Virus record (IMG/VR): IMGVR_UViG_3300005098_000046
Location: 1-62,898 of that record
Strand: one strand, 5' to 3'
Length of the DNA: 62,898 bases
Source: a virus
Taxonomy: Duplodnaviria; Caudoviricetes
In this document: positions 1 through 62,898 of the stretch, piece by piece
Position numbering within the stretch: position 1 is the stretch's first letter
How the letters are laid out: every line of letters starts with the position of its first letter
The notes under the pieces: model-generated
Told to the model about the DNA's origin: nothing
Databases searched by the model: none
Seen by the model: only the letters and a program-made list of their open reading frames with translations
Position numbers and translations under genes: made by a program

Positions 1-40
1 CGTCACAGTCGCAGCTTTAATTGCAGCAAGTGGCGCCCCG
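1..40. repeat. 40-bp terminal direct repeat (circular assembly overlap), left copy
   Basis: cgtcacagtcgcagctttaattgcagcaagtggcgccccg is identical to 62859-62898; gene order runs capsid -> head-tail adaptor across the junction. Confidence 0.95.
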
Positions 41-62
41 CCACATTATCGAGGTTCGCGCG

Positions 63-662
63 ATGGCTGTATGCACACCGGCGGATGTCCGCGAAGTTGT
101 TGAAAACGGCGTCAGCGCTCGGCTGGATTTAGACGACAATAGCGCTGCGTTGCTGGCGCATATTGAAGCGGCCGAAGAAGAAGCGAAGCTCTACCTGGGC
201 GGGCAAGAGCTTGAAACCACACGCGAGACCATCTACGTTGACGGCAGCGGCACGCATGTGCTCGTTATCCCCCCGAAGTACTTGCCGATTGTAGAGATAC
301 ACTCCATCAAGTACTCCGACGACAGCAGCAGCACCGTTTCTGACTGGATTGTCGAAGAGGATGCCGGGTTCGTTATATTCCGAGGTGCTGATGCGAGCAA
401 GGCCTCTAAATGGCCGCGCGGTAAGCGCAACATCATCATCGACCTGACGCATGGGCACAACAGTTCCGCGCGGATAGTGCGTGCCGTGACTCTGTTGGCG
501 GCTGTGCGCGTGCTGCTTGACGATGCGCTGATGCGAGATCACGGTATTCAGACCCGGCGGTTCGGCGATAGAAGCGAAGCGCTTGGCGCGCATCGTCACG
601 CTGCGTTAATCGAGCGTTGGCGCCATGAAGCGTACTCATTGCTGCCCCGTGTGGGTGTTTGA
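63..662 (+). CDS. Head-tail adaptor/connector-like protein
   Basis: First ORF after the major capsid (circularly); ATG at 63 after GAGG; size and AEEEAKLYLG / GKRNIIIDLTHG segments resemble head-tail adaptors; mostly synteny. Confidence 0.6.
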   Translation: MAVCTPADVREVVENGVSARLDLDDNSAALLAHIEAAEEEAKLYLGGQELETTRETIYVDGSGTHVLVIPPKYLPIVEIHSIKYSDDSSSTVSDWIVEEDAGFVIFRGADASKASKWPRGKRNIIIDLTHGHNSSARIVRAVTLLAAVRVLLDDALMRDHGIQTRRFGDRSEALGAHRHAALIERWRHEAYSLLPRVGV

Positions 663-1036
663 TGATGGCGCTCAACCTACTTGGCTACAACGGTGACTGG
701 AGCTTCATCGAGTGGGAAGAGCGTGTTGATGTCAAGCGGCCGCAATCCGACGGCACGTTCGAGACGATAATTACGAATTGCCCGTGCGTTATCGGCAACC
801 AGCGCCTGGGAATGCAGACGACCAGCCTTGGCATGGAACCGGCCGAGGTGCGGAAGTTTCATTTCCCGCAGAGGATTGTTGTGGCGCGCGAAGTGCAAGA
901 GCTAAGCACCATGCTACAGGCGAATGATGTAATTGTGGCCCCGGATGATAGCGAGTGGACAGTGCGCCAAGTGGATATGCCGCGTGGACAAGAGGAGCAT
1001 TTCACCTGTGTTTGCGTGCGCGGTGTTACAGAATGA
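662..1036 (+). CDS. Head closure (stopper)-like protein
   Basis: ~124 aa beta-rich ORF between adaptor and gp10-like gene; synteny. Confidence 0.5.
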   Translation: MMALNLLGYNGDWSFIEWEERVDVKRPQSDGTFETIITNCPCVIGNQRLGMQTTSLGMEPAEVRKFHFPQRIVVAREVQELSTMLQANDVIVAPDDSEWTVRQVDMPRGQEEHFTCVCVRGVTE

Positions 1037-1509
1037 GAGTGCGAGTTCGCCACAATTCGCGCGAAGTAGAAGCGCGCATCGCGCGCGCAAGAGATGAAGC
1101 GCGCCATTTCCCCAGCGAAGCGGCTGCGCGACTTGGCAATTACATGTATCGACTGGCGTATCGCTATAGCAGTGGGACCCGCGATGTGTATGGATACCGC
1201 CCTGGTTTTTACTCGCGTGCGCGGCCGGCTATGCCAGACGATTACATTATTAACGTCCGCAACGGCTTACTGCGTGCGAGCTGGCGGCTAATTTTTGCGC
1301 GCACGCAGCGCGGCGCACGCGCGATACTTCGCAACGTTGCGCGAACGGTGACTGGCGCGCCGTATCCGATGTTTCTATTCGCTGGTACTCGGCGGATGCG
1401 CCGGCGGCCGTTGCCGAAGAAGGTGGCTGAGCAAACGGCGCGTGATGCAGACCGTGTGCTTGGCGATATTGCGCGTGTGATAGCCCGCCGATGGAGCGGT
1501 GGTGCGTAG
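1033..1509 (+). CDS. HK97 gp10-like neck/tail completion protein
   Basis: Arg-rich; RNGLLRASW and APYPMFLFAGTRRMRRRP match the gp10-family pattern; ATGA overlap at 1033. Confidence 0.65.
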   Translation: MRVRVRHNSREVEARIARARDEARHFPSEAAARLGNYMYRLAYRYSSGTRDVYGYRPGFYSRARPAMPDDYIINVRNGLLRASWRLIFARTQRGARAILRNVARTVTGAPYPMFLFAGTRRMRRRPLPKKVAEQTARDADRVLGDIARVIARRWSGGA

Positions 1510-1510
1510 C

Positions 1511-1966
1511 ATGGCTGAGCTTGATGTGGCAAGCGTTTTAGAGCATGTGAGTGACCTGCTGGAAGATAACATCAACGACCGGTTGTCTGCGGCCGGTTTG
1601 CCGGAGATTAACACGTTCGTTGTTGGAGATGTGGCGTGGGTGCCGGAGACAGGCTTCCCGGCATTGGGCGTGGTAGGCCATTTAGATGTGCGAAGCGTCG
1701 GCCGGCAGCTTGAACCGTGGATACAGACGACGATAACGGTGGGGCTTAAGTGGACCGGGCAGGGGGCCACCACACTGAATGCATTGCGCATCATTCAGAA
1801 CGTCGAAGAATACATGCGCACCAGCGGCGTCATTGTGGCGTCTGGCAAGTGGGCTAGCCAGTTTGCGCGGGGCCGGCAGATACGACCCGTTTGGGAAGAG
1901 GGCCGTTGGCAAGGGGCGCAAGTAACGTTCATACTGGTCGGGGAAGTAGTTGCGTGGTATGCTTAA
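1511..1966 (+). CDS. Tail terminator-like protein
   Basis: 151 aa, FPALGV motif, lies just before the tail tube gene. Confidence 0.55.
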   Translation: MAELDVASVLEHVSDLLEDNINDRLSAAGLPEINTFVVGDVAWVPETGFPALGVVGHLDVRSVGRQLEPWIQTTITVGLKWTGQGATTLNALRIIQNVEEYMRTSGVIVASGKWASQFARGRQIRPVWEEGRWQGAQVTFILVGEVVAWYA

Positions 1967-1980
1967 TGAGGTGACCAGCA

Positions 1981-2250
1981 ATGGCGAGCACGAACATCAA
2001 CCGCATTGAAGACATCATCCCAGAAGGCGTGTTCGCTTGCACGGAGTGTGGCGCGCAGTTTCCGAGCAAGAAAGCGGTAGATGAGCATGAGTGCGACCCG
2101 CGACTGGTGGAGGAGCGCAAGCTACTTGCACGGCATATCGTCACCGCGCCGCCTTTGCATCTTCAGGCAGACACACCAGCAGAAGCGCGCGAGCTGATTT
2201 CCAGAATGCCAGCAGAACAGCCTCCAACCGATGAGGGCGAGGGGGCCTAA
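1981..2250 (+). CDS. Small Zn-finger protein
   Basis: FACTECGAQFPSKKAVDEHEC (C2H-type finger); RBS GAGGTG. Confidence 0.6.
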   Translation: MASTNINRIEDIIPEGVFACTECGAQFPSKKAVDEHECDPRLVEERKLLARHIVTAPPLHLQADTPAEARELISRMPAEQPPTDEGEGA

Positions 2251-2253
2251 GCA

Positions 2254-3111
2254 ATGTCGATACGTCAAGGTTGGAAAGGTGTACTTCTATATGCGACGCA
2301 AGCCTCGCAAGGCACACCGAGCACGCCGAATCTGCCGGTGGGATGGTGGAGTAATCTGGCGTTCAACAAGCGCGGCGCCATTGAAGGTATTCGCAGTGCC
2401 GGCTCGCGGTCTGTCGTCGAGTTTGAGGGCCGCACGCTATCCACCGAACTGCGGTTCACTATTGACAAGGTTCAGCTTGTCGGCGGCAAGACGCTTCTGC
2501 AGAAAGCGATTGACGCCAGCGGGGATTTGCCGTGGCTGACTTTTGGCGTCAGCGACGGCGACTCCAGCAATGACCAGCAAGTACAAGACTGCCGCATTGA
2601 CCGACTGGAAGTGAACGTGGAGCCGGACAACTGGGTGCAGGCGACGCTCAATCTCATCGGCGGCAAGACCACGAGCGCCGGTCCGTATACACAGACGTTC
2701 TTGGACACGCCGGGCGTGTCGGCCAAGGAAGCTACATGGTCGCTGTTCGAGATTGTCGGCTGGCGTTTGTCGTACAGCAACAATCTGAAGGTGCAAGCTG
2801 TTATTGCTGGTCCCAGCACGTCGCGTGACCCCGACCGGATTTGGGATTATCTGGAAGTCGGCCAAGAGAACATCGAGCTTGCGCTGCGCATTGCGAACCC
2901 CAGTGGCATTGATGTCTACGCCAACGTCATCTCGTCGTGGGCAAGCCCGACGCTGACGCTTGAGAGTTTCGACACGAGCTACAGCAGCGACACGATAGTC
3001 TTCACATTCACAGACCTCACGCCGACGGATGAAAATCTGACTATCCCCGGCAGTGATGGCGACATCATCTACGAAGTGCCTTGCTCTGCGAAAGGGTTGA
3101 CCATTACATAG
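2254..3111 (+). CDS. Major tail tube protein
   Basis: 285 aa, Ser/Thr/Gly-rich beta protein with LSYSNNL motif; precedes chaperone and tape measure; no sheath gene. Confidence 0.75.
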   Translation: MSIRQGWKGVLLYATQASQGTPSTPNLPVGWWSNLAFNKRGAIEGIRSAGSRSVVEFEGRTLSTELRFTIDKVQLVGGKTLLQKAIDASGDLPWLTFGVSDGDSSNDQQVQDCRIDRLEVNVEPDNWVQATLNLIGGKTTSAGPYTQTFLDTPGVSAKEATWSLFEIVGWRLSYSNNLKVQAVIAGPSTSRDPDRIWDYLEVGQENIELALRIANPSGIDVYANVISSWASPTLTLESFDTSYSSDTIVFTFTDLTPTDENLTIPGSDGDIIYEVPCSAKGLTIT

Positions 3112-3122
3112 GGGGCATCAGC

Positions 3123-3389
3123 GTGTCTGATGGAGATGTTACAGTTGGCTTGGTCGCGATAACCGACCTTGGGTTGGTGGCTTACTTGCAGCTAAAAGGC
3201 CGCCTGCTGCTGGATGTGCAATACAACGAAGGCGAGCGGCGGACGGAGTTTTTGTTCGAGGATGTGCCTGCGCTTCATGAAGCACGGCGCAAGTGGCTGT
3301 CGTCTGAGGAGCGCAGATATTTTATGCATTTGAAGGCAGTGCAAGACGAAAGGCATACAGCAGAAAGGCTGGCACGAGAGGGGAAATGA
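3123..3389 (+). CDS. Small hypothetical protein
   Basis: GTG start after AGGGGG; 88 aa; TDLGLVAYL...FLFED pattern. Confidence 0.6.
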   Translation: MSDGDVTVGLVAITDLGLVAYLQLKGRLLLDVQYNEGERRTEFLFEDVPALHEARRKWLSSEERRYFMHLKAVQDERHTAERLAREGK

Positions 3390-3392
3390 CAA

Positions 3393-3917
3393 ATGACAGC
3401 AGAAGGACTTGACAAACTGGCGGCAGAAGCAGCGGCGGCGCCGTTATTGGCGGCAGACCGCGAGTTGCCGGAGAAAGTAGAGTTCCCTGGCGCGAATGGC
3501 GCATGGTTCAAGCCGCGCGCAATCGGGGCAGAAGGCATCATGCGCTATCGTGAAGTGCGTGTGCGGCCGCGCTGGCGCGGCAACGTGGAAGATGTGCGCA
3601 ATACAGACGAGCAAGTTGTCGAGACGCAATTGAGCGAACTGGAGCCGTATCTGGTGCTGTGCGAAGAAGGCATTGAAGAGATTTTCATCCCGGCCACGGA
3701 GACGCGGCCGAAGGTCCATGCGCGACGGCGCGGTGCCGGCAAAGCGGCGATACGTGAAGTCGTGCAGAAGCTGGATATTCGCCATGCCCGATGGTTGCGG
3801 GCATGGCTGTTGATACATAACGGTCTGGAAAACGAAGCGGAGCGGGTTCTGGGAAAATCGAGCGAGCTTGTTATCGAGTCGGATACAATCCCCACGCCAA
3901 AACAGACCGACGGGTAG
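3393..3917 (+). CDS. Tail assembly chaperone (gpG-like)
   Basis: Between tail tube and tape measure; contains in-frame slippery heptamer G GGA AAA at 3851-3857. Confidence 0.8.
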   Translation: MTAEGLDKLAAEAAAAPLLAADRELPEKVEFPGANGAWFKPRAIGAEGIMRYREVRVRPRWRGNVEDVRNTDEQVVETQLSELEPYLVLCEEGIEEIFIPATETRPKVHARRRGAGKAAIREVVQKLDIRHARWLRAWLLIHNGLENEAERVLGKSSELVIESDTIPTPKQTDG

Positions 3918-4135
3918 AACGCGCTGTTGATGTTGTAGTCTGGTATGCGTTCTGGCTTGAGCGCGGCTTTTTGCCGAGCGAAGTTAGCAAAGAGAATCCA
4001 CATCTGATGCGGATGATAGCTGCCCTTCTGCGTGGCCGCGATGAATACGAACGCGAAGAGCTTAAGAAGGCTGAAACAGAAGGCGAGGCACCACATGGGC
4101 GCGCAGCTAAAGTTTGGGGACGCCGCTCGAAATGA
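3851..4135 (+). CDS. -1 frameshift extension of tail chaperone (gpGT-like)
   Basis: -1 frame from GGGAAAA is open for 94 codons (GKIERACYRVG...WGRRSK) and its TGA (4133-4135) overlaps the tape measure ATG. Confidence 0.8.
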   Translation, partial: GKIERACYRVGYNPHAKTDRRVERAVDVVVWYAFWLERGFLPSEVSKENPHLMRMIAALLRGRDEYEREELKKAETEGEAPHGRAAKVWGRRSK

Positions 4136-7100
4136 ATACGCAAGACCTGATTCTCATACTCGAAGCGGTTGACGAAGCCAGCGGCGCACTTGACGAAGTT
4201 CGACACCGCGTGCGGCAGCTTGATGTTTCCCTCAACGATTTAAACGCAGCCCAAGCCGGCACTCAGCAAGCAGCAGAAGCCGTGTCGATGCAGTTTATGT
4301 CGGTGAACGCCGAGGCGGCTGCGCTCATCGGCTTGATAGCCTACGTTACTCGCGGGTTCATGCAGCTTGGCGGCGCTATCATCTCCGGCACGGTATTCGG
4401 CTTTCGCGTATTGTTTGGCATCATCGGCCTTGTCAGCAGCGCTATTGCTGGCTTGATAAGCATCGTTGGCGGCCTAATACGCTCGCTTCTATCGCTCGGC
4501 CGCACGCTCTTTACTGTCATTCGACGCTTCAGAACGTGGCTAATGTTGATACCGGCCGCGCTGATAGGCGGCTTAACAGCCAGTGTGTGGGCCGCTGCCA
4601 GATTCGAAGCCTCACTGCGCCGCGTATGGGGCGTCACGGGTTCATCCCGTCAAGAGATAGAAGCGCTCGGTAAGTCGCTGCGCGAAGTAGCAAAGACATC
4701 AATCTTCACCGCCGGGCAAATCGCCGAAGCCGCTTTCTATCTGGCGAGCGCCGGCTGGTCGCGCGAGAAGATTGAAGCTGGCATTCGCGGTGTCACGAAG
4801 CTGGCTGAGACGTTTGGCGTTGACCTGGCGCAGGCGGCGGAGCTTGTCGTGGCGCTGCTTGCTGGCTTCGGTATGCAAGCCAGCGACACCATCCGCGTGG
4901 CGAACGCGCTCGCGGCCGCGAACGCGCGTTCGCTGGCGACGTTCGAGAAGCTGCAATATGCGCTGCTGTACGTTGTGCCGGCGGCGAAGACAGCCAAGAT
5001 GTCGCTGGAAGAGATGCTGGCCGCATTGATGGCGCTTTTCAACGTCGGCATGAGGGGCGAGATGGCCGGCGCCGGCTTGCGCATGTTCATTTTGCGCTTG
5101 ATGCGCGTACCGCGTGCTCTGAAGGAAGCGCTGGCCGAAGCGTTTGGAGTCGCGCCAGACCAAGTACAGAGGCTTATTAGCCCAGCGGTTGTCGGCTTGA
5201 TGACCAGCCTGGACCGCTTGCATCAAGCCTTTCGCGCTGGTGCGCTGGATATGAACTTGCTGGCAAAGGCGTTCCCGGCGCGGACATTCAACGTTGCTGT
5301 TACGCTCATCACGCAAGGTGCTGACAGTCTGCGGCGGATGGCAGCAGAGATAACCGGGACGAACCAGGCATTCAGCCAGGCTGAAATGCAGATGTCGTCC
5401 TTCTCTGGCACCATCAAGTATCTGCTGTCGTCGCTTGAAGAGTTGGCGCTCGTCATCGGCTATCCGCTGCTGGACCCGCTGCGGTGGGTTGTGAAGCAAT
5501 TCGCCGAACTTATTAATGTGATGAGCGGCAGCGAAGGCTGGGCGCGGCTGAGCAGGTTCCTGGTCAATGTGGCGTGGATAATCGGCCGTGGCTTGGTGCG
5601 TCAGATACATTATCTTGCTCAGCATTGGGAAGAAGTCTTCGGGCGCATCATGGACTATATCCGTATTTGGGGGCACCGTGTCGCCGGCGCGCTGGGCTGG
5701 GTTGCCGGCATTATCATTGGGCTGTACAGAACCCTCCACGTATGGGGACCGGCGGTTGAAAGGATATTCCAGTACGTCGCGCATATCTTTCTTGTGGCAG
5801 CGGAAATCATCATACGCGGCCTGGCTGGACTGGGCGCCGCGCTAAAGTATCTATCCGAGAACGCGCTGCCGTTCTTCCAGCAGTCGTGGGAAGTTGTGAT
5901 GGAGGCAATCTTCATAGCGACCCGCGACGTGGTGGCGAACATACTGACCTTGCTCGGCCGCTTGATGATGGCGCTGTCGGTGCAATTGGCGAACAAGTTT
6001 CAGAATTGGCTTATAGTGCTCGGTGCATTGGCGCCGTTCAGCGGTATAGCCCGCGACTTGCTGGGGAAACTGCTGGGCATCAACAACGCGCTTATTATCG
6101 GTGGCTATGTGCTGGCTAAGCTGGGCGAAGGCATACGAAGCATAGAATGGTCCGATGTGACACGCGGTGTCGAAAACGCCACAGCGAAGCTGCGCGAACT
6201 ATGGCAGCAAGCCCCGCCGATAATTCGCGGCACCGCACGTGCGTTTACCGAAGCGTGGGCTGGCGTGCGTTTGCCGCCGCAGTTGCAGTCGTTGCAGAAC
6301 CTGTTCGGCGCTGCGCCAGGCGCGGTGCCGATGTTAGCCACCACACTCTTGCAGAGTGCCGAACAGACCGCGCGTCGCTGGAGCCGCGCATTTGACGCCG
6401 CATTCTTGCGCGCTGCGGCCCCGGTAGCACATGCCGCGACAGAAGCCGCGCAGAGCGCGCAAGCGGCGATGCGCGTGATGCGCGAGGTGCGTTCCGACCG
6501 TCAAGCGCAAGTACATGCGCAGCGAACGTTGGCAGAAGCATTGAATGAATTGACATTCGTGCAACGCGAAGCGAAGGCCGAGCTTGCTGATGCGCGCGCC
6601 ACATTGAAAGACTTCAACGACTGGGCGCGGCAAGAGCGGCAAGCCCGTGAAGAGGAGATGCGCGCGCAATTCGGCGGCTTCTCAATCGCGGGGCTGATGC
6701 GGTTGGCGTTCCCGGCTGTTGTGCGGCGAATGATAGAAGGTATGCCACTGATGCGTGCGCTGGCGATGGCCGGCCCGAACGCACTGGGGATGACTGCCGA
6801 AGGTTTGACCGGCGCCGTGGGTGGACTGGAGGCCGTGCAATTGCGTGCGATGGCGCAGCTGCGCCGTATGTCTGTCGGCGAGCTTGTGCGTCATGCTCAG
6901 ACAACGTGGCGAAACTATACCGAATACCGGATGCAGCTATTTGATGCCTGGGTGGACGCAGTGCGCAGCAAGCTGAATAGCGCCGTGTCGTATTGGACCG
7001 AAGTGTTAAACTTCACCACGCAGTCGCTGAAAATGTTCAACTCGGCGCTGTCTGAGTTCAAGCAAGGCTTGCGCGAACGCGGCGTTGGCGAGAAGAAAGA

Positions 7101-7338
7101 GGCCCAGATACGCGGTTTCCGACAAATGCTGGCCCCGCAAGCGTATGCGGCTGCTGGATACGCACGCGGCATGTTGGCAGCCGGCACTGGGCGCTATGTT
7201 TCCATCCCGGTCACGGGGGCCGGGGGCGGGTACCGTGCGGAAGGCGAGGTCAGGGTCTATCTCCCGGATGACGTGGAAGCACTCGCCGAAGAGTACGGTC
7301 TGGAAGAAGAACTGTACGAAGTGCCAGAAGCGTTCTGA
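4132..7338 (+). CDS. Tape measure protein (TP901-like core)
   Basis: ~1068 aa, Ala-rich helical; FEASLRRVWGVTG, SIFTAGQIAEAAFYLASAG, GEMAGAGLR core motifs. Confidence 0.92.
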   Translation: MNTQDLILILEAVDEASGALDEVRHRVRQLDVSLNDLNAAQAGTQQAAEAVSMQFMSVNAEAAALIGLIAYVTRGFMQLGGAIISGTVFGFRVLFGIIGLVSSAIAGLISIVGGLIRSLLSLGRTLFTVIRRFRTWLMLIPAALIGGLTASVWAAARFEASLRRVWGVTGSSRQEIEALGKSLREVAKTSIFTAGQIAEAAFYLASAGWSREKIEAGIRGVTKLAETFGVDLAQAAELVVALLAGFGMQASDTIRVANALAAANARSLATFEKLQYALLYVVPAAKTAKMSLEEMLAALMALFNVGMRGEMAGAGLRMFILRLMRVPRALKEALAEAFGVAPDQVQRLISPAVVGLMTSLDRLHQAFRAGALDMNLLAKAFPARTFNVAVTLITQGADSLRRMAAEITGTNQAFSQAEMQMSSFSGTIKYLLSSLEELALVIGYPLLDPLRWVVKQFAELINVMSGSEGWARLSRFLVNVAWIIGRGLVRQIHYLAQHWEEVFGRIMDYIRIWGHRVAGALGWVAGIIIGLYRTLHVWGPAVERIFQYVAHIFLVAAEIIIRGLAGLGAALKYLSENALPFFQQSWEVVMEAIFIATRDVVANILTLLGRLMMALSVQLANKFQNWLIVLGALAPFSGIARDLLGKLLGINNALIIGGYVLAKLGEGIRSIEWSDVTRGVENATAKLRELWQQAPPIIRGTARAFTEAWAGVRLPPQLQSLQNLFGAAPGAVPMLATTLLQSAEQTARRWSRAFDAAFLRAAAPVAHAATEAAQSAQAAMRVMREVRSDRQAQVHAQRTLAEALNELTFVQREAKAELADARATLKDFNDWARQERQAREEEMRAQFGGFSIAGLMRLAFPAVVRRMIEGMPLMRALAMAGPNALGMTAEGLTGAVGGLEAVQLRAMAQLRRMSVGELVRHAQTTWRNYTEYRMQLFDAWVDAVRSKLNSAVSYWTEVLNFTTQSLKMFNSALSEFKQGLRERGVGEKKEAQIRGFRQMLAPQAYAAAGYARGMLAAGTGRYVSIPVTGAGGGYRAEGEVRVYLPDDVEALAEEYGLEEELYEVPEAF

Positions 7339-7476
7339 AGTACGCTTCGGGAATGGCCGCCGCTGGGCCGCTGTGGGACGCTGTGCGATTTTCTGGGGCT
7401 GGATGGCCCAGAGGGGCGGCCCGGACAAAACGGCGCGTTATACGGCTTCTAGGCGCGATTTTTGGGGTGCGACACC

Positions 7477-10400
7477 GTGGCGACAGCCTATGGCCCGTGG
7501 ATAAAGGGCGGCAGCACCATTCATCCCAAGTTAACTGGCCGCGCTGGTATTGACGTGGGCGTCAATACCGTCAACTATCAGAACGCCGTGCCAGGTGCCT
7601 ACATCGGCGCGGCCGGTTTCAAGTGCGGCATAAGGCTGGTGCAGCGCTTTCTGAGCTACTCTGACTTGTTTGACGGCAGCGGCAATCCGTACGGCCCCAT
7701 CCTGCGCGCTGCTTCCCCTTCGGTGCCTGACGCCAACTACACAGCGTGGGCGATTTATATCGCTGTCACACAGCACCCAGAGGACATTGAGATTGATACG
7801 ACACCGGCGGCCGACCCGCAGCCGGACTGGGATGCGGAACCGCGCGATGAATCGTGGCTATACTTCTTCATCGGCGAAGGATATTCGTTCCAGAATCTGT
7901 GGGTGGAGGCCGACATCACTATCATCGCCGGCGGTCTGCGTTTCTGGACGCGCTGGGGCTACGACGTTCCGGCCGGCGAGCAGCTTAAATACTGGTGGCA
8001 GACGGTGCTCGAAGATGGGTGGAAGCCCGAGGTCGGCGAGTGGTATACGGCCACCATCACGGCCAGCAACATCGGCACAACGCAAGCTCGGTGGCGGTAT
8101 ACGGCGGACCCTGGCGGAGACCCCACGCCATACGTCGGATACGACTGCGGCTTTGAGTGGCGCCGATACGATGGTTCTGGCATTCATGACACAATCATTT
8201 ACCTGCCCGGCCGACGTGCGCTGGTGGAGACGAAGCCGGCCGGTGTAGCCGTAGACGATGAAGATTATGTTGACGACATTGATGCTTTGATAGCGACTCA
8301 AAGCAGCGCGACTGGAACATCCGAGTTTCGCGTACAAGGCACGATGCCCGGCACGCTGGAAGCAAACGCCATCGGCCAAGACGGCATCTATACCGTTACT
8401 GGCGGCTGGGGCCGCGGCCGCAATCTGCCGGCGGTGCTCGATTGCAAGAACTTGAAAGCGTATGAATTGCCGGCGCTTGAAGGCGACCTGACCGAACGCG
8501 ATGATGTGCTGGTAAGCATCCCGCGCGCGGTTGATTTGCCGATTGTTAAAGCCGCGCTCGACTCGTTGCACGAGACTGAATACGTGCTGGCGAAAGCTGG
8601 ATATAGTGTAAGCGTGACTACCGATGAGGATTGGGCGAAGGAGAATGATGAATATGCCTCGACGACGCGGACGGACGCTATCTCCGGCGCGGAACGGAGC
8701 TATAACAATCTACTATGGAAACTGGACTGCCAACCGCCAGGCATCAGCGTGGAGGAAAGCCCGTACTGGCAAGGGCCTGCGCTGCTGCGCAAATGGTCAT
8801 GGGGCGGATTGCGGCGCGCCGACCGGTTGCTGGCGGCGGCCGGTATGTTTCCGCCAGATGCGGCGATAGTACAGCAGACAGATGTAGACTCGACGTTGGC
8901 GCGCAAATGGGCGCGCACGCGCTGGGAGAGCAACGCCACGATTGACTGGAGACAACCGCCGGAGCTGGGGAACCTGGTCTGGTTCAGAGGCCAAGGCCAG
9001 CTATATGCCACGCGCACGATATTCACATACTACTTCGAGCGCCAGGCGGCTGTGGGGCAAACTGGCGCTATCCCGCCCCCGGAATGCTACCGTATAACGA
9101 AAGCCAACCACTACTGGCCGCAAGAACCCAGATACTTAGAGAACGATGGGCGAGACCCAGAAGCTATACCGGCAGATATGACCCGGCCGGAGGACATCTA
9201 CTGGCTAGAGCCCTTTCGATACTTGGTGATGCGGCTGGCGGCTACCGAAGATACCACAGTCACTGTGACGTTGCGCTATCGCACTGTCACGCCGAACGAT
9301 AATCATCTGAGCGGCCAGACACGCATTGATGGGTATTCATGCGCCGTATCTGGGATAACCTCTGTGACCCGCAGTATCTCGGTTGTCGGCGACGAAAAGG
9401 CACGAACGTATATCGTTGACTTTCGCGGGTTGCCCGATAATGCGATAGCGGTGGACATAAAACTTTCATGGGCACTGGCTGCCGACGGCTGGTTGCAGCT
9501 CGGGTACATGGGCTGGACACAGGATTGCCCGGCGGAGAATACCAAGGACGATGACTTGCGGCCAGCGACACCGCACGGCTGGCTTAAATGGATGTGCCGC
9601 TATGACGGCACCGAAATGATGGTGAGCGGTCGCGCCGATGACAAGCCGTGCATCACCGTGCCGGACCAGTATAGAACGCATCTGGAGGACCAGGAAGTTC
9701 CGTACATAGACTGGCTTTACGGCGCCACGAGCGGCGTTGATATGTCGCGCGCGCTCACGCTGGCCGAGTTTCTAACGCTAATCAACAACAGCGAAGGCTT
9801 CTATGCTGAGCATGATGAAGACGCCTGGAAAGAAAAGACGGCGTACACCGACGATAGCGGCGTCGAACATGTTTTGGAAGATGGATACCCGTGGGATATT
9901 CAGTTCGGCCGGCTGGCCACTGACGTAGATAGCGACACGTATGTGCAACCGTTCTGTTGCATTGGCGTGCTCAAGCGCGCGGTAGCCGGCGGTGTGAAAT
10001 ATGCCCTGTACGGGCGCTGGTGGCTGCGTGGCCGGCTCGACGGCATTGCAACAAGCGGCGATGACGCCGCTCGCGAGCAATGTTGCGTGGCTTACGCGCG
10101 GCGCTTGCTTGGGGCCGACACGTGGGAAAGCCTTGCTTCAACATCTACCGACGCGCACGGCTCGTGGTGGTCTCCAGCAGTCCGCGAAGCGCACTGGGAC
10201 GCCGACGCCGAAGTGCTTACGCCGTGGGAATACGGCATCTGGCCGTTGCAAGTCTCCGGGTCGCCGCGCTTCACATCCGGCGCCGGCATATCCGAATGGG
10301 TCTGGCTCGGCGCGCTGGGGCTGGTTCTATCAAGAGCGGGCGACGTAAGCGCTTTTCGCGGCATAGATGGCCGGCTGTATGTCTACTACGTCTTGACCAG

Positions 10401-10884
10401 CGGCGAATTGCACCAGCGCATCTATGAGCAAGGTGAGCAGTCCTATACCGACACGCTGCTAAAGACTGGCGCGCTGCGCGTGGTGGCATGGCAGAGGCCG
10501 GATGGGACGATAGAGGTCTTCTACGGCACGGCTGACGGCGTCAGCGTTCTTACGTCGCGTGATGATGGCCGCACGTGGGCCGAAGCCGACTGCTACTCTA
10601 ACGTCCAGCTGCGTGGCGGGTGCTTCATGGCACACAGAACCCAAGCGGTTTTGCTGCTGGAGAGCGCCGCGCATCTGTACATTGGCGTAGGCACATGGAC
10701 GCCTGATGGATATGAATGGCATACGCCGGTGGAAGCAATAACGAACGCAAGCGAAGCAACCGCACTGACGCGGCACCCGGACTGGGCGTTGCTGGCGGCT
10801 GTTGCCGACGGCGATGAGTCGATGGTGGTTTACTGGTGTCAAGTTTTGGCGCCGACGGGGGTGGGCACGTGGCAGACCGGTTGA
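7477..10884 (+). CDS. Large minor tail/virion protein
   Basis: ~1135 aa Trp/Tyr/Asp-rich ORF right after the tape measure; C-terminal Asp-box SRDDGRTW suggests a beta-propeller; GTG start chosen from RBS GGGGTG. Confidence 0.65.
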   Translation: MATAYGPWIKGGSTIHPKLTGRAGIDVGVNTVNYQNAVPGAYIGAAGFKCGIRLVQRFLSYSDLFDGSGNPYGPILRAASPSVPDANYTAWAIYIAVTQHPEDIEIDTTPAADPQPDWDAEPRDESWLYFFIGEGYSFQNLWVEADITIIAGGLRFWTRWGYDVPAGEQLKYWWQTVLEDGWKPEVGEWYTATITASNIGTTQARWRYTADPGGDPTPYVGYDCGFEWRRYDGSGIHDTIIYLPGRRALVETKPAGVAVDDEDYVDDIDALIATQSSATGTSEFRVQGTMPGTLEANAIGQDGIYTVTGGWGRGRNLPAVLDCKNLKAYELPALEGDLTERDDVLVSIPRAVDLPIVKAALDSLHETEYVLAKAGYSVSVTTDEDWAKENDEYASTTRTDAISGAERSYNNLLWKLDCQPPGISVEESPYWQGPALLRKWSWGGLRRADRLLAAAGMFPPDAAIVQQTDVDSTLARKWARTRWESNATIDWRQPPELGNLVWFRGQGQLYATRTIFTYYFERQAAVGQTGAIPPPECYRITKANHYWPQEPRYLENDGRDPEAIPADMTRPEDIYWLEPFRYLVMRLAATEDTTVTVTLRYRTVTPNDNHLSGQTRIDGYSCAVSGITSVTRSISVVGDEKARTYIVDFRGLPDNAIAVDIKLSWALAADGWLQLGYMGWTQDCPAENTKDDDLRPATPHGWLKWMCRYDGTEMMVSGRADDKPCITVPDQYRTHLEDQEVPYIDWLYGATSGVDMSRALTLAEFLTLINNSEGFYAEHDEDAWKEKTAYTDDSGVEHVLEDGYPWDIQFGRLATDVDSDTYVQPFCCIGVLKRAVAGGVKYALYGRWWLRGRLDGIATSGDDAAREQCCVAYARRLLGADTWESLASTSTDAHGSWWSPAVREAHWDADAEVLTPWEYGIWPLQVSGSPRFTSGAGISEWVWLGALGLVLSRAGDVSAFRGIDGRLYVYYVLTSGELHQRIYEQGEQSYTDTLLKTGALRVVAWQRPDGTIEVFYGTADGVSVLTSRDDGRTWAEADCYSNVQLRGGCFMAHRTQAVLLLESAAHLYIGVGTWTPDGYEWHTPVEAITNASEATALTRHPDWALLAAVADGDESMVVYWCQVLAPTGVGTWQTG

Positions 10885-11153
10885 GTGCGATTTTTCAAGC
10901 GCACCGCAGCCAAGTGCTGGCCGGCGTGGTCAGCACGAACAAAATTGCGTTCTGCCGCGCGAACTTCACGCGGATAGCCCCGTACAGCGATGTGGCGAGC
11001 GCGGGGCAGTTGGCCACGTCAGCGTCGGCTGTCGCGCTGGTAGAAGAACCCGATAAGAGCGTGACGCTTGTAATCCTGACGGATGATGATATTCTTCTCA
11101 AGCGCAGTCGCGTCTTGCCGCTGGAAGGCGCAATCGACTGGGAGGACGTATAA
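10869..11153 (+). CDS. Small tail-module protein
   Basis: Fills the gap between two tail genes; TAATG overlap with the next gene; start uncertain. Confidence 0.5.
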   Translation: MADRLSAIFQAHRSQVLAGVVSTNKIAFCRANFTRIAPYSDVASAGQLATSASAVALVEEPDKSVTLVILTDDDILLKRSRVLPLEGAIDWEDV

Positions 11154-13282
11154 TGCAACGCGCGTCTGTCCAGCTTTACGACTATGGCGCCGAAGGCTAC
11201 GTGGCCCGTCAGGGCGGCGCCGTCTACGACATTCTGGCCAAGACGTGGCATAAAGCTCTGGTGCCGACACATTCTATCGGCAATGGCTTGACGATACCGC
11301 AGTGCACGTTGCTGCCGGAGCCGCTGAATGCAGTGATTTGCACGCCCCAGCTAATCCGCTGCAGCAACACGCTCGAATACTGGACGGTCGGAGATTACTG
11401 GACGGAAAACACCATCTGGGATGACGTGCCGTTCAAAGGCTTGTACTACTACGGCGTCGGCGAGCTTACGTATGTGACGAGCAATTTTGACCTGCCGGAA
11501 GACCCGATGTTCTGGGTCGAGTTTGTGTTGTATCCGCAAGACAAATGGCTTGATGAAGAGCCATACTTGGCGCTCATCTGGGGCGGAGGGACCTGGGCGA
11601 TTGCGCGGTACGGTTCTAATCGGCCACGGCTGTACTACAATTCTGGCAGCGAGTGGCGTGCAGTCGCGGAGTTTCGCTTTGAGGATTACCCGCTCGATGA
11701 TGGTTGGGGCAACTACGGCAACGGCCGGTTGTATTCCGTGCTGGTGCTTCATCTACGCGGCATGGTTGCCATCAGCACAGACAACGGCGAAAGCTGGACC
11801 GCCGTGGAAGCGCCCACTACGCCGGCTTGCCCGCAGGGTGGCTTGACCTTTTACATACGCCAAGGCGAATGCCATTTTGCGCTGCACGAAGTCGCCTTTG
11901 ACACTGGTGTGGCATATAGCGCCATGCATACGCTCTTCGACCGCCAGGAAACCGCCGGCGGCATACCGCTGCCGCCTTCGGCGCATCACGTTGAAGGCAT
12001 TCATTACGGCACCCCAGGCGGGACAAGTGTTGAGTTCATCGCTTCGCCGCAGGCCGACCCAGATGGCTTCGTAGAATGCAGCCATCAGTTTCGTTACAAA
12101 ATGACGCTTACGCCGGCGCGGGTAGATATGCCTGGTGCGCCGGTGGCCTTCTACCGAACGCCGTGGGTGGTAGCTACGGATTGGCGTTGGGCAACAACAA
12201 TTGCAACGTCCGGGGGCGTGACCGAGCTTGCGGACCTGGGAACCATAACAAGCATTTCTACTTCGCAAGACCAAGACATGTCGGCGAACCGCGCGACGGT
12301 GCAATTGAAGCTGGACCCGAACACGCCGCTCAGCGGCGAATATCGGTGGCGATACATGCGTATCTCCGTCGGCGATGACGCTGTGCTGGTGCCGAAGCTG
12401 GCCGGCTATATCACGCGCGTATCGGCAGCAGCACAACCCCAGTGGGAAAGCGGCTATCGGCTGACGTTTGACGTAGTGGATGAAAGCATCATCGCCAAGC
12501 GCGTTCAATTTGATGAGAGCTTCCCGGCGCTGGATGGAGCGACGGTGAATGATGCGCTTGACTACTTGGCGATGCGGCTTGGCGTGCCGACAACGCGACG
12601 CGCTTGGCATAGCGCTGGCGATGATGTGGTGCTGGACTATGGCCCGCCAGAGGAGCCGTTCTGGTGGGTGACCGGTGAGCTACGCGCCGGCATGAGTTTG
12701 TGGGATTGTATGCAGCGCATCGCTTCCATTGCCGGCATGGAGCTATTCGTTGATGCCGAAGGCGTCTGGAGAACGATGTCGATTGGGGCAGAACTGGGAG
12801 ACCTGTTCGTGCTTGACGCAACTGGCGCGCTGGGGATTGCTTTCGCAATTGAAAGCGCCGAGTACGAACTGGCCAACGTTGAATTGGTCACAGCGACCGG
12901 GGCTTTCGGCGAGGACCGCAACGGCAACAAAACTGGCGCATGGGCGATTGACTATGAGCGCGAAAGCGAGCCGGGGACGGCGACGCCCTTCGCTGGCCGG
13001 CGCTTCTGGAAACGGCGCGAAGGTCGCGAGTTTACATCGCAAGCGATGGCGGTCGCGCAAGCGCTATCTGATTGGGACAACCGCGACTTAGGCCAGCGGA
13101 TTTTGAAGGTGACAATTCCCGGCGGCAATCCGCAGATACCCCGGCGAAGCAGGATTAAGGTTTACAATGCCGAAGCAATTGGTGTGTCCAGCGGCCAAGA
13201 GTTTATGGTCGTAAGCGTGCGCGACAAATGGGCGCCGCAGCGCGCCGACTGCGAGACGACGGTGGAGGCTGTCGCCGTATGA
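11153..13282 (+). CDS. Minor tail protein, hub/Tal-like C-terminal half
   Basis: 709 aa; Asp-box STDNGESW; SLWDCMQRIASIAGMELFVDAEG and GNPQI...IKV resemble tail hub proteins. Confidence 0.65.
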   Translation: MQRASVQLYDYGAEGYVARQGGAVYDILAKTWHKALVPTHSIGNGLTIPQCTLLPEPLNAVICTPQLIRCSNTLEYWTVGDYWTENTIWDDVPFKGLYYYGVGELTYVTSNFDLPEDPMFWVEFVLYPQDKWLDEEPYLALIWGGGTWAIARYGSNRPRLYYNSGSEWRAVAEFRFEDYPLDDGWGNYGNGRLYSVLVLHLRGMVAISTDNGESWTAVEAPTTPACPQGGLTFYIRQGECHFALHEVAFDTGVAYSAMHTLFDRQETAGGIPLPPSAHHVEGIHYGTPGGTSVEFIASPQADPDGFVECSHQFRYKMTLTPARVDMPGAPVAFYRTPWVVATDWRWATTIATSGGVTELADLGTITSISTSQDQDMSANRATVQLKLDPNTPLSGEYRWRYMRISVGDDAVLVPKLAGYITRVSAAAQPQWESGYRLTFDVVDESIIAKRVQFDESFPALDGATVNDALDYLAMRLGVPTTRRAWHSAGDDVVLDYGPPEEPFWWVTGELRAGMSLWDCMQRIASIAGMELFVDAEGVWRTMSIGAELGDLFVLDATGALGIAFAIESAEYELANVELVTATGAFGEDRNGNKTGAWAIDYERESEPGTATPFAGRRFWKRREGREFTSQAMAVAQALSDWDNRDLGQRILKVTIPGGNPQIPRRSRIKVYNAEAIGVSSGQEFMVVSVRDKWAPQRADCETTVEAVAV

Positions 13283-13482
13283 AGCTATCAAACCGCAGAA
13301 CCCGGCGCTCGCTGGCATTGCGTGCAATCGCCGCAGCGCGACGCGATATGCGCATACAGATAAGCCAAATCGACCGGCTGGCCAACATCGGTAGCCAGAT
13401 GACATGGCTGACCGACCGCGGGAGCACCGTAGAACTTGGCGTCTTTGACAAGACGCCGTCTGGCTCCTTCAGGCTCAGGTGA
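13279..13482 (+). CDS. Small hypothetical protein
   Basis: ATGA overlap, GGAGG RBS, 67 aa. Confidence 0.55.
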   Translation: MKLSNRRTRRSLALRAIAAARRDMRIQISQIDRLANIGSQMTWLTDRGSTVELGVFDKTPSGSFRLR

Positions 13483-13487
13483 TACCG

Positions 13488-14276
13488 ATGCCAAACTATA
13501 CGCCACGTGCGAAGCTGCAGACAGACTTCGGCGCGTATGCAACGCTGCCGCATAAGAACTGGAACCGGCTGGTGGACGGCGTGGACCTGCAGACGTGGGG
13601 CCTCGGCAGCGCTATCGGCAACGGCGTCATTGCTGGTGGCCAGATACTTAGCAGCAAGCAAGTCGGCCCGACAATCGCCATCATCGGCGGCATGTATGGC
13701 GCCAGCACCAGCAACCAGAGCATTGAGGACCTGGTGAGTGGGGCGACCAACAAGGTGTGGCTTTGCCGAGTGGACCCGCCATCGAGCGGCGGAGAGTTTG
13801 ACCTGTCTCACGAAAGCACGTTCAACGTCGGCACGCTGCGCTTCGTGGCCAGCGACGTACAGCCGAGCAATTCGCTACTGCTGGGGACTATCACGCTTGC
13901 TGCGGATGGGAGCGTCACTGCCATTGACCAGTCATCGTCTGGTAACTGGCCAATACACATTGTTGGCGCTTGCGTGGCGCGGATTGTGCGTAACGTGACG
14001 GTAGAGGACTTGCCGTACAACGAGGCGTATGTGGTCACGGTAGACCACAGCTCGGAGGCATTGTTCCTGGTGCCGGGCGCGCTGGTCATCGATACGAATG
14101 ATGATGTGCAAGTAAGCGATGTCGAGAACCATGAACCGGGGCGCTGTCGCTTCACCGTGTTGGCGAGCAGCAGCGTATACGCTTACGGCTACGGCTATAC
14201 GACAACGGCGCGCTTCACAGTGGTGCGGTATGGGATTGTGCGCCCGTCACCGTGGATTTGGGACTATGGCAGCTAA
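13488..14276 (+). CDS. Putative tail tip/fibre-proximal protein
   Basis: 262 aa beta-rich; GNGVIAGG and LLLGTITLAADG typical of tail-fibre N-terminal domains; synteny. Confidence 0.55.
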   Translation: MPNYTPRAKLQTDFGAYATLPHKNWNRLVDGVDLQTWGLGSAIGNGVIAGGQILSSKQVGPTIAIIGGMYGASTSNQSIEDLVSGATNKVWLCRVDPPSSGGEFDLSHESTFNVGTLRFVASDVQPSNSLLLGTITLAADGSVTAIDQSSSGNWPIHIVGACVARIVRNVTVEDLPYNEAYVVTVDHSSEALFLVPGALVIDTNDDVQVSDVENHEPGRCRFTVLASSSVYAYGYGYTTTARFTVVRYGIVRPSPWIWDYGS

Positions 14277-15858
14277 AATACGAATAACTGGCGGCCCAGA
14301 AGGGCCACAAGTCATCGAGGGAGAACCCGTCATGCCCAAAGGAACTGGCATTGTCGGCGAACGGCGCATGGTACAGCGACGGCGCGATATAGTGCCGCCG
14401 CACAGACCGATAGCAATCCCGCCGCGCCGCGCTGCGAAGCCGACAACGGCTGCAATCTTTCCGTCGGCGTCGGCGGAGATGGCGGTGCGCTGTGCGAAAG
14501 CATTGCCGAGTGATGTGCTGAAGGTTGTTATCATGACGAGGAGTTTCGCAGCCGACCAGTTGAGCGCTATCCCGAACGTGAAAATTGTCGGCATGACCAG
14601 CGAGCCTTTCGTCTACAGCCGCGCGTTAAATGCCGGTGCGCGGATTGCCGCTGCCTTCGCCAATACATTTGTCTTTATGAACGACGATGTGTTTTTCAGA
14701 AGCGCCGAAGACTTTCACACACTGGCTGAAGCTGCCTGGCAACACCCTGGCGCCGGCATCGTCGCGCCGCTTGCCACGTATTCTGGCTTCAGCGCGCAGC
14801 GCGCCAACAAACCGCGCGGAGAAGGCTTGCGCGAAGTATCCTTCGTGCCGGGCTTCGCAATGGCCATGCGCAAGGAAGTGTATCTGGAGATTGGCGGCTG
14901 GGATGAGCGCTATCGCGGCTACGGCGTAGATGATGACGATATTTGTTACGCTGTGCGGAAGAAGCGCTACAAGGTTTTCCTGCTGGAGAGCGTTGTCGTA
15001 GACCATATTGGCCACGCCACGTTCCCACGCGACAGGAGCTTTGTGCAACGCGAGCTGGCGAAGTGGTCAACGGTCTTTGAAGAGAAGTGGGGCATTGACC
15101 GGCTGGCGGCGCGCGAAGCGAAGCTGCGCGCAGACGTATCTGTGCTGATGCCGTGCTACAACGCAGAGCAATATGTCGGGCTTGCCCTCGGCAGCATTGC
15201 ACAAGCAGAGTACGACGGCGACTTGGAGATTGTCTGCGTGGACGACGGCAGCACCGACAAGACGTGGCACTTGCTGGAGATAGCGAAGCAGGGCTTCGGC
15301 GACCAGATGCTAACAGTCGGCAAGTGGCACACTGGCGTCTCACAGACGCGCAACTGGTGTGTTATGCGGTCTACCGGTGACATTCTTATCTGGCTGGACG
15401 CCGACGACATCATGCCGCCGAAGCGCATAGTAGAAAGCATTGAAGCGTTGCAAGACGCCGATATGGTCTACGGACAGCTTGAAAACTTCACCGACGACGT
15501 TCGCAAGCGCACGCCGGTAAAGGTGGAGCCGCCTTCGACGAAGCGACTGGGCGACGGCAACGATTTCCGCATCGGCACCGCTGCAGCGCGCCGCGATGTG
15601 TTTGAAGAGCACGGCTGCTGGTTCGATGAGGACCTGCCGGCGCTGGAGGATTGGGACTGGATGTTGACGTGCATCGAGAAAGGCTTGCGCGTCAAGGCGT
15701 CGGACAAATGCTGGCTGTACCGGCGGGTTGTGCCTGGCTCGTTGTACAAGCGGTCGCCGGTCAGCGAGCTTCGCAAGCGCATCCATCAAAAGCACCAAGC
15801 GCTGTTTGCCTATATTGTAGGCTTTCAGCGCTTGCCGGAGCGTGACATAACGCAATGA
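14266..15858 (+). CDS. Double-domain GT2 glycosyltransferase
   Basis: Domain 1: YSRALNAG, FMNDD, IGGWDERY..YGVDDDD, VDHIG. Domain 2: VSVLMPCYN, VDDGSTD, WLDADD, EDWDW. Confidence 0.92.
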   Translation: MAAKIRITGGPEGPQVIEGEPVMPKGTGIVGERRMVQRRRDIVPPHRPIAIPPRRAAKPTTAAIFPSASAEMAVRCAKALPSDVLKVVIMTRSFAADQLSAIPNVKIVGMTSEPFVYSRALNAGARIAAAFANTFVFMNDDVFFRSAEDFHTLAEAAWQHPGAGIVAPLATYSGFSAQRANKPRGEGLREVSFVPGFAMAMRKEVYLEIGGWDERYRGYGVDDDDICYAVRKKRYKVFLLESVVVDHIGHATFPRDRSFVQRELAKWSTVFEEKWGIDRLAAREAKLRADVSVLMPCYNAEQYVGLALGSIAQAEYDGDLEIVCVDDGSTDKTWHLLEIAKQGFGDQMLTVGKWHTGVSQTRNWCVMRSTGDILIWLDADDIMPPKRIVESIEALQDADMVYGQLENFTDDVRKRTPVKVEPPSTKRLGDGNDFRIGTAAARRDVFEEHGCWFDEDLPALEDWDWMLTCIEKGLRVKASDKCWLYRRVVPGSLYKRSPVSELRKRIHQKHQALFAYIVGFQRLPERDITQ

Positions 15859-16736
15859 CGGCGCGCCTGGGCTTAATGGCACGGTTCTGGAACTGCGCTG
15901 ACCTGGCAGCAGAATGGGTTAAGGCGCACGTCTGGAACGTAGACGTGGCGATTTTGATGGATTGCGGCTCGTCGGATGGGACCCCGGCGGTGGTGGAGAA
16001 AGCGTTGGCAGATGTGCCGCCGAACGTGACTGTAGAGTTTTATCATCTACCACCGACTGCTCCCATGCGGAGCGGGCTATGGTGCAACATGCTGCTACAA
16101 CGGCTGAAGCACCACAATGTCCACGTCGTGCTGGCGCTTGACCACGATGAGTTTGTAGAGCCGGAGTTTTGGTTTCTGCTGCCGCTGCTGTTGGGGCAAC
16201 CGAAGGTCACGTACTGGGAGTTTCCGCGTGCAAACTTTCAATTCAGTCGGATGGTGTATTCGCTGGCGCCTGGAGACCGGCGCTTCCGCGAGCGCATCTT
16301 GTTCAGGCTGGACCGGCGCCATTTCTACGTGGATGACCCGAACGAACCGCATCATCTTGAGCGCGTGCCGCTGGGCGGACCGGAGCGACCGAGTGGCGGA
16401 GCGCGGCTCCCGGCGCCGATACGCGAACGCTGTGGCCGCAGCCTGGGGCTAGTGCTGAAGCACTTCAATCAACGCAATCTTGACCGCTCGCGGCTGTGGC
16501 GTGAGCGATTAAAAGTAGAAGCCGGTGAAGACCGGCCGAACTTGACGCGCTCCCCGGACAAGCTACTGGCAGAACTGGCCGAGCGCAACGAATTAGGCAC
16601 GTGGATAGACTACACCGCGTGGCTGGACGAAAATCTTGACCGTGGATGGGGCAAGCCGCTGGATATTCTTACGCCGATTGAGCGCGAGAGCATCGTGGCG
16701 GCGCTGGCGGAGCACTTTACAGCCGGCAGGAGATGA
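15855..16736 (+). CDS. GT2-like glycosyltransferase
   Basis: MDCGSSDGT, LDHDEF (DxD), C-terminal LKHF. Confidence 0.8.
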   Translation: MTARLGLMARFWNCADLAAEWVKAHVWNVDVAILMDCGSSDGTPAVVEKALADVPPNVTVEFYHLPPTAPMRSGLWCNMLLQRLKHHNVHVVLALDHDEFVEPEFWFLLPLLLGQPKVTYWEFPRANFQFSRMVYSLAPGDRRFRERILFRLDRRHFYVDDPNEPHHLERVPLGGPERPSGGARLPAPIRERCGRSLGLVLKHFNQRNLDRSRLWRERLKVEAGEDRPNLTRSPDKLLAELAERNELGTWIDYTAWLDENLDRGWGKPLDILTPIERESIVAALAEHFTAGRR

Positions 16737-16740
16737 TGAT

Positions 16741-17763
16741 ATGCGAATAGCGGTTACCGGCGTGGCAGGTTTCATGGGTAGTCATCTGGCCGACTGGCTG
16801 ATAGGGCTTGGCCACGAGATATACGGCTGCGATGACTTTTCCGGTGGGTTTCAGCACAATGTGCCGGCGAAGTGCAAGTTTCACTATCTCGACTTGCGGC
16901 GCATTGAAGACGTATGCACGTGGATGAAGGTCGTGCGGCCGCAGATAGTGTACCATCTGGCGGCCGATGCCACTGAAGGGCGCAGTCAATTCACGCCCAT
17001 ATCAGCCACGCATCGCAACTACGTGGCCTATCTGAACGTGTTGGTGACAGCCATCCGCCACGGGGTCAAGCGCATCGTCTTCACCTCCAGCATGAGCGTC
17101 TACGGCAAGCAGAAACCGCCGTTCACTGAGTCGATGCCGCGAAGCCCGGTAGACATTTACGGTATTGCCAAGGCGTCATGCGAAGCGGCTACCGAAGTCA
17201 TGGCCGACGTGCATGGCATCGAATACACCATCATCCGGCCGCACAACGTGTACGGACCGCGCCAGCGGCTCGACGACCCATACCGCAATGTGGTAGGCAT
17301 TTTCATACGCCGCGCGTTGTCCGGGCAGCCGCTGTACATCTACGGCGACGGCGAGCAGCGGCGAGCGTTCAGCTTCATTGATGATGTAACGCCGCTCATC
17401 GGCATGGCTGGGTTCCTGCCGCAGGCAAAGAACCGCATCATCAACGTCGGCAACGACACGCACTATTCCATCAATGAATTGGCCGACACAATCCAGCGAG
17501 TGCTCGGCCGCGAAGTCAAGCGCGAATATGTACCGGACAGACCGCGTGAAGTAAAACGTGCATGGTGTGACCACACGGTTGGCAAGCGTATCTTCGGCAA
17601 GCTCTGGCACAACACACCGCTCGAAGAAGGCATTGCTCATACTATCGTTTGGGCGGAGCGGGTGATGGCCGAGGATAGCTTTGCAAGCACGCCGCGTTAT
17701 TTACCGGCGCTGGAGGTGGGCCAGGACAAGGCACCTGTGACGTGGCGCAAGCAATTGCTGTAG
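16741..17763 (+). CDS. NAD-dependent nucleotide-sugar epimerase/dehydratase
   Basis: TGVAGFMG Rossmann motif, HLAA, FTSSMSVYG, YGIAK (YxxxK), RPHNVYGP. Confidence 0.95.
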   Translation: MRIAVTGVAGFMGSHLADWLIGLGHEIYGCDDFSGGFQHNVPAKCKFHYLDLRRIEDVCTWMKVVRPQIVYHLAADATEGRSQFTPISATHRNYVAYLNVLVTAIRHGVKRIVFTSSMSVYGKQKPPFTESMPRSPVDIYGIAKASCEAATEVMADVHGIEYTIIRPHNVYGPRQRLDDPYRNVVGIFIRRALSGQPLYIYGDGEQRRAFSFIDDVTPLIGMAGFLPQAKNRIINVGNDTHYSINELADTIQRVLGREVKREYVPDRPREVKRAWCDHTVGKRIFGKLWHNTPLEEGIAHTIVWAERVMAEDSFASTPRYLPALEVGQDKAPVTWRKQLL

Positions 17764-17783
17764 GCGAGACCGCTGGGGTATCT

Positions 17784-18593
17784 ATGAGAGTCCATGCATG
17801 GCTGCGGGTCAAAAACGAAGTGGGAATTATCGCCGATGTTGTGACGCATCTGCTGGAGATTGGCTGCGCGAAGGTATGTGTTCTGGATACCGGCAGCGAA
17901 GACGGCACTGTTGAAGTGGCGAGGCAAGCTGGCGCTGAAGTCGTCCGGTCGCGGCTGCCGTTCTACCACGAAGCTGCCGAGCGTTATGCGGCGATTGTGT
18001 TGGCGAAGGCGGGCGACCCGGACTGGATTGTGCAGCTGGACGCCGACGAATATATTGACGGCTCCTTCATGGAAGAGCTTGAGTGGGTATCGCGCAAGCA
18101 GCCTTGCTTGGCCGGCTTGCGCTTGCGTCTGTACGACTTCCGCTTTTGCGATGCAGCACCGGAGGAGATGACCATCGCGGCGCCGCTGCCGCCCAACCGC
18201 CGCTGGGTAGAACCGTTTTATCGCAGACTGTTGCGTGTGTACCGGCCGCTTGATGAGCTTTGCATTATCCCCTTCGTTGAACACCACACGGCGCTGGTGG
18301 CTATAGAGCCTGATTTGGTGGGGGATATGCGCGGATGTACGCTGCGGCATTATGGCCTGTGCCGAAGCGCTGAAGACTTCGAGCGCAAGCGACACCGATA
18401 CACTACACAGCATCGTGGCCGCGCGTATGATATGGAATGGCGCCATGCCCATGCGATAATCCCGCGCGAGTACTTGCGTGAATGGCCGCTGGGCGAGCCG
18501 CCGCCAGCCGACGCAATTGAAGTACACGTCGGCAGCAATATCGCCAAACGCGATGTTAACAATAGAAACCGTATAGTCAGCGTAGTCTGGTAG
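17784..18593 (+). CDS. GT2-like glycosyltransferase
   Basis: VKNE, LDTGSEDGT, WIVQLDADE, LRHYG. Confidence 0.88.
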   Translation: MRVHAWLRVKNEVGIIADVVTHLLEIGCAKVCVLDTGSEDGTVEVARQAGAEVVRSRLPFYHEAAERYAAIVLAKAGDPDWIVQLDADEYIDGSFMEELEWVSRKQPCLAGLRLRLYDFRFCDAAPEEMTIAAPLPPNRRWVEPFYRRLLRVYRPLDELCIIPFVEHHTALVAIEPDLVGDMRGCTLRHYGLCRSAEDFERKRHRYTTQHRGRAYDMEWRHAHAIIPREYLREWPLGEPPPADAIEVHVGSNIAKRDVNNRNRIVSVVW

Positions 18594-18597
18594 CAAC

Positions 18598-20241
18598 ATG
18601 GTTCGCGTCACGATTGAAGGCCCGGCAGAAACGAAGGTCGTGGAAGCGATGCCGAAGCAAACCGGCATAGTTGGCGAGCGGCGCGTAGTACATAAGCGCA
18701 GCCGGTACCACGTGATAAATGTCGGCGATGATAGTCCGCTATGCAAGCCCCGTATTGGATACGAGGATTGGCGCGGGTCATGGGATGAGCCGGCGCTTAC
18801 GTGGGGGCCGCTGCTGTCATACGTATGGCCGACGGCACGAAAGAACTTCTCGCTTGATACGTTGGATATGCTGGCGGCGATGCAGTACCCGCTGCTGTGC
18901 ACTACCAGCCGGCGAGAGGCAGAAGCCGGCTTCGATAGAGTGCTGCGGCGCTATGCGGAAGAAGTCGGGGCTATCGTGGGGCTTACCGAAGGCGAAACGC
19001 CGGCCGCTTGCTGGAATGCTGGTCTGTGGCTGGCCAGCAGCGACTATGTGGCGCTTGTAGACGATGCTTCGCGGCTTGACCCGGCTGCTATTAAAGAATG
19101 GGCTTCCAGCTACAGTGAACTGGTGCGCCGCTTTGACGGCGCGGTGATTGTCCATGCTGCCATAGCTGCGCTGGTGAACGGCTTCCGCGCCGGCGAAACA
19201 GCAGACGAGTTTTCGGCGCGTGTGCGGGCTTTAGCGTCAAGTGGCGCCGCGCGGCGCGTGGTGCATATTTTGCCGCATCTGAATGCGCGAGGCGCGCAGG
19301 TTGTAGCCCTGCGGCTTATGCGCGCCATAGACGCAGACCATACAGTGCTCGCGGAGCGGCCAAGCGGCGAGCTTGCCGCTGAGTTTTTGCGCGTGGCGAA
19401 GGTGCGCGCTTGGTCAGAAGGCCAGCAGGCTCTCGCCGAAGCAGACGTGGTGCATTTCCACTGGGCTGGCTGGCGGCCGGCGGAAGGCTTGCCAGACGAA
19501 GCGCTGCTTGTCACCGAACATCTGCTGAACCGCCGATACGCGGCCTACATGAGCGGCGGGCGCTGCATTGTACCGTGGCGCTGCCGAAGGCCACGCAACA
19601 TCGGCGTCTTGCCGGAGGAGTTTCGGCCACCGCGCGTGGAGATAGCAAACCCGGTGGTGGAGGAGCTGCCGCGCGACGGCATGGAAAGACAGCTGCCAGA
19701 CAGCTTCGTGCTCGGCGTGACATCCGCCGAGGAATACAAAGGCATACGCGAGTGGCTTGCCGTTGCTGAAAAAGCCGGCCGCAAGTATGGCATGTCGTTT
19801 GTGCTATGCGGTCCGCGCCGGGGCGAGTCTTGCTGGACGCTGGTCGAGAACCGCATGGCTGAACTGCGCAAGGCTGGCATTGACGCGCAGTGCCTAGGGT
19901 ATGTCCCGCACGATGAACTTGCAGGTTTATACCACAAGGCGTTTGCGCTGTTGCACATGTCGCGCACCGAGAGCGCCGGGCTCGTCTTGATTGAAGCCCA
20001 GCAGCACGGCGTGCCGGTGGTGGCAACAGCGGTTGGCGGTGCGACCCAGCACGTGTATAACGGGGCCGTGGTTACCGTTGGCGATGTAAACGGCGCAGTG
20101 AAGGCACTGCGTGAAATGATGCCTATGGACTATAATGGTTCCTGTGGTGCTGTATTGCAGAAGGCAATGAAAAAGCACCAGCATTCAGCAGAGCTATATG
20201 CGGCGGCCTACAACATCACTGCGGGAGGCGCTCATCAATGA
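18598..20241 (+). CDS. Glycosyltransferase: degenerate GT2-like N-part fused to a GT4 (GT-B) domain
   Basis: WNAGLWLASSDYVALVDD; YKG..., LGYVPHDEL, SRTESAGLVLIEAQQHGVPVVATAVGG (EX7E). Confidence 0.88.
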   Translation: MVRVTIEGPAETKVVEAMPKQTGIVGERRVVHKRSRYHVINVGDDSPLCKPRIGYEDWRGSWDEPALTWGPLLSYVWPTARKNFSLDTLDMLAAMQYPLLCTTSRREAEAGFDRVLRRYAEEVGAIVGLTEGETPAACWNAGLWLASSDYVALVDDASRLDPAAIKEWASSYSELVRRFDGAVIVHAAIAALVNGFRAGETADEFSARVRALASSGAARRVVHILPHLNARGAQVVALRLMRAIDADHTVLAERPSGELAAEFLRVAKVRAWSEGQQALAEADVVHFHWAGWRPAEGLPDEALLVTEHLLNRRYAAYMSGGRCIVPWRCRRPRNIGVLPEEFRPPRVEIANPVVEELPRDGMERQLPDSFVLGVTSAEEYKGIREWLAVAEKAGRKYGMSFVLCGPRRGESCWTLVENRMAELRKAGIDAQCLGYVPHDELAGLYHKAFALLHMSRTESAGLVLIEAQQHGVPVVATAVGGATQHVYNGAVVTVGDVNGAVKALREMMPMDYNGSCGAVLQKAMKKHQHSAELYAAAYNITAGGAHQ

Positions 20242-20468
20242 ATCTCGAAGCAGAAGCGAAGCGACTTGATATTGTCGAGCGATTTCGGCAATTAGAGCGA
20301 CGTCGCCAGGCGTTGACGGACCAGATGGCCACGCTTCTCGGCGAATACCTAGCGTTCAAGCAGCAGCTTGACAGCGATGACGATGTTTCAGTTGTCGAAG
20401 ACAAAATCAAGCGCATCAAAGCTGACCTGCAGCGTGGTATCATAGCGGCAGACGTGCAGAAGTCATGA
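20238..20468 (+). CDS. Small coiled-coil protein
   Basis: 76 aa, GGAGG RBS, ATGA overlaps on both sides. Confidence 0.65.
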   Translation: MNLEAEAKRLDIVERFRQLERRRQALTDQMATLLGEYLAFKQQLDSDDDVSVVEDKIKRIKADLQRGIIAADVQKS

Positions 20469-21628
20469 CAACAATCAAGTGGGGTTCATCAACCGGCACT
20501 GGCATTCTGTTGCCGTTCACCGGCAACAGCGCTCTCGACGGCACGCGCATCGTAAATGCGGGCGCGGCGGATGATGATATTGCGCTTGCCTTCAACGAGT
20601 TTGTGCCGGATGCCAACACGCTCGTGGCTTGGCGCATGAATGAAGCCTCGTGGTCGGGGGAGCTCGACGAAGTAGTTGATGCAAGCTCGAACAGTCTGCA
20701 TGGGACCGCCTATAACGGTGCAACGACCGCAACAGGCTGGTTGAACCGGTGTGGGGCTTTCTTGGATGCCGATGGCTTGCAGCATGTTCGTAGCGATGCA
20801 AGCAACCTGCTCAATGGCTTGAACTCATGGTGGATGAGCGCGTGGGCCAAGCCGGTTCAGCGTGCATCGGCCTACGGGCGGTTCGGCGCCATTTTAGCCG
20901 TCAGCCCGCCGGGATCGACGTACCGACTCGCCTTGGCTGTGTGCTGGGATACGACGCCACCGACTGCCGCTGTGGCGACCGAGAGTCCGACGTTCACAAC
21001 GTCAACATCAGTGCCGACGGACCAGTGGACCCACATCGGATTCGAATGGACGGCGGCGGGCACTCTGCGCATATACGTCAATGGCACCGTTGCTGGCGAG
21101 TGGACATCTGCGGTTTGGCAACCGACGCAGGACTTGCACGTGGTCTCAGGCGTCAGCACTCCTGATGCATCCACTATCTATAACCGCTACGTGGGCTATG
21201 CCGATGACGCTGTGCTTGCCACACAAAACCCTTGGGGCGGCGAGTTCTCGCCACATCGATACGAATCCGGCACGGTAACAGCGCAATACGCTTTGGGGAC
21301 ATCTTACCGTCTGACCAATGTGGATTGGTCGGCAACAACTGGCGTGGATTATGGCCAGATAACCAAGGTGGAGGTCTACAGTGGCGGTGCGTGGCTGACG
21401 GTAGCCGAAAATGCCAATGGCCTGACACCGCCGCTGACGGGGCTGGACTATACCGTCACCGGCCCAGACATCGTGCGGCTGACGCTGGTGCCCAAAGCGG
21501 ATACGTTGCAGTCTGAAACTCCTCTTCTTGACTGGGTTGCTGTGGCTACAGAGTCAGCAGGTGGGCACCGCCGGAAGCCACTATTGCTTGGGCGGCATCG
21601 GGGGCCAGGTGCTTGGCAATACACATAG
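20465..21628 (+). CDS. LamG/concanavalin A-like domain virion protein
   Basis: DANTLVAWRMNE, WMSAWAKP, DQWTHIG, LRIYVNG, YVGYADD. Confidence 0.8.
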   Translation: MTTIKWGSSTGTGILLPFTGNSALDGTRIVNAGAADDDIALAFNEFVPDANTLVAWRMNEASWSGELDEVVDASSNSLHGTAYNGATTATGWLNRCGAFLDADGLQHVRSDASNLLNGLNSWWMSAWAKPVQRASAYGRFGAILAVSPPGSTYRLALAVCWDTTPPTAAVATESPTFTTSTSVPTDQWTHIGFEWTAAGTLRIYVNGTVAGEWTSAVWQPTQDLHVVSGVSTPDASTIYNRYVGYADDAVLATQNPWGGEFSPHRYESGTVTAQYALGTSYRLTNVDWSATTGVDYGQITKVEVYSGGAWLTVAENANGLTPPLTGLDYTVTGPDIVRLTLVPKADTLQSETPLLDWVAVATESAGGHRRKPLLLGRHRGPGAWQYT

Positions 21629-21640
21629 GGGCGTTGCGAT

Positions 21641-22591
21641 ATGCCGTTCCAAAAAGGAGTCGCACAACGAATAGGTTTCACGCTAGTTGACAGTGGCGAC
21701 CATTCAACGCCGACTGTGCCGACGAATGCAGCAGCACAAATTAGCAAAGACGGCGCAGCATTCACAGCCACGACCAACTCTGTTGTCTCCGTCGGCAACG
21801 GCTATTGCTATGTTGACCTGACAGCCACAGAAATGGATGCAGACGTAATCTGCCTGCGTGTGACCAGCGACAATTGCGATGAGTATCAAGTAACCATCTA
21901 CCCTGATGCCGACTGGACGGCTGAGCGCGCAAGCTATCTTGACAATATTGCCTTCGGCACTGGTGTGCACAGCGTTGAGCTTGGCGTGAAAGACGATTCG
22001 GGCGACCCGGTGCCGAATGCGCGCGTGACGATAAAGAACATCGGCACGCAGACGACTGGCGCGGATGGGAAATGCCCGGTCGCGTGGGGTCTGGACGCTG
22101 GCACTTACACCGTGACTCTCCAGGCCGGTACGGGTTTCGAGGAAAGCAATCCGTACACGCTGGTTGTTGACAGCAACGGCAACGTTACAACGCCAAGCAA
22201 TGGCTTCTTTGAAGTTACTGCATTGGCGCTGCCGACGCCGAGCAGCCCAGACGGGATAGTATTGTGGAATACAGAAGTCAAGGCGGATGCTGGCGATGTG
22301 CCATTCGGCGACGGCGTCATGCAAGTTCGCGTCTTTGCGATAGACGACAGCGGCCGTGTCGGCTCGCAGCTTGAGCGGTACGTGATAGGCACGTCCACCA
22401 CCACAGATAGCAACGGCCAGTGGAGCATTGAGATAGCCCGCGCTCTTGCCACGGCCGAGTGTGTTATCGAAGTCGAAAAGCAATACACAGATGCTTCTGG
22501 TGTGACGCGAGTGATTCGCGAGCGAGCAACATTGCAAGAACCCACCGGCAGTCAGCTTTGTTGGGCAGACCTGGAGCCTGAACGTATATGA
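21641..22591 (+). CDS. Virion-associated beta-sandwich protein (carboxypeptidase-regulatory-like/Ig-like)
   Basis: ISKDGAAF, VGNGYCYVDLTATEM, GDPVPNARVTI..TTGADG, LDAGTYTV. Confidence 0.6.
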   Translation: MPFQKGVAQRIGFTLVDSGDHSTPTVPTNAAAQISKDGAAFTATTNSVVSVGNGYCYVDLTATEMDADVICLRVTSDNCDEYQVTIYPDADWTAERASYLDNIAFGTGVHSVELGVKDDSGDPVPNARVTIKNIGTQTTGADGKCPVAWGLDAGTYTVTLQAGTGFEESNPYTLVVDSNGNVTTPSNGFFEVTALALPTPSSPDGIVLWNTEVKADAGDVPFGDGVMQVRVFAIDDSGRVGSQLERYVIGTSTTTDSNGQWSIEIARALATAECVIEVEKQYTDASGVTRVIRERATLQEPTGSQLCWADLEPERI

Positions 22592-22894
22592 ATGGGGGAA
22601 ATCACATTGTCTGACAGCACACTCGCACAGCGCGTCGCCGCGCTCGAAGCGCGGCAGAATGGCAACCATGAAAAAATCCGCGACATAGGACAATGCGTTC
22701 AAGAATTGCAAGCAGAAGTCGCGCGTCTCACGGCGCAGATGTCTATTTTGTCGGATACGGTTGCCGAAGTCACAACGAAGGTCTCGTCGCTTGATAGTCG
22801 AGTGTCTGGCATGGCCGTGAAGCTCGGCTTGATAGTCATTATCGGCGGGAGTATTGTGAATGCAGCTATTCTGCATTTCCTGGGAGGCAATTAA
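22592..22894 (+). CDS. Coiled-coil protein with C-terminal TM helix (lysis accessory, XhlA-like)
   Basis: Heptad region followed by LGLIVIIGGSIVNAAILHFL; precedes holin. Confidence 0.55.
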   Translation: MGEITLSDSTLAQRVAALEARQNGNHEKIRDIGQCVQELQAEVARLTAQMSILSDTVAEVTTKVSSLDSRVSGMAVKLGLIVIIGGSIVNAAILHFLGGN

Positions 22895-22895
22895 T

Positions 22896-23234
22896 ATGCA
22901 ACCGGTCTGGGAAACTCTCTTGCGCGTCGTTGTGCAAGCAATAGCGCTGTTGGTCCTGGCGCTTATCGGCGTGCTCGCCAAGCGTTTGTCAGACAAAATC
23001 GGTCGAGAGAATGTCGAGCAGCTCATCGAGCTACTGGTGCTGGCTGCCGAACAGGTCATCGGGGCCGGTCGCGGCGAAGAAAAGAAGCAGTTCGTTCTGC
23101 AGCATCTCCGCGAGCGCCGCATACGCTGGAAGGAGAAGGCCATAGAAGCGGCAATCGAAGCTGCAGTGCGCAAGATGAAAGCAGAAGGGCTTGAAAGCGT
23201 CACCCATCGCGGCCCAGCCGAAGAAGCGGATTAG
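22896..23234 (+). CDS. Holin (LL-H-like)
   Basis: N-terminal TM helix, VLAAEQ, GEEKKQ, IEAAIEAAV; directly upstream of endolysin. Confidence 0.8.
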   Translation: MQPVWETLLRVVVQAIALLVLALIGVLAKRLSDKIGRENVEQLIELLVLAAEQVIGAGRGEEKKQFVLQHLRERRIRWKEKAIEAAIEAAVRKMKAEGLESVTHRGPAEEAD

Positions 23235-23236
23235 CT

Positions 23237-24025
23237 ATGCCGGTGTACACTTCTGGGGAACGGCGAGGGCTACCACGCCCATTATCGCGCAAGCGCGGCC
23301 ACGGTGTGTGGCGCATATTCGGCGAGCCGTGTGCGAAGGACTTCGTGCGCATCCGCGTGCCGGGCCTGCGTCGTTTGTATGTCTGTCACCGCAAGGCGGC
23401 GCCAGTGTTTGAAGCCGCTTTCGCCGAGCTTGAGCGCCAGGGGCTAGAGGACCTTATCGACCCCAAAGACTTCGACGGCTTCTATGCCTGTCGCCGGGTA
23501 AGAGGCGGTGCCAGCTACTCGCCTCACGCTTGGGCGATTGCCTTTGACTACAATGTTCACTGGCTGCACGTTGACGGCAAAGACCGCCGCACGAAGCGCT
23601 GGAATTATAGATGTACGCGCGAAGAGGTCCCGGAGCGCAACGTCTTGCTGGCGCACCGTGTCTTTCTGAAGTTCGGCATGTCGTGCGGCGTCTGGTGGAG
23701 CTTCATGGACCCGATGCATGTGGAGGTAACGGACATCAGCCTGCATATCGTCACCGGCGCGCCGATTGACGAGCGGACGTGGGCGCTGTTCCAGGAGCGC
23801 TTACGCCACGAGCAGCAAAGCAGCGGTCTGCACTGGCGTTACATAGACGGCAAGCCGCTCGTCACAACAACCGAGTCGCCGCCGAAAGTCGTGGTAGAAG
23901 GCCGCATCATTGACGGCCGTGTTTGGGTGCCGGTGCGCAAGCTAATGGAGCCGCTCGGCTATGACGTACTGGCGCACCGACTAAAGCAGGACGGCAAAGT
24001 CTATATCAGGAGGCGACCGCCATGA
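23237..24025 (+). CDS. Endolysin, M15 peptidase with C-terminal copper-amine-oxidase-N-like domain
   Basis: VCHRK, CRRVRGG, SPHAWAIAFD (SxH...D), DPMHVE; C-term IIDGRVWVPVRKLMEPLG. Confidence 0.88.
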   Translation: MPVYTSGERRGLPRPLSRKRGHGVWRIFGEPCAKDFVRIRVPGLRRLYVCHRKAAPVFEAAFAELERQGLEDLIDPKDFDGFYACRRVRGGASYSPHAWAIAFDYNVHWLHVDGKDRRTKRWNYRCTREEVPERNVLLAHRVFLKFGMSCGVWWSFMDPMHVEVTDISLHIVTGAPIDERTWALFQERLRHEQQSSGLHWRYIDGKPLVTTTESPPKVVVEGRIIDGRVWVPVRKLMEPLGYDVLAHRLKQDGKVYIRRRPP

Positions 24026-24231
24026 GTTGGTTCGTGAGGTGGTCGGTGAAGGGGATGTTGCGTGATTTGCTAGAAGACTACGCCGAGCACCAGGTCGATG
24101 AATTGCGCACATACTTGCTCAAGCGTGGCTGGGTAGGTGAAGATGGAGGCTTGCATATCCCAGAGGAAGATGTGGCGCGGTTCATCAAAGACTTCCTGCG
24201 CGGCATCATACACGTCCTACATCACGGATAG
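24022..24231 (+). CDS. Small hypothetical protein
   Basis: AGGAGG RBS, ATGA overlap, 69 aa. Confidence 0.6.
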   Translation: MSWFVRWSVKGMLRDLLEDYAEHQVDELRTYLLKRGWVGEDGGLHIPEEDVARFIKDFLRGIIHVLHHG

Positions 24232-24236
24232 CGCGC

Positions 24237-25592
24237 ATGAAAGTTGGCAAACAGCATATCCTGCAAGGCGACAGCGCGAAGCTGCTGCGCAGCGTGCCCA
24301 AAGATTCGGTATCGGCAATTGTGACCGACCCGCCGTATGGCTGGTCGTTCATGGGCAAAAACTGGGATGCGACGCTCCCGCCGCGAGAGGTTTTCGAGCA
24401 ATGCCTGCGCGTACTGAAGCCAGGCGCGCGGGCATTTATCTTTTGCGGCAACAGAGGCGACACACACTGGCGTATGCTCCAAATGCTGGAAGAAGTCGGC
24501 TTTGACGTGGGGTATCAAGAACTTTGCTGGATATACGCAAGCGGCTTCCCAAAGGGCATCAATTTGAGCAAGCAGCTTGACGGGCTCGTCGGCGCCGAAA
24601 GAGAAGTCGTCGCAGTGCGCCGCAAGCTGTCGTCGTTTACCAGTGACGGCAAAAGTCACTACGGGGTCGGCTATCGCGATTACGACGAAGACATCATCGA
24701 AATATCAAAACCGGCGACAGCCGCTGCTAAGCAGTGGGATGGATGGTATACCGGCCGGCAAGCGCTGAAGCCGGCACACGAGTACATCATTCAAGCCGTG
24801 AAGCCGTTCCGCGGAACGGCGGCGGAAAATGTCTTGCGCCACGGCGCCGGTGCACTGAACATCGACGGCACGCGCTTGCCGACAGATAACCCTACGGGCT
24901 GGCAGGGCGAAACTGGCTTCCGCTACACACACAACTTCAGCAAATATGGCGGCATGAAGCGCAAGAAGAAAGCCCCGCCGCAGAAAAGGAAGTATCACAA
25001 GTTCCAACCGGGCAGCGGGGGCTGGATGGTATCAGCACGCAAGGATGTTGACAGCAGCCATACCGACGAGACATACGTGCCACACGAAAACGGCCGCTTC
25101 CCAGCTACTGTGCTGGCGCAAGGTTGCCCGGACTTCATGCACTTTTTCGACGTAGACGGTTGGGCGGAGCAGCAAAAGTTGCCAAAGGACTGGGCAGATT
25201 TAGCACAGATAGGGATGCTGTATTGCCCGAAGCCTGTGCGCGGCGAGAAGGACGCTGGCTGCGAAGACTTGCCGAAGAAACGCCCCATAACCGACTGGGG
25301 CAAAGACGGCTATGCGCGGCCGAAAAGCGAAGACGAGATGGTCGCGCCGTGTGGCAATTTCCACCCGACAGTGAAGCCGGTGCGGATATGCGCATTCTTG
25401 ATAAAGCTGGGGTGCCCGGAAGACGGCATAGTACTGGACCCGTTTGCAGGCAGCGGCACGACGGCCGTCGCTGCTGAATTACTGGGCATAGCTGGCGTCC
25501 ACATTGAACTGTCGCCCGAATACTATGCCATCATGAAAGCGCGCGTGCGCTGGGCAGAAAAACAACGCGGGGAAGGCCAGAGGAAAGAATAG
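24237..25592 (+). CDS. N4/N6 DNA methyltransferase (beta class)
   Basis: IVTDPPY, LKPAHE, GRFPA, HPTVKP, VLDPFAGSGTT. Confidence 0.95.
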   Translation: MKVGKQHILQGDSAKLLRSVPKDSVSAIVTDPPYGWSFMGKNWDATLPPREVFEQCLRVLKPGARAFIFCGNRGDTHWRMLQMLEEVGFDVGYQELCWIYASGFPKGINLSKQLDGLVGAEREVVAVRRKLSSFTSDGKSHYGVGYRDYDEDIIEISKPATAAAKQWDGWYTGRQALKPAHEYIIQAVKPFRGTAAENVLRHGAGALNIDGTRLPTDNPTGWQGETGFRYTHNFSKYGGMKRKKKAPPQKRKYHKFQPGSGGWMVSARKDVDSSHTDETYVPHENGRFPATVLAQGCPDFMHFFDVDGWAEQQKLPKDWADLAQIGMLYCPKPVRGEKDAGCEDLPKKRPITDWGKDGYARPKSEDEMVAPCGNFHPTVKPVRICAFLIKLGCPEDGIVLDPFAGSGTTAVAAELLGIAGVHIELSPEYYAIMKARVRWAEKQRGEGQRKE

Positions 25593-25624
25593 GGCGCCCA
25601 GCGCTTAACAGCACCGGGCACCCT
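25582..25624 (-). terminator. Intrinsic terminator closing the leftward array
   Basis: Minus RNA AGGGUGCCCGGUGC-UGUUAA-GCGCUGGGCGCCCU then AUUCUUU; 14-bp stem whose three G-U pairs are A-C mismatches on the + strand. Confidence 0.65.
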
Positions 25625-25653
25625 TTCCGATGAGGAGGGTCGGCATGAGAACC
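25582..25653 (-). ncRNA. Predicted anti-TIR small RNA (sRNA1)
   Basis: Contains CAUGCCGACCCUCCUCAUCGG, the antisense of the shared RBS barcode plus AUG, followed by the terminator; ends approximate. Confidence 0.6.
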
Positions 25654-25884
25654 TTAGTCAGTATACCTCACAAGATGCTTGCCTGTCCACAACCACGACT
25701 TGCCAGTAATCTCCATATTGCCATCTCCGTTCTCTTTGCATTCGGCGACGACGTATTCATGCCGGGCTGCGCCGGTATCGCGCAGCCAGCGAACAGCGTC
25801 GCGCCGACTGCTTGCCACATACACTGGCTCGATGTCGTCTTCAAGCCATTTGTGGTGTGGGATGATAAACAGCAAGCGTTTCAC
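25654..25884 (-). CDS. Early-array hypothetical protein
   Basis: GTG start behind GAGGAGGG barcode; 76 aa. Confidence 0.7.
   Translation of the reverse strand: MKRLLFIIPHHKWLEDDIEPVYVASSRRDAVRWLRDTGAARHEYVVAECKENGDGNMEITGKSWLWTGKHLVRYTD
25660..25689 (-). promoter_or_regulatory. Candidate sigma70 promoter for sRNA1
   Basis: TGGACA (25689-25684), 18 nt, TATACT (25665-25660), inside the 3' end of the last array gene. Confidence 0.45.
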
Positions 25885-25980
25885 AGGAACCCCTCCTCGA
25901 AAGATTTGTGGGGACAAAGCCCCCAAGAATGCATTATGCAAGGCAATGCACTCTTGGGGGCCTTGCGGCCCCCTTGCGGG

Positions 25981-26571
25981 CTACTCGCCGCCAGCGTCGG
26001 GCGCTTCGGCGACTTTCCTTTCGCTTTCGCTTTCGTCATCGGAAGATGCGTCGGCGGCTTCTTCGCTGCTTGCCATCGCGCGTAGCGCTGCAGCCATTGC
26101 ATCCAAGCGCTCGTCGTATTTCATGTCAGCATAGTCAAGCGGATTGGGCACGTCGTCAGGCCAGAGCGCATGAACGTCAACGCCAGCAGCAGCTATGGTT
26201 TGAAGTTGCGGGATGGCGTTGCTGATTTCATAAGAGAAGCCGCCCACGATGGCGCTCCGTATACTCTTTGCCTTCTGCGCAAGCACTTCACGTGCGCGGT
26301 CTGGCAAAAGGGCGAGCACTGCTGCTTGCAATGGTACGGGCGCAATGTCGAACGATGTTAGCGCATCGACGATTTGGGCTAGCGTTGCGCTCCCAAAGCG
26401 CTGTATCATGCTTTCGCGCTCTTGAATGGGGACATCGAACCCTTCTTCTTGCATTGCATCGAAGAATACTTGCATCCAGACACGTGTCAGCTCCTGCAGT
26501 GCTTCACCGGCGCGTACAGCAAGCTGCAACTGAGCACCTTCTCGCATCTTGTACGGCAACCCGAAAGCCAT
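25981..26571 (-). CDS. Early-array hypothetical protein, acidic C-terminus
   Basis: 196 aa helical ORF with barcode RBS. Confidence 0.8.
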   Translation of the reverse strand: MAFGLPYKMREGAQLQLAVRAGEALQELTRVWMQVFFDAMQEEGFDVPIQERESMIQRFGSATLAQIVDALTSFDIAPVPLQAAVLALLPDRAREVLAQKAKSIRSAIVGGFSYEISNAIPQLQTIAAAGVDVHALWPDDVPNPLDYADMKYDERLDAMAAALRAMASSEEAADASSDDESESERKVAEAPDAGGE

Positions 26572-26672
26572 TTGGCTCCCTCCTCATCAAAGGATTTTGT
26601 GGAGCACAAAGCTCCCGTGGAAGCACAGCGCAAGCCATGCTTCCACGGGGGCCTTGCGGCCCCCGCAGCAGA

Positions 26673-27974
26673 CTACTCCTTTTCTTTCAAGACCGGCGCG
26701 CGTGGCATAACAACCGCACACGGCACACCATCGCCAGGTTCCATGCCGTATGGCGTGAACACGACCGCAGTCTTTGGCGTGACGACATGTATGGTGACTT
26801 CTTCAGTATCGAACGCAGCGAATAGCCGAAGCGCATCGCGGACAAAGTACGGGTTCAAGCCCACCTTCATATCGTCGCCTTCAACGATGGTGGCCGGCAA
26901 TACATGCACAGCCATGTCTTCTTGTGGCGTCATTGCTTCCATCCGCTGCGTGCGCAGCTGTAGTGTGCCGGCATTGGCTTCAAGCCACATGATGTCATCA
27001 AGAACATCATGTTTCTCGCCCCCGGGGCGCGCCTTCGCTTGCCATGCTGCATCTACTACATGTCGATGTTCCGCAAGCACATCAAGCGCTTGCTCTGTTG
27101 ATATCGTCCAGTGCGCGGTGTGCGTATCTGGCGAAGGCACAACGCGGGGCCACCAATCCGGCAGCTTGTAATCGCCGTGCCGCGCACGCACCCACCAATT
27201 GCCAGCGACGACATCAACGACGTTCTTGCCATGATATAACGTCGCTTCGCGAGCGCCTGTTTTGTATGCGGCTTCCAGCACGCCAAGCGCCTCGCCGACG
27301 ATAAGTATCGGGGCGTCGCCCTTCACTTCAGCAGGGATTGCGGCCAGCCGATACGTGTCGGTGGCAATCGCCGTGCCGTCTCTCATGATGTGCAAGTAGC
27401 GGTACTTCTCATATCCAGTAGCATCGCTTTCGCCGAGAAATGCGCGCAACGCGCCAGCAATCAACAGCAACGCCGAAGCGTCGCGCGGGCCGCCAGGCTT
27501 AGGCATAGCAAGCGGTTTTTCGTCGTTGTCTGTAAGCTCGACTTCGTTGTCGTTGACGGCCAGCACGTTCGCACTTGCGCGGATGATGAGCGATTCGTCC
27601 TTCACAGATGCGCCCTTCAGCAGCGCACGAAGGACTTTGGCAGGCACAGCTATCGTGCCAGTCTCGCATACATCCGCAGCGAATGCAACGCGCGCCTGGA
27701 CAGACTCGCGCGGGCTATCGGCGTGCACAATGAAGCGCGTGGCCGTTGCGGAGAGAAAAACAGTCTTGGGTCTGAGCACCGACAGCAGCTTGCGGATGTA
27801 GAGCAGCGCTCGGCTGCTCGTGGCAATTGATAGAGACTTGCCGCTTGGCAGCTTGTCGCGTGGCGGCCGCGCCACGGCGAGTGCTTGCGGCTTCGGCTTT
27901 GGCCTCGGCCTCAGCTTTTGTAGCGGGGTCGCCGGTTTCGCGCCGATGTTGACACGGAGTCTAAACGGCTTCAT
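26673..27974 (-). CDS. dnaN: DNA polymerase III beta sliding-clamp homolog (divergent)
   Basis: GTIAVPAKVL, AIATDTYRLA, GDYKLPDW, VGLNPYFVRDAL, AVVMPR match beta-clamp motifs; ~50 aa basic Pro-rich N-extension. Confidence 0.8.
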   Translation of the reverse strand: MKPFRLRVNIGAKPATPLQKLRPRPKPKPQALAVARPPRDKLPSGKSLSIATSSRALLYIRKLLSVLRPKTVFLSATATRFIVHADSPRESVQARVAFAADVCETGTIAVPAKVLRALLKGASVKDESLIIRASANVLAVNDNEVELTDNDEKPLAMPKPGGPRDASALLLIAGALRAFLGESDATGYEKYRYLHIMRDGTAIATDTYRLAAIPAEVKGDAPILIVGEALGVLEAAYKTGAREATLYHGKNVVDVVAGNWWVRARHGDYKLPDWWPRVVPSPDTHTAHWTISTEQALDVLAEHRHVVDAAWQAKARPGGEKHDVLDDIMWLEANAGTLQLRTQRMEAMTPQEDMAVHVLPATIVEGDDMKVGLNPYFVRDALRLFAAFDTEEVTIHVVTPKTAVVFTPYGMEPGDGVPCAVVMPRAPVLKEKE

Positions 27975-28081
27975 AGCGAAACCCTCCTCATCGTGATTTC
28001 TGGGGACTATGCCCCAGCCAGGATGTTAACGGCAGTGTTAACGCCCTGGCCGGGGCACCAGCCCCGGCGGCCCGTCGCTTA

Positions 28082-28282
28082 TCACTGCGCACGTGGAAAT
28101 GCATAGAAGTACACGGGCTTGACGCCATGTGGCGTCTGCAGTGCGCGCACTTCCAGCAGCACGCCACGTGCTTGTTCGCGTGGCGAAGCGACGACAATCC
28201 ATGCTGTATTCGGTTTTGCGCGGCGCACTTTGTCTTCCAGCTGGCGCCGTCGCGTATCCACATCGGTATCCAGCATATCCAT
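28082..28282 (-). CDS. Hypothetical protein
   Basis: 66 aa, GAGGAG RBS at 28293-28298. Confidence 0.6.
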   Translation of the reverse strand: MDMLDTDVDTRRRQLEDKVRRAKPNTAWIVVASPREQARGVLLEVRALQTPHGVKPVYFYAFPRAQ

Positions 28283-28289
28283 GCTCGGC

Positions 28290-28523
28290 TCACTCCTCTG
28301 CGGCCGGCACCGCAGCGTGCAGGTCACGCCAGTCACATGCGCCGCACTGCGGGCATGGCTCCGGCTTGCCGTCCGGCTGGGCACTCGGCGCATCTTCATA
28401 GCCGCACTGATTACACCGGCACCAGTAAATGCCTCCAAGCACACCGTTCTTCTTGAAGTGCCGCCAACCGCGCGAAAAGCTGATGGGGCGGCCGCACCAA
28501 ACACATGTTCTAATCGCTGGCAT
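28290..28523 (-). CDS. Cys-rich Zn-ribbon protein
   Basis: CVWCG, CRCNQCG, CPQCG. Confidence 0.7.
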   Translation of the reverse strand: MPAIRTCVWCGRPISFSRGWRHFKKNGVLGGIYWCRCNQCGYEDAPSAQPDGKPEPCPQCGACDWRDLHAAVPAAEE

Positions 28524-28782
28524 TCTGCTCACGCCCCTCAATGCGCGTCAGGCATTCTTGGCAGACAGTCCAGCCAGGCTGGGCGGGGTCGCCGGGGTCG
28601 TGCGGAACCCAGCGGCCACAGATGCCGCAATGACTGCCGTGATATTTAGTGGCATACACAGCAGCGGCGTTCCAGCCTGCATAATAACCGGAGCGCCAGA
28701 TGTGCTTGTGTGCCACAGCCACAGCGATAGCAGCGCCAACGAACCCGGAGAAGATACCACCAAGCCACGGAATCGTATCCAT
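28510..28782 (-). CDS. Membrane-anchored protein with CxxC pairs
   Basis: N-terminal hydrophobic helix, CGICG, CQEC; barcode RBS. Confidence 0.75.
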   Translation of the reverse strand: MDTIPWLGGIFSGFVGAAIAVAVAHKHIWRSGYYAGWNAAAVYATKYHGSHCGICGRWVPHDPGDPAQPGWTVCQECLTRIEGREQNASD

Positions 28783-28919
28783 GCTGAACCCTCCTCATCG
28801 TTTTGTCGCCGAGCGCATCGCTCGGCCAGAAGGTCGCTGTGCATTGACGGCCTTCTGGCCGAGCGGCCGCCCGAAGGCGGCCACTCGGTTGCAGCATAGG
28901 ACCAGGGAGGCAAGGCAAA

Positions 28920-29342
28920 CTACTTGGCCTTCTTCTGCTTGGCCTTCTCCGCGCCGTCGCCGTCGGCCTTCTTCGACTTAGCCTTCTTCGATTCGGCCTT
29001 CTTCTGCTTGGCCTTCGGCTCAGCCTTCTTGCCGTCATCAGTCTTCTTGGGCTTGGCTTCGGCTTCGGCCTTGGACTCATCCGGCGTTGCGGCAGCTTCT
29101 GGCTCCACGCCGATAATGCGCATAGCCTCTTCGGCGACAGCCGCGACAGCCGCTTGCACGTTCTTCTTCGGCAACTTGGGCGCCTTCTTCTTGCCAGCGG
29201 CCGCAGCGTACAGAAACACCAACAGGTCGAGCGCGGCTTCCACCAAGCCGGCTGCTATCGCAGCTTGATGGTCGGCCATCCCTTGGGCGAGCGCTTCCAA
29301 GTCTGCCAAGCGTTTCTCTTGCTCTTTCTCGGAGGCCATCAT
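28920..29342 (-). CDS. Protein with Lys/Ala-rich histone-H1-like tail
   Basis: C-term KKAEPKAKQKKAESKKAKSKKAD...KAKQKKAK; barcode RBS. Confidence 0.8.
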   Translation of the reverse strand: MMASEKEQEKRLADLEALAQGMADHQAAIAAGLVEAALDLLVFLYAAAAGKKKAPKLPKKNVQAAVAAVAEEAMRIIGVEPEAAATPDESKAEAEAKPKKTDDGKKAEPKAKQKKAESKKAKSKKADGDGAEKAKQKKAK

Positions 29343-29455
29343 GGACCCTCCTCATCTAAAGTAGTGACGCTATCGCGTCGGGACGTTGTAGCGTCCCCAG
29401 AAGGGCAACAGAGCGCAACCGCTGCCCTTCTGGGGGCGCACAGGCCCCCACGGTT

Positions 29456-29629
29456 TTACTCTTCGGCGCTGGCTTCGGCATCATCGTCGCCGATTTCTTC
29501 GCCAAGCGCTTCAGCCAGCTCTTCTGGCGTTTCAATATAGAAGAACGCCATGTCTTGCCAGTACTCGTCTGGGCACCGGTAATCCGGCGGGTCGGGCGGG
29601 ATAATCCATTCTTCGCCGACCATAGCCAT
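29456..29629 (-). CDS. 57-aa very acidic protein (not in the ORF track)
   Basis: MAMVGEEWIIPPDPPDYRCPDEYWQDMAFFYIETPEELAEALGEEIGDDDAEASAEE; TGATG-coupled to the upstream gene and fills the cassette exactly. Confidence 0.75.
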   Translation of the reverse strand: MAMVGEEWIIPPDPPDYRCPDEYWQDMAFFYIETPEELAEALGEEIGDDDAEASAEE

Positions 29630-30027
29630 CACTTCTTCCGCAAGCCGACGGTTATCTGCTCGCCGGGGTCAAGCGCCGCCGGCAGCCGCTTGCCAGCTTC
29701 AACAAGCTCGCGCACAAACGTGCGCAAACGCTGCCAGCTTGGCTTCGTTTCGATAAGGTCCAGCCGGCCGCGCTTTCGCAGCCACTTGACCACTTCGTCG
29801 GTCGTGTGGCCCTCAGCCAAGCGCGGATAGTACACCCGACTGATGTACACCGTGCCGACGCTTGTCTTGGCGCTCGTCAGCCCCTGCGCTTCAAGCGCTT
29901 CGCGGATTGCGGCAGCGACTTGCTCTTCTTCGGCAGCGACTGCAGACATTTGCGCCTTCAATTCGGCGCGCTGCTGCCGAAGTTCGGCGAGACGCTGTGC
30001 CAGTTCGTCAATCGTGGCTTCTGCCAT
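29629..30027 (-). CDS. Coiled-coil phage protein (Gp157/Gam-like architecture)
   Basis: N-terminal coiled coil then GLTSAKTSVGTVYI, KWLRKRG, GKRLP; barcode RBS; family call tentative. Confidence 0.6.
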   Translation of the reverse strand: MAEATIDELAQRLAELRQQRAELKAQMSAVAAEEEQVAAAIREALEAQGLTSAKTSVGTVYISRVYYPRLAEGHTTDEVVKWLRKRGRLDLIETKPSWQRLRTFVRELVEAGKRLPAALDPGEQITVGLRKK

Positions 30028-30145
30028 TGTCAGACCCTCCTCATCGTGATTTTAGAGCGCATCCGCGCTCCCCAGAAGGCATCAGCGGCAGAAGGCCAAT
30101 GCCCTCTGGGGAACGCGGCCAGGGCCGCATTCCCAGAAGCGCGTG

Positions 30146-30442
30146 CTACTGTTCTTGCTCTTCGCATTCAGCAACGCCGGTGGCGTACCCGTAGACGAAC
30201 GACAGAGCTTCTTCGACGCTGCCCCACACGCGGTGAAACGGCTTGCCGTCTTTGACCAACCAGACGCGCTTGATGCCGACTTCGCGGTAATCCCAATTTA
30301 CCCAAAACTCCAAGCCCAGCCGCGCAGCATAGAACGCTTCGTCGGCGGTCACAAGCAGAAACGCCTTGCCACTATCGGGCAACCGCCGTTCAAACACGAA
30401 GGGTACAAACTGCGCATCGAGCACATCCTTGTCGGTAATCAT
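30146..30442 (-). CDS. Early-array hypothetical protein
   Basis: 98 aa, barcode RBS. Confidence 0.75.
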   Translation of the reverse strand: MITDKDVLDAQFVPFVFERRLPDSGKAFLLVTADEAFYAARLGLEFWVNWDYREVGIKRVWLVKDGKPFHRVWGSVEEALSFVYGYATGVAECEEQEQ

Positions 30443-30579
30443 GCCGAACCCTCCTCATCGTTAGGCTCGGAGCGCATCCGCGCTCCCCAGAAGGCACTCG
30501 TGGATGAATGCCCTCTGGGGAGCACGGCGGAGTCGGGGCCAGCTCCGCCGCGCTCCTTTGAGCCGGGTGACACAGGCTG

Positions 30580-30810
30580 CTACCACTCTTTGCTGCCGAT
30601 TACGGTAGCTATCACGTTGATGATAACACGCTCGCCGTTCGGCAACTCAGCGCGCGTTTGCGCTTGCCAACCGACGCTACCGGTCTTGAACTCGCGCGCC
30701 TTGCCAAGCGGCACGGTGACGCGCGTCTCGCCGATGCTTACGTCAGCGTGGCCGATAGCATCAAGCTCGGCAATTCGCTCTTCGCGTGTCTTTTCCTTCT
30801 TGCCAGCCAT
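30580..30810 (-). CDS. Small beta-rich hypothetical protein
   Basis: 76 aa, REFKTGSVGW...TVIGSKEW; barcode RBS. Confidence 0.75.
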   Translation of the reverse strand: MAGKKEKTREERIAELDAIGHADVSIGETRVTVPLGKAREFKTGSVGWQAQTRAELPNGERVIINVIATVIGSKEW

Positions 30811-30895
30811 TTCGGACCCTCCTCTACGGAGATTTGCGAGTCATAGCGACCCCCACTGGGTACCCGGCCTTTCGCCAGATACCCAGGTGGGGTAG

Positions 30896-31207
30896 CTATG
30901 CAATCGCCGCCTTCGCGGCTTGCTCGGCACGCTTCTTCTCCAAGCATTCCTTGCAAATCTGCCCGACGCGCGGCCAGTCGCGCACTGCAGGATTGTTGCA
31001 GTGCTTGTAGCCGCAAATGCGGCGATGCTCGCCACGGTAATATCCAGCCAGCCAACCGCCGCACGCTCTGCAGCGCCCGGACATGTTGGCGCACTGCTCA
31101 AGCCCACAGTCCAGGCACCGCGCGCGTTCGTGGCACCGTTCTCCAGTGCCGTTGACGCGGCCGCACTCAGGGCAACAATTCTTGCGATACCACTCTTCGC
31201 GTGTCAT
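30896..31207 (-). CDS. Multi-Zn-finger Cys-rich protein
   Basis: CPECG, CLDCG, CRACG, CGYKHC, CKEC; barcode RBS. Confidence 0.8.
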   Translation of the reverse strand: MTREEWYRKNCCPECGRVNGTGERCHERARCLDCGLEQCANMSGRCRACGGWLAGYYRGEHRRICGYKHCNNPAVRDWPRVGQICKECLEKKRAEQAAKAAIA

Positions 31208-31342
31208 CGTGGACCCTCCTCATCGTGATTTCTGGGGCACAGCCCCAGCCAGAACCTTGCAACGGTGCAGGGTTCTGGCCGGGGCGCCGGCGGCGGGGGG
31301 GCAACCGCCGACACCCCAGCTGGGAGGAGGGTAGGCAGTAAG

Positions 31343-31663
31343 CTACTTCAGCGCTTCGCGGAAGGCACTCGGCCCACGCGCAAGCGTGCCGTCCGGCTCG
31401 ATGCGGAACGTCGCCACGCGGCGGCACGCGCCGCCCATCTTATCTGGCGTGCGCTCAACAAAGACGAAAACGCTGCCGGTCACGGCGCCATCGGGCTGCT
31501 GATGACCAATCTCGGCGAAGTAAGCCTCGCCGTCTGGCGCTATCCAGCTATCAGCAACCGGCTTGCCGTCAAGCAAGTCTGGCTGATAGCCAGGCAGCTT
31601 GGGGATGCGCGCCATGATTTTAGTGAACGTGTCAAGCGCCGCCTTCGTTGCGGAGTATCCCAT
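31343..31663 (-). CDS. Early-array hypothetical protein
   Basis: Start moved to ATG 31663 behind barcode; 106 aa. Confidence 0.75.
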   Translation of the reverse strand: MGYSATKAALDTFTKIMARIPKLPGYQPDLLDGKPVADSWIAPDGEAYFAEIGHQQPDGAVTGSVFVFVERTPDKMGGACRRVATFRIEPDGTLARGPSAFREALK

Positions 31664-31781
31664 TTGTTTCGCCCTCCTCATCGGTGAATGCCAAGGCACA
31701 AGCCTTGGCCGGAGCCTCGCCGCTTGACGAAGCTCCGGCCAGGGCGCCGGCTGTGCGCCAGCACCTTGGCGTTCGCGTGGC

Positions 31782-32225
31782 TTACATACCGAGATGCTTG
31801 CGATAGATAGCCACCAGGTCCACTTCGGACCATTCGTATTCTTCGGCAGCATCGCGCAATTCCTTCAGCGCTTCTTCTTTGCTGTCGTAGATGGCCTCTT
31901 CGTCCATGATTTTCGGGTCAAAACGCAGCAAGCTGCCAGGCCACTCCACGATGGACCATACGCCGCCGCCCATGTCGTACAAGAAAGCATAGCCATAGTG
32001 CGAATAGAACACGGGGCCAGCGGCCGCGCATTCCACCAGCATCGTCCAGTCGAAAAGCTCATAGTCTTCGACCAGCTCTGCGGGCAGCGGCGCACTGGCC
32101 TTCAGCACGTTGCCACGCATCCGCTCTGAGTCGGCGACTTCAGCATCAATGCCGTGCTTGCGGCACGCATGAAGCAAGCCGCTAGGAATCGGCCGTGCTG
32201 CACTTACGTAAATGCGCTTCTCCAT
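31782..32225 (-). CDS. Early-array hypothetical protein
   Basis: Start moved to ATG 32225 behind barcode; 147 aa. Confidence 0.75.
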   Translation of the reverse strand: MEKRIYVSAARPIPSGLLHACRKHGIDAEVADSERMRGNVLKASAPLPAELVEDYELFDWTMLVECAAAGPVFYSHYGYAFLYDMGGGVWSIVEWPGSLLRFDPKIMDEEAIYDSKEEALKELRDAAEEYEWSEVDLVAIYRKHLGM

Positions 32226-32330
32226 CTTGGGACCCTCCTCGCTTCGGTTTGGAGCGTATTGCACGCCCAGCTTGCCTGCCGCACATCACGACAAGCAAGC
32301 TGGGGGCGCAAGCGCCCCCAGGGGCCTCTG

Positions 32331-32573
32331 CTACATCCGGCGAAGATAGAACATCAGCAGCTGGCTTGCGGCCGCCTTGGCGACTTGCTCGCTCTTATCG
32401 CCGGGCCGCCCGCGCACAACGATGCGATACGTGGGGAAGAACCAGCCCAAGTCCAGCTTCTGCACCCAGATGCCGCCAAAGAAAAGCTCATCGCCGGTGT
32501 GCATGGCCCGCAGGCACTTGGCCAACGCATCCACGTCCACAAAGTCTTTGACCTTCGGCTTGAATGTCTGCAT
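32331..32573 (-). CDS. Early-array hypothetical protein
   Basis: ATG 32573 behind barcode; 80 aa. Confidence 0.75.
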   Translation of the reverse strand: MQTFKPKVKDFVDVDALAKCLRAMHTGDELFFGGIWVQKLDLGWFFPTYRIVVRGRPGDKSEQVAKAAASQLLMFYLRRM

Positions 32574-32673
32574 CGCTTGACCCTCCTCACCGGTTTTGGG
32601 GTTCATAAGAACCCCACCAAGCCACAGGTATCCGCCCATGCCTTGGTGGGGGCCTTATGGCCCCCTCGCTTCA

Positions 32674-33219
32674 CTACGTGCGGTCTGCCAGGCCGAACGC
32701 AGCCTTGACAAAGCCTTCGTAGTCGCCGCGCTTCAACGCTTCGCGCGCACGTGCGCGCTCTTGCTCAATCTCGCGGCGCGCTTGCTCGTGTTCTTCCAGC
32801 GCTTCCTTGCACATCGCCAGAAAGCGCTCTGTGGCCGCCTTGCGCGAAGCATACAGCCGAACCCACATCTTGCTGCGGCCGCGCACGTGAAACACGCGGC
32901 CAGGCTTGGCATTCTTCGCTGTGGGTGTAGGTTCATACTCCAGCGCATACGGGTCACGCTCGCGCTCACCAAACTCCATCACAGCAAGCTGGTGGCCGAC
33001 CAGATACAGCACGCGGCCAGCGACTCTCATGCAGAGAATCGCCGGCGCATGGCCGGTATTGACACAGCCGGGCGCAGGCTCCGGCCCAGCCAGGCCGGTG
33101 CCAGGCTCAAGGCTGGCCGCTTCTACTTGCTGCCGGTACTTGGCAAGCTGCTCTTCCACGCTGAGCGGCACACGCGCGCGATATTCGCGGCGGCGCTTGC
33201 GGCGCTTTTGCCGTTTCAT
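32674..33219 (-). CDS. Early-array hypothetical protein, very basic N-terminus
   Basis: MKRQKRRKRRRE; 181 aa; barcode RBS. Confidence 0.75.
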   Translation of the reverse strand: MKRQKRRKRRREYRARVPLSVEEQLAKYRQQVEAASLEPGTGLAGPEPAPGCVNTGHAPAILCMRVAGRVLYLVGHQLAVMEFGERERDPYALEYEPTPTAKNAKPGRVFHVRGRSKMWVRLYASRKAATERFLAMCKEALEEHEQARREIEQERARAREALKRGDYEGFVKAAFGLADRT

Positions 33220-33324
33220 CGCTTGACCCTCCTCATCGTTTTTGGCGCACCAAGTGCGCCCAGTCTACGCAGACACAGAACGCATCTGCGTAGACTGGGA
33301 GCACACAGCGCTCCCAGAACGCGC

Positions 33325-33756
33325 CTAATCACGGGGCCACGGCTCATCCATCCACGCAAGCTCCACAGCCTTGACCAGCTTGCGCCGGCACACCCACTTC
33401 TTGTAGTCGGCAGGTCTGCGCATCACAGTCAGCAAGTACTTCAAGCGCGAGTCACGCGAGCGGCGCGGCGGCTTGACCACAAACAGCACCAACATACCGC
33501 GCAACGGCGCCAGGTAGTAGCCTTCGGTGGTGCCAGTGTGCCAATTGAACAATTCGGCAGCCGCATCAGCAATCGTGTGATGCAATTGCATGGGGCCTTT
33601 GCTGTACCCACATTTGGCACAAGCGCCAGCGCCTTCTTCATCAGCCAAGTACTGCGCGCCGGTATCCGGCTCGCATACCCAGTGCGTGGACCATGTATGG
33701 CCACACCGTGGGCATAGGAACTCAACCTTCTCGCCTTGGACATGCCAAGATAGCAT
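33325..33756 (-). CDS. Zn-ribbon protein
   Basis: FLCPRCGHTWS...CAKCG; ATG 33756 behind barcode. Confidence 0.75.
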   Translation of the reverse strand: MLSWHVQGEKVEFLCPRCGHTWSTHWVCEPDTGAQYLADEEGAGACAKCGYSKGPMQLHHTIADAAAELFNWHTGTTEGYYLAPLRGMLVLFVVKPPRRSRDSRLKYLLTVMRRPADYKKWVCRRKLVKAVELAWMDEPWPRD

Positions 33757-33857
33757 TGTTGGACCCTCCTCACCGGACATTTGGGCTCCCAAGAACCCCA
33801 TCAGCCTGCCAGTGAAAACCGACAAGCTGATGGGGGCCTTGCGGCCCCTTCCGCCAG

Positions 33858-34268
33858 CTACACAATCGCATTCGGCAATATCTCGCGCTTCAGCGCTTCA
33901 ATCGCCATCTCCTTGTTGGTGTAACCGCCCCATTCAATGCCACGGCCAGCGACGCTGGCGAAGCGCTCAATCTCTTCCTTGTCCATCACGTAGAACGTCC
34001 ACAGCCACGTGCCATCGACATGCACGTTCACAATCACATAGAACGAGCTGCGGGGACGCACCGCACGCTGTACTTCGCGCATCACTTCGCCGCGCGTCGT
34101 CAGCACTGGTGGCGCGTCGTGCATGTGGAGACAGCATGGGCATCGCAAAACATCGTCGGGGCTATTATCGCCGACTTCGAGAATGTACTTGTCATCCTCG
34201 AAGTACAGCCCCACCGACCAAGGGCGCCCACACGCCTTGCATAAAAATACAATCCGTGCAACCTTCAT
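33858..34268 (-). CDS. Zn-ribbon protein (probable paralog of neighbour)
   Basis: FLCKACGRPWS...CPCC; barcode RBS. Confidence 0.75.
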   Translation of the reverse strand: MKVARIVFLCKACGRPWSVGLYFEDDKYILEVGDNSPDDVLRCPCCLHMHDAPPVLTTRGEVMREVQRAVRPRSSFYVIVNVHVDGTWLWTFYVMDKEEIERFASVAGRGIEWGGYTNKEMAIEALKREILPNAIV

Positions 34269-34354
34269 GTCAGACCCTCCTCACCGGATATTTGGGCCAT
34301 AGCGGCCCCCGCTGGGCGCTCAGGGCATCAGCCCCAAACGCCCAGATGGGGCGG

Positions 34355-34669
34355 CTATACCACCATGTCGCTCAGCAACGCACGAGCGATGATAACAGCA
34401 GCCTTCAGCGACGCCTCGGCGCGCTTGCGCGGGTCATCACCCTTGCGGATGATGAAGCGCTCCGTAGTGTTGCAACCGCTCTCGCACTCCACCACATAGC
34501 AGTCGGGCTGCTGCTCGACAACGATGTCGCTGCTTCGCGTGCGCGCGAAGCAGCGCTCGCCGTCAATCGTGGTAACCAACGCCGCCAGCCGGCCGATAGC
34601 TTTCTCCAGCTCGCGGGTCGCCGCTTCAAAAAGCTCGTCGTGCTCGCCATCTTTCCACACGGCACTCAT
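34355..34669 (-). CDS. Early-array hypothetical protein
   Basis: ATG 34669 behind barcode; 104 aa. Confidence 0.75.
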   Translation of the reverse strand: MSAVWKDGEHDELFEAATRELEKAIGRLAALVTTIDGERCFARTRSSDIVVEQQPDCYVVECESGCNTTERFIIRKGDDPRKRAEASLKAAVIIARALLSDMVV

Positions 34670-34772
34670 TTTGTTGACCCTCCTCACCGGATGTTTGAGT
34701 TCACAAGAACCCCACCAAGGCGCATCGCTCGTCTACGCCTTGGTGGGGGCCTTGCGGCCCCCCATTAAGAAC

Positions 34773-35165
34773 CTACAGGAGAGCGGCGTGCGCCATAGCT
34801 TCGCGCACTATGTTCTCGACCTTGCTGCGCAGCACGATGCGGCGCTTCCGCTCGCCGGGCGTCACGGTGCTCGGCGCCGGCCGGCCGCCGACGCCGCCGC
34901 GGTCAACGCGCAGGTCTGCGCACTGCTTGACCAGCAACACCGCCGCTTGCCATGCAGCCCACATCGCATCGCCATCGCCATTGAAGCGCGTCAATTCATC
35001 GGCATCTTCAACCACGAAAATGCTTTCATCTTCGCGCTTCACAATGAACGGGCCGACCTTGGCATACGTGCCAACCGGCATGGCAAGCAACCGTTGCTCC
35101 GTGCAAGCAATCGCAGCATCGATGACCGCCCACAGGTTCTCGATGCCAACAGCAGCATACTTCAT
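34773..35165 (-). CDS. Early-array hypothetical protein
   Basis: 130 aa, barcode RBS. Confidence 0.75.
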   Translation of the reverse strand: MKYAAVGIENLWAVIDAAIACTEQRLLAMPVGTYAKVGPFIVKREDESIFVVEDADELTRFNGDGDAMWAAWQAAVLLVKQCADLRVDRGGVGGRPAPSTVTPGERKRRIVLRSKVENIVREAMAHAALL

Positions 35166-35275
35166 CGTGGACCCTCCTCGCAGGAATTAGGCAGGTTATC
35201 CTGCCCCACCATGCAACCCGTCACAGGCTGCATGGTGGGGCAGGGCAGCATTCGCTGCCCTTGCCCATCGCCGCA

Positions 35276-35584
35276 CTACGACGCACGCTCGAACCATTCA
35301 ATGCGCATCTTGCCAGGCAAGCTATCCACTTCGCCGGCCAAGAACGCGCAGCCATAAGCGCCAGCCGCCTTCACCGCAGCGTCAAGCGCGGCCAATTCTT
35401 CGCCGCTGGGCTTGACAGCCGCAATGTAATCGTGAATGGCCTCGTCATAGGGGCGCTGGTCTGGCTCAATCACAAAGTCGAATCCCCCGCTGATGGGATT
35501 CCATTCCCACCAGCCTTCCAGCACAGCAGCCTTCAGGACGAAACCCTTCGGCGGCCGCTTGCTATGCTTAAGCAATGTAGTCAT
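35276..35584 (-). CDS. First gene of the leftward array, hypothetical
   Basis: ATG 35584 behind variant barcode CCGATGAGGAGTG; 102 aa. Confidence 0.75.
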   Translation of the reverse strand: MTTLLKHSKRPPKGFVLKAAVLEGWWEWNPISGGFDFVIEPDQRPYDEAIHDYIAAVKPSGEELAALDAAVKAAGAYGCAFLAGEVDSLPGKMRIEWFERAS

Positions 35585-35706
35585 GGCGCTCACTCCTCAT
35601 CGGTATTGGGAAGCCTTGTGGCCTCCCTTGACGGTCATGGCATTCAGCCAGGGCCGTCAAGGGAGACCACCTTGCGGTGGCCTTCCCCCGATGAGGAGGA
35701 GGGTCC

Positions 35707-36153
35707 TTTGCGGAGATTCGGATTATCAGCAGCCGCCAGAAGAGCGTCGTCTATCTGGCGACCTTGCGCGCGCACTCCGCTAGGCTTTACCGTCACGCGC
35801 GTTGCCAGCCAGAGCTACTGGCTATGTCAAGGTGCGCACCAGCCCCACTCTGTGGATAACCATCTACGACTCTGGTGAGTCGCGGCGCGATGATTATCGG
35901 CAATTCGCCTTGGCCACAGAGTCTCGGCATCGCTGCGATATGCCACCACGCTATCCACCAGCCTTTCGTGCCAACGCACTCAGAACGCAAGCACGCCACG
36001 CTTGCAGAACCTTGTGCGACTCCGACTATGATTGTTGCCGCTCTGCCGCGCGTCAATCGACGCGCGTCCAGCACCGTTCGGTGACCGAGTCGCGCCAGTT
36101 CGCGCTCTGTGTGAAGGTTCGCCGTCGCTGGCGCGCTTGCGCGCGCCATTGAC
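35707..36153 (-). ncRNA. Predicted long structured leader/ncRNA
   Basis: No convincing CDS; nested stems on the minus strand starting with GGCGCGC-GCAA-GCGCGCC just after a promoter. Confidence 0.5.
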
Positions 36154-36159
36154 ATGATA

Positions 36160-36188
36160 ATGCTAATCGACGCGCGCGAATATGTCAA
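36160..36188 (-). promoter_or_regulatory. Sigma70-type promoter for the leftward array
   Basis: TTGACA (36188-36183), 17 nt, TAGCAT (36165-36160); flanked by inverted repeat ATTGACAT (36148-36155) / ATGTCAAT (36182-36189). Confidence 0.7.
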
Positions 36189-36279
36189 TAATCTATGTGT
36201 CTGGAATGTGTCAAATGCAGAATCAAATCCGTGTCGGCTCTGTGGAGTCTATGTTGCCAATGGTCACAGCGCTGTCACA

Positions 36280-36470
36280 AAAGACGGCGCCAGAGACGGC
36301 CGTAGACGCCGTAGACGGCGCTTAGGCGCCGCTCTGTGGCCACGTAGACGCCGTAGACGGCATAGACCCAGAGACCCAGACACGCACAGACGCAGAGACG
36401 GCGCGCTGGCGCTCTGTGGCCACGTGGACGCCGTAGACGGCAGCCCCGGCGCCCCCCCCCGGCGCCCGGG
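36280..36470. repeat. Iteron-like AGAC/CGTAGACG repeat cluster
   Basis: 33-bp direct repeat 36330-36362 / 36410-36442 (1 mismatch); CGTAGACG at 36301, 36310, 36343, 36352, 36432; C9 run at 36452-36460. Confidence 0.85.
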
Positions 36471-36493
36471 CCGAAGCAAAATCTGCTTGCCGC

Positions 36494-36523
36494 TTGACAA
36501 GCGATTGCTAATCTGCTACTAAT
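36494..36523 (+). promoter_or_regulatory. Candidate rightward sigma70 promoter (replication operon)
   Basis: TTGACA at 36494, 17 nt, TG-n-TACTAA(T); -10 imperfect. Confidence 0.5.
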
Positions 36524-36560
36524 ACAGCACCAAAACCGCAGTCAACAGGAGGCAAATGCT

Positions 36561-36815
36561 ATGCGTATCGTGCCGACAGAAACTATGAAACAAGCAATTG
36601 AGGCCATCGCCCGGAAAGAAGCCAAGCGCCCCGAACAGATTGACTTCCGTAAATGGCTCGTCGATAGGTTCAATGAACACGGAAGCGTCTACGCCGTGTG
36701 GCGTATCCTCGATACCGATTACGGCATACACTTCAGCTATAACACCGTCCGGGTATGGTACATGCAGCTGCGCATCAATATCGAGCGCCCGAAGGCTGTC
36801 GTGGTGGAGGAGTAA
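36561..36815 (+). CDS. Small putative HTH DNA-binding protein
   Basis: CAGGAGG RBS; SVYAVWRIL...FSYNTVRVW helix-turn-helix-like. Confidence 0.6.
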   Translation: MRIVPTETMKQAIEAIARKEAKRPEQIDFRKWLVDRFNEHGSVYAVWRILDTDYGIHFSYNTVRVWYMQLRINIERPKAVVVEE

Positions 36816-36817
36816 CC

Positions 36818-38569
36818 ATGCGCCGCGCGGTGTATGGCACTCAGGCATCGCCCGATGGCCTGAGTACAATCGTATGGCTCCGCGTGCCTTACAGCAAAGC
36901 CAACCTTGAAGCCGTCAAGTCCATCCGGCTGAATGGCGTCAAGCCACGGTGGAGCAAGTTCGCACGCGCGTGGTGGTGGCAAGTGTCGCCGTCAGACGCC
37001 GGTGACATCATCGATGCCATCCGCGCAACCTGGCCGGCAGAGTATAGCTCGGAGCAACTGGAGATTGAGCCGCCGCCGACCGCCGAACCGTTGCGGGTCC
37101 AACCAGCGACGTATAGCTGGCGGCGCAAACCGTATGAGCACCAGCGCATCGCCGTGGCCGCTATCCTGCAGCGCCCGGATTTCCTGCTGCTGGACGAGAT
37201 GGGCCTCGGCAAAACACAAACCGCCATCGACGCCGCGTGCGTGCTGTTGGAGGAAGAGAGAATTGAGCGGGTCGTCATCCTGACACCGCTCTCCGCAGCG
37301 CCGGTCTGGGCACGCGAGATACGCACAGTTGCATGGGTAAACCCCACAGACATCGCTCTGGTACGCAATAACCCGCCAGCCAAACACCCAGACCACATCC
37401 GCGGACTGAGCAACCGCGAATACAGAAGCCTTCAACTTCGCAAGCGCGCCACATGGACGATATGCCATTACGACGTTGTGCCCCGGCACCGTGGAGAGCT
37501 TGGTGCGCTCTGCAACGGCGCGCTGCTTATCTGCGATGAAGCCCACAAACTGCGGAACCCACGCGGTGTTATCAGCAAAATTGTGCTGCGCGAGTTCAAG
37601 CCGAGCCGCTTGTTGCTTATGACCGGGACACCTATCGCCGACAAGCCCGACGACATCTGGGCGCTGGCTTCGCGCGTGGCGCCGTCGGAGTTCGGCAACT
37701 GGTATACGTTCATGCAGAGATACGTAGTTTTTGCCAAGACGCGCGATGGTCGGAAGTTCCCGGTCGGGTATCGCAATCTCGACGACTTGCATCGTCGGCT
37801 TCAAACGATTAGCCTTCGGCGAAGGAAAGCGGAGTGCCTCGACCTGCCGCCGAAGATTTACGAAGTGCAATACGCCGAGTGGGGCAAGCAACAACAGCAA
37901 GCCTATACGCGCGTGCAAGAAGGCTTGCGCGTGCTGATGCAAGACGGCAGCAAAGTCGTGTCGGTGCAAGCCCCGGAGGTGCGCGCGCAACTCTTGCGCT
38001 TGCAGCAGATTGCTGACGGCTATCTGAGCGATGCCCCCGGCCGGGAAGTCTGGTTCGAGGACGTCCCGAAGTGGTCACTATGCATGGAGTTAGTGCGCGA
38101 GATAGCGCAAGGCGAAAAGGTTGTACTATGGTCGCGCTTCCGCCCGCCGGTGATTAGGGCAGCCGAAGAACTTGCGGACCTTGGCGCCGAAGCCATCTAC
38201 GGCGATGTGAAGCGCGACAAGCGCGACGAGATAGTCGCCGCATTCAATGCCGATGATGATAGGCGCGTGCTTGTCTGCCAGGTACACACCGCGTCCTTGG
38301 GGATGAACCTCCAAGTGGCCAGCACAGCTATTTTCTATGACCTGTGGTGGGCGCCTGGCCAAGTGGCGCAAGCCGAGGACCGCATTCACCGCATCGGCAG
38401 CAACAAAGTCGTTATTTTGCGTCTGGCATTGCGTAATAGCATAGACGAGCATGTACAGCAAATGCTTCAGCGAAAGGGGGAATGGGCAGACGCCGTGCTT
38501 GGTGAACAGCAGTGGACGCGTGCATTCGCGCGCGACTTCTTGCAGCGGCTGTTAGAGCCGCCAACATAA
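36818..38569 (+). CDS. SNF2-family (DEAH) helicase
   Basis: DEMGLGKT, CDEAH, MTGTP, LRLQQI, GMNLQ, QAEDRIHRIG. Confidence 0.95.
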   Translation: MRRAVYGTQASPDGLSTIVWLRVPYSKANLEAVKSIRLNGVKPRWSKFARAWWWQVSPSDAGDIIDAIRATWPAEYSSEQLEIEPPPTAEPLRVQPATYSWRRKPYEHQRIAVAAILQRPDFLLLDEMGLGKTQTAIDAACVLLEEERIERVVILTPLSAAPVWAREIRTVAWVNPTDIALVRNNPPAKHPDHIRGLSNREYRSLQLRKRATWTICHYDVVPRHRGELGALCNGALLICDEAHKLRNPRGVISKIVLREFKPSRLLLMTGTPIADKPDDIWALASRVAPSEFGNWYTFMQRYVVFAKTRDGRKFPVGYRNLDDLHRRLQTISLRRRKAECLDLPPKIYEVQYAEWGKQQQQAYTRVQEGLRVLMQDGSKVVSVQAPEVRAQLLRLQQIADGYLSDAPGREVWFEDVPKWSLCMELVREIAQGEKVVLWSRFRPPVIRAAEELADLGAEAIYGDVKRDKRDEIVAAFNADDDRRVLVCQVHTASLGMNLQVASTAIFYDLWWAPGQVAQAEDRIHRIGSNKVVILRLALRNSIDEHVQQMLQRKGEWADAVLGEQQWTRAFARDFLQRLLEPPT

Positions 38570-38592
38570 TCTCTCCTCAGGAGGCATCGACG

Positions 38593-39531
38593 ATGGGCCG
38601 AAAGAACGGAAATGGAAACGGCAAGAAGAAAGGCACCAAACTTGCGCCGGTGCAGCCGGCAGGCGGTATCCCTGCACATATTCTCGCCGCCGCCCAGCAA
38701 GCGCCGCAAGAAGTGCTGCCGGAAGCGGACCCGGAATTGCGTACCATCCCGCGCGCGCGGCTTCTGCAGAGAATGAGCCGCGACTTGGGCGCGTTCGAGC
38801 CGGGCAATATCGTCAATTCGTTGACCGGCGAGCTCATCTGGCCGCGCGCTGTGCATCTCGAACCGCCGGATTGGGTGCCGGAAGATTTCATCATCGACCC
38901 CGGCAAAGACGACCGCGCTGCTTGGGTCGTAGTGCCGCTGGACGCCTATACTGAGCGCATCTACTTCGAGGGCCTGGAGCTTGTGTGCCGCAGCGACCGC
39001 ATGGGGCGCCAGCCGCTCCCCGGCATGGCGCAGAGCGCTGCTGTCACAAGCTGCGCGGAATGCCCGCTCAAAGAATGGGGCACTACCGGCGAAGGCAAGC
39101 GCGTGCCGCCGAAGTGCAACAAGGTCGTTACGCTTGTTGTGCTTGACTACTTCAACCTGCGTGACTTGCTGGCCGGCAGCTACAGCGCCGATTTGCTCAG
39201 CGCCGCGCCAGTGGCGGTGAGCTTTGTGCGCACGAGCTTCAAGGCCGGCGCGTTTCTGTACCGGATGCTCACGCTGTCGCGGCCACCGACACCGCCGTAT
39301 CTGCGCCGCTTCGTTGTCTGGCCAGAGCTGGTCAAGGGCGACCTTGGCGAATATTACGTCTTCCGCACCGGGCTTGCCGGCTGGGTAGAGGCCGACGAGA
39401 TTGAGCCGCTTGAGCGGCTTGCTGAGATGCTTCACGAAACCCAGCCCCAAGTTTCGGAAGCCTTGCCCAGCGAGTTTAGCGACGACACCGGCGACGCACT
39501 GGACGATGAAGACGTGTTCGCCGATATGTAG
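38593..39531 (+). CDS. Putative phage ssDNA-binding protein
   Basis: PRARLLQ, CRSD, CAECP..W, PPKC and acidic aromatic tail DDEDVFADM; between helicase and primase. Confidence 0.6.
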   Translation: MGRKNGNGNGKKKGTKLAPVQPAGGIPAHILAAAQQAPQEVLPEADPELRTIPRARLLQRMSRDLGAFEPGNIVNSLTGELIWPRAVHLEPPDWVPEDFIIDPGKDDRAAWVVVPLDAYTERIYFEGLELVCRSDRMGRQPLPGMAQSAAVTSCAECPLKEWGTTGEGKRVPPKCNKVVTLVVLDYFNLRDLLAGSYSADLLSAAPVAVSFVRTSFKAGAFLYRMLTLSRPPTPPYLRRFVVWPELVKGDLGEYYVFRTGLAGWVEADEIEPLERLAEMLHETQPQVSEALPSEFSDDTGDALDDEDVFADM

Positions 39532-39612
39532 GCCCGCAGCGGAGAAAGGGGCTGGCGTATAACACGCACCGCGCCGGCCCCTTCGCATTCTTCTTCGCCG
39601 GGAGGGTCGCCA

Positions 39613-42294
39613 GTGTCTCTTGATAGAATACGCGAAGCCGCTGCACGCCAGATAGACAAAATCATCGGCGAGTATGTACAGCTTTCACGAGCAGGCAGTG
39701 AGTGGCGGGGGATATGCCCGTTTCATACCGAGCAACGCCCCAGCCTATACGTTGGCGACGGCGTGTGGTATTGCCACGGTTGCGGTGCCGGCGGTGATGC
39801 CTTCACCTTCGTGCAGAAGATTGAGCATTGCTCCTTCGCCGAAGCCGTAGAGATTATCGCGCGGCGGGTCGGCATACCTCTCGACCGCGCACAACAGGCC
39901 GAGCGCGTCAAAGCCGAAGGACTGGAGCGCGCCGTCTCTCTTCTCTACCAGGAGCTTCTTCAGCACATCCGCACAATCTCTGCTGAAAGAGGCTATAGCG
40001 GCCAAGTGCAAGCATACCTCTGCGAACGCCGGGGCATTCTGCCTAACGTTGTTGAGCAGTCACTGGCCGTATTCAGTGCGCCAGAGACGCTGCGCGTGCT
40101 TGAAGAATTGAAAAGCAAGACACCCGAAGGCGTTTGGGCGCGAAGCGGACTCGGCGCCACGCCGCCAGACTTCTGGCGCAGCCGCGTCATCATTCCTATC
40201 GTCATACGTGGGCGCATCGTCAACATGTACGCGCGCGCCGTCGGCGAAAGCCAAAAGCCACATCTGTACCTTGCATCGCGCGCGCGGTTCCCGTGGGGGC
40301 TTGACCAAGCACGCAAGCGCCGCACCGTAGTGCTTACAGAAGCTATCATCGATGCGATGAGCGTGCTTTCAGCGCTTAGCCCGGACGATAATCTGGGCGT
40401 CGCAGCGCTTCTCGGCACCAACGCCAACGAAGCGCTTGTGCGCCGTCTGCGTGCGTTCGACAAAGCTATCATTTGCTTCGATTGCGATAAAGACTCGCTG
40501 GCCGGGCAGAAAGCCGCACTGAAGCTGGCCGGTATGCTTTCGCAAAACGGCATCACTGTAGAGATTGCCGACCTTGCCAGTAGCGGAACCCCACCGCCAG
40601 TAGACCCCAACGAATTGCTAATCAAAGCCGGCCCGGAAGTCTTGCATGAATGTGTGCTCCACCCAGTCTCGCCGCTTGAGTTCCGCCAGAAATGGCAAGT
40701 TGACCCCGGCAAGTCGCTGCTGGTGCGCGAAGGTAGTATCTGGCGGCTGACGTGCGGCGGCGGCGTAGTCTTTGAAGTGCAGCACATAGACACCTCTGAC
40801 CCGCGCGGGCTTCGCGCTGTCGTTATCGCGCGCGACGGCAAGCGCATTCTCAACAAGTCGGCGGTGCCGCTTTGGAGTGATGTCGCCCGGTCACGTTTCG
40901 CTAGCAAATGCGCCCAGAACGGCATCCAGCGCGGCGACGTTGAAGGCTGGTTACTTACGCTTGACGAAGAGCTTCAACGGCTCGTGGCCGATACGGAAGT
41001 CGTACCCAGCGAAGAGGAACACGCAGCAACAGAAGTGGAGATTGACCCAGAGGATAAAGAGAAAGCGCTTGAGTGGCTGACCAGCCCGCACTTGTTGCAA
41101 TCGCTATACGGTCACCTGGACCTGATGGGCATAGTCGGCGAGCAGACGTGCGCGCTGGTGACGTATCTGGTGATGGCCAGTCGCAGGATGTTCAAGCCGC
41201 TGTATCTCATCATCAAAGGCGAATCGTCCACCGGCAAAAGCCACATACTGACCACCATCGCCAAGCTGTGCCCACCAGACGAATGCAGAGAATTATCGCG
41301 TATGACAGCGCAAGCGCTTTTCCGCGTCCCACCGGATTGGGCCAAGCACCGCTTCTTGATACTTCAAGAGCGCGTCGGCGGCGAAGACGCCGACTATTCG
41401 CTGCGCACGATGATGAGCGAAGAGGGGCTTGTGCTGCTGGAAACAGCGAAAGACGAAACCGGCAACCTTGTCACGCAAGAGCGCGTGGTGGAAGGCCCGA
41501 TGGCGTATGCTGAAACCACTACCGCCATGCAGATAAACTTCGAGAACGAGACGCGCTTGATAGAGCTTTCGCCGGACGACTCCCCAGAGCAAACGGAGCG
41601 CATTCACGAATACCAGCGCTTTCTTGCAACCGAGGCCGGGTTAGAGGCCGAAGTCTTCCGCGAAGAAGTTATGCGGCTTCACCACGCCGCGCAGCGCTTG
41701 CTTCAGCCGATTGCGGTTGTTATACCGTTCGCAGAATTGCTGTCGTTCCCTACCGATAAGGCGCGCTTTCGGCGTGACCACGACAAGCTACTGCGGCTGG
41801 TGCGCGTCGTGGCGTTTCTCCATCAGCACCAGCGCGAAGTACAACGGCTTGAAACCCCCGCCGGGACGAAGGAGTACATCGAGGCCACGCCAGAAGATTA
41901 TGAGATTGTCTATGACATAGCCGACAGCTTGTTCGCATCAGCGCTTCAAGACTTGGACGAACGGACCGCGCGCGTCTTTGCGGCCATGACGGAGCTTGCG
42001 CGCAAGCGTTACATAGCGGCCCATCCATCGTTGATGGAAGAACCAACACCTGACCAGATAGCGGCCGTCGGTTTGTCGCTGGCGGATATTCGGCCATACG
42101 CGCGCTTGCGCGATAGCACGCTGCGGAGAGTACTGCAGTACCTGGTGGATATTGACTACGTCAATGCCGAGAAGCGCGGCCGTTCGCTGGTGTATAACGT
42201 AACATACATTGACGATGGCAGAGGCATTACGGACTATCTGATTTCCCCGGTTGAGTTGCGGCGTCAATTACAGGCTGAAGCGCTTCGCGAGTGA
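39613..42294 (+). CDS. DnaG-type primase (CHC2 Zn finger + TOPRIM) fused to a P-loop ATPase/helicase
   Basis: CPFHTE..CHGC, TEAIIDAMS, CFDCD, DPNE; IKGESSTGKS Walker A; C-terminal winged-helix-like end. Confidence 0.88.
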   Translation: MSLDRIREAAARQIDKIIGEYVQLSRAGSEWRGICPFHTEQRPSLYVGDGVWYCHGCGAGGDAFTFVQKIEHCSFAEAVEIIARRVGIPLDRAQQAERVKAEGLERAVSLLYQELLQHIRTISAERGYSGQVQAYLCERRGILPNVVEQSLAVFSAPETLRVLEELKSKTPEGVWARSGLGATPPDFWRSRVIIPIVIRGRIVNMYARAVGESQKPHLYLASRARFPWGLDQARKRRTVVLTEAIIDAMSVLSALSPDDNLGVAALLGTNANEALVRRLRAFDKAIICFDCDKDSLAGQKAALKLAGMLSQNGITVEIADLASSGTPPPVDPNELLIKAGPEVLHECVLHPVSPLEFRQKWQVDPGKSLLVREGSIWRLTCGGGVVFEVQHIDTSDPRGLRAVVIARDGKRILNKSAVPLWSDVARSRFASKCAQNGIQRGDVEGWLLTLDEELQRLVADTEVVPSEEEHAATEVEIDPEDKEKALEWLTSPHLLQSLYGHLDLMGIVGEQTCALVTYLVMASRRMFKPLYLIIKGESSTGKSHILTTIAKLCPPDECRELSRMTAQALFRVPPDWAKHRFLILQERVGGEDADYSLRTMMSEEGLVLLETAKDETGNLVTQERVVEGPMAYAETTTAMQINFENETRLIELSPDDSPEQTERIHEYQRFLATEAGLEAEVFREEVMRLHHAAQRLLQPIAVVIPFAELLSFPTDKARFRRDHDKLLRLVRVVAFLHQHQREVQRLETPAGTKEYIEATPEDYEIVYDIADSLFASALQDLDERTARVFAAMTELARKRYIAAHPSLMEEPTPDQIAAVGLSLADIRPYARLRDSTLRRVLQYLVDIDYVNAEKRGRSLVYNVTYIDDGRGITDYLISPVELRRQLQAEALRE

Positions 42295-43366
42295 TGCGAT
42301 AAGCGGTGCGGCCATTGTAGTGAGCGGTATAGGCATGGAGCCTTCCCTTGTGAATAAGCTGGCGGACGTAGTAGGCGCTTACGCCCAGCAATTCGGCGGC
42401 TTCTGATACCGACAACGCGCGCTCCAGCTGCGCTGCTTCTTGGGCGACCGCACGCTTGACCACGATGCTTTTCTTGCGCCCAGGCAACCGCCGGCCGGGA
42501 AGCTGGCCGCTGTTGAATCTCTGCTTCGCGGCCGCATAAGAGATGCCGATAATCTCTGCGGCTTCGCGTAGCGTCACTTCGTCCGGTTGCTGGCGCTCTT
42601 CAATCATCCGCCGCTTGAGCCGCATAACACTGGCCTTGCTAAGCCAGATACCGCCGCCCTTGCGCGGGAGCGGGCAATTCTCCAGTTCTTCGAGTTCGCC
42701 GTCGCGCAGTAGCCGGCGCACGGTCTGCTCGGAGAGGCCGAGCACTTCCGCTGCGCGCTGTACAGTCATGGCTTCATCAAGCATACGCTCGAACTCTGCG
42801 ATGCTTTCCGGGGTGATGAAAATCATCCCGGCAGCGCTTTGATAGCCGCGCAACGCACCACTCTTGTATAGCCGGCGAACGGTGTTGGGGTGTATGCCGA
42901 AGCGCTGGGCAACTTCGGTGGCCAGCAGCGCCTTCGTGACCGGGTCCTCCATGTAGTCAGGCACACTCGGCTCCACCGGCTTGACTTTTATCTTCCGGCG
43001 CGGCCGAACGACTTCTTCCTTCTGCCGCTCAAATACTTCCTTGTGGCGCACGACGGCGTCGCGCTCAAGCACAATCTTGCCATTGTGCGGCAGCCGCCGG
43101 CCGGGGATACGGCCGGTTGCATAGCATTTCCAGATATAGTAGCGCGAGCAGCCGATGATGTCGGCCGCTTCCGTCAACGTCACTTCGTCTGGGCGCTTGC
43201 AGGCTTCCAGGAACTCATCAATGCTGTCCTCATCGACCAGCAACCGGCCAGATTCAGTCTTGCGGCCACGAAGGACGCCGAGATGAAAGTACCGCACCGC
43301 CGTGGGATACGATATGCTGAGCTGCTTCGCCGCTTCGGCAAGGGGCATGAGATTATCTTCGGGCAC
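42227..43366 (-). CDS. Protein of six tandem excisionase/MerR-like HTH domains
   Basis: Six repeats of (L/T)xEAAxxLGxSxxTVRxxxxxGxLxG; CCAGGAGG RBS. Confidence 0.9.
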   Translation of the reverse strand: MPEDNLMPLAEAAKQLSISYPTAVRYFHLGVLRGRKTESGRLLVDEDSIDEFLEACKRPDEVTLTEAADIIGCSRYYIWKCYATGRIPGRRLPHNGKIVLERDAVVRHKEVFERQKEEVVRPRRKIKVKPVEPSVPDYMEDPVTKALLATEVAQRFGIHPNTVRRLYKSGALRGYQSAAGMIFITPESIAEFERMLDEAMTVQRAAEVLGLSEQTVRRLLRDGELEELENCPLPRKGGGIWLSKASVMRLKRRMIEERQQPDEVTLREAAEIIGISYAAAKQRFNSGQLPGRRLPGRKKSIVVKRAVAQEAAQLERALSVSEAAELLGVSAYYVRQLIHKGRLHAYTAHYNGRTAYRITREALQPVIDAATQPGKSDSP

Positions 43367-43402
43367 CGCGTGTTCCTCCTGGATGGTAGATTGTCACGAC
43401 AT

Positions 43403-43431
43403 AACATATCACAAACATACTTTGCTGTCAA
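43403..43431 (-). promoter_or_regulatory. Sigma70-type promoter of the six-HTH gene
   Basis: TTGACA (43431-43426), 17 nt, TGn-TATGTT (43408-43403). Confidence 0.7.
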
Positions 43432-43439
43432 TCGCGCCG

Positions 43440-44120
43440 CCACAATTTGGCCATAATGGGCTGCTCATAGGCGCCCGGACGCCGCGCAAACAGCTGTTTT
43501 CAGAGGCCATTTGTGACGGCGAGTTCTAAAAGTCTCTCATGTTGTAGTTAGGTGCGATTGCGATGTACGCGTTTGGAACGGTTGCACTTTACTACAACAT
43601 GATAGATTTGTTCGACGAACGCTTCGCGGCAGGAAAGTGTATAATCGTGGCCGCTTTGCAAACCGACGAACGATACGAGCTTTTTGGCGTGACTGTGTTA
43701 CCAACATGCCAAAATTAATTTTCAATTGCAGCCAGCCGCGCCCGAAAATGATATGTAAGAAATCACTGTTTGGCACGGGGTCTGTATGCAGTCTGTCGCC
43801 GAGTCTACGTTGCGGCAATGACAGTCACAGAAAAAACACGCAGCTAATTATCGAAACTCACGACTCTTTTGATGATACAAACGATGTGGTGCGGTTAAGA
43901 AACCGTTGCAACATTTCCAGAGAGAGAGTCTTACAAACTCAACACGGCTTTTTGGTGTTGTGTATATCTCTGTTCTCGGTGAAAAGTTGCAACGGTTGAT
44001 TAAGTGTTATTCGCAAATGATATGAAAGAAACTATCGCTAAGCCCTATCAATAAGCGCTTGAAATGTGGGAGCGGTGTGTCTCTGTGGCGAAACTGTTGC
44101 AGAAGAAAATTACGCAAGCA
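43440..44120. other. AT-richer non-coding region, candidate replication origin
   Basis: No credible CDS; inverted repeat AACCGTTGCAAC (43901-43912) / GTTGCAACGGTT (43986-43997); 16-bp direct repeat TGGCGTGACTGTGTTA (43685, 44131). Confidence 0.5.
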
Positions 44121-44121
44121 C

Positions 44122-44150
44122 TTGACAAGCTGGCGTGACTGTGTTAGACT
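44122..44150 (+). promoter_or_regulatory. Sigma70-type promoter of the middle operon
   Basis: TTGACA, 17 nt, TGn-TAGACT. Confidence 0.75.
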
Positions 44151-44169
44151 ACTGGCAAAGCTGGAGGTG

Positions 44170-44448
44170 ATGCCCGTGTCTACGGAGAGGGAAAACTATA
44201 TAATCATCGGCGCCTACAAGCAAGGTCTGCTCGTCTCGCGCTGCGACCGCAACGGCAAAGAACTTGACCCCAACAACCGCTTCCTGGCTTGCCCAGTCTG
44301 CTTCTCTACCGTGCGCGGCGGCGGAGTCCTCGCCGCCGGCTCCTGCTCTAATTGCGGTTGGGCGCCGCCACGCCCCGAACCCGAATCTACTGTTCCACTG
44401 CTCGACCCCACTATCCTCGCCGGCATCCAGCGCGCCCTGAGTAGGTGA
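44170..44448 (+). CDS. Small Zn-ribbon protein
   Basis: CPVC...CSNCG; GGAGGTG RBS; start is 44170 or GTG 44176. Confidence 0.65.
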   Translation: MPVSTERENYIIIGAYKQGLLVSRCDRNGKELDPNNRFLACPVCFSTVRGGGVLAAGSCSNCGWAPPRPEPESTVPLLDPTILAGIQRALSR

Positions 44449-44454
44449 GGCCCA

Positions 44455-45069
44455 GTGCTTACTACCATCGCTCTCCTTTCCACTACTACTACTACTATTA
44501 CTATCTTTATGCCTACTACTATAGTGTGTAGTAAAATATATTACTACAGAAAGGTGTATACTCTACATGACCACCCGGTGCTTACTCCCCAGTCGCTCAC
44601 CAGCCGCTGGCAACCGTCTATGCCCGCCGAACGCTTCATCGCCGAACTCCGTATCATCAATCCATTACCGCCGTGGCAACCACACCAGCCAGTACACGTG
44701 CCTATGTACTTCCCTACACGGCTGCTCCCAGGCGCCACTCTCCACCGCTGGCTCACCGCCGTCAAAGTCGGCCAGCACTACAATATCGACCCAGCGCTCA
44801 TCATCGCTATCGCTTCACACGAAAACCCCTACCGCGATGACTATGCCTGCGGCGTCAAGGTCGCCAAAGGCACCAACCTTCATATCCAGATGGACTGGTG
44901 TGCGCGTATCATCATCCGTGTCTGCCGCCGGCGCCACGTATCACCACGCCCACCCACGCGCCGTATGCTACAAGCTATAGGTCCTATATACTGTCCCACT
45001 GACCCAGCCTGGGCATCCCAAGTGTGGACACTGTACAAACGTGCAATAGGAGGTCGTCACCATGACTGA
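44455..45069 (+). CDS. Lysozyme-fold/transglycosylase-like protein
   Basis: YNIDPALIIAIASHEN (catalytic Glu position), IGPIYCP..W; start uncertain. Confidence 0.6.
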   Translation: MLTTIALLSTTTTTITIFMPTTIVCSKIYYYRKVYTLHDHPVLTPQSLTSRWQPSMPAERFIAELRIINPLPPWQPHQPVHVPMYFPTRLLPGATLHRWLTAVKVGQHYNIDPALIIAIASHENPYRDDYACGVKVAKGTNLHIQMDWCARIIIRVCRRRHVSPRPPTRRMLQAIGPIYCPTDPAWASQVWTLYKRAIGGRHHD

Positions 45070-45346
45070 TGGTCTTCTGCCAGCCGTCTTTATTCTGCTG
45101 GCGCTTATCGGCTTTGGCTTCCTTATCGCTACCGGTATCTGCGAAGGCGCCTTCTGGCATACCATCCCACACGCTACCGTCGTCGTCGCTACTCCCGACG
45201 GGCATACCCCATTCATCCTTCATACCGGCGAAGTCCGCTTCCACGGATCTAAGCTAATCCTCCTCCCCAGCCGTGCGCAATTCCCGGTCTCCGCTATAAC
45301 AAGTGTCCGTATCACAATTGACCCTTCTGTCGCACCACTGGAGTGA
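45062..45346 (+). CDS. Small membrane protein
   Basis: N-terminal TM helix; AGGAGG RBS. Confidence 0.65.
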   Translation: MTDGLLPAVFILLALIGFGFLIATGICEGAFWHTIPHATVVVATPDGHTPFILHTGEVRFHGSKLILLPSRAQFPVSAITSVRITIDPSVAPLE

Positions 45347-45525
45347 AATCCTATGCGTCTTTTTTCACTGCGTAAAATACGCCGCTCTTGCTATCGCCTT
45401 GGCTCACTGCTCGGCTGGATTAATGCCACTGCTTCCGGCCCCGCAGCGCTGTTGCGCAGAACCGTCAACGTCTTCATCGGCCGCAATATCGTCCGCCGTA
45501 TCTGGTGGCGCAGGAGGTGAATAGC

Positions 45526-45915
45526 ATGGACCCGCTTATTAAAATGCCTACACTCCATCTCATGTTCGCCGACACGCAATTCGCTGATATACTCGCCGGC
45601 CGTAAAACTGCCACCATCCGGCCGGGCTTCCTCCCAGCCGCCCCTAATCAGCTACTACAATGCCACTCGGTCTCTGGCGCCGCTACCAACCAAATGCGCA
45701 TCGTCGAAGTCTACCACGGCCCCGTATCCCATCTCTCCTTCCAGCAGCTTCGCCGCGCCGCTCCAAACGTAGTCAGCCCCTATACGCCTACGCCAACCGC
45801 ACGCGAAAAAGTCCGCGCTCTTCTCAAAGAACTCTCCGGCCAACCAGTCTCCTTCGCGGATAGCGTGACGTATATCTATTGGACACCGCCAAGGGGGTTC
45901 TCAGATGAAGAATGA
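45526..45915 (+). CDS. ASCH-domain protein
   Basis: LMF...ILAGRKTATIR signature; RBS CAGGAGGTGA. Confidence 0.8.
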   Translation: MDPLIKMPTLHLMFADTQFADILAGRKTATIRPGFLPAAPNQLLQCHSVSGAATNQMRIVEVYHGPVSHLSFQQLRRAAPNVVSPYTPTPTAREKVRALLKELSGQPVSFADSVTYIYWTPPRGFSDEE

Positions 45916-46483
45916 TATTCCATTCCCGCCTGCTTGGCCTGCGTGGGTCGTGATTGATAAGTGCGACTATGAACCATTTTGGGTGGCGGCCCCTACGCCG
46001 CAACATGCCCGCGAATGGGTCGCCCACGAGTGTGTCGGCCACCCATCTCTGTATCCAGCTAAACCGCTTAGCGTGCTCCGCCGACGCCTGTGGGCAACCC
46101 CCACGCCGCTCATCTGGTTCGCGCGCGGCTGGATGGACTATGCGGCCGTCTGTATCCGCGGCAATGACTACGATGAATGGCTCGGATGGTCACTCGTCCT
46201 AACATGCGAGCTCGGCCCACAGTGCGACACTGCGATGATAGATGAAGTGCTTACCGCGCTCGTCGCAAACGCTCTTGATGACCAAGACCCAGCATGGGGC
46301 ACTGTTTATTGCCCCGCTATGGCTCACGCATTCCTCTTCGTGCCCAGCCGCTCCGTCGTGCGCCAAATGAAACAAGCACTTGCAGACGGCTCTATGGTTC
46401 CACCAGGCGATGTCGTCGATGCTCGATGTGTCGCATTCTTGCATGATACTGCTTCATTGCCAGGTTGGACCGTCAAGAGGTGA
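45905..46483 (+). CDS. Hypothetical protein
   Basis: 192 aa, overlaps upstream stop. Confidence 0.6.
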   Translation: MKNDIPFPPAWPAWVVIDKCDYEPFWVAAPTPQHAREWVAHECVGHPSLYPAKPLSVLRRRLWATPTPLIWFARGWMDYAAVCIRGNDYDEWLGWSLVLTCELGPQCDTAMIDEVLTALVANALDDQDPAWGTVYCPAMAHAFLFVPSRSVVRQMKQALADGSMVPPGDVVDARCVAFLHDTASLPGWTVKR

Positions 46484-46489
46484 TGTATC

Positions 46490-46948
46490 GTGATTAAGCC
46501 AGCTATTACACTGAAGGTTATCCGCGTGGAATGGCCAACCGCTTGCCCGGAAATCCGCGCCGCTGACTTGGCCAACTTTTCCTGCCGCCCCGATGCCGAA
46601 GCCCTAGCCTTCGAGGAACGCCAGGGGCGCGCCATCGCCGCCCTCTTCCTCGACTCATCCCCCTCAATCGTTGAAGTCCAGGCCCTCCCCGGCAGCGGCT
46701 CAGTCTTCGTCTTCTGGCTCGCTTACGTCTACGACGCACGCGAAGAACTGCCAGCACGCTTGCTCGTCGCTGAACCCGGCTTGCACGCCTCTATGGTCCT
46801 TTCCGTCCAGCCCGGTATGATTCTTCACTGGTCCTATCTCTATGAGAAAATGCCGGCTCTCGGCAAACACTACGAAATCGTTCGCATCGCCGGCTTGCTC
46901 GGTGCTATCCGTGACGCTCTCGCCCGCTCACACGCGGGCGCGGATTGA
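46490..46948 (+). CDS. Hypothetical protein
   Basis: GAGGTG RBS, 152 aa. Confidence 0.6.
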   Translation: MIKPAITLKVIRVEWPTACPEIRAADLANFSCRPDAEALAFEERQGRAIAALFLDSSPSIVEVQALPGSGSVFVFWLAYVYDAREELPARLLVAEPGLHASMVLSVQPGMILHWSYLYEKMPALGKHYEIVRIAGLLGAIRDALARSHAGAD

Positions 46949-46976
46949 AACATTATGGTCCCAAAGGAGGATGACT

Positions 46977-47315
46977 ATGCAGCCCACATGGAGATGGTAC
47001 TGGGAAGGCATCCTTGTTCGCATACTGCGTGTGCTTGACTTTATTCTGCCGCCGCAAGGCGCGCAAGTTATACTGGACCCCGACGACCATATCATCATTC
47101 ATCGCCGCTCGCGCTTCGGCCTCTTCTGCGAACGCAAGCGTCTCCGTATCGCTATCTGGGTCGGCGACCATGCAAATATCTGCCGACTCTGGCTCGCGTG
47201 CTGGCAGCTCGGCGGCCACCACAACACTGTCACGGCCCCTAACCAGCCTGCCTGCATTAACTGGCATATCGCCGAAGAATGCCGCGTCTGCAAAGGAGAA
47301 ACCCAACATGGCTAA
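46977..47315 (+). CDS. Hypothetical protein
   Basis: AAGGAGG RBS; ATG 46971 or 46977. Confidence 0.6.
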   Translation: MQPTWRWYWEGILVRILRVLDFILPPQGAQVILDPDDHIIIHRRSRFGLFCERKRLRIAIWVGDHANICRLWLACWQLGGHHNTVTAPNQPACINWHIAEECRVCKGETQHG

Positions 47316-47514
47316 GCGCAAGAAACGCAAATCTGAAGAACCGGACATGTATGTCCAGAACCTGCCGGATGACCCCGGCGTGCTGAAGGCACTGCTTCTG
47401 CTTGTGCTTAACATTGCTGGTCATGGAGACCTGTATACGATGGGTGCCATCCTGCGCGGTTGCTGGGATGAATTGTGTAACCTCAGGCCAGATTTACGGG
47501 AGAATGCATCATGA
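47308..47514 (+). CDS. Small hypothetical protein
   Basis: AAGGAG RBS, MAKRKKRK start. Confidence 0.6.
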   Translation: MAKRKKRKSEEPDMYVQNLPDDPGVLKALLLLVLNIAGHGDLYTMGAILRGCWDELCNLRPDLRENAS

Positions 47515-47876
47515 AACTACGCGACTTCATCTGTCTGCCAGGCGACGGTTGGGAACCCTACGACGGTGCCTACTTCTTGCCAAAAGATACCACCAACGTT
47601 GGCATCGAACTGGTGTTCTATAAAAACGGCAAACGCTGGAGCGCCCCAGGCAGGAAAGTCTTCCTGCGCCTCTATGACCATCGCCGCTTCTGGTTGCGCG
47701 ATTACGAACTTTATGTCAGCGACGACGGCACGGCTATCTGGCGCCCAGGCTCGCTGGCCTCAGGCGTCTATTATATTCGGTGCCGTACAACGAATGATGA
47801 AGTGAGTAATTTCATCCGTTGGCGCACCGCGCTTAATGAAACGACAGAACGGCTTGTAGGCCCGATTTGCTGTTGA
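47511..47876 (+). CDS. Hypothetical protein
   Basis: ATGA overlap, 121 aa. Confidence 0.6.
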   Translation: MKLRDFICLPGDGWEPYDGAYFLPKDTTNVGIELVFYKNGKRWSAPGRKVFLRLYDHRRFWLRDYELYVSDDGTAIWRPGSLASGVYYIRCRTTNDEVSNFIRWRTALNETTERLVGPICC

Positions 47877-48397
47877 AAATACGTCGAATCTCGCACGTAT
47901 GTTTCATGGAGGGCTTGCTTGTGCGATACAAGATACCCAAGCAATTCTTCATCTGGCCGATGTGGAATGCGGCAGTAGTGGGGCATGAGCGGTGGTACAT
48001 CCCGGCGCGGAATCGCCGTGAAGTATCGAACTATTTAGCGGCGCAAGGTGTAGCGCGTTCAGAAGTGTTACGTGTGGAAGGCTTGACGATGCGTTGGCGG
48101 CGTGTTTGGGCGACGACGGCCCCGGCTGCTGTGTTGCGGCTTGGCATGGCAGAGTATGTATTCGTGCAGATTATGTTCCCGGAGCCGATGTTGTTGCCGG
48201 TGTATGTAGAGTCGGAGGTTACCGATGCTGTGGATGTGCTGGAGATGACGGCGGCGTTGGATGATGGCGGCCCGGTGTACTGGGCGAGTGCAGAGGCCGA
48301 CAATAAGGTGTGGTACTATTTTCTGCCGCACAAGACGTATGCTGGTGTATGCAATGCGCGGCTGAAGGAGAGTGGGGGCCTGTGGAAACTCGATTGA
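47867..48397 (+). CDS. Hypothetical protein
   Basis: 176 aa ORF continuing the operon; start uncertain. Confidence 0.5.
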   Translation: MLLKIRRISHVCFMEGLLVRYKIPKQFFIWPMWNAAVVGHERWYIPARNRREVSNYLAAQGVARSEVLRVEGLTMRWRRVWATTAPAAVLRLGMAEYVFVQIMFPEPMLLPVYVESEVTDAVDVLEMTAALDDGGPVYWASAEADNKVWYYFLPHKTYAGVCNARLKESGGLWKLD

Positions 48398-48422
48398 CGC
48401 GGGTGCTGTGCGGTGCTACAAT
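48394..48422 (+). promoter_or_regulatory. Sigma70-type promoter of sRNA2
   Basis: TTGACG, 17 nt, TGn-TACAAT. Confidence 0.75.
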
Positions 48423-48425
48423 TAG

Positions 48426-48495
48426 GCCCCCGAAAGGGGCGTCACCTCCTGGCCTCGCCTGCCTTGGCCGCGTGGCGGGCGAGGCTATTTTATTT
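48426..48495 (+). ncRNA. Predicted anti-Shine-Dalgarno small RNA (sRNA2)
   Basis: CCCC-GAAA-GGGG hairpin, single-stranded GUCACCUCCUG, then a terminator; bracketed by promoter and U-tract. Confidence 0.65.
48452..48495 (+). terminator. Intrinsic terminator
   Basis: GCCTCGCCTGCC / GGCGGGCGAGGC 12-bp stem then TATTTTATTT. Confidence 0.8.
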
Positions 48496-48617
48496 GGCGA
48501 CATGCTTCCCTGCTGCCGAGGAGAGACGCTGCTATGTTCGCCGTGAACATTGATGACCTGGAGATGTATGTGAAGGAGAGCGGCTTGGCGATGCAACAAG
48601 AGGGAGAGTGATGCTCT

Positions 48618-49190
48618 ATGTGGCGCAAACACTACTACTGGCCGTGGCTGGAGATTGGCCCGCTCCGGTTGTATGGCGTTGACAAGCGGCGCGGCCGCGA
48701 AGCGTGGTGGCGTGTAGAATGCTGTACTGGGACCGGTCCCCGGAGACGGCTGCCGCTTGAGAATTGGCATCACAGCGAATGGCGTAAGCGGCGGTTCCCG
48801 CTTGCCAATCTTGATGAAGTCATAGCGGCGGTGCGGCATGTTGTCGGCGAATGGCTTGACGAGCATGGCGTGTACATTGTGGATACTGACCCGGCTGCAT
48901 ATCGGCGCGGCTTGCAATACGCTTCGGCGATTGCGCTGGTGAACCCGCAGGTGCCGTGGCGCAGCGAGAAGATATTCGGCGCGCGGCACTTCGACTATCT
49001 GTGCAGCGAAGCGGCGGTTGACCTGATGCGGACGGCTAGTACTGGTGAATATGTAGATGGTGTCAAGTACAGCACGGACCTGGCCTTGCTGATTGACATT
49101 GCGGTTGCCGAAGCTGCGGTGCTGCATGGCTTGCTGGCGTGGGCGCAGAACGCCTGGAACTATGGAGGTGTGCAACGCAATGAGGATTAA
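48618..49190 (+). CDS. Hypothetical protein
   Basis: 190 aa, GAGGGAG upstream. Confidence 0.6.
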   Translation: MWRKHYYWPWLEIGPLRLYGVDKRRGREAWWRVECCTGTGPRRRLPLENWHHSEWRKRRFPLANLDEVIAAVRHVVGEWLDEHGVYIVDTDPAAYRRGLQYASAIALVNPQVPWRSEKIFGARHFDYLCSEAAVDLMRTASTGEYVDGVKYSTDLALLIDIAVAEAAVLHGLLAWAQNAWNYGGVQRNED

Positions 49191-49380
49191 AGCTACTCGT
49201 GTACGCGCAGAGGAACTGAAGCCTGGCGACTTGTTCTCCATAGCCGGCCCAGAATGGTGGGACCATCATGATGAGCTGGCGCCCGGTGCGATAGGGCAGA
49301 AGGTCTACATCCGCACGGAAGCGCCGTGCCCGTTAGACCAAAAGGACGACGAGGTGTATCGCATCACCATCGAGAGGTGA
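49180..49380 (+). CDS. Small hypothetical protein
   Basis: GGAGGTG RBS, 66 aa. Confidence 0.65.
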   Translation: MRIKATRVRAEELKPGDLFSIAGPEWWDHHDELAPGAIGQKVYIRTEAPCPLDQKDDEVYRITIER

Positions 49381-49385
49381 CCGCC

Positions 49386-49682
49386 ATGCTAACGGTGCTG
49401 CTTTGCTTTCTATGCGCAGCCGCCGGGTTCGGCCTCGCTTGTCTTGTGGCCGCTGCGAAACTTGCCGACCAGCAGTCCCAGTCCTTCGCCAGCCAACTCC
49501 GCGCCACACGCGAAGTGCTTGATTTCTTAGACGAGCTTATCGACCGCCGCGCGGAATCCGACATGAGCATTGCGCACGATGCCGGCCGCCGTGCCGCCGT
49601 TGAGCATTTGAAGCACCACCGCCACAGCGCCGTTGCTGGTGTGCGCCGATTGATGGACGACTTCTTTCGGGGGATAGATTGA
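49386..49682 (+). CDS. Small membrane-anchored protein
   Basis: GAGGTGA RBS, N-terminal hydrophobic helix. Confidence 0.65.
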   Translation: MLTVLLCFLCAAAGFGLACLVAAAKLADQQSQSFASQLRATREVLDFLDELIDRRAESDMSIAHDAGRRAAVEHLKHHRHSAVAGVRRLMDDFFRGID

Positions 49683-49683
49683 C

Positions 49684-49929
49684 ATGGGCTACAAACCACG
49701 TGACTGGTTGCTGGCACTCGCGCGTCTTGACTTGATTGGGCGCTTCTCGCAACGCGACCGCGAAGCGGTTGCTGATATTCTGGTATGGGAACTGGAGCAG
49801 ACCCCGGACCGGCCGTTCACCATTCAACAAGCACGTGATATGATGGCGCTCGGCACCATCACGCCAGCCATGCTGCGCGTATTTGAAGCCGTGCACAATC
49901 TCTTGCGCCAAGAGGACGCCGATGACTGA
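49684..49929 (+). CDS. Hypothetical protein
   Basis: 81 aa, tightly packed between neighbours. Confidence 0.6.
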   Translation: MGYKPRDWLLALARLDLIGRFSQRDREAVADILVWELEQTPDRPFTIQQARDMMALGTITPAMLRVFEAVHNLLRQEDADD

Positions 49930-50650
49930 TATGCCTCTCCACGTAGAAGAAGCGTTCATGCATTTCAACATTGCACAGTGGCTGCGCTGGCAGCACTATG
50001 TGTCTGTGCGCGAAGCCCCGCTTCCGTGGGGGCTTGGCGGCCGCATCGACGTTGTCGGCTTTGACCCGAACACTGATATGCTTATCGGCGTTGAAGCCAA
50101 GCTCCAGCCGACAGATGAAGTGCTTGACCAAGCTGAGCGCGCGAAAGACTATTGTGAATACGTATACGTCGCGCTGCCCGGACATGCTGGTGCAGATTTC
50201 GTGCGGCGGGTTGCGGCTATCGGCGTGGGCTTGCTGAACGTAGATGCCCGCGAGCGGCGAACAAAACCGCCGTGGGGTGTCGATGAACAGCTTGCGCCGA
50301 AAGGTTGTAGCCCGCCGCACAAGCAAAAGCTACTGGAGATTGTCGAAGAAGTCGCGGAGTTTCTGCAAGGCAAGAATCCGCGCTGTATCTTCAAGCGGAT
50401 ATGTATCTTTCGAGCGCCGTCTGGCAAATGTTTGCTGCCGCAGCCGACGCTGGAATTGACATCGCAAGGTGGATGGACCTGTCGGTCGGCGCTGACGCTG
50501 GCGCAAGCGGTCAAGCAAGCGGAGATACCACGTGCGGTGCGTGACCCGGAAGTCAGCGCGGCGCTTCGCGTCGCAGCCGAACATTATCCGCGTGTGCGTA
50601 AGGTGCTGGACAACCCGTACCATGACAAGCTGACGAAAGGCTGGAGCTAA
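49922..50650 (+). CDS. PD-(D/E)XK nuclease-fold protein (MmcB-like)
   Basis: REAP...GRIDVVG...GVEAK, DQA..Y, YVYVALP, GVGLL. Confidence 0.75.
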   Translation: MTDMPLHVEEAFMHFNIAQWLRWQHYVSVREAPLPWGLGGRIDVVGFDPNTDMLIGVEAKLQPTDEVLDQAERAKDYCEYVYVALPGHAGADFVRRVAAIGVGLLNVDARERRTKPPWGVDEQLAPKGCSPPHKQKLLEIVEEVAEFLQGKNPRCIFKRICIFRAPSGKCLLPQPTLELTSQGGWTCRSALTLAQAVKQAEIPRAVRDPEVSAALRVAAEHYPRVRKVLDNPYHDKLTKGWS

Positions 50651-51193
50651 ATGGACACCGTGCGCCTTCAGATAGCTGGCCGGGCCAAAACCGAGCGCAA
50701 GCGGCTCGTCTTCGTCGGCGGCACGCCGCGCCGCGTAGACACGCCGGACCGCCAGAGCTGGAAAGCGCGCGTCGCTGAAGCAGCTTATGCAGCATACGAA
50801 GAAGCCGTCGCTGACGGTGCTGAACTCCCGTTCAGTGGCCCGGTGTTGCTTCATGTTATCTACGTGAAGCCGCTGCCGAAAAGCCGGCCGAGCAAGCCGA
50901 CAAAGAAGTGGCCGCTGCCGACAGCTTTCATCACCAAACCGGACATCGTGGACAATCTCACCAAGCCGCTCATCGATGCTTGTAGTGGCATTCTCTGGCA
51001 CGATGACCAGCAGATAGTCGCGGCTATCGTGGCGAAGGTTTATCAGCAACGCCCGGCTGCTGAACAAGTGTTCATCGCTGCGGCCGGCAACTTCGTCACA
51101 CCAGAAGAGCTTGAAGCCGATGGTATGCGTTTTCTTTTCCGGCAACTTCAAGAGACTCAGATGCTATTGACCGGCCGTAAGCGTTTGACATAA
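50651..51193 (+). CDS. rusA: RusA-family Holliday junction resolvase
   Basis: KPDIVDNLTKPLIDACSGILWHDDQQIV. Confidence 0.88.
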   Translation: MDTVRLQIAGRAKTERKRLVFVGGTPRRVDTPDRQSWKARVAEAAYAAYEEAVADGAELPFSGPVLLHVIYVKPLPKSRPSKPTKKWPLPTAFITKPDIVDNLTKPLIDACSGILWHDDQQIVAAIVAKVYQQRPAAEQVFIAAAGNFVTPEELEADGMRFLFRQLQETQMLLTGRKRLT

Positions 51194-51205
51194 ACTATCC
51201 GCGCT

Positions 51206-52369
51206 ATGCGCATTCCACCGCCACAACGTCCGAAGCGCGACCAAGAACCGGTGCCGCCGTCGTCGTGCAACGATGGCTTGCCGTGCGCTGAATGTCCGTT
51301 CAGAAAGAATGGCTTTTGCCCCGGCTGCCGTGGCCATATCCGCTATTGCATTCAGTCTTCGTGTATTGGCACCAAGTGCGAGCGATGCGTTACCCACGCG
51401 CAGAAGCAGCGTTTTGTCCCCAGCGTTTGTGGTCGCTCGCCGCTGCTGCAACACTTCTATAATCATTTTGTTATCCTGCACAACCGCGTTGAGCAGATGC
51501 TGGAGACGATGCCGGCGCGCGGCCCGCTGCCCCCGTTGCCGAAGCATATCCCGTATGTGCAGTACATGGATGTCGGCCTAATCGGATTGTTCGGCTACAA
51601 AGCGGTGGCCATTCATATTGACCGCTATGACCCGCGCTGGCTGCCAGAAGTCGGCATGAAAACTATCCACGAATTGCTCGGGCTTGATGACGACTGCGTT
51701 GTCATCCAGATGCTCGAAACCGTTGACGACTATTTGGAGCAACGCTGGCCGAAGCGCTGGTGGGAAGGTCTCGCCGAGTCCGGCGTCACGCTATGGGAGC
51801 ACTTGGTCATCACTGGCTACTGGAACGTCTCGCGTGCTCATGCGCTGTACAATTGTATGCGTGCGATGTACGACTTCCTCGAAAGCGGTGCGCAGATTTA
51901 TATCCCCATCATGCTGGACACGCCGTTTCTCGTGGAGCTTGGCAAGCGTGTTGCGGCGAAGGCGGCGGCGGCTCGGCTTTCGTTTACGACGCTTCATTCA
52001 ACTGAGCGCAAAGAAGATTTGCGTATTAATCTGGCGGCGCTGAAGCTGTACAACGACGTGGTGCTGCCCGAAGGGCAGCCGGTGCTGGTCTACGGCAGCG
52101 TAGACGAGATGCATCCGCTGCGGCGGTACGTGGAAGATGTTATGGCGCAGAAGCACCCGATACATTGGATAGAGCACTTGACGCCGCGCGGCTGGAAGTC
52201 GCAGATGGATGTGGTGCGGCAATGGCGAAGGCGAGTGCTGATACCGGTTTGTAGGCGGCTGCGCGAAACGATGTACAACGGCAAGCCGCTGCACATTGAA
52301 CCTGATGACAAGCTGGTGGAGACGGCCCGGCGGATTGTTGACACGGCGTGGGACGTGCCGAAAGACTAA
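51206..52369 (+). CDS. DUF4417-like protein with Cys-rich N-terminus
   Basis: Multiple CxxC; DDYLEQRW, SRAHALYNCMR, GAQIYIP resemble DUF4417 by eye; adjacent to ParB. Confidence 0.5.
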   Translation: MRIPPPQRPKRDQEPVPPSSCNDGLPCAECPFRKNGFCPGCRGHIRYCIQSSCIGTKCERCVTHAQKQRFVPSVCGRSPLLQHFYNHFVILHNRVEQMLETMPARGPLPPLPKHIPYVQYMDVGLIGLFGYKAVAIHIDRYDPRWLPEVGMKTIHELLGLDDDCVVIQMLETVDDYLEQRWPKRWWEGLAESGVTLWEHLVITGYWNVSRAHALYNCMRAMYDFLESGAQIYIPIMLDTPFLVELGKRVAAKAAAARLSFTTLHSTERKEDLRINLAALKLYNDVVLPEGQPVLVYGSVDEMHPLRRYVEDVMAQKHPIHWIEHLTPRGWKSQMDVVRQWRRRVLIPVCRRLRETMYNGKPLHIEPDDKLVETARRIVDTAWDVPKD

Positions 52370-52383
52370 GTGGGTGAAAGCAA

Positions 52384-53361
52384 ATGACCGCAGATGAGCA
52401 TGTGGATGCAGCGGAAGTAACAGAAGGGGCAGCGGCCCCGGAGCCGGAGATGCCGTCTCATGTAATGTTGATGATGGTGCCGCTGAAGAAGCTGCATCCG
52501 AACGGCTGGAACCCGCACCGGCGCGACCCGTCCATTCAAGAGAAGCTGAAGCGCGGCATACAAGAAACGGTGGAGCGCGGCGATGACATGCCGCCGCTGA
52601 TTGTGCGGCCGCACCCGGAGATTGAAGGCGAGTATGAGATTATTGACGGCGAAGGCCGATACGACATCGCGAAGCGGTTGAAGCTGGAGGCGGTCCCGTG
52701 CCAGATATGGGATGTAGATACGCCGACGGCTATCCGCTTGACGATTGCGCTAAATGAGATACGCGGCCAGCGCGACGAAGACCGCTACTGGGCGGCCATC
52801 GCCGAGTTTGTGACGGCCGGTGGCACGCTGGACACGCTGGAATATTCGATACCTGAGGACCCGGACTTTGTTGTGGCGGGGCTTGACCTTGCGGGGATGG
52901 CGGAGGCGGCGCAATTCCTGGAGGAGATGCTGGACGAAGCGGCGGAGCAGAAAGCTACTGAAGCACAGATGGATGCGCAAGCAGAAACAGCGGCGCCTGT
53001 GGTTGGCGGAGAAGCTGGCGATGCTGAGCCGACAGAAGGTGGTGCCGCTGAAGTTTCAGATGTGCAAGCGGCTGGCGACGCTGGGGAGCAACCTGCGGAG
53101 GGTGAAGAAGGTGCCGAGGATGCGGCGGCGGAGATAGCGCAAGCCGTGCAGCAAGCACAGTCCCGGCAGCAGATGCGTATTTTGCTGCGGCTATACGTTG
53201 GCGAAGACACGCATAAAAAGCTGCTTGCATTGTGTACGGCTCTCGGGCATGATATGCTAACTGAAGAAGCGTTCGCCGACATCGTGGAGCTTGCGATGCG
53301 AAGCATGAATGAAAGCACAGCGGCAGACGAAACACCCGAAGATAATTCGGAGGTGGAGTAA
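52384..53361 (+). CDS. ParB/Srx N-terminal domain protein with acidic linker
   Basis: LHPNGWNP, PPLIVRP, YEIIDGEGR, LNEIRG. Confidence 0.85.
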   Translation: MTADEHVDAAEVTEGAAAPEPEMPSHVMLMMVPLKKLHPNGWNPHRRDPSIQEKLKRGIQETVERGDDMPPLIVRPHPEIEGEYEIIDGEGRYDIAKRLKLEAVPCQIWDVDTPTAIRLTIALNEIRGQRDEDRYWAAIAEFVTAGGTLDTLEYSIPEDPDFVVAGLDLAGMAEAAQFLEEMLDEAAEQKATEAQMDAQAETAAPVVGGEAGDAEPTEGGAAEVSDVQAAGDAGEQPAEGEEGAEDAAAEIAQAVQQAQSRQQMRILLRLYVGEDTHKKLLALCTALGHDMLTEEAFADIVELAMRSMNESTAADETPEDNSEVE

Positions 53362-53655
53362 ATGGCCAAAGGCGGAGGAGCCGCTGGCGTTTCTGGTGGC
53401 GCTGCTGTTGAAAGAGCGACTGTGTTGCCGAACGTTATTACAGCTCGGCTGATAACAGGCGCTGCAGGGGAAGGCCGTGCGCTGCTGACAATCGAGCGTG
53501 CTACTGGCCGCGTCAGAATCGAGACTGGCAATCGCACCATACGCGCCGGCAATCTCGGCCGCACACCTAATCCTCGGACCGACCGTGGCGCTGAGCGCGT
53601 CGCGCGCGATGCGTTGCGCACTCTTGGCATTCGGGTCCTGCCGCGCCGACGGTGA
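53362..53655 (+). CDS. Small basic protein, Gly-rich N-terminus (paralog 1)
   Basis: MAKGGGAAGVSGGAAV; Arg-rich; GGAGGTGG upstream. Confidence 0.8.
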   Translation: MAKGGGAAGVSGGAAVERATVLPNVITARLITGAAGEGRALLTIERATGRVRIETGNRTIRAGNLGRTPNPRTDRGAERVARDALRTLGIRVLPRRR

Positions 53656-53692
53656 TAGTGTCAATGACGATAACACGATGGAGGCGATTACG

Positions 53693-53983
53693 ATGGCCAA
53701 AGGCGGAGGAGCCGCAGGTATTTCCGGTGGCGCTGCCGTTGTTTCCACTGCAGCGCGTGGGCAGACTATCGGCGCCACGTTGGCTACTGGTGAGGATATG
53801 CGCGGCACAGCCGTTGCGGAAATTGACCGTGCAACCGGCACGTTCCGCATACGTTCGGGCAATCGCGTAATCCGTCGCGGTTCGCTTGGGCGCTCGGTAC
53901 GTGCGACGACACAGCGCGGCATCACACGTGTCATAAATGATGCGTTGCGTGCTGCGGGTATCCCGGTGCTTAGGCTGCCATAA
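53693..53983 (+). CDS. Small basic protein, Gly-rich N-terminus (paralog 2)
   Basis: MAKGGGAAGISGGAAV; first 23 nt identical to paralog 1; GGAGG RBS. Confidence 0.8.
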   Translation: MAKGGGAAGISGGAAVVSTAARGQTIGATLATGEDMRGTAVAEIDRATGTFRIRSGNRVIRRGSLGRSVRATTQRGITRVINDALRAAGIPVLRLP

Positions 53984-53991
53984 AACCAACA

Positions 53992-54264
53992 ATGTCTGAC
54001 AATGGCGACGATGTTGATGTGCTGCTGGCATTAGCCGGCGAGCCGCGAAACGGCGTCCTGCCTGGTGGTGCGGGTGCAACAAGGATGGGAGACGAGCAAC
54101 GAATTGCTCGTCTCCTGTCTTTGACTCCAAGCAAGTGGGCGGTACTCCAGATGGCCGTTGACAAGGTTTGTGCTATCTGCAACGCTCCTATAGCTTTCGG
54201 CGATGCGCTCGTCTTGATTTGTGCTGATTTTCTTGCTGGAGCTGACCCGCGTTCTTATGAGTGA
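53992..54264 (+). CDS. Hypothetical protein
   Basis: 90 aa; ALVLICADFLAG end resembles ParB-associated C-terminal helices. Confidence 0.5.
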   Translation: MSDNGDDVDVLLALAGEPRNGVLPGGAGATRMGDEQRIARLLSLTPSKWAVLQMAVDKVCAICNAPIAFGDALVLICADFLAGADPRSYE

Positions 54265-54913
54265 CGAAGCTGATAAGCAGCAAGAGAAAGCCCCGGCGAA
54301 ACGGCGCAAAGGTGGCCAAAAAGGCTATCCGGATAGCTTCGTGCGTTACGTGCGCACGCTGTGGGCGTCCGGTAGTTTCGATACAGACATTGAACTCGGC
54401 GAGTTTTGCGGTGTGCCGGCGCCGACTATCCGACACTGGCGCGCGGAGAAGCGGCCGGATGGGATTGACTGGCACGAATTGCGCCGCGAATTGTCGCGAC
54501 AGCGCCAAGAATTGCTGACGAAAGAAGCCGCTGAAACGCAAGCCGGCTTGGTGCGCCGATACCGCGCTGTGGTGTCGGCGCTTATTCGTGCGGCGCTGGC
54601 GTTCGCACGCGGCGAGAAGGTATACGATGAGAAGGGGAACCCTATCCTGTTGCCAGAATTGGCTCCGCGCAGCTTCGGCGAAGCTGTGCAGATGGTTATC
54701 CGGCTGATTAACCTCGATATGATGCTCAGTGAAGTGGTGGACGATACATTTGACATTATGGACAAGGCTGCCATGCTGGTGCGGCAAGCGATGGAGCAGG
54801 CAGATATACCGGTAGAGATGCGCCAGAAGGTTGCCGACCAGCTCATGAGACTAATCAGCGGTGCGGAGCTGCAAGACAATGGTGGACCCGGTGTTGGCAC
54901 AAAAGATAGCTGA
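54257..54913 (+). CDS. Terminase small subunit
   Basis: HTH ELGEFCGVPAPTIRHW..W, helical remainder; directly upstream of large terminase. Confidence 0.7.
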   Translation: MSDEADKQQEKAPAKRRKGGQKGYPDSFVRYVRTLWASGSFDTDIELGEFCGVPAPTIRHWRAEKRPDGIDWHELRRELSRQRQELLTKEAAETQAGLVRRYRAVVSALIRAALAFARGEKVYDEKGNPILLPELAPRSFGEAVQMVIRLINLDMMLSEVVDDTFDIMDKAAMLVRQAMEQADIPVEMRQKVADQLMRLISGAELQDNGGPGVGTKDS

Positions 54914-56606
54914 CATTTTGTACATTGAGGACATGCCGCGAGTGCCGCAGATGTACGTGCCGGAACTCCCGGCGCCGAGTGTCTTCGTGACGCACCCAGA
55001 GTACTTGGGGCTGGGCGATGAGCCGTTCCCACACGTGCTGGAAGTGCTCGACGAGATACTGCTGGGTGGCTACAGCGAAGCGTATCTCTGCTGGGGCATC
55101 GGGTCCGGGAAAAGCTACCTCTCGTCTCTTGCGCTTGCTTACATTGCCGCAGATGTGCTACGCCGCATGGCGCTCGGCGAGTTCTGGTCGGATTACAACT
55201 TGGCCGAAGGCACGCTGGTGCAGCTTGGCTGCTTTGCTGGCACGTATACGCTGGCGCGCGAAGTGGTTTTTGAAGAGCTACAATCGAAGCTGGCGCAGTC
55301 GCCGTGGTTTGAGAAGTACTTCCCGGTGGACCCGAAGGTGAAGCGTTATTTGCGCTTCTTGCTCGGCTCGACGCCGTATCAGATGCGCTTGCTGATAGCC
55401 CCGTATGGATGTAGCCGGCGGTCGGCGCTCGGCCGCAACATGTTTGCGGCTGTCATTGATGAAGCGTCTTGGTGGGAACAGCGCGGCGAGCAGACTCGTG
55501 CGCGCATCGTCGGCGAAGCCAACGACATCGCACAAGAGCTTTATGAACGCGTTGACCAGCGCATCCGCTCGCGCTTCGGCGAAGAGGGCCTGGTAATCAG
55601 CATCTCATCCGCGCGCTCGGTAGACGACTGGATACAACGCAAGCTGCGCGAAGCTGAAGATGACCCGCGCATATTTGCGGAGTGCTTGCCGACATGGAAG
55701 GTCAAGACACGCTGGCGGCGCAAGGAAACGTTTGAGCTTGATGGCGAGGAGATACCTATTGAGCTTAAGCCGGCGTTCGACCGCGACCCAGAACGCGCGT
55801 GGCGCGATTATGGTTCGCGGCCGTTCTATGCGCATCAGCCGTTCGACCCACACGCTGCGGACATTTTCAGCGAGCCGCCGCCGCCGTTCGGCCGTGGACC
55901 AGACCCGCAGTTTGCTAACCCGGTTGATAGCGACTGGAAGACGCTATGGAATGCCGAGCAGTTCGACAAGATTGTACCGAGCTTAAGCATCACGCCGGCG
56001 GTGCGGTACTACATGCATATCGACCTGGGGCTTACTGGTGATGCGATGGGCTTGGCCGTGGCGCACGCGGAGAAGATGGAGGAGTGGGAGGACCCGGTAC
56101 TGGTGGTGTTGGACTTTACGCTGCGCTTGCTGCCAGAAGAATGTGGCGGCGAGATACGCATAGCGAGCATTCGCGAGTTCATCTATGCATTCATCAAGCG
56201 CTATAAGCGTGATGGCCTGGCGGAGCTTTTCGTCAGCATGGACGGCTTCCAGTCGGCCGACTGCTTGCAGCTTCTGCGCGAGCGTGGTGTGCCGGCGTAT
56301 GTGATGAGCGTAGACAAATCTACGGCATACTATGACTTGAAGGAGCTACTACACAGCGGTCATTTGTTGTATGCTGATGATGATTTCTGGATGCGGCGCG
56401 AGTACATGCGGCTTGAGTACCAGCGCGGCCGGATTGACCATCCGCCTGAAGGCAGCAAAGACGTTGCTGATGCTGTAGCGGCTGCGTGTGCTCAAGCGGC
56501 GGCATGGGGGCGTTCGCAGTGGGGCAGTGCGCGCCCGCCGTCGTTGCGCGTGGAGCGCAACCGCCAGCATGTGGCCGACATCATGACCCGGAGGGGAGCG
56601 CTATGA
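54879..56606 (+). CDS. Terminase large subunit
   Basis: Walker A GIGSGKS, Walker B AVIDEA, ISISS, nuclease HIDLG, DGFQS, DHPPEGSKDVADA. Confidence 0.93.
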   Translation: MVDPVLAQKIADILYIEDMPRVPQMYVPELPAPSVFVTHPEYLGLGDEPFPHVLEVLDEILLGGYSEAYLCWGIGSGKSYLSSLALAYIAADVLRRMALGEFWSDYNLAEGTLVQLGCFAGTYTLAREVVFEELQSKLAQSPWFEKYFPVDPKVKRYLRFLLGSTPYQMRLLIAPYGCSRRSALGRNMFAAVIDEASWWEQRGEQTRARIVGEANDIAQELYERVDQRIRSRFGEEGLVISISSARSVDDWIQRKLREAEDDPRIFAECLPTWKVKTRWRRKETFELDGEEIPIELKPAFDRDPERAWRDYGSRPFYAHQPFDPHAADIFSEPPPPFGRGPDPQFANPVDSDWKTLWNAEQFDKIVPSLSITPAVRYYMHIDLGLTGDAMGLAVAHAEKMEEWEDPVLVVLDFTLRLLPEECGGEIRIASIREFIYAFIKRYKRDGLAELFVSMDGFQSADCLQLLRERGVPAYVMSVDKSTAYYDLKELLHSGHLLYADDDFWMRREYMRLEYQRGRIDHPPEGSKDVADAVAAACAQAAAWGRSQWGSARPPSLRVERNRQHVADIMTRRGAL

Positions 56607-56950
56607 TTTCATGGCTACGCAAACTGTTTCGTCGAGCGCCGCTAATACGAAGCCACGATGGTGCGTTCGTGGCGGAGTCTGGCCGGCGATACCGTATCGA
56701 AGTCGAGCACATCGGCGAGACGATGCGGCTAATTCTGTATGGCCCGGTTCCGGGGACGGACGTGGACCGGCTGGAGATGTTCGTGGCACCGACGCCGCGC
56801 GGTGTACGGCGTGGGATACGCACCTTGTTGGCGGCTGCAGATAGGATGGAAGAACAGACACTGCGTGTAACTAACGTCTTGGGCATAGGGGTTGTTACTA
56901 ATGCGCATCAATCCGCCGCCGCAGAGACTGGAAAAGACTCGACGCAGTAG
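56603..56950 (+). CDS. Hypothetical protein
   Basis: ATGA overlap, GGAGGGGAG RBS. Confidence 0.6.
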   Translation: MISWLRKLFRRAPLIRSHDGAFVAESGRRYRIEVEHIGETMRLILYGPVPGTDVDRLEMFVAPTPRGVRRGIRTLLAAADRMEEQTLRVTNVLGIGVVTNAHQSAAAETGKDSTQ

Positions 56951-58382
56951 CTCTGCTCGTGTAGCACACGACAATATTCGCCCGCGCAAGCGCAAAGGCA
57001 GTCGGAAAGGGTCTCTTTTGTTTTCGTCCAACAAAGACGCCAAACGTTGGCGCACGCTTCGCGGCGACATAGACATTGCGGCAATGTCTGCGAAAATCAT
57101 GCAGCTTGTCCCGCAGTGGGCGTTGCATGAACGCGAAGCCGGCAAGGGCGACAAGCAACACGAGATAGTGCTGCGGCAGTTCTTTCACCGCCCGGATGGT
57201 GAGAACCCGTGCCAGGCGATATTGCAAGCGACTGTGGCGCGCTTGCATCTTACCGGCACGGCGCATTGGCATTTGCTGCGCGCAGAGATGAATGAAGAAG
57301 AAACGCGCGAGACGTTGTATGACGTGCTGCTGCGCACCATACGGCCGGTGCTTGGCGCGGATAAACCGGTGGAGCTTCTTGCCAAGCAAGTTGAGCAAGC
57401 GCTGGAGACATTTGAGCAAGTCCCGCTTGTCGGATTTGAATTGCTGGCCGGCGATATTGAGCGCAAAGAAGTTGATGGCGAAGAGAAGTGGGTGCAGACG
57501 CTTGAAGTGAGTGCCGGGTCAAGCACATTGACAAGCAAGCAAAAAACCTATCCGCTGCAAGACGTTGTGCAATTCACGCGGATTGGGCCTGACGGGAAGC
57601 CGCTTGCGTTAATCGACATTGTGGAGCCGTGGAGCGATGCGAGCGGCTATCTGTTCGTGACCAATCGTTCAGCTGCGAAGCACGCCGGCATGGCAGATTT
57701 GATGCTTATCTTCTCCGGCATTTCCGAAGACGAGCGCCAGCGGCTGAAAGAGCAGCTGGAGATACGCGCGGACCCGAACAGCATTGAAGACATGTATTTG
57801 CCTATCATTGCGCGGATGTCTGCGCCGCCAGGCGAGAAAGTAGTGGCGCAACCTGTCAAGCTGGGCGACCGCATTCTGGATGCAGCATGGTCGCGCTTTG
57901 ACGAGATGCTTCTGCGCCGCAAGAGCGGGCTCATGGGTGTGCCGCTCGGCACCATCGGCGCCTACCGTGAAGTCAACCGCGCCAACATGGAAGCGCAAAG
58001 GCATATCCTGTACGAAGAGACGCTGCCGACGCTGCTGATGATAATTAGCGATACTGTCACCGAACGTATCATCGTCAACGAGTTCGGCTTCGAGGACTGG
58101 ATATTTGATTTTGAACCTGCGGATTTGCGCACTGAAGAAGTAAGGCATGTGCAGCGCATAGAGAGTTTGCGTGCTGGTTTGACGACTCCGTATCAAGCAT
58201 GGGTGCAATTGCATGGCAAGCATATTGCTGATGAGTTCGTGCGCACGCTGGAGAGCATGGGTGTCAACGGCGATGTTTTCAAGGTCCCGTGGATACAAAG
58301 CGGCGGCAATTGGATGCCGATAAGCGCGGCGGTGCAAGCGGTGATGGCGAGCGAGGAAGGGGAAAGCAAGCGGGGGCGCTGA
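56901..58382 (+). CDS. Portal protein
   Basis: ~493 aa after terminase; LHLTGTAHW, MGVPLGTIG..NRANMEAQ, GLTTP. Confidence 0.85.
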   Translation: MRINPPPQRLEKTRRSSSARVAHDNIRPRKRKGSRKGSLLFSSNKDAKRWRTLRGDIDIAAMSAKIMQLVPQWALHEREAGKGDKQHEIVLRQFFHRPDGENPCQAILQATVARLHLTGTAHWHLLRAEMNEEETRETLYDVLLRTIRPVLGADKPVELLAKQVEQALETFEQVPLVGFELLAGDIERKEVDGEEKWVQTLEVSAGSSTLTSKQKTYPLQDVVQFTRIGPDGKPLALIDIVEPWSDASGYLFVTNRSAAKHAGMADLMLIFSGISEDERQRLKEQLEIRADPNSIEDMYLPIIARMSAPPGEKVVAQPVKLGDRILDAAWSRFDEMLLRRKSGLMGVPLGTIGAYREVNRANMEAQRHILYEETLPTLLMIISDTVTERIIVNEFGFEDWIFDFEPADLRTEEVRHVQRIESLRAGLTTPYQAWVQLHGKHIADEFVRTLESMGVNGDVFKVPWIQSGGNWMPISAAVQAVMASEEGESKRGR

Positions 58383-58924
58383 TGCAGTGCTGCGTGGATA
58401 GGATGGGACAGATGGCGGCCCCTGGCTGGTTGCGCAAGCGGCTATGGACAACGTTGTATGAGAGGCTGCTACCGGAGAAGGGGATTTGTGGCCCGGTTGC
58501 AATCTCTATAATTACTGGCGCTTCGGTAGCTGATGTGCTCAAAGCATGGCATGAAGTATTCGGATGCGCATACCGTGGTTATACAAACGTGCGCGAATTG
58601 CGTGCTATTTCGGCGCATTTTGGCAAGCCAGTGAAGCGCGTTAATGGCGCAAGCAGCGAGTATAGTTTCCCACAGCTTCGTGCCGGCCAAGAAGGATATG
58701 CGCGGATACAATGGCTGAACCGCGATGACCCCGCCGGGCGATGGGGGCATTTCACAATAGCGGCGCTGCATACGCACTGCGTGGCATTGCGTTGTCGCTT
58801 TGACGGGAAGACCGAAGTTTACGGCAACGACATCGGCGACTGGTGGCTTGCCGAAGAGCTTGTGGCGGCTGGTTATCTGAAGCACGGTCGCGTTACATCT
58901 GTTTACATCGTGGAGGGAGCTTGA
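58382..58924 (+). CDS. Papain-fold (C39-like) cysteine peptidase candidate
   Basis: CGPVAISIITG, GYTN, HCVAL, VYGND. Confidence 0.55.
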   Translation: MQCCVDRMGQMAAPGWLRKRLWTTLYERLLPEKGICGPVAISIITGASVADVLKAWHEVFGCAYRGYTNVRELRAISAHFGKPVKRVNGASSEYSFPQLRAGQEGYARIQWLNRDDPAGRWGHFTIAALHTHCVALRCRFDGKTEVYGNDIGDWWLAEELVAAGYLKHGRVTSVYIVEGA

Positions 58925-58926
58925 GC

Positions 58927-59235
58927 ATGGCAGCCCCGACGCCGCGCGAACGATTACTGCTTGATGTCGCGTGCGCCGGCACCAGCACGCACTGGGAACA
59001 CGTGACCGAGCGCGACGGCCGTGAGCTTCTGATGTTTTATCGTGACGACTGGAAGATTGGTTTCGACTGGTTTGAGCTACGTGCCGAGTTATACCGGCAA
59101 GGCATGGAAGCTGCATTGCCGGCGCTCATACGTTTGATTGATGACTGGTTTGCTTCTACGCAGAAGGCGTATGAGACCGGCCGCTTGCGGCGCACGCCGT
59201 TCTCGCCGTTTTCTGTAGTTATTGACAAGCGATGA
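58927..59235 (+). CDS. Hypothetical protein
   Basis: GGAGGGAG RBS, 102 aa. Confidence 0.6.
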   Translation: MAAPTPRERLLLDVACAGTSTHWEHVTERDGRELLMFYRDDWKIGFDWFELRAELYRQGMEAALPALIRLIDDWFASTQKAYETGRLRRTPFSPFSVVIDKR

Positions 59236-59250
59236 ATGTCGTGGCATACT
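59222..59250 (+). promoter_or_regulatory. Sigma70-type promoter upstream of the head genes
   Basis: TTGACA, 17 nt, TGn-CATACT. Confidence 0.7.
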
Positions 59251-59452
59251 GAGAGTGCATGGCGAGCCCCCTTTGGACTGAGCAGGTGATAGCGCAAGAG
59301 CCGAGCGCGCCGACAAAGGCTGCTCGGCTTTTGCCTTTATGGGACTTGACATGTTTGCCGTTATGGTGTCTCATGTTTGTGTGTGGCCCGTTGTCGAGAG
59401 GAGACTCACCAGGGGCGGCGCCAGAGAAAAGGCGGCGCCCGGTGAAAACAAG

Positions 59453-61411
59453 ATGCCATACGGGTCGGTAGAAGAAGCTCTTGCGCGAGCGCCTGGATTG
59501 TTTAGCATAACACCGACTGGTCGCTCAAAACCGGTGAAGCTGACCCGTCTGGACTTGATAAATGAGCTTGCGCGACTATATGATGGTCTTGTACAGCAAG
59601 GATATAGCGCAGCAGAAGCAGCGCAGCGCGCGAAGGCGACATTCCGAAGACGCTACACTTATCGCAATGGCCGATGGTTGCGCAAGGGGACAACCGAGAT
59701 GGGCGATGTTAACTTCAGCGCCGGCGCGCGGCTTTTCAAAGCGTATGAAGAGCAAGGCGAGAAGTTCCTCGTGGTGGATGCCAGCGATAGTCTTCCTGAT
59801 AAGCAAGGTGGCTACGACCCCGTTACACGGCGTTTTTGGAAGGCCGATGTAATAGCGCCGAGTTTCCTGCAGAAGATGAAAGACTTGGCCGCTGCTGGGA
59901 AGGTCGAACTTGTGGAAGGCCACAGTGGTGCAATCCCGCTTGGGGTATCTGTAAGCGTGGACAAAAGCGTCAGCCACTTCCGACCGATTTTCAAGATTGA
60001 CCAAGAGAACCCGGTGGCGATGTATTTGTGGGAGAAGGTGCGGCGCGGCGAGCTTGACCGTCAAGTATCAATCGGCGGCAGGCTGGACCCGGCGGCGGTG
60101 CGGTTTCGATACGACCCCACAGTTGGCGGCTATGTGCGCGAAATCACCAACGGCGCGATAGACCACGTGGCAATTGTGCGGCCTGGGACGGCTGCGAATC
60201 CTCGGACTGGCTTCGTTGAAGCCATTGCAAAGGCACTTGACGAAAGCGCCGTTGACTACGAAGAAGCGCTGGAGAAGCTGGGCATGGATACCTATGATGA
60301 TGCCTCACCGTATTGGGATGCGTTGCGGCTGGAGAAGGCTGTCTGGACGCGCGCCTACATCAACGACTTGCCAGACGAATGCTTTGCTGTTATTCTGCCC
60401 GGCGGCGAGAAGGACGATGAAGGCAAGACGGTGCCGCGCACTTTGCGGAAGTTGCCGTATCGTGACCATACCGGGAAGATTGACATTGCGCATCTAAAGA
60501 ATGCACTATCACGATTGCCGCAGACAGACTTACCAGAAGACCTGCGCGAGAAGGCACGCCGAGTTTTAGAGCGGGCAGCGCGAGAGGCGAAGCTGCCCAC
60601 CTACGTGAAGAAGGAGGAGACAAATATGGGCGATGCTCAGACCCCGGAGGAAGGGCAGCAGCAAGCGCAACTGCCACTGTCCAGTAGTGGGCCGGCTGTA
60701 AGCGTTGAGCAATTCGCCAAGGCGCTGGAGGACACGCTCCGCGAAACGCTGATGCCTGAACTCAAGCAGGCTGTAGAGAGCAACGTAGAGAAACAGCTTA
60801 CGGCGCGTCTCCGCCAGGTCGAACGCGATTTGCAAGACCATCTCAAGACGCTCGTTGACCAGCGGCTCATGAAGAGCACCGAAGGCGAAGGGGCAGCCCC
60901 GGCTGATGGCAATAGCGAGCAGCCCGCTGGCGGCGATGATGGCGACGCGCTTGAGAAGCGCTTCGCTGCTATCGAAGAGAAGCTGGAGAAAGTAGCCACG
61001 CTGTTGGAGAAAGCGCAGTCGCCGGCGGAGGATAGCGGCGATACCGGCGATGAACAGCAGCAGCAGAACAAAGGTGCTGACAACGCCGGCGAAAACAGCA
61101 ACGACGACAGCAGCGGCGAAAACGCTTCGCCTGCCGAAGACAGCGGCACTGAAGTTAACAAGAGCACTGATGCTTCGGCGAAGGAAGCCGAAGAAATTGC
61201 CCGCCAAGTGGTTGAGGAATACTTCCGCAAGGCGCGCGAGCAAAAGCAGCAGCAATCGAGCGACGGCGACGACGGCGACTCCAACAAAGATGCGCCGCTC
61301 AGCAAGCAGCTTGAAGAGCGCATTCGGACTGCTCGGCCCGACGAGCAGCAGGATGTGCTGGCGACTGTATTCGCCGCGCACTTCAGCGGCGACGAACAGC
61401 CGCGACAATAG
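59453..61411 (+). CDS. Prohead protease-scaffold fusion with ChaB-like N-terminus
   Basis: MPYGSVEE start; EGH, QVSIGG, IDHVAIV..AANPRT protease motifs; WTRAYINDLPD domain; acidic coiled-coil C-terminus. Confidence 0.8.
   Translation: MPYGSVEEALARAPGLFSITPTGRSKPVKLTRLDLINELARLYDGLVQQGYSAAEAAQRAKATFRRRYTYRNGRWLRKGTTEMGDVNFSAGARLFKAYEEQGEKFLVVDASDSLPDKQGGYDPVTRRFWKADVIAPSFLQKMKDLAAAGKVELVEGHSGAIPLGVSVSVDKSVSHFRPIFKIDQENPVAMYLWEKVRRGELDRQVSIGGRLDPAAVRFRYDPTVGGYVREITNGAIDHVAIVRPGTAANPRTGFVEAIAKALDESAVDYEEALEKLGMDTYDDASPYWDALRLEKAVWTRAYINDLPDECFAVILPGGEKDDEGKTVPRTLRKLPYRDHTGKIDIAHLKNALSRLPQTDLPEDLREKARRVLERAAREAKLPTYVKKEETNMGDAQTPEEGQQQAQLPLSSSGPAVSVEQFAKALEDTLRETLMPELKQAVESNVEKQLTARLRQVERDLQDHLKTLVDQRLMKSTEGEGAAPADGNSEQPAGGDDGDALEKRFAAIEEKLEKVATLLEKAQSPAEDSGDTGDEQQQQNKGADNAGENSNDDSSGENASPAEDSGTEVNKSTDASAKEAEEIARQVVEEYFRKAREQKQQQSSDGDDGDSNKDAPLSKQLEERIRTARPDEQQDVLATVFAAHFSGDEQPRQ
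60626..61411 (+). CDS. Nested in-frame scaffold protein (internal start)
   Basis: AAGGAGGAG RBS at 60611-60619, in-frame ATG 60626 at the start of the acidic region. Confidence 0.65.
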   Translation: MGDAQTPEEGQQQAQLPLSSSGPAVSVEQFAKALEDTLRETLMPELKQAVESNVEKQLTARLRQVERDLQDHLKTLVDQRLMKSTEGEGAAPADGNSEQPAGGDDGDALEKRFAAIEEKLEKVATLLEKAQSPAEDSGDTGDEQQQQNKGADNAGENSNDDSSGENASPAEDSGTEVNKSTDASAKEAEEIARQVVEEYFRKAREQKQQQSSDGDDGDSNKDAPLSKQLEERIRTARPDEQQDVLATVFAAHFSGDEQPRQ

Positions 61412-61443
61412 TGAGCGCGCAAGACAGGTAGGAGGCACCTGAT

Positions 61444-62814
61444 ATGGACGCGCAGCTTTTTAAGCAACTGACTGAAAGCGACCTGTCCAGTATTCGGACG
61501 GAAGAGCTGATACAGCGTGCGCTTACCGAGGCAGCACTGGCGCAGATGCCAATGCTGCAGCTTATCCCGATGCGCGCAGTGGCGGACAGCCCGTTCTTCT
61601 TCCGTCGCCGCACGGCGTTGCCGGTTGCGGTGCCGCAAGGCCCGTCCTCGGATACGGTGCGCACGAAGTCGTCGCTGGACAAAGTAAGCGTCGCTCTGAA
61701 AACCATCCGTGAAGCTGGTGGCGTCGATAACTTCTCGCGTCATACGATTAGCGATGTAGAACTGCTGACCGAAGAAGCGCTCGGCTGCGCCATCTCGGTT
61801 GTCTACCAGCTTGCTGGCATGATTTTGTGGGGCGATGCGACCGCCAATAGCTATACGTTCGACGGCTTCGATGCGGACCCGGAGATTGTGCGGCATGATG
61901 GCGGCAATGATGTGCTAACGAAGAGCGACATCGATTCGCTCATCGATGCCGTAAGCGTCTCCGTCGAGGGCGCTCAGAACCATGTGCTCGTGATGAGCAA
62001 GGAGATGCTGACACGGCTTACTGATGCTGTGGAGAGCAGCAACGCTATCCGCTACGACGTTGAGATTGAGCCTGGCGGGTTGCCTGGCGCACGCGCCGGC
62101 TTGCGGCTGCATCAGTATCGCGGCATCCCAATTTACCAGACGGAAGCGACCCGGCCGAAGAAGAAGGCCACCGGCATCACGGCGAGCGTTGCTGCTGGCC
62201 AAGGCTCTCTTGCGGCTGGCACGTACTATTACCGCTTGGCTCCGGTTACGCGCTTCGGCGAACAAGGTGCGTGCGATACTATCACCGTTAACGTATCGGG
62301 CGACAATAGCGCGGTTAACTTCTCGGTCCCGGCGTTCTTCATCGACAGCGACCTCGGCCAGTACACCGACGCATGGTACTGGAAGATTTACCGTGGGACA
62401 TCTTCCGGCGACGAAGTGCTTGTCAACGTTGCGAACGGCTTGACGTATGATGCGTCTGGCACACCAACTGCAGCGGCTACTACCGTTACTGATGATGGCG
62501 ACGACCTGTCTTCGTCCGACCGTGGCGGCGCGACAACCGACACTCCACTCACGTATTCGTCTTCGGCGCCGGATGAATGCATCTTCATCATCGACACCAA
62601 TCGTCTCAACGGCTGCGAACTCGGCTACAAGGACCAGCGCCAGACGGATGATGCCCGCGCGATGGGGCCGGACGGGTTGCTCGGCTGGCTGGAGCTTGCG
62701 CAGACGCGCGACCGGCTGGAGTTCATGGTACGCGCGTATGCGGCGCTTGGCATCAAGCAAGGCCGCGTACATGGCGTGCTTCGCGGCGTGCGCGCGAGTT
62801 CTGGCGGATACTGA
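61444..62814 (+). CDS. Major capsid protein with inserted Ig/FN3-like domain
   Basis: Follows scaffold, AGGAGG RBS; ILWGD..FDG, YRGIPI HK97-fold motifs; insert GSLAAGTYYYRL...KIYRGTSSG. Confidence 0.85.
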   Translation: MDAQLFKQLTESDLSSIRTEELIQRALTEAALAQMPMLQLIPMRAVADSPFFFRRRTALPVAVPQGPSSDTVRTKSSLDKVSVALKTIREAGGVDNFSRHTISDVELLTEEALGCAISVVYQLAGMILWGDATANSYTFDGFDADPEIVRHDGGNDVLTKSDIDSLIDAVSVSVEGAQNHVLVMSKEMLTRLTDAVESSNAIRYDVEIEPGGLPGARAGLRLHQYRGIPIYQTEATRPKKKATGITASVAAGQGSLAAGTYYYRLAPVTRFGEQGACDTITVNVSGDNSAVNFSVPAFFIDSDLGQYTDAWYWKIYRGTSSGDEVLVNVANGLTYDASGTPTAAATTVTDDGDDLSSSDRGGATTDTPLTYSSSAPDECIFIIDTNRLNGCELGYKDQRQTDDARAMGPDGLLGWLELAQTRDRLEFMVRAYAALGIKQGRVHGVLRGVRASSGGY

Positions 62815-62847
62815 TGTTGGCTGTCGCAAGAGGCACCCGAACAGTGC

Positions 62848-62898
62848 TAATGGCGGGGCGTCACAGTCGCAGCTTTAATTGCAGCAAGTGGCGCCCCG
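62848..62898 (+). terminator. Hairpin after the capsid gene, spanning the circular junction
   Basis: TAAT-GGCGGGGCGTCAC ... GTGGCGCCCCGCC-AC-ATTA (3' arm completes at bases 30-48); no U-tract, so it may be a processing or stability stem. Confidence 0.45.
62859..62898. repeat. 40-bp terminal direct repeat, right copy
   Basis: Identical to 1-40. Confidence 0.95.

Follow-up and report, generated by a model that had tools for sequence, protein, structure and literature searches.

At the 3' end of a leftward array of 18 small genes, an uncultivated siphovirus genome carries on the minus strand an exact antisense copy of the start-site motif, here called the barcode, that precedes the genes of that array. 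We tentatively favour the reading that an RNA bearing this anti-barcode pairs with the barcoded array starts and represses them, while holding somewhat more doubt than confidence in the reading as a whole. An initial annotation, made from the sequence alone, had proposed a single small RNA that switches off the entire early module, and our analysis partly supports that interpretation. Both a role restricted to cis and an evolutionary relic are serious rivals to a trans-acting small RNA.

The barcoded array and its inverted copy

The window, that is, the whole stretch of DNA analysed (62,898 nt), is the complete 62.9-kb genome of the phage, and a search for tRNA genes in it found none. The features at and around the array are the following.

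25884..35603, minus strand: leftward array of 18 small genes, with a barcode before each and structured spacers of about 85–140 nt
36160..36188, minus strand: candidate main leftward promoter TTGACA-17-TAGCAT, a consensus match
25654..25884, minus strand: gene 19, the last array gene, 76 aa, with a GTG start and a GAGGAGGGG RBS
25660..25689, minus strand: TGGACA-18-TATACT, a sigma-70-like promoter sequence in the 3'-terminal part of gene 19 that matches the consensus at 10 of 12 positions
25627..25647, minus strand: anti-barcode segment CAUGCCGACCCUCCUCAUCGG, the reverse complement of the 14-nt barcode plus spacer and AUG
25591..25624, minus strand: intrinsic-terminator hairpin with a 15-bp stem and a 4-nt loop, three of its pairs being G–U on the minus strand only
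25581..25590, minus strand: U-rich tail AUUCUUUCCU, directly after the hairpin
24237..25592, plus strand: convergent DNA methyltransferase gene, ending 36 nt before the barcode copy

The count of 18 array genes with a GAGGAG-type start agrees with the 18 cassettes of the initial annotation. These genes are ORFans; when all 18 array proteins were scanned against PHROG, and 10 of them against Pfam, only a clamp-like protein and one other matched a PHROG. The barcode consensus, CGATGAGGAGGGTC, lies 5–8 nt 5' of the ATG. With at most two mismatches it has 15 matches genome-wide, compared with 0.31 expected and a maximum of 2 in 100 shuffles, and 13 of the 15 are on the minus strand between 27980 and 34689. 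The sole exact plus-strand copy is at 25628–25641, and a second plus-strand copy, with two mismatches, occupies 35692–35705. Exact consensus is found in only three of the 18 array copies, the other 15 deviating from it.

The core of the motif is distributed in a similarly ordered manner. On the minus strand, 17 of 18 GAGGAGG sites are array starts, with conserved flanks CGAT and GTC. On the plus strand all three GAGGAGG loci fall in non-coding parts of the array, where they correspond to CCUCCUC heptamers in the spacers of the sense strand. With about 4% of the genome in such parts, we calculate a chance of about 8e-5 for three of three, and the anti-SD segments are therefore placed features of the array. 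For 16 of the 18 spacers the minus-strand RNA gives the better fold (G–U pairs, 69 versus 34).

The inverted barcode, whose presence at the 3' end of the array had been claimed beforehand and is confirmed here, lies with its ATG at 25645 inside the 61 nt that separate gene 19 from the convergent methyltransferase gene. On the minus strand the anti-barcode begins 7 nt past the gene 19 stop codon, and its ACCCUCCUC core 13 nt past it. The copy matches the consensus at 14 of 14 positions and is accompanied by CAU at the correct spacing, which we counted in favour of an antisense RNA.

The element is followed by a G+C-rich hairpin (10 of 15 stem pairs are G–C; tail ATTCTTTCCT) and then a U-rich tract, as in an intrinsic terminator, although the U tail is interrupted by a C; this hairpin is the top terminator-like match within 25000–37000. 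Its minus-strand fold has -31.9 kcal/mol (z -7.4), that of the plus strand -19.0 kcal/mol (z -3.9), a difference due to three pairs that are G–U only on the minus strand. The strand preference postulated for this stem stands; the initial annotation had given its length as 14 bp. The interruption of the tail AUUCUUUCCU was counted against our preferred reading.

The promoter sequence that the initial annotation had placed just upstream is present, reading from 25689 to 25660, and its -10 hexamer lies 12 nt upstream of the anti-barcode. Promoter-like sites with at least 10 of 12 matches number seven on both strands of the 62.9 kb (simulated mean 2.7), and a comparison of coordinates with the gene list indicates that several of the other six, for example 43431, 36188 and 59222, precede genes or fall within the divergent regulatory region. 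By our own arithmetic, the chance of such a site within 40 nt is about 0.002. Against it stand that it is a consensus match inside a coding sequence, which by itself is no evidence of initiation, that it was sought post hoc, that its -35 (TGGACA) is weak and that its spacer is 18 nt long. Transcription from it is predicted to start near 25653 and to yield an RNA of about 68–70 nt; a search for sequencing runs with which to look for this RNA found none listed. In the fold of a 79-nt RNA the anti-barcode seed is unpaired in both the MFE and the centroid structure. Rfam returned no match in the window at the gathering threshold, the phage c4 antisense RNA included; of sub-threshold matches, eight fall within 25300–36600 and none at 25580–25690.

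The plus-strand copy also resembles a genuine RBS, and the source's gene caller placed an open reading frame behind it.

25645..26085, plus strand: ORF behind the plus-strand barcode copy, called by the source's gene caller

Translation of this ORF was the alternative that the initial annotation had named as fatal to its own proposal. A perfect barcode, correct spacing, an ATG start and a frame open as far as 26085 would be compatible with a protein of up to 146 aa, and the exact 146-aa product is present among the called proteins of the contig. Codon statistics and structure prediction nevertheless disfavour it. The ORF has a codon score of -20 to -22 bits, a value of zero or below being seen in 1 of 149 75-codon windows of confident genes, and its AlphaFold model has a pLDDT of 44.6 with no residue at or above 70. 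Gene 19, which overlaps it on the minus strand, has a sense-versus-antisense codon score of +19 to +22 bits and a pLDDT of 91.1, and is a real coding gene, its model giving no Foldseek match in the PDB at E ≤0.001. Moreover, reading of the ORF would have to proceed antisense through 105 nt of gene 18 and through a structured spacer of the canonical kind; the ORF has no PHROG match and is located behind the hairpin that ends the plus-strand operon. We conclude that 25645–26085 is most likely non-coding and give almost no credence to the plus-strand copy as a true RBS. A strong RBS-like antisense element can thus mislead automatic gene callers and leave a false ORF in an annotation.

Predicted pairing with array starts and the rival explanations

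According to the mechanism we propose, the segment would be a non-coding minus-strand RNA element and an exact anti-barcode, present in the mRNA of the leftward array as its 3' UTR and probably also transcribed separately, from the sigma-70-like promoter within gene 19 to the terminator common to both, as an RNA of about 68–70 nt. The 5' part of the element, CAUGCCGACCCUCCUCAUCGG, which is unpaired, would resemble the 16S rRNA anti-SD end lengthened by flanks of the barcode, and would base-pair with barcoded start regions, best with that of gene 12, compete with ribosomes and lower translation, the outcome being negative feedback or shut-off of the array. From the sequence we infer that the promoter fires, that the RNA accumulates, and that it acts in trans as a repressor.

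The pairing preference itself is clear in silico. The anti-barcode pairs at 14 of 14 positions with the cassettes at 30033, 31212 and 33225, with one mismatch at 27980, 28787, 29344 and 30447, and with two at 31670. CCGGUGAGG variants (32579, 33762, 34273 and 34676) keep a helix of 15–16 bp via one G–U pair, and the remaining cassettes pair over 8–12 bp. All classes of pairing listed in the initial annotation, including the bulged one it assigned to 30449, were reproduced, its coordinates being offset by about 2 nt. The best predicted partner is the following.

30439..30468, minus strand: start region of gene 12 (98 aa), pairing at 21 of 22 positions across SD and AUG with one bulge

Its duplex with the anti-barcode reaches -49.4 kcal/mol, or -30.2 kcal/mol net. 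Net hybridisation across the 18 array start regions ranges from -11.4 to -30.2 kcal/mol, compared with a best of -12.4 and a median of -5.4 kcal/mol for 41 plus-strand gene starts used as controls, and 15 of the 18 are stronger than every control; gene 18 is among the weak partners. Apart from the self-complement, the 11 best duplex sites genome-wide are array start regions, in keeping with the earlier expectation that array genes would rank top. The RNA therefore offers, in silico, the accessible seed complementary to target start regions that is expected of a trans-acting sRNA. Complementarity alone yields these pairing energies trivially. An argument from wobble, namely that A-to-G and C-to-U barcode variants keep their pairing, was dropped as too weak, at most two or three independent events being involved.

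If the element were merely a 3' UTR, there would be one anti-barcode per 18 barcodes, a ratio that was counted against an antisense RNA. Two further anti-SD segments are found elsewhere in the array.

35683..35705, minus strand: anti-barcode in the gene 1 leader, an inverted barcode with a 3-nt insertion
31324..31332, minus strand: anti-SD ACCCUCCUC, 10 nt past the gene 9 stop

In the predictions, the leader segment forms a long-range helix with 35593–35613, the RBS of gene 1 (SD mean P unpaired 0.13), and the segment between genes 9 and 10 pairs with 31213–31221, the SD of gene 10 (P unpaired 0.00). This predicted closing of helices over the next RBS suggests a cis-only 3' UTR element, in which the anti-barcode would pair, on its own mRNA, with the RBS of the final gene or genes, tuning translation or creating a double-stranded cleavage site. 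As a variant of the same idea, the segment might be the upstream half of a translational-coupling spacer such as those before genes 1 and 10. In 401-nt and 1093-nt transcript folds it does pair with the gene 19 or gene 18 RBS (P 0.9–1.0); its placement past a stop codon is similar to that in the gene 9/10 spacer (13 versus 10 nt), with UGCC-N-ACCCUCCUC common to both; and the reported pairing of the icaR 3' UTR with its 5' UTR provides a precedent (PMC3868564). However, no RBS lies downstream of the 3' copy, its complementarity to the gene 19 RBS extends over just 8 bp, for which the full 14-nt consensus and CAU would be superfluous, and the promoter-like site would have no role. Taking both variants together, we consider a purely cis function unlikely. 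Since two other anti-SD segments are predicted to act in cis, and the 3' copy itself pairs in cis in the longer folds, action in trans is nevertheless left as something we infer.

A relic would also account for the gene 12 match, and we rate it as improbable, if less so than a cis-only role. The segment would then be an inverted duplicate of a cassette start, with gene 12 the closest, or the remnant of a cassette since lost; it would itself be functionless, the terminator hairpin alone being of importance. Of 22 positions in CGATGAGGAGGG(T)TCGGCATGA, 21 agree with the start region of gene 12, and the agreement extends to an ATG superfluous to an antisense seed; such a match, ATG included, is what an inverted duplication would produce and was counted against the antisense RNA. 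The plus-strand block of hairpin, TTTC, barcode and ATG is also laid out like the 3' part of a spacer, and selection has no support from conservation, relatives having been searched for and not found. On the other hand, the inverted copy is an exact consensus whereas 15 of the 18 array copies deviate, the adjoining hairpin is tuned to the minus strand by its three G–U pairs, the opposite of what an inverted spacer would be expected to show, and the promoter-like site stands in register. All CCUCCUC heptamers of the array sense strand fall in spacers, and in cluster K mycobacteriophages an analogous lone inverted copy is retained, its 52-nt hairpin segment occurring in 112 phage records at 80% identity or more. 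An origin by inversion between opposed barcodes was rejected; it would put the non-coding plus-strand ORF behind a minus-strand barcode and explains nothing.

That plus-oriented copies stand at both ends of the array could also mean that the barcode is a DNA-level site for protein binding or recombination, with the opposite copies at 25628 and 35689 marking the array borders. DNA-binding proteins have been proposed for the inverted repeats of the extended SASs of cluster K, though not for the SASs themselves (PMC3203893; PMC11373665). A fixed distance of 5–8 nt from start codons and a strong SD within the motif argue against a DNA site, as do the better folding of spacers as minus-strand RNA (16 of 18; 69 versus 34 G–U pairs) and the extra flanking complementarity of the leader copy to the RBS of gene 1, which is a feature of the RNA. 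Scanning a subset of the proteins of the genome revealed neither an integrase nor a recombinase. We regard this explanation as very improbable.

Relatives and the cluster K parallel

Close relatives of the phage were not recovered. Megablast of 24000–30000 against phage records gave no match, the clamp-like protein had no counterpart in IMG/VR or metagenome contigs and matched only itself in a set of 5.8 billion proteins, and searches for the helicase as a single protein in IMG/VR and for the terminase in genome contigs found none. The closest helicase homologues are 36–38% identical. Among loci chosen by profile, a relative is encoded in 523 of 591 IMG/VR and 476 of 589 metagenome candidate stretches, and no identity above 31% was seen in the best 80 of the 523 or the best 80 of the 476. 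Searches with barcode patterns yielded nothing but isolated matches, scattered over 20 IMG/VR contigs and 14 genome contigs. Two of the fetched loci, L099 and L078, have clear start-site motifs of their own, with 14 and 6 sites (at most three mismatches) on one strand; antisense copies of these motifs numbered zero in 17–18 kb each, which is too little sequence for a control.

Cluster K offers an independent parallel, which we counted in favour of the antisense reading. Four cluster K1 mycobacteriophages were reported to contain start-associated sequences (SASs) with a single copy in the opposite orientation, which was left unexplained (Pope et al., 2011; PMC3203893). The function of the SAS is called unknown in papers from 2011 to 2025, and literature searches aimed at an antisense reading of it did not turn one up. 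The suggestion of the initial annotation that no such architecture is known from a phage has to be qualified in view of this lone inverted copy. Like the barcode, the SAS is described as an asymmetric motif of 13–14 nt with an SD core, conserved beyond 16S rRNA pairing and placed 3–9 nt before the starts of 11–19 non-structural genes, nearly always in one orientation; structured or inverted-repeat sequences lie upstream of some SASs, and the one opposite copy is away from gene starts (PMC3203893). In Anaya, the inverted copy is past the last SAS gene, on the strand whose RNA carries the anti-SAS.

The two systems also differ. The cluster K motif is GGGATAGGAGCCC, compared with CGATGAGGAGGGTC here, the hosts belong to different lineages, and homology was not detected. 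Judged by its sequence, the array of this phage, with an asymmetric SD-core motif before many non-structural starts, is an analogue of the cluster K SAS type and not a member of it. The cluster K inverted copy is found about 155 nt past a terminator, in a hairpin loop within a conserved non-coding region of about 330 nt, whereas here it is in the 3' UTR directly before the terminator. Late transcription in cluster K appears to initiate in that intergenic region, according to a second report (PMC11373665). The anti-SAS hairpin covaries: 96.5% of cells are paired, compared with 30–49% after sliding, and in 6 of 16 pairs both partners have changed. Among nine aligned cluster K phages the anti-SAS loop is kept in five, degenerate in three and deleted in one, a record that we counted against the antisense reading.

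Barcode and anti-barcode might represent a general phage strategy, in which a set of early or non-structural genes is tagged with an extended start motif and one RNA at the boundary of the early region switches them all off. Such an arrangement is seen both in this uncultivated siphovirus and in the unrelated cluster K mycobacteriophages, but we consider the generalization doubtful. If true, it would explain the purpose of start-associated sequences and give them a testable function. Mycobacteriophages are used in therapy and genetics.

Comparison with known systems

The 3'-UTR-derived sRNAs DapZ and MicL are transcribed from promoters inside the upstream coding sequence and share the terminator of the mRNA. 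Similarly, the element described here has a promoter-like site in the last codons of gene 19, a seed right past the stop codon and a terminator common with the mRNA. DapZ and MicL are, however, host-encoded and act on unrelated mRNAs, while the predicted targets here are the upstream genes of the same operon. sRNAs of the RsaE/RoxS type use C-rich seeds to pair with the SD sequences of many mRNAs, and in a like manner a CCUCC-type seed is predicted to occlude the G-rich SDs of several targets in the array. Unlike the generic SD pairing of RsaE/RoxS, specificity here would come from flanks common to one phage array, and the element has no Rfam match.

P22 sar and P1 c4 are antisense RNAs that occlude the RBS of one target locus each, c4 being derived from the same operon as its target, and RegA of T4 is a protein that represses translation of many early mRNAs. 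As in these cases, the phage itself would shut down translation of its early genes at the RBS. Yet sar and c4 have a single target and RegA is a protein, and no Rfam family, c4 included, matched the window. If our preferred reading of an anti-barcode RNA repressing the array is true, one short transcript would control some 18 genes via a shared phage-specific start-site tag, representing an RNA counterpart of T4 RegA and a compact means of timing the early programme. The tag and anti-tag pair could, in addition, serve synthetic biology as an orthogonal translational switch.

Closest to the cis alternative is the icaR mRNA of Staphylococcus aureus, in which an anti-SD in the 3' UTR is reported to pair with the SD and to block translation (PMC3868564). 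The icaR interaction is monocistronic and in cis, whereas here there are 18 possible partners and possibly a separate transcript. As proposed, the element would plausibly represent a variant of RBS-occluding antisense control.

The leftward gene array and its spacers

The window is an entire IMG/VR virus record (62,898 bp, G+C about 59%) with direct terminal repeats and a completeness rating of 100%. Genes for a tape-measure protein, terminase, portal, SNF2-type helicase and primase mark it as a siphovirus-like phage. Searches of phage records, IMG/VR and collections of metagenomes and genomes turned up no close relative; the nearest helicases share 36-38% identity, and the retrieved loci, the best 80 being kept per collection, at most 31%. 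A look-up of sequencing runs gave no entry. The GC skew switches sign near 26,000 and 36,000, and a leftward gene block is bracketed between two rightward blocks. Minus-strand GAGGAGG occurs 18 times in the window, 17 times within 25,898-35,179, where each site lies 5-8 nt upstream of the start codon (ATG, once GTG) of a small ORF. Gene 1 carries the variant CCGATGAGGAGTGAGC; counting it, the array comprises 18 genes with products of 76-433 aa. Their shared 14-nt start-site motif, the barcode (consensus CGATGAGGAGGGTC), has 13 minus-strand matches with at most two mismatches, against 0.31 expected. A PHROG search left 16 of the 18 products without a match and a Pfam scan of 10 products returned none; the 433-aa product is similar to DNA polymerase processivity factor. 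We call the array 'early' on position alone, since it begins, beside replication genes, at a divergent non-coding region whose sigma-70-like site is better than any other nearby. In a crude gene list (array stops 25654-35593), TAG ends 14 of 17 minus-strand genes and 10 of 42 plus-strand genes, and TAG may belong to the cassette boundary.

Regulatory and additional features
36188-36160, minus: best sigma-70-like site of the area, in the divergent non-coding region at the array start
36055 and 36165: 12-nt repeat AATCGACGCGCG, within both leftward promoter-like sites of the divergent regulatory region 36028-36442
36288, 36330 and 36410: three 33-nt repeats in the same region
42227-43366, minus: 379-aa protein with several excisionase/MerR-like helix-turn-helix repeats
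43431-43403: sigma-70-like site directly upstream of the gene for this protein
28082-28282, minus: 66-aa ORF in the extended gap preceding gene 16, with the same RBS variant as gene 1, GAGGAGTGAGC

The repeats at 36028-36442 may be operators or iterons, and the 66-aa ORF may be an additional cassette.

The array genes are set apart by spacers, mostly of 85-140 nt, made of long G+C-rich hairpins (span 25885-35760, minus strand), several with GGGGGCCGCAAGGCCCCC in common. Folds of the minus-strand RNA are the stabler in 16 of 18 spacers (summed energies -1020 versus -890 kcal/mol) and contain 69 G-U pairs versus 34 on the other strand, which argues that the spacers are RNA-level elements of the transcript; they could serve in processing, stability or coupling. 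Rfam gave no fitting family for them, only sub-threshold miRNA-precursor-like matches. Plus-strand GAGGAGG is found at three loci only (25632, 31324 and 35693/35696), all in non-coding parts of the array.

Predicted cis elements
35689-35705, plus orientation: leader copy, the barcode with a 3-nt insertion, predicted to pair with the gene 1 RBS in a long helix
35593-35705, minus: predicted cis helix sequestering the gene 1 RBS
31213-31332, minus: predicted cis helix sequestering the gene 10 RBS

The leader-copy helix is prolonged by GGGAAG/CUUCCC, with a predicted mean probability of 0.13 that the SD is unpaired, while an anti-SD copy 10 nt past the gene 9 stop is predicted to pair with the gene 10 SD across three hairpins (P unpaired 0.00). 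Gene 15 (start 28782) is preceded by a spacer that opens with the weaker GCCUCCCUGGUC, likewise predicted to pair with the SD of that gene. As modelled, the closing-helix layout at genes 1 and 10 suggests translational coupling, in which a ribosome reaching the stop of the preceding gene would open the helix.

The barcode copy beyond gene 19

The only exact plus-strand copy of the barcode (25628-25641, here the 3' copy) is followed by GGC and ATG 25645, and lies in the 61-nt gap between the stops of a plus-strand DNA methyltransferase gene (25592) and gene 19, the last of the array (25654). The initial annotation had named translation from this ATG as the alternative that would undo an antisense reading, and the source gene caller's proteins for the contig include the exact 146-aa product of 25645-26082 (+). 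In a sense-versus-antisense codon model over 75 codons, gene 19 (minus, 25884-25654) scores +19 to +22 bits, against a median of 24.9 for 75-codon windows of confident genes (n=149); the plus ORF scores -20 to -22 bits, and only 1 of the 149 windows falls at or below zero. AlphaFold2 on single sequences gave a mean pLDDT of 91.1 and a pTM of 0.80 for gene 19; for the plus ORF the pLDDT was 44.6 and every residue stayed below 70. Translation of this ORF would also have to cross a canonical spacer and, in antisense, 105 nt of gene 18. Codon score, pLDDT and antisense overlap speak against 25645-26085 as a coding gene; a true plus-strand gene start is hardly credible here, and the source's call is probably a false positive due to the barcode copy. 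Since the plus ORF fails and gene 19 passes, the anti-barcode, the reverse complement read on the minus strand, sits in a true 3' UTR. The gene 19 product itself (76 aa, 25654-25884, minus) is modelled as an alpha/beta fold with a pLDDT of 91 from single sequence, and the model has no match in the PDB at E <=0.001.

Read on the minus strand, the anti-barcode starts 7 nt past the gene 19 stop, its ACCCUCCUC core 13 nt past it; a hairpin with a 15-bp stem and then a U-rich tail come next. The hairpin is much stabler on this strand (-31.9 kcal/mol, z -7.4) than on the plus strand (-19.0, z -3.9), and the anti-barcode is unpaired in the predicted fold of a 79-nt RNA. Rfam has no family match in the window.

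25689-25660, minus: sigma-70-like TGGACA-18-TATACT; predicted start near 25653, predicted RNA about 68-70 nt

Sites of this quality are rare, numbering seven on both genome strands with this one included, versus a simulated-genome mean of 2.7. Paired with the 18 start regions, a 32-nt seed gives duplexes of -23.8 to -49.4 kcal/mol, gene 12 being strongest, and the 11 best sites genome-wide, the self-complement set aside, are all array start regions, in agreement with the initial expectation that array genes would rank top. With unfolding cost counted in 100-nt target contexts, the array starts have net energies of -11.4 to -30.2 kcal/mol, versus a best of -12.4 and a median of -5.4 for 41 plus-strand gene starts. 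These energies follow from complementarity, and so show feasibility, not function.

Possible roles of the 3' copy

Our tentative preference is for an anti-barcode RNA acting in trans, possibly also in cis, because of the consensus identity, the in-register promoter-like site, a terminator tuned to the minus strand, the non-random positions of all anti-SD heptamers and the independent cluster K parallel described below. Against it stand a promoter and a U tail that are both modest, the predicted cis behaviour of the sister elements and the resemblance to gene 12. This resemblance (21 of 22 positions of the gene 12 start region, its ATG among them) looks like an inverted duplication, and that the copy is a relic of such an event is a reading we doubt but take seriously. 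An element of the 3' UTR acting in cis only is unlikely. In its favour, the sister anti-SD elements are predicted to act in cis, the gene 9/10 element is likewise placed just after a stop codon and carries the same UGCC-N-ACCCUCCUC, and predicted folds of longer transcripts pair the 3' copy in cis with the gene 19 or gene 18 RBS; against it, there is no RBS downstream of the 3' copy. It is highly improbable that the barcode is a DNA-level site, and explanations beyond these carry little weight.

Start-site tags in other phages

In cluster K mycobacteriophages, Pope et al. (2011, PMC3203893) describe 13-bp start-associated sequences (SAS) preceding 11-19 non-structural genes and, in four cluster K1 phages, a single copy in the opposite orientation. 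Phage Anaya has 16 forward SAS sites and one reverse site (anti-SAS), which lies downstream of the last SAS gene in a 385-bp gap, about 155 nt beyond a terminator. This gap is common to 182 phage records, and a 52-nt segment with the anti-SAS hairpin is found at >=80% identity in 112. Among nine aligned records the anti-SAS CCTCCTATCCCC is kept in five, altered in three and deleted in one; RNAalifold places it in a hairpin loop whose stems have 96.5% of cells paired versus 30-49% in slid controls; in 6 of the 16 pairs both partners have changed. At 39690-40067 in Anaya (L109) and in the other cluster K loci (L110-L117), about 330 nt of conserved non-coding sequence contain several covarying stems, the anti-SAS being in one hairpin loop; this stretch resembles a structured RNA, so far undescribed, starting the late operon. 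In PMC11373665 the intergenic region is reported as the apparent starting point of late transcription. Two unrelated IMG/VR contigs have start-site motifs of their own, each on a single strand: AGGAGCACGACAATG at 14 sites with at most three mismatches (L099, 2234-12121) and AAGGAGATTGAGATG at six sites (L078, 4602-5949). Start-site tags are thus no rarity among phages.

The accessible parts of the SAS papers, and of the literature searched for such a role, contain no proposal of an antisense role for SAS. Antisense RNAs occluding an RBS, 3'-UTR-derived sRNAs and anti-SD 3' UTRs are already known; a single RNA targeting the shared start-site tag of an entire phage gene array would, if true, be new, and would offer a function for start-associated sequences.

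Follow-up and report, generated by a model that had tools for sequence, protein, structure and literature searches.

The window analysed here, 62.9 kb long and with repeats at its termini, is an entire phage genome, and none of the collections searched contained a close relative. Its minus strand carries a block (36.19 to 25.59 kb) whose 18 translation units most likely make up a single long operon, expressed early or in the middle phase. The block resembles one operon, with a promoter of the sigma-70 type and the sole canonical terminator, and would be transcribed as such. Of the promoter-like sites in 25-37 kb this promoter ranked first, matching at 10 of 12 positions, as a match to the consensus only, and the terminator region (25580-25660) folded with a z-score of -4.9. 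In the list below, P1, P2 and P3 are hairpins, the barcode is the ribosome-binding site, z is the folding z-score and R1 is a covariance model described further on.

36160..36188, minus strand: sigma-70-like promoter, candidate operon start; TTGACA, 17-nt spacer, TAGCAT.
35585..35688, minus strand: unit G1; P1 35688-35660 (GCAA), P2 35659-35629, P3 35627-35608; z -7.2; spacer AAUACC, variant barcode GAUGAGGAGUGAG, then AUG of g1 (35584-35276).
35166..35266, minus strand: unit G2; P1 35266-35238, P2 35237-35207, P3 35206-35189; z -7.4; barcode UGCGAGGAGGGUC, then g2 (35165-34773); the three-hairpin form is the minimum free energy (MFE) fold.
34670..34762, minus strand: unit G3; P1 34762-34745 (GCAA), P2 34744-34714, P3 34712-34697; z -5.8; barcode GGUGAGGAGGGUC, then g3 (34669-34355); seed member of R1.
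34269..34364, minus strand: variant unit G4; weak P1 34364-34350, loop holding the upstream stop codon, long P2 34349-34309, P3 34308-34294; z -6.7; then g4 (34268-33858); MFE fold a 29-bp continuous hairpin.
33757..33848, minus strand: unit G5; P1 33848-33833 (GCAA), P2 33832-33799, P3 33798-33783; z -8.1; then g5 (33756-33325), product zinc-ribbon-like.
33220..33315, minus strand: unit G6; P1 33315-33297, P2 33296-33262, P3 33260-33244; z -7.7; exact barcode, then g6 (33219-32674); R1 match 22 bits, E 0.004.
32574..32665, minus strand: unit G7; P1 32665-32648 (AUAA), P2 32647-32616, P3 32615-32598 (UUAU); z -6.2; then g7 (32573-32331).
32226..32320, minus strand: unit G8; P1 32320-32301, P2 32300-32270, P3 32269-32250; z -7.6; then g8 (32225-31782); R1 match 27.5 bits.
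31664..31770, minus strand: unit G9; long P1 31770-31738, P2 31737-31710, P3 31709-31690; z -8.5; then g9 (31663-31343); three-hairpin form is the MFE fold.
31208..31320, minus strand: 'closed' unit G10; long P1 31320-31278, P2 31277-31250, P3 31248-31232; z -6.1; exact barcode, then g10 (31207-30896).
30811..30895, minus strand: unit G11, no P1; 18-bp hairpin 30892-30851, overlapping P3 30852-30838; z -6.3; barcode GUAGAGGAGGGUC, then g11 (30810-30580).
30443..30556, minus strand: unit G12; long P1 30556-30519, P2 30518-30487, P3 30486-30469; z -7.9; then g12 (30442-30146).
30028..30133, minus strand: unit G13; P1 30133-30110, P2 30109-30072, P3 30071-30054; z -6.3; exact barcode, then g13 (30027-29629, DUF7307/Gam-like) and overlapping g13b (29632-29456).
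29343..29449, minus strand: unit G14; P1 29449-29432, P2 29431-29399, P3 29398-29380; z -6.6; exact barcode, then g14 (29342-28920); R1 match 34.4 bits, E 1e-5.
28783..28888, minus strand: unit G15; P1 28888-28859 (c(UUCG)g), P2 28857-28827, P3 28826-28808; z -7.0; then g15 (28782-28510) and two more ORFs with no element between them.
27975..28068, minus strand: unit G16; P1 28068-28049, P2 28048-28019, P3 28017-28000; z -5.9; then g16 (27974-26673), product sliding-clamp-like.
26572..26664, minus strand: unit G17; P1 26664-26647 (GCAA), P2 26646-26617, P3 26615-26601; z -7.8; then g17 (26571-25981).
25885..25973, minus strand: unit G18; P1 25973-25956 (GCAA), P2 25954-25926, P3 25925-25909; z -6.3; barcode UUCGAGGAGGGGU, then GUG of g18 (25884-25654).
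25591..25624, minus strand: intrinsic terminator, operon end; 15-bp stem with 10 G-C pairs, tail AUUCUUUCCU.

The barcode is a 13-nt extended Shine–Dalgarno (SD) site with the consensus GAUGAGGAGGGUC, near-identical ahead of 18 units. The sequence GAGGAGGG occurred 17 times on the minus strand, always within 25.89-35.18 kb, and three times on the plus strand, against a chance expectation of 1.3; the 18th barcode was the variant GAGGAGUG at 35.59 kb. The start codon followed after 4-6 nt in 17 of the 18 units and was AUG in all but g18. Between P3 and the barcode lay an A-rich, G-poor spacer of 6-12 nt (45 % A, 7 % G), the exception being G14, with 23 nt and an extra hairpin inside. Outside the block, inspection by eye of longest-ORF starts (26 on the plus strand, 3 on the minus strand) showed many without a comparable SD site. 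The barcode behaves like the start-associated sequence (SAS) of mycobacteriophages.

A constrained parse found three simple hairpins abutting with linkers of 0-1 nt in 17/18 gaps, forming elements of about 65-90 nt in which P2 alone had 10-15 bp. Exactly one element was present per translation unit, in one orientation and at a fixed distance from the SD site. Departures were seen in G4 (34.35 kb), where the weak P1 held the stop codon within its loop, in G14 (29.45 kb), which had an additional fourth hairpin, and in G11 (30.9 kb), which was without P1 and in which no triple was found by the parse. The P1 loop was GCAA (GNRA) in five elements (25.96, 26.65, 33.84, 34.75 and 35.67 kb) and c(UUCG)g in one (28.87 kb), exactly as the initial annotation had claimed.

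All 18 gaps reached -51.5 kcal/mol or lower in a 90-nt sliding-window fold of the minus strand, for which the genome mean was -27 ± 7 kcal/mol and the best window outside the block -51.4 kcal/mol; a coding window inside the block (32986-33105) likewise reached -53.1 kcal/mol. Compared to 100 dinucleotide shuffles, the 18 elements all had z-scores of -5.8 to -8.5, a degree of structure far beyond chance. The minus strand was the more stable in 16/18 gaps (mean -53.1 versus -45.4 kcal/mol, Wilcoxon p = 3e-4), whereas the two exceptions, one of them G15, slightly favoured the plus strand. The 469 bp of helix contained 47 G.U pairs versus 6 A.C/C.A 1x1 mismatches, although these counts are biased toward the minus strand because the helices were parsed on it. 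Selection on the transcript, which had been claimed from such mismatches before, is upheld by these data, and they support the view that the gaps hold related cis-elements whose structure is conserved and under selection on the minus (sense) strand.

The helices were element-specific, as swapped arms paired as well as the true partners in only 3/240 cases for P2, 22/240 for P1 and 14/240 for P3, and they were kept by compensatory change while the P2 sequences diverged completely. RNAalifold on six elements showed 14 of 29 pairs changed on both sides, and loops 1 and 3 covaried between the paralogous G3 and G7 (GCAA/UUGU versus AUAA/UUAU). This covariation is among paralogous copies of one genome, and part of it could result from common descent and palindrome maintenance at the DNA level. 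Model R1, built from five elements, recovered 13/13 of the remaining elements at E ≤ 10 and 8/13 at E < 0.05. Its minus-strand match outscored the plus-strand match on 15/18 elements, with a plus-strand score equal to or above the minus on G1, G10 and G15. The elements were described initially as sharing an architecture but not a sequence; this is right only in part, as sequence sub-families exist and a five-element model finds the other 13. No Rfam family matched at its gathering score, in agreement with the proposal of a new motif, and at E ≤ 10 there were only sub-threshold matches, mostly to microRNA-precursor models.

Within an element, complementarity linked the P1 3' arm to the 5' arm of P3 (permutation p = 5e-5 to 4e-4), with a duplex of -10.0 kcal/mol in cis versus a permuted mean of -7.2 (p = 5e-5), which confirms the likeness of P1 and P3 arms noted earlier. 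Pairing of these arms is predicted to form one long hairpin or junction instead of three hairpins, bearing out the suggestion of refolding, whether to an extended P2 or to a junction. The two forms were near-isoenergetic, with a gap of ≤1.6 kcal/mol, in 11/16 elements, and the long form was favoured by 3.9-7.7 kcal/mol in the remaining five. In 15/18 elements the MFE fold contained an uninterrupted hairpin of 18-29 bp running through P2, a length in the range of RNase III substrates. We tentatively favour, with a probability of about 45 %, a role for the elements as an RNA processing, end-capping and translation module at each gene of the operon. Predicted barriers between the two forms were 4-19 kcal/mol, so spontaneous switching may be slow. 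Furthermore, inverted duplication of a hairpin-bearing segment would automatically yield the P1-P2-P3 layout and both folds; given this possible origin, the bistability could be historical, not functional.

Access to the SD sites was considered together with three anti-barcodes:

35690..35705, plus strand: anti-barcode 1; minus RNA ...ACCCUCCUCCUCAUCG, directly 5' of element G1.
31324..31331, plus strand: anti-barcode 2; minus RNA ACCCUCCUC, within G10's long 5' flank.
25629..25641, plus strand: anti-barcode 3; 13/13 reverse complement of the consensus barcode, 0 mismatches.

Anti-barcode 1 is predicted to form a closing stem by pairing to the barcode of g1. The probability of the SD site being unpaired was 0.00 in the full gap and 0.58 without its 5' part for g1, and 0.00 and 0.61, respectively, for g10; both sites are predicted to be entirely masked as long as the gap is intact and to become accessible in the 3' fragment. 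These two units were clearly 'closed', and g15 and g12 weakly so; the 34-nt 5' flank of G15 contains GCCUCCCU. On the minus RNA, anti-barcode 3 lies in the operon 3' UTR between the g18 stop and the terminator and is largely unpaired in the predicted fold. Its predicted duplexes with the 18 initiation regions were -20.6 to -41.6 kcal/mol, compared to -14.2 ± 5.0 kcal/mol with random operon 31-mers.

An unlikely alternative, yet one that deserves weighing, is that the element acts uncleaved as a translational insulator or coupling switch. As an insulator, it would lock up the G+C-rich intercistronic RNA, keep each standard SD site single-stranded and shield the gap from Rho and single-strand nucleases, and the invariant spacer and SD layout is consistent with this. 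As a coupling switch, a ribosome terminating 6-12 nt upstream of P1 would unwind the 5' arm of P1 and switch the fold, tying downstream initiation to upstream translation. In 12/16 parsed units P1 began 9-15 nt past the first stop-codon base, which is within reach of a terminating ribosome; the near-isoenergetic folds are separated by sizeable barriers that a helicase-active ribosome could overcome, and the SD sites of g1 and g10 pair with an anti-SD just downstream of the preceding stop. However, SD exposure differed little between contexts in most units, and no specific pairing of the P3 3' arm with the SD site was evident by eye. SD accessibility was also only moderate in many units and was hardly altered by a simulated cut, which speaks against the processing module. 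The simple insulator also needs neither common P1/P3 arms nor loop-to-loop covariation.

A DNA-level function is improbable, in which the nested palindromes form cruciforms or single-strand hairpins and serve as recombination handles for cassette shuffling (PeSL- or attC-like in function), or as binding or replication sites. Each entire element was a long imperfect palindrome, loops included. As indicated initially, long stretches were shared between elements: 27981-28005 equals 31213-31237 over 25/25 nt (P3, spacer and barcode of G16 and G10), and 30055-30097 matches 30470-30512 at 84 % over 43 nt (P2 3' arm and P3 of G13 and G12). Such element halves shared by unrelated genes would fit recombination or gene conversion between elements. 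The cassette products were ORFans nearly throughout, as in hyperplastic regions, and had no paralogy among them. The two facts behind the recombination handle proposed earlier are the shared halves and the non-paralogous proteins; gene shuffling would be a further step beyond them. The phage also encodes a RusA junction resolvase at 50651-51193. The sense-strand asymmetry, the G.U pairs, the GNRA and UUCG loops and the fixed distance and orientation to the SD site and start codon nevertheless point to RNA, and no integrase or site-specific recombinase was found among ~60 phage ORFs scanned. Identity with integron attC sites was rejected (core sites in 0/18 elements), as was PeSL identity, and none of the eight promoter-like matches in 25-37 kb lay inside an element, two of them (34273-34244 and 31207-31178) merely overlapping an SD or start region.

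Still less probable are selfish or neutral palindromic repeats, of the REP/BIME or miniature-element kind, that came to occupy the gaps between the genes of the operon by spreading, any effect on mRNA being incidental. The sub-families are as expected of spreading copies, the elements were confined to intergenic positions, and alternating inverted hairpins recall BIMEs. However, a single, uniformly oriented copy per translation unit speaks against this, as do helices maintained through sequence divergence; R1 had no match with E < 1 in the genome beyond the 18 gaps, no window outside the block was comparably stable, and 1.27 Mb of further viral and metagenomic loci contained no such element, except at loci picked for their P1 sequence.

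The terminator scan of 25-37 kb gave 13 matches versus 11.6 expected from shuffles, and the sole match with a long (15-bp) G+C-rich stem was the operon end, in line with the initial view that these are not plain terminators; terminator identity was rejected. The least probable explanation is one of attenuators or sites of transcriptional pausing, in which tandem hairpins lacking U-tracts depend on a phage antiterminator and set the level or the timing of expression along the operon. In its favour, each gene junction has strong G+C-rich hairpins, alternative folds are classical attenuator logic, and terminators lacking a U-tract have been proposed for G+C-rich bacteria. However, P1, P3 and the long hairpin are followed by an A-rich stretch in place of a U-tract, only two weak matches (32321-32300 and 26624-26611) touched elements, the real terminator is canonical, and no antiterminator or RNA polymerase gene was recognized among the ~60 ORFs.

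Our preferred reading, that of a processing, end-capping and translation module, has a precedent in the RNase III sites of T7 and SP82 early mRNAs. The long form would be the substrate of a double-strand-specific endoribonuclease of the RNase III type; in a Pfam scan, none of the ~60 phage ORFs matched an RNase or RNA-binding domain. Once the P2 helix was cut, the freed arms would snap back as P1 and P3; the upstream message would then be capped at its 3' end by P1, and the downstream message at its 5' end by P3. In closed units, the upstream anti-SD would close the junction over the SD site, so that cutting or unfolding would switch translation on. A review (PMC3997798) describes strong SD sites and 5' structures as stabilizing mRNAs. 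Taken together, P3, the spacer and the very strong SD site may act as a 5' stabilizer and would give each gene of this operon a standardized, insulated, high-efficiency initiation site.

The GC skew of the phage genome reverses at ~25.6–36 kb, and the genes of that region lie on the minus strand, where 18 translation units (g1–g18) are each preceded by a 13-nt extended Shine–Dalgarno (SD) site, referred to as the barcode. The ORFs behind the barcodes encode 76–433 aa, all carry the coding signature GC3 > GC1 > GC2, and no paralogy was found among them. By Pfam nearly all are ORFans, the exceptions being one DUF7307/Gam-like protein, one clamp-like protein and two weak zinc ribbons, and three translation units hold two or three tightly packed ORFs. 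Greedy gene calling was set aside, as it is unreliable at the G+C content of the window. Two signals mark the ends of this block:

Signals at the ends of the block
36188-36160, minus strand: promoter-like site (TTGACA, 17-nt spacer, TAGCAT), a consensus match and the only strong one
25624-25591, minus strand: terminator-like site with a 15-bp G+C-rich stem, the only long-stem match

Because the lone strong promoter-like site and the lone long-stem terminator lie at its ends, the block looks like a single ~10.5-kb operon of 18 translation units. An ORF of ~120 aa at 35793-36156 (minus strand), which has no barcode, places its ATG ~5 nt past the −10 hexamer of the promoter; it could be the first gene and leaderless; alternatively, the region could serve as a long non-coding leader. 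At the 3′ end of g14 (28926-29016), tandem 15-nt repeats encode a lysine/alanine-rich basic tail (KKAK-type repeats).

The barcode motif GAGGAGGG is present in 17 minus-strand copies, all within 25.89–35.18 kb, against a chance expectation of 1.3, and an 18th, variant barcode lies at 35.59 kb. Five of the 18 match the consensus exactly and 12 have no more than one mismatch. The barcode sits 4–6 nt before the start codon in 17/18 units, the start being AUG in 17/18, and no copy was found on the minus strand outside the block. Many of the longest-ORF starts inspected outside the array (26 plus-strand and 3 minus-strand, unrefined) have no recognisable strong SD, and the array genes are therefore a distinct set with strong ribosome sites. 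A barcode 14-mer matched at least 119 stretches in IMG/VR; among the matches listed, 118 of 119 non-window loci held a single copy and one (L082) held two, and these isolated matches are read as chance. A different extended ribosome site, AGGAGCACGA, was seen repeatedly in another viral contig (L194, IMGVR_UViG_3300009149_004057), with 8 sites between 2234 and 12107, CA then ATG after 7/8 copies, and no conserved hairpin triple upstream. Barcode-like ribosome sites may thus recur in unrelated phages.

The initial annotation described the gaps between these genes as three hairpins (P1, P2 and P3 on the minus-strand RNA) that abut with no linker. Our folds and a constrained parse revealed this architecture, as three simple hairpins with linkers of 0–1 nt, in 17 of the 18 gap elements (G1–G18, each 5′ of the gene with the same number); an unconstrained best-triple parse fell onto an extended P2. 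Helices span 6–18 bp in P1, 10–15 bp in P2 and 5–8 bp in P3. As originally reported, the P1 loop is GCAA in five of the gaps and c(UUCG)g in a sixth. G11 is without P1, the weak P1 of G4 encloses a stop codon, and G14 has a fourth hairpin. P3 is followed by a spacer of 6–12 nt (23 nt in G14), composed of 45 % A and 7 % G, and then by the barcode.

In a 90-nt sliding fold of the minus strand, all 18 gaps reached −51.5 kcal/mol or lower, against a genome mean of −27 ± 7 and a best value of −51.4 kcal/mol outside the block. Compared with 100 dinucleotide-preserving shuffles, the elements gave z-scores of −5.8 to −8.5 on the minus strand. A coding window in g6 (32986-33105) was as stable on the minus strand (−53.1 kcal/mol); an imperfect direct repeat of 27 nt (32877-32903 and 32994-33020) lies near it. 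A covariance model of five elements (R1), searched against the entire genome on both strands and without filters, recovered the 13 others, all at E ≤10 and eight at E <0.05, and gave no match with E <1 outside the 18 gaps. The energy-based measures were adopted on account of the high background of a permissive stem-based triple detector, which gave 57 minus-strand and 47 plus-strand matches compared to 17–39 in shuffles. The family is real and its statistics are extreme; its members are structured elements at the RNA level, coupled to a ribosome site that resembles the start-associated sequences (SAS) of mycobacteriophages.

The minus strand was the more stable in 16/18 elements (mean −53.1 vs −45.4 kcal/mol; Wilcoxon p = 3e-4) and had the more negative z-score in 17/18, and R1 scored it higher in 15/18, the exceptions being G1, G10 and G15. 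The reported preference for G–U pairs over A–C mismatches was recovered, with 47 G.U pairs and 6 single A.C/C.A mismatches in 469 bp of parsed helices, a tally biased by the parsing of helices on the minus strand. The strand differences in stability, G.U content and R1 score, taken with the GNRA and UUCG tetraloops and the constant register to the ribosome site, point to transcript-level selection; same-sense single-stranded DNA may also have a role.

The annotation further held that the gaps share an architecture and not a sequence. As MAFFT alignments of the elements conflict with the structure at P1 and P3 of several members, covariation was assessed by comparing the duplex energies of true and swapped arms:

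Arm-swap comparison, duplex energy of true and swapped partners in 16 parsed elements
P2: true −19.0 kcal/mol, swapped −6.4 kcal/mol, swapped as good or better in 3/240
P1: true −20.1 kcal/mol, swapped −10.4 kcal/mol, swapped as good or better in 22/240
P3: true −11.1 kcal/mol, swapped −4.9 kcal/mol, swapped as good or better in 14/240

RNAalifold, applied to six elements, found changes on both sides in 14/29 pairs. The helices are thus element-specific, which bears out the first half of the statement; the second half is too strong, as sequence sub-families exist. P1 is common to G3, G7, G5, G17 and G18. The long shared stretches noted between the gaps at 30.03 and 30.45 kb and between those at 27.98 and 31.21 kb are real: G12 and G13 have the 3′ arm of P2 and P3 in common, and P3, spacer and barcode of G10 and G16 are identical over 25/25 nt. 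Because the elements form sub-families, the covariation is solely between paralogous copies in one genome.

The likeness of P1 and P3 arms within a gap, from which a capacity to refold had been proposed, proved significant. The 3′ arm of P1 pairs with the 5′ arm of P3 at −10.0 kcal/mol in cis, compared to a permuted mean of −7.2 (p = 5e-5), and does so as a contiguous extension of P2 (p = 4e-4). Each element is therefore a long imperfect palindrome, with each of its arms forming a hairpin by itself. Between the three-hairpin form and the long-hairpin or junction form, the predicted difference is no more than 1.6 kcal/mol in 11/16 elements, and the long form is predicted to be favoured by 3.9–7.7 kcal/mol in the remaining five. 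The minimum free energy (MFE) structure holds a continuous 18–29 bp hairpin through P2 in 15/18 elements, and in the other three the extended form lies within 0.8 kcal/mol of the MFE. To reach the long form, the three-hairpin form has to cross an estimated barrier of 4–19 kcal/mol. Each fold has independent support: the P1 arms pair with each other, which the long hairpin alone does not explain, and in the close paralogues G3 and G7, loops 1 and 3 change together (GCAA/UUGU to AUAA/UUAU), which supports the long fold. Bistability may be partly historical, as an inverted duplication of a hairpin-bearing segment yields this layout in one step.

The best-supported reading of the module is an RNA-level intercistronic element. 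An RNase III-type enzyme would cut the long form, and the freed arms would refold into P1 and P3. P1 would then cap the upstream message at its 3′ end; the downstream message would be capped at its 5′ end by P3, which would serve together with the A-rich spacer and the very strong SD as a 5′ stabilizer and a standard initiation site. We infer cleavage, capping and co-transcription of the block. This one scheme explains why there is a long helix with self-complementary arms, why P1 and P3 are alike, why the linkers have zero length, and why the sense strand is favoured and the layout fixed. The mechanism follows precedent, namely the stabilization of mRNA by SD and 5′ structure and the RNase III sites of phages T7 and SP82. 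In the early genes of T7/T3 and SP82/SPO1, the polycistronic RNA has intercistronic RNase III sites, largely double-stranded hairpins of about two helical turns (~20 bp or more), and the products of T7/SP82-type sites retain a terminal hairpin; the 5′ stabilizer of SP82 is reportedly a strong, purine-rich SD that follows the cut. More generally, mRNAs are made stable by a strong SD and by 5′ structures (PMC3997798). The predicted folds of the window likewise supply intercistronic hairpins of about this size, 18–29 bp in 15/18 elements, their cleavage being putative. They have no sequence or Rfam relation to the T7/SP82 sites, and there are 18 of them as opposed to 3–5. Each arm of the long hairpin folds into a hairpin of its own, so that both cleavage products could be capped, unlike those of T7/SP82.

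A rival explanation accepts the same structures and has the element act uncleaved, as an insulator or coupling switch between neighbouring genes. The two near-equal folds and the predicted state of some ribosome sites can be read in either way. The 5′ flanks of the elements measure 9–15 nt, including the stop codon, in 12/16 parsed units; those of G1, G10, G12 and G15 measure 25–34 nt and contain anti-SD-like stretches. In g1 and g10, the clearly closed units, the SD has a predicted probability of being unpaired of 0.00 in the intact gap and of ~0.6 without the 5′ part. Under the processing scheme, the cut would part the anti-SD from the SD in such units. The scheme also accounts for the self-complementary arms and the fixed layout together, and we prefer it.

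A second rival places the function in DNA, with the elements as recombination handles for gene exchange, as the annotation had suggested. The small ORFan genes and the stretches shared between gaps are in keeping with such a role; the strand bias points to the transcript. Integron attC sites offer a likeness, in that small promoterless cassettes each carry an imperfect palindrome in which structure is conserved over sequence and one strand is favoured. However, attC core sites (RYYYAAC ... GTTRRRY) occur in 0/18 elements on either strand, no integrase or IntI domain was found among ~60 ORFs scanned with Pfam, and, unlike attC, the element of the window lies 5′ of the ORF at a fixed distance from the SD and the favoured strand is the mRNA sense. 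The PeSL cassettes of T4-like phages combine a terminator with an early promoter in each repeat and flank small ORFans in a plastic region, and the repeated motif could supply homology for swapping unrelated genes (PMC4122927). The window elements resemble PeSL as short composite motifs beside small ORFan genes, but they lack U-tract terminators and their conserved part is the ribosome site. None of the eight promoter-like matches in 25–37 kb lies inside an element; two overlap SD/start regions (34273-34244 and 31207-31178).

A third rival, selfish palindromic repeats, recalls REP/BIME elements, intergenic hairpins within operons, sometimes in alternating orientation, that stabilize upstream mRNA segments. 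REPs have a common sequence consensus and are scattered through host genomes, whereas the window elements are phage-borne, one per gene, in fixed register with the SD and diverse in sequence. Attenuators are the last rival. The elements do not qualify as intrinsic (Rho-independent) terminators: there are 13 terminator-like sites in 25–37 kb where shuffles give 11.6 ± 3.1, of these sites only two, both weak, fall on elements (P1 of G8 and P3 of G17), and an A-rich spacer rather than a U-tract follows all elements. The annotation took the motif to be new, and no Rfam 15 family matched anywhere in the window at gathering score; at E ≤10, 25.5–36.3 kb gave 20 sub-threshold matches, mostly to microRNA precursors, the best with 32.6 bits against a threshold of 64.

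Two known kinds are akin to the module: the hairpins between phage genes that serve RNA processing or stability, and the start-associated sequences. Asymmetric and 13 nt long, the Cluster K SAS has an SD core, with flanks whose conservation is not accounted for by rRNA pairing; it is present in 11–19 copies at non-structural genes, 3–7 nt before a mostly AUG start (PMC3203893). The barcode is SAS-like in every positional respect: it is a many-copy asymmetric motif of 13 nt with an SD core and such flanks, has 18 copies in one orientation 4–6 nt before the start, is limited to non-structural genes and goes with gaps of unusual length. A few reversed copies, preceding no gene, are found in both (three in the window and one in Mycobacterium phage Adephagia). 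The motif itself differs, being GAUGAGGAGGGUC in the window and GGGATAGGAGCCC in Cluster K, and the phages are unrelated. Unlike the SAS, every barcode of the window is coupled to a structured element. The Cluster K ESAS is similar in placing an inverted repeat directly upstream, in the same intergenic position. It consists of 17-bp half-sites with a sequence consensus, and its authors see little support for an mRNA hairpin (PMC3203893). The window elements do not have such paired 17-bp repeats of shared consensus: their arms differ between elements, each helix is specific to its element and compensated, and the layout has three hairpins in place of one.

Three reverse-complement barcodes were found:

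Reverse-complement barcodes in the window
35690-35705, plus strand: reverse-complement barcode
31324-31331, plus strand: reverse-complement barcode
25629-25641, plus strand: reverse-complement barcode, exact in 13/13 positions

Two coding candidates behind them were rejected: the plus-strand ORF 25645-26085 is antisense to g18, G18 and the 3′ end of g17 and its product does not, by eye, look protein-like, and the plus-strand frame behind the copy at 35.70 kb meets a stop after 24 codons. On the operon RNA, the copy at 25629-25641 falls between the last stop codon and the terminator, and is predicted to be largely unpaired. Its predicted duplexes with the 18 initiation regions have energies of −20.6 to −41.6 kcal/mol, compared to −14.2 ± 5.0 kcal/mol for random operon 31-mers. 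This exact reversed barcode in the 3′ UTR could be an antisense RNA against all 18 ribosome sites. An extended proposal, which we regard as improbable, joins a self-resealing processing switch to the barcode as an antisense address and makes the operon its own shut-off timer. The long hairpin would be cut and its two arms would refold, capping both new mRNA ends; full transcription of the 10.5-kb operon would release a small RNA with the exact anti-barcode, and this would pair with the 18 initiation sites and turn the regulon off. Within this proposal, antisense logic may also explain the reversed SAS copies of Cluster K mycobacteriophages. Adephagia (L238, JF704105) has 16 forward SAS copies and one reversed copy (38683-38695, minus strand), which lies downstream of all forward copies, ~190 nt beyond a canonical terminator after gp92, within the loop formed by a 9-bp inverted repeat (GTCGACCAG ... 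CTGGTCGAC). The parallel with the reversed barcode of the window is suggestive.

The 62,898-bp window is a complete IMG/VR virus record with direct terminal repeats, and its genes include those for tape-measure, portal-like and terminase-like proteins, glycosyltransferases, a DNA methylase, an SNF2 helicase, a primase, ParB and RusA; no tRNA gene was found in the whole window. No DNA similarity to it was detected among 50,697 phage records in near and distant mode, and its terminase-like large subunit (TerL) is ≤28 % identical to that of any cultured phage. The sliding-clamp-like g16 gave no IMG/VR locus and no tblastn match in phage records, and among 5.8 billion proteins it matched only itself. 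The best proteins for the SNF2 helicase are 35–38 % identical, none exceeding 38 %, and an alignment-based IMG/VR scan returned 80 loci, all at ≤31 % identity; 12 of these 80, when folded (L127–L138), had 0–6 outlier windows apiece and no array. Judged by these comparisons, the phage is an orphan. R1 applied to 100 loci (1.27 Mb) gave seven weak matches, six of them in loci chosen for P1 sequence. A P1 plus SD pattern was absent from IMG/VR and occurred in 20 metagenome and 11 genome loci, 0/31 of which showed the architecture when folded, and no description of the three-hairpin module was found in the open-access literature searched. Several other features were observed in passing. A glycosyltransferase cluster with an NAD-dependent epimerase/dehydratase lies at 14119-20241 (plus strand), between tail and lysis-like genes. 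A candidate transcription regulator of the phage is the 379-aa protein at 42227-43366 (minus strand), in which the helix-turn-helix repeat HTH_17 occurs five times and sigma-70 region 4 is weakly matched. Iteron-like dense tandem arrays of 11–17-nt units were seen in three distant phage contigs with SNF2 helicase genes (L195, 19895-20240; L162, 8285-8395; L201, 804-885).

In summary, if the processing reading is true, this phage holds a compact natural design, in which a long operon is run as 18 independently stabilized and equally translated messages, and a single module would supply the site of cleavage, the caps at both ends and a standard ribosome site. In synthetic biology, the same task is given to Csy4 or ribozyme insulators with standard ribosome sites. 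At 65–90 nt, the elements are amenable to synthesis and to assay in vitro or in a model host, though the phage is uncultured. Start-associated sequences, described in 2011, would extend beyond the mycobacteriophages; they would be tied to a defined RNA structure and a candidate antisense partner, through which their function would become testable.

Follow-up and report, generated by a model that had tools for sequence, protein, structure and literature searches.

A candidate small RNA gene at the 3′ end of an early phage operon with a segment complementary to early ribosome-binding sites

Phage antisense RNAs directed against single ribosome-binding sites (RBSs) are already known, as are C-rich small RNAs that bind Shine–Dalgarno (SD) sequences. 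The nearest precedents for the unit described here are P22 sar, P1 c4, the UCCC-motif small RNAs and the icaR 3′ untranslated region (UTR). A different kind of phage device, T4 RegB, turns off the translation of early mRNAs by recognizing their SD (GGAG); it works as a protein endonuclease, whereas the device proposed below would be an RNA.

PMC12197685 describes P22 sar, P1/P7 c4 and lambda OOP as phage RNAs of ~70 nt that pair with the RBS of a regulatory gene and thereby block its translation. Of these, sar and OOP are cis-antisense RNAs encoded on the opposite strand, whereas the RNA considered here would be encoded 4.3 kb from its main target and would use a generic anti-SD as its seed. 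The c4 RNA precedes its target within one operon, an arrangement that recurs here with respect to a possible cis site at 48603. In PMC2790875, RsaE and the RNAIII loops (Staphylococcus, Bacillus) are described as combining a 5′ hairpin and a classical terminator with an unpaired C-rich UCCC motif, which keeps the initiation complex from forming by pairing with SD sequences. The 5′ hairpin, C-rich motif and terminator are all present in the phage unit. The Rsa and UCCC-motif RNAs are host-encoded, conserved across species and experimentally shown, whereas the present unit is phage-encoded, without homology and known from its sequence; its motif reproduces the 16S tail over a full 9 nt, and exposure of that motif depends on the start of transcription.

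The icaR mRNA of S. aureus pairs with itself: an anti-SD motif of its 3′ UTR, close to where the transcript ends, binds the SD at the 5′ end (PMC3868564). In a similar way, a 13-bp match links the 3′ end of the phage's rightward early (early-right) operon to the start region of the operon's first gene. The icaR transcript is monocistronic, whereas the two phage sites are 4.3 kb apart in an operon and the 3′ element has a promoter of its own. DapZ, MicL and MicX (PMC9438474) have promoters at or just before the upstream stop codon and share their terminators with the mRNA. The phage unit likewise has its promoter at the end of the upstream coding sequence and a shared terminator, although the three RNAs are Hfq-dependent enterobacterial or Vibrio RNAs with other seeds. 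Finally, PMC7547250 describes lambda PR′–tR′ (6S RNA) and StxS of Stx phages, in which a constitutive late promoter and an immediate terminator stand before the late genes, and whose short RNA can also act as a regulator in trans.

Genomic setting and anatomy of the unit

The window, a stretch of 62,898 bases, is the whole genome of a 62.9-kb phage without close relatives. Its terminase has a nearest relative of 28% identity in phage records and of 41% identity among 5.8 billion proteins (metagenomes), and neither tRNAs nor a tmRNA were found within the window. The unit is located at the 3′ end of the early-right operon and directly 5′ of a tightly packed block of late genes encoding RusA, a ParB-like protein, terminase, portal, capsid and tail proteins.

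The ORF just upstream of the unit, which is the last of the early-right operon, encodes 176 or 158 amino acids. It belongs to no Pfam or PHROG family and has no homologue: tblastn against phage records gave no match, the protein atlas gave no usable match, and word-index and full HMMER searches returned the ORF itself and one repeat-protein match (E 1.7e-4, 25 residues). Its AF2 model is unusable (pLDDT 44). On the opposite strand, a 340-aa ORF (48219–49241, minus) was rejected; it runs antisense through real plus-strand genes.

Searches of viral contigs with both flanking ORFs, the terminase and a 387-aa ORF returned nothing, and 1.5 kb of DNA had no match in phage records. Among the loci of terminase relatives in metagenome contigs (80 retained of 149, with contigs below 4,000 bases left out), none combined a promoter, a terminator and CCTCC; promoter-plus-terminator pairs were present four times in the same set, each time without CCTCC. 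An exact 19-mer search had no hit in viral contigs; the 13 genome contigs that it hit are all unrelated contexts without the two hairpins, and several are the antisense of ordinary RBSs in high-GC bacteria. Across the whole window, Rfam gave 0 matches at the gathering score. The best sub-threshold match, to sX13 (19.8 bits against a gathering score of 50), is driven by the terminator and begins upstream of any plausible start site.

A first-pass annotation of the sequence had proposed a small RNA gene at this position, composed of a near-consensus promoter, a hairpin, a CCUCC segment and a terminator with a U-tract. All of these elements are found in the sequence where it had placed them (Table 1). 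Its terminator is indeed a strong hairpin followed by a U-tract, but with 14 outer and 2 inner base pairs predicted rather than 12 bp. The −35 hexamer (TTGACG, 48394–48399) is separated by a 17-nt spacer from the −10 hexamer (TACAAT, 48417–48422), and the stop codon of the last early-right ORF (48395–48397) lies inside the −35. The terminator is among the strongest in the genome and is common to the early-right mRNA and the predicted short RNA, ending the early-right operon and preceding the late genes.

Table 1. Coordinates of the unit, its complementary start regions and related units in the window
Feature	Position	Strand	Basis or remark
Sigma-70-type promoter, TTGACG-17-TGcTACAAT	48394–48422	+	Sequence; 10/12 match, extended −10
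5′ hairpin, GCCCC/GGGGC (5-nt loop) or CCCC-GAAA-GGGG	48426–48440	+	Fold
Linker GUCACCUCCUG	48441–48451	+	Unpaired in 72-nt fold
Extended antisense segment GGGGCGUCACCUCC	48436–48449	+	Complement of start regions 44163–44175 and 48603–48617
Intrinsic terminator: GC-rich hairpin 48450–48487, then UUUUAUUU	48450–48495	+	14+2 bp predicted
Predicted main target GGAGGUGAUGCCC, SD to position −1 of first early-right gene	44163–44175	+	Best complement in genome
Possible cis target GGAGAGUGAUGCUCU, RBS of 190-aa gene (ATG 48618)	48603–48617	+	Pairs with 48436–48449 in read-through fold
Putative 25-codon ORF, SD GAGGAG at 48519	48534–48611	+	Stop codon within possible cis duplex
Sister unit, 3′ UTR of leftward operon	25584–25689	−	Promoter-like TGGACA-18-TATACT, ~70-nt RNA, strong terminator
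Third promoter-to-terminator unit, between portal-side and scaffold/capsid genes	59222–59338	+	TTGACA-17-TGgCATACT, ~80-nt RNA, strong terminator

Several statistics support the predicted anatomy of a self-contained small RNA gene. The 72-nt unit folds with −41.1 kcal/mol (z −4.5), a value equalled by 0 of 200 shuffles. Promoters of its class (at least 5/6 in the −35, a 17-nt spacer, at least 10/12 overall and TGn) occur four times in the genome, where 0.06 are expected; in 100 simulations with a first-order Markov model, four or more were never reached. A strong terminator follows within 10–110 nt of three of the seven promoter-like sites scoring 10/12, as against a background of 2.2% of genome positions (binomial P about 3e-4).

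These numbers bear on the reading of the locus as a plain operon terminator, in which the promoter match and the CCUCC run would have arisen by chance and no separate RNA function would exist. Terminators are expected at operon ends, a rough estimate from base composition predicts ~0.8 copies of the 8-mer per strand, and the small-RNA reading was made after the fact. The enrichment of the promoter class (4 versus 0.06), the promoter–terminator coupling (3/7, P 3e-4) and the presence of a parallel unit on the other early operon all speak against a plain terminator, which we consider very unlikely. The core motif itself, CACCTCCT, has one copy per strand in the 62,898 bases, and the minus-strand copy is a real RBS at 45512. 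Another way to explain the motif away, as the RBS of a minus-strand ORF, fails: the only nearby start codon after AGGAGGTGA is a TTG directly before TAG.

Complementarity to early start regions and exposure of the seed

Sequence matches bear out the complementarity of the C-rich segment to ribosome-binding sites of the phage. All the complementary RBSs listed by the first-pass annotation are present: CAGGAGGTGA at 45511, CCAGGAGG at 43381 on the minus strand, CAGGAGG at 36546 and 38578, and GAGGTGAC at 1968 and 49374. That list is incomplete, however, and misses the best site. When both strands were scanned (25,148 windows; mean −11.5, s.d. 3.3 kcal/mol), the best complement to 48436–48452, its own antisense excluded, is 44163–44175, with 13 bp and −29.3 kcal/mol. 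This stretch runs from the SD up to the GTG (44176) of the first early-right gene, which encodes a 90-aa zinc-ribbon protein whose matches in the protein atlas are unnamed or zinc-ribbon clusters only. Middle genes had been put forward as the targets; the best target is instead this early gene. Its complementary region lies about 7–19 nt past the start expected from the promoter at 44122–44150, that is, at the very 5′ end of the expected transcript. Segment 48437–48449 pairs with it, and both partners are carried by the transcript expected to run from promoter 44122 to terminator 48495.

The significance of this match depends on how the flanks are modelled. With the CACCUCC core held fixed, the best of 72 start regions has a P of 0.011 with random flanks (1000 trials) and of 0.075 with permuted flanks, in which the G-rich composition is retained. 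For the 44176 site taken singly, P is 0.004 with random flanks and 0.073 with permuted flanks, and the targets of 48436–48449 were chosen after the complement scan.

We favour, tentatively and with slightly less than even confidence, the reading that the early-right operon has a genuine small transcription unit at its 3′ end and that the product of this unit is an antisense RNA directed at early RBSs of the phage itself. A sigma-70-like, host-type promoter over the stop codon of the last early ORF would give rise to an RNA of ~58–70 nt that ends at the strong intrinsic terminator. The RNA segment GGGCGUCACCUCC is an inverted near-copy of GGAGGUGAUGCCC in the start region of the first early-right gene, and it also matches further GGAGGUGA-type SDs of the rightward early operon. 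By pairing with these start regions, the RNA would block binding of the 30S subunit, and early-right translation would be damped or shut off. From the anatomy, fold, enrichment statistics and complementarity that we observe, we infer that the promoter would fire and do so at this position, that the seed would be exposed, and that pairing in the cell and repression would follow.

The linker contains UCACCUCCU, a 9-nt identity to the conserved 3′ tail of 16S rRNA. The first-pass annotation had proposed a ribosome-tail mimic. On that reading, an abundant RNA would titrate strong SDs, whether on host or on ‘middle’ phage mRNAs, and re-program translation according to SD strength. The identity to the tail stands, and pairing of the 11-nt linker does track SD strength, correlating with generic 16S tail pairing over 73 start regions (r 0.88). 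What does not fit is that, at specific phage sites, complementarity continues past the SD on its 5′ side, for which a pure tail mimic would have no need. Such a mimic would also strike strong-SD genes of the phage itself, for example at the capsid gene RBS (61444, −18.2 kcal/mol), and its seed exposure is uncertain, depending on the start site. A limited literature search found no phage RNA described as a 16S-tail mimic. We regard general mimicry as highly improbable. On the antisense reading, the identity would be a by-product of the target's 9-nt canonical SD, and no general ribosome mimicry would be involved; the simplest explanation is that the RNA nearly copies, in inverted form, a start region with such an SD.

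At the level of gene classes, the preference of this RNA only tracks SD strength. Early-right start regions are preferred by the linker with a p of 0.01 and by the 16S tail itself with a p of 0.006 (73 start regions), and the linker's preferred ‘class’ is simply that of strong canonical SDs.

In our folding model, exposure of the seed depends on the transcription start site. The 5′ end proposed by the first-pass annotation (48426) is only 4 nt past the −10. The usual −10-to-start distance places the start at 48429 ± 2, where all bases are C, and part of the 5′ hairpin arm would thereby be lost; the hairpin is complete only with a start at or before 48428. The predicted probability that CACCUCC is unpaired is 0.96–0.97 for 5′ ends at 48426–48428, 0.59 for 48429 and at most 0.015 from 48430 on, and for a start at 48429 ± 2 the predicted seed exposure runs from 0.59 down to 0.001. 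The CCUCC run had been described as unpaired, which is correct for the 72-nt fold and otherwise depends on the start. In longer early-right 3′ ends (starting at 48100–48400), folding of the naked RNA predicts the seed to be mostly paired, with an unpaired probability of 0.00–0.09; this would set the phage element apart from icaR. The full 13-bp pairing with 44163–44175 needs an opened 5′ hairpin.

The same segment could also act in cis. In a transcript that runs past the terminator, 48436–48449 would mask the RBS of the 190-aa gene, and translation of the 25-codon ORF would unmask it, which would amount to long-range anti-SD coupling. This pairing is found in both the MFE and the centroid structure of the 215-nt read-through RNA; the duplex has −24.1 kcal/mol, and the per-site P for 48618 is 0.002 with random flanks and 0.016 with permuted flanks. 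An SD of its own precedes the 25-codon ORF, which stops 7 nt short of ATG 48618, but that SD is its one supporting sign. Moreover, the whole 215-nt fold is ordinary (z −1.7, equalled by 13 of 200 shuffles), the cis site ranks only fourth of 72 start regions, and a cis leader needs read-through of a strong terminator. We judge this reading to be unlikely.

A possible gate before the late genes

The position of the unit recalls lambda PR′–tR′. In a gate of that type, polymerase starting from a constitutive promoter would meet the terminator immediately, and a phage factor or RNA signal would let it through to the late genes. That the unit works as such a gate seems to us possible, though on the doubtful side, and we would say the same of the corollary that the gate yields the short RNA as a by-product, with an incidental CCUCC run. 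Among the rivals of the antisense reading it is a strong one. The two functions may coexist, as in StxS, and the antisense reading is compatible with a gate.

The expected layout is present: a strong promoter and a terminator within about 200 nt stand directly upstream of late genes, with the packed block from RusA and the ParB-like gene to terminase, portal and capsid directly behind them. No further promoter-like site scoring 10/12 occurs between 48496 and 59221. At 59222–59338, the third unit, again a promoter and a terminator, precedes the scaffold and capsid genes, so that these also lie behind a strong terminator. Among 50 ORFs scanned against PHROGs and 20 against Pfam, we found neither a phage RNA polymerase nor a sigma factor, which suggests that late transcription is probably carried out by the host enzyme. 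A precedent for a gate with a short RNA exists in PMC7547250. One and the same terminator marks the end of the early-right operon and stands ahead of the late genes, so the case for a transcriptional role is no weaker than that for the RNA.

Other observations fit a gate less well. No Q-like protein was identified, and the upstream ORF lacks a relative and a Pfam or PHROG family; its product may be a new, unrecognisable antiterminator. The stretch 48429–48460 lacks a hexamer resembling a −10 (A at position 2, T at position 6), and with it any sign of a lambda-like sigma-dependent pause site. Compared with lambda, the phage differs in having no detected Q-like gene or pause element, and also in gene order: RusA and other ‘nin-like’ genes lie downstream of the unit rather than upstream. 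In addition, the phage has a twin of the unit with the same build and no genes behind it (25689–25584, minus strand), and a gate leaves the 13-bp match to 44163–44175 unexplained.

A sister unit on the leftward operon and a possible scheme of matched pairs

A second unit with a different anti-RBS had also been claimed, and we find it downstream of the last leftward ORF, within the leftward operon's 3′ UTR. Directly 5′ of its strong terminator is ACCCUCCUCAUCGG, and the unit folds with −37.4 kcal/mol (z −5.4). Its predicted RNA carries the complement of the repeated RBS cassette of the leftward operon, for which it is highly specific: the mean duplex energy is −25.6 kcal/mol for the 18 leftward start regions, compared with −10.1 to −13.7 kcal/mol for the other groups. 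This specificity lends internal support to the idea of RBS-flavoured RNAs. As there are no genes downstream of the sister unit, its promoter–terminator pair cannot be a late-gene gate. A plus-strand gene at 25645 that would use the inverted cassette as its RBS was rejected as spurious because of its overlap with two better minus-strand ORFs and with the hairpin module between them.

In the third unit, the predicted fold places a C-rich GCCCCCU in a paired region. This unit has no convincing anti-RBS, and a search for its targets in the phage gave no outstanding site. In sequence, the three units do not resemble one another significantly (P 0.21, 0.39 and 0.99), and for this reason we do not call them paralogues.

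The two early units suggest a wider scheme, which we put forward as rather unlikely but worth stating: each early operon would end in a promoter-to-terminator unit that complements the operon's own RBS flavour, and the early programme would be timed by translation too. In such a scheme, ACCCUCCUCAUCGG would match 14–17 leftward GAGGAGGGU cassettes, and GGGCGUCACCUCC would match the rightward GGAGGUGA type. A phage in which whole operons have their own RBS flavour, each closing at its 3′ end with an anti-RBS RNA to match, would be new. If the scheme is true, two orthogonal anti-RBS RNAs switch off two gene sets independently, and the rightward one would copy the 16S tail letter for letter, placed on the terminator that gates the late genes. 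It would provide a compact and portable means of post-transcriptional shut-off for whole gene sets, and natural orthogonal RBS/anti-RBS pairs of the kind that synthetic biology has had to design. Coming from an orphan phage, the unit would also show how much regulatory RNA may hide in uncultured phages.

Anatomy and setting of the unit at 48394-48495

All parts that the first-pass annotation described at 48394-48495 are present in the sequence, and the predicted fold of the 72-nt RNA (-41.1 kcal/mol, z -4.5) is as drawn there. Chance does not account for the promoter: four strict-class sites (43431-, 44122+, 48394+ and 59222+) occur where 0.06 are expected, and all four are correctly oriented ahead of gene blocks. 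The terminator ranks among the strongest in the genome; a plain terminator with otherwise accidental features is a very improbable reading. The annotation had itself named the RBS of a translated minus-strand ORF as a refuting alternative; that reading is rejected, since the RBS-like complement has no usable start codon after it. The -35 element contains the stop codon of the last ORF of the rightward early operon, and the terminator therefore also ends that operon. A 25-codon ORF begins 38 bases past the terminator and is followed by a 190-aa ORF, from which a tight gene run leads into RusA, terminase and structural genes; no other promoter-like site scoring 10/12 lies between 48496 and 59221. 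Judged from its sequence, the element appears to be a genuine small transcription unit, well formed and placed where early genes give way to late ones.

Features of the small units and of the surrounding genome
Feature	Position	Strand	Details
Promoter	48394-48422	+	TTGACG, 17-nt spacer, TGc-TACAAT
Small hairpin	48426-48440	+	
Linker	48441-48451	+	GUCACCUCCUG
Terminator hairpin	48450-48487	+	GC-rich, then UUUUAUUU
Leftward unit	25689-25584	-	promoter-like TGGACA-18-TATACT; ~70-nt RNA
Third unit	59222-59338	+	strict-class promoter; ~80 nt; strong terminator; just before scaffold and capsid genes
Leftward operon	36188 to 25654	-	from promoter-like site 36188(-)
Replication block	36561-42294	+	
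Divergent control region	43431-44122		promoters 43431(-) and 44122(+)
Rightward early operon	44176 to 48397	+	
Long rightward block	48534 through record end, then base 1 to ~25600	+	3' of the unit at 48394-48495
Six-HTH protein	43366-42227	-	379 aa; repeated excisionase-type HTH units
Helicase; primase	36755; 39613		
RusA; ParB-like protein	50651; 52384		
Terminase; portal; capsid; head-tail adaptor	54861; 56892; 61444; 21		
Tape measure	4114		
DNA methyltransferase and glycosyltransferases			late block

The record is a single contig of 62,898 bases (59% G+C) with the gene content of a tailed phage, and its four-block layout was read from ORFs, codon-position G+C and RBSs. The phage is an orphan, its nearest terminase sharing 28% identity in phage records and 41% among 5.8 billion proteins. 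The ORF directly upstream of the unit has no relative in any homology search. The window holds no tRNAs and no Rfam families at gathering score, and no RNA polymerase or sigma factor was found among 50 ORFs (PHROGs) or 20 ORFs (Pfam). Within the late block, 14119-20241 encodes a nucleotide-sugar epimerase (E 7.5e-66) along with two proteins that resemble glycosyltransferases, genes seldom carried among those for the tail. Between the divergent promoters, ~700 bp of lower G+C (43431-44150) contain the 14-mer GCGTGACTGTGTTA twice (43687, and 44133 within the spacer of promoter 44122; 0.04 expected) and several TTGCAAC-like words. These words probably serve as operators, possibly bound by the six-HTH protein. 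A possible origin or array for protein binding at 36270-36475 combines short tandem repeats (8-9 nt units, e.g. AGACGCCGT) with nine consecutive G; it is flanked by the leftward promoter-like site on one side and by the replication genes on the other.

Predicted seed exposure and pairing with start regions

The -10 element ends at 48422, and the usual distance places the start at 48429 ± 2, where bases 48427-48431 are all C; the start proposed earlier, 48426, is just 4 nt from the -10. The C-rich anti-SD seed, CACCUCC, is predicted to be unpaired at 0.96-0.97 with 5' ends at 48426-48428, at 0.59 with 48429 and at no more than 0.015 from 48430 on. Two partners compete for GGGG at 48436-48439, the 5' CCCC arm (48427-48431) and the anti-SD CUCC (48445-48449); in RNAs that start at 48430 or later the second pairing is predicted to prevail, which hides the seed. 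The 5' end would therefore act as a switch for seed exposure. In longer RNAs from upstream, folded as ribosome-free RNA, the seed is likewise predicted to be mostly paired (0.00-0.09 unpaired).

We scanned 48436-48452 against both strands. Besides its own antisense, the best complement is 44163-44175 (GGAGGUGAUGCCC, -29.3 kcal/mol), with 13 contiguous pairs including one G-U. For gene 44176 (GTG), which opens the rightward early operon, this site covers the stretch from the SD up to position -1; it lies only 7-19 nt past the start expected from promoter 44122. With the CACCUCC core kept fixed, the best of 72 start regions attains -29.3 in 1.1% of trials with random flanks and 7.5% with permuted flanks; the per-site P values are 0.004 and 0.073. 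Our tentative preference, at somewhat below even probability, is for an antisense RNA that targets the start regions of early-right genes, with gene 44176 foremost. Such an RNA would carry a copy of the 16S tail because its target has a 9-nt canonical SD.

The RBS of the 190-aa gene (48603-48617), which lies 170 nt downstream, offers a second site (-24.1 kcal/mol; per-site P 0.002 with random and 0.016 with permuted flanks). This pairing is present in the predicted fold of the read-through RNA, as a cis-masking leader for that gene would have it, a role that we consider unlikely.

Across 73 start regions, pairing with the 11-nt linker tracks that with the generic 16S tail (r 0.88). Pairing with the RNA is stronger for early-right genes (p 0.01), yet the 16S tail shows the same preference (p 0.006); at class level the RNA thus simply favours strong canonical SDs. 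The general ribosome-tail mimic first proposed for this unit is the reading to which we give the least credence.

Units of the same build

Strong terminators lie 10-110 nt downstream of 3/7 sites scoring 10/12, compared with 2.2% of genome positions (binomial P 3e-4); small promoter-to-terminator units are therefore recurrent and non-random in this phage. Sequence similarity among the three units is not significant.

Genes of the leftward operon share a near-invariant RBS cassette, with GAGGAGGGT found 14 times on the minus strand. The leftward unit, located in the 3' UTR of this operon, carries ACCCUCCUCAUCGG immediately 5' of its strong terminator (fold -37.4 kcal/mol, z -5.4) and is the exact complement of the cassette including the start codon. 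Its duplexes over 18 leftward start regions average -25.6 kcal/mol (best -34.9), compared with -10.1 to -13.7 kcal/mol for other gene groups. This second anti-RBS unit upholds part of the first-pass interpretation; the class preference, explained by SD strength, does not.

In 27974-35180(-) the cassette takes the form (C)GATGAGGAGGGTC, then 3-7 nt, then ATG, and such RBS uniformity across ~8 kb is unusual. The operon's sense strand also carries three inverted copies (ACCCUCCUC...) at 35704-35692(-), 31332-31322(-) and 25640-25627(-), which fall respectively in its long structured 5' leader, one intergenic region and the 3' UTR beside the terminator; a fourth sense-strand CCTCC follows a stop codon at 28910. 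Two intergenic modules in 25890-26660(-) each run from the common hairpin GGGGGCCGCAAGGCCCCC through a second hairpin to the RBS, and they resemble repeated elements for RNA processing or stability.

No convincing anti-RBS is seen in the third unit, which lies inside the structural block; the prediction there is that the C-rich run is paired, and the target search singled out no site. For the 690-aa ORF, listed as beginning at 59339, the first in-frame ATG past this unit (59453) is the probable start; its SD is weak by start-region pairing score, and a non-coding gap of 217 nt results. Past the terminator, at 59346, stands a perfect TTGACA with a poor -10.

Late-gene expression requires passage of the terminator at the early/late border, and the capsid genes likewise lie behind a unit of this kind, which makes a gate of the lambda PR'-tR' type a serious reading, though a less probable one than the antisense RNA. 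It is compatible with antisense action, since StxS shows that the by-product RNA of such a gate can also regulate in trans (PMC7547250). Neither a Q-like protein nor a pause element was found. No genes lie behind the leftward unit, and its promoter-terminator pair therefore cannot serve as a gate for downstream ones.

Precedents and proposed role

The unit has no homology to described families; its best sub-threshold Rfam match, sX13 (19.8 bits, gathering score 50), is driven by the terminator. Literature searches of limited coverage listed no phage RNA presented as copying the 16S tail. Staphylococcal UCCC-motif sRNAs have a 5' hairpin, an unpaired C-rich motif and a terminator, and they bind SDs and block initiation (PMC2790875); the unit would match this anatomy if its seed is exposed, and the phage RNA is proposed to act likewise. 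Its position is like that of sRNAs with a promoter at the preceding gene's stop codon (PMC9438474), and the 3'-end-to-5'-SD match of icaR resembles its match to the start of gene 44176 (PMC3868564). The biology of sar, c4 and OOP (PMC12197685) resembles the proposed role.

At the end of each early operon stands a small unit whose predicted RNA complements RBSs of that operon, and in the proposed role the unit at 48394-48495 is the rightward counterpart of the leftward one. The antisense RNA, transcribed from the unit's promoter and with its antisense segment perhaps also included in the 3'-terminal part of the operon mRNA, would act on early-right start regions, chiefly that of gene 44176.
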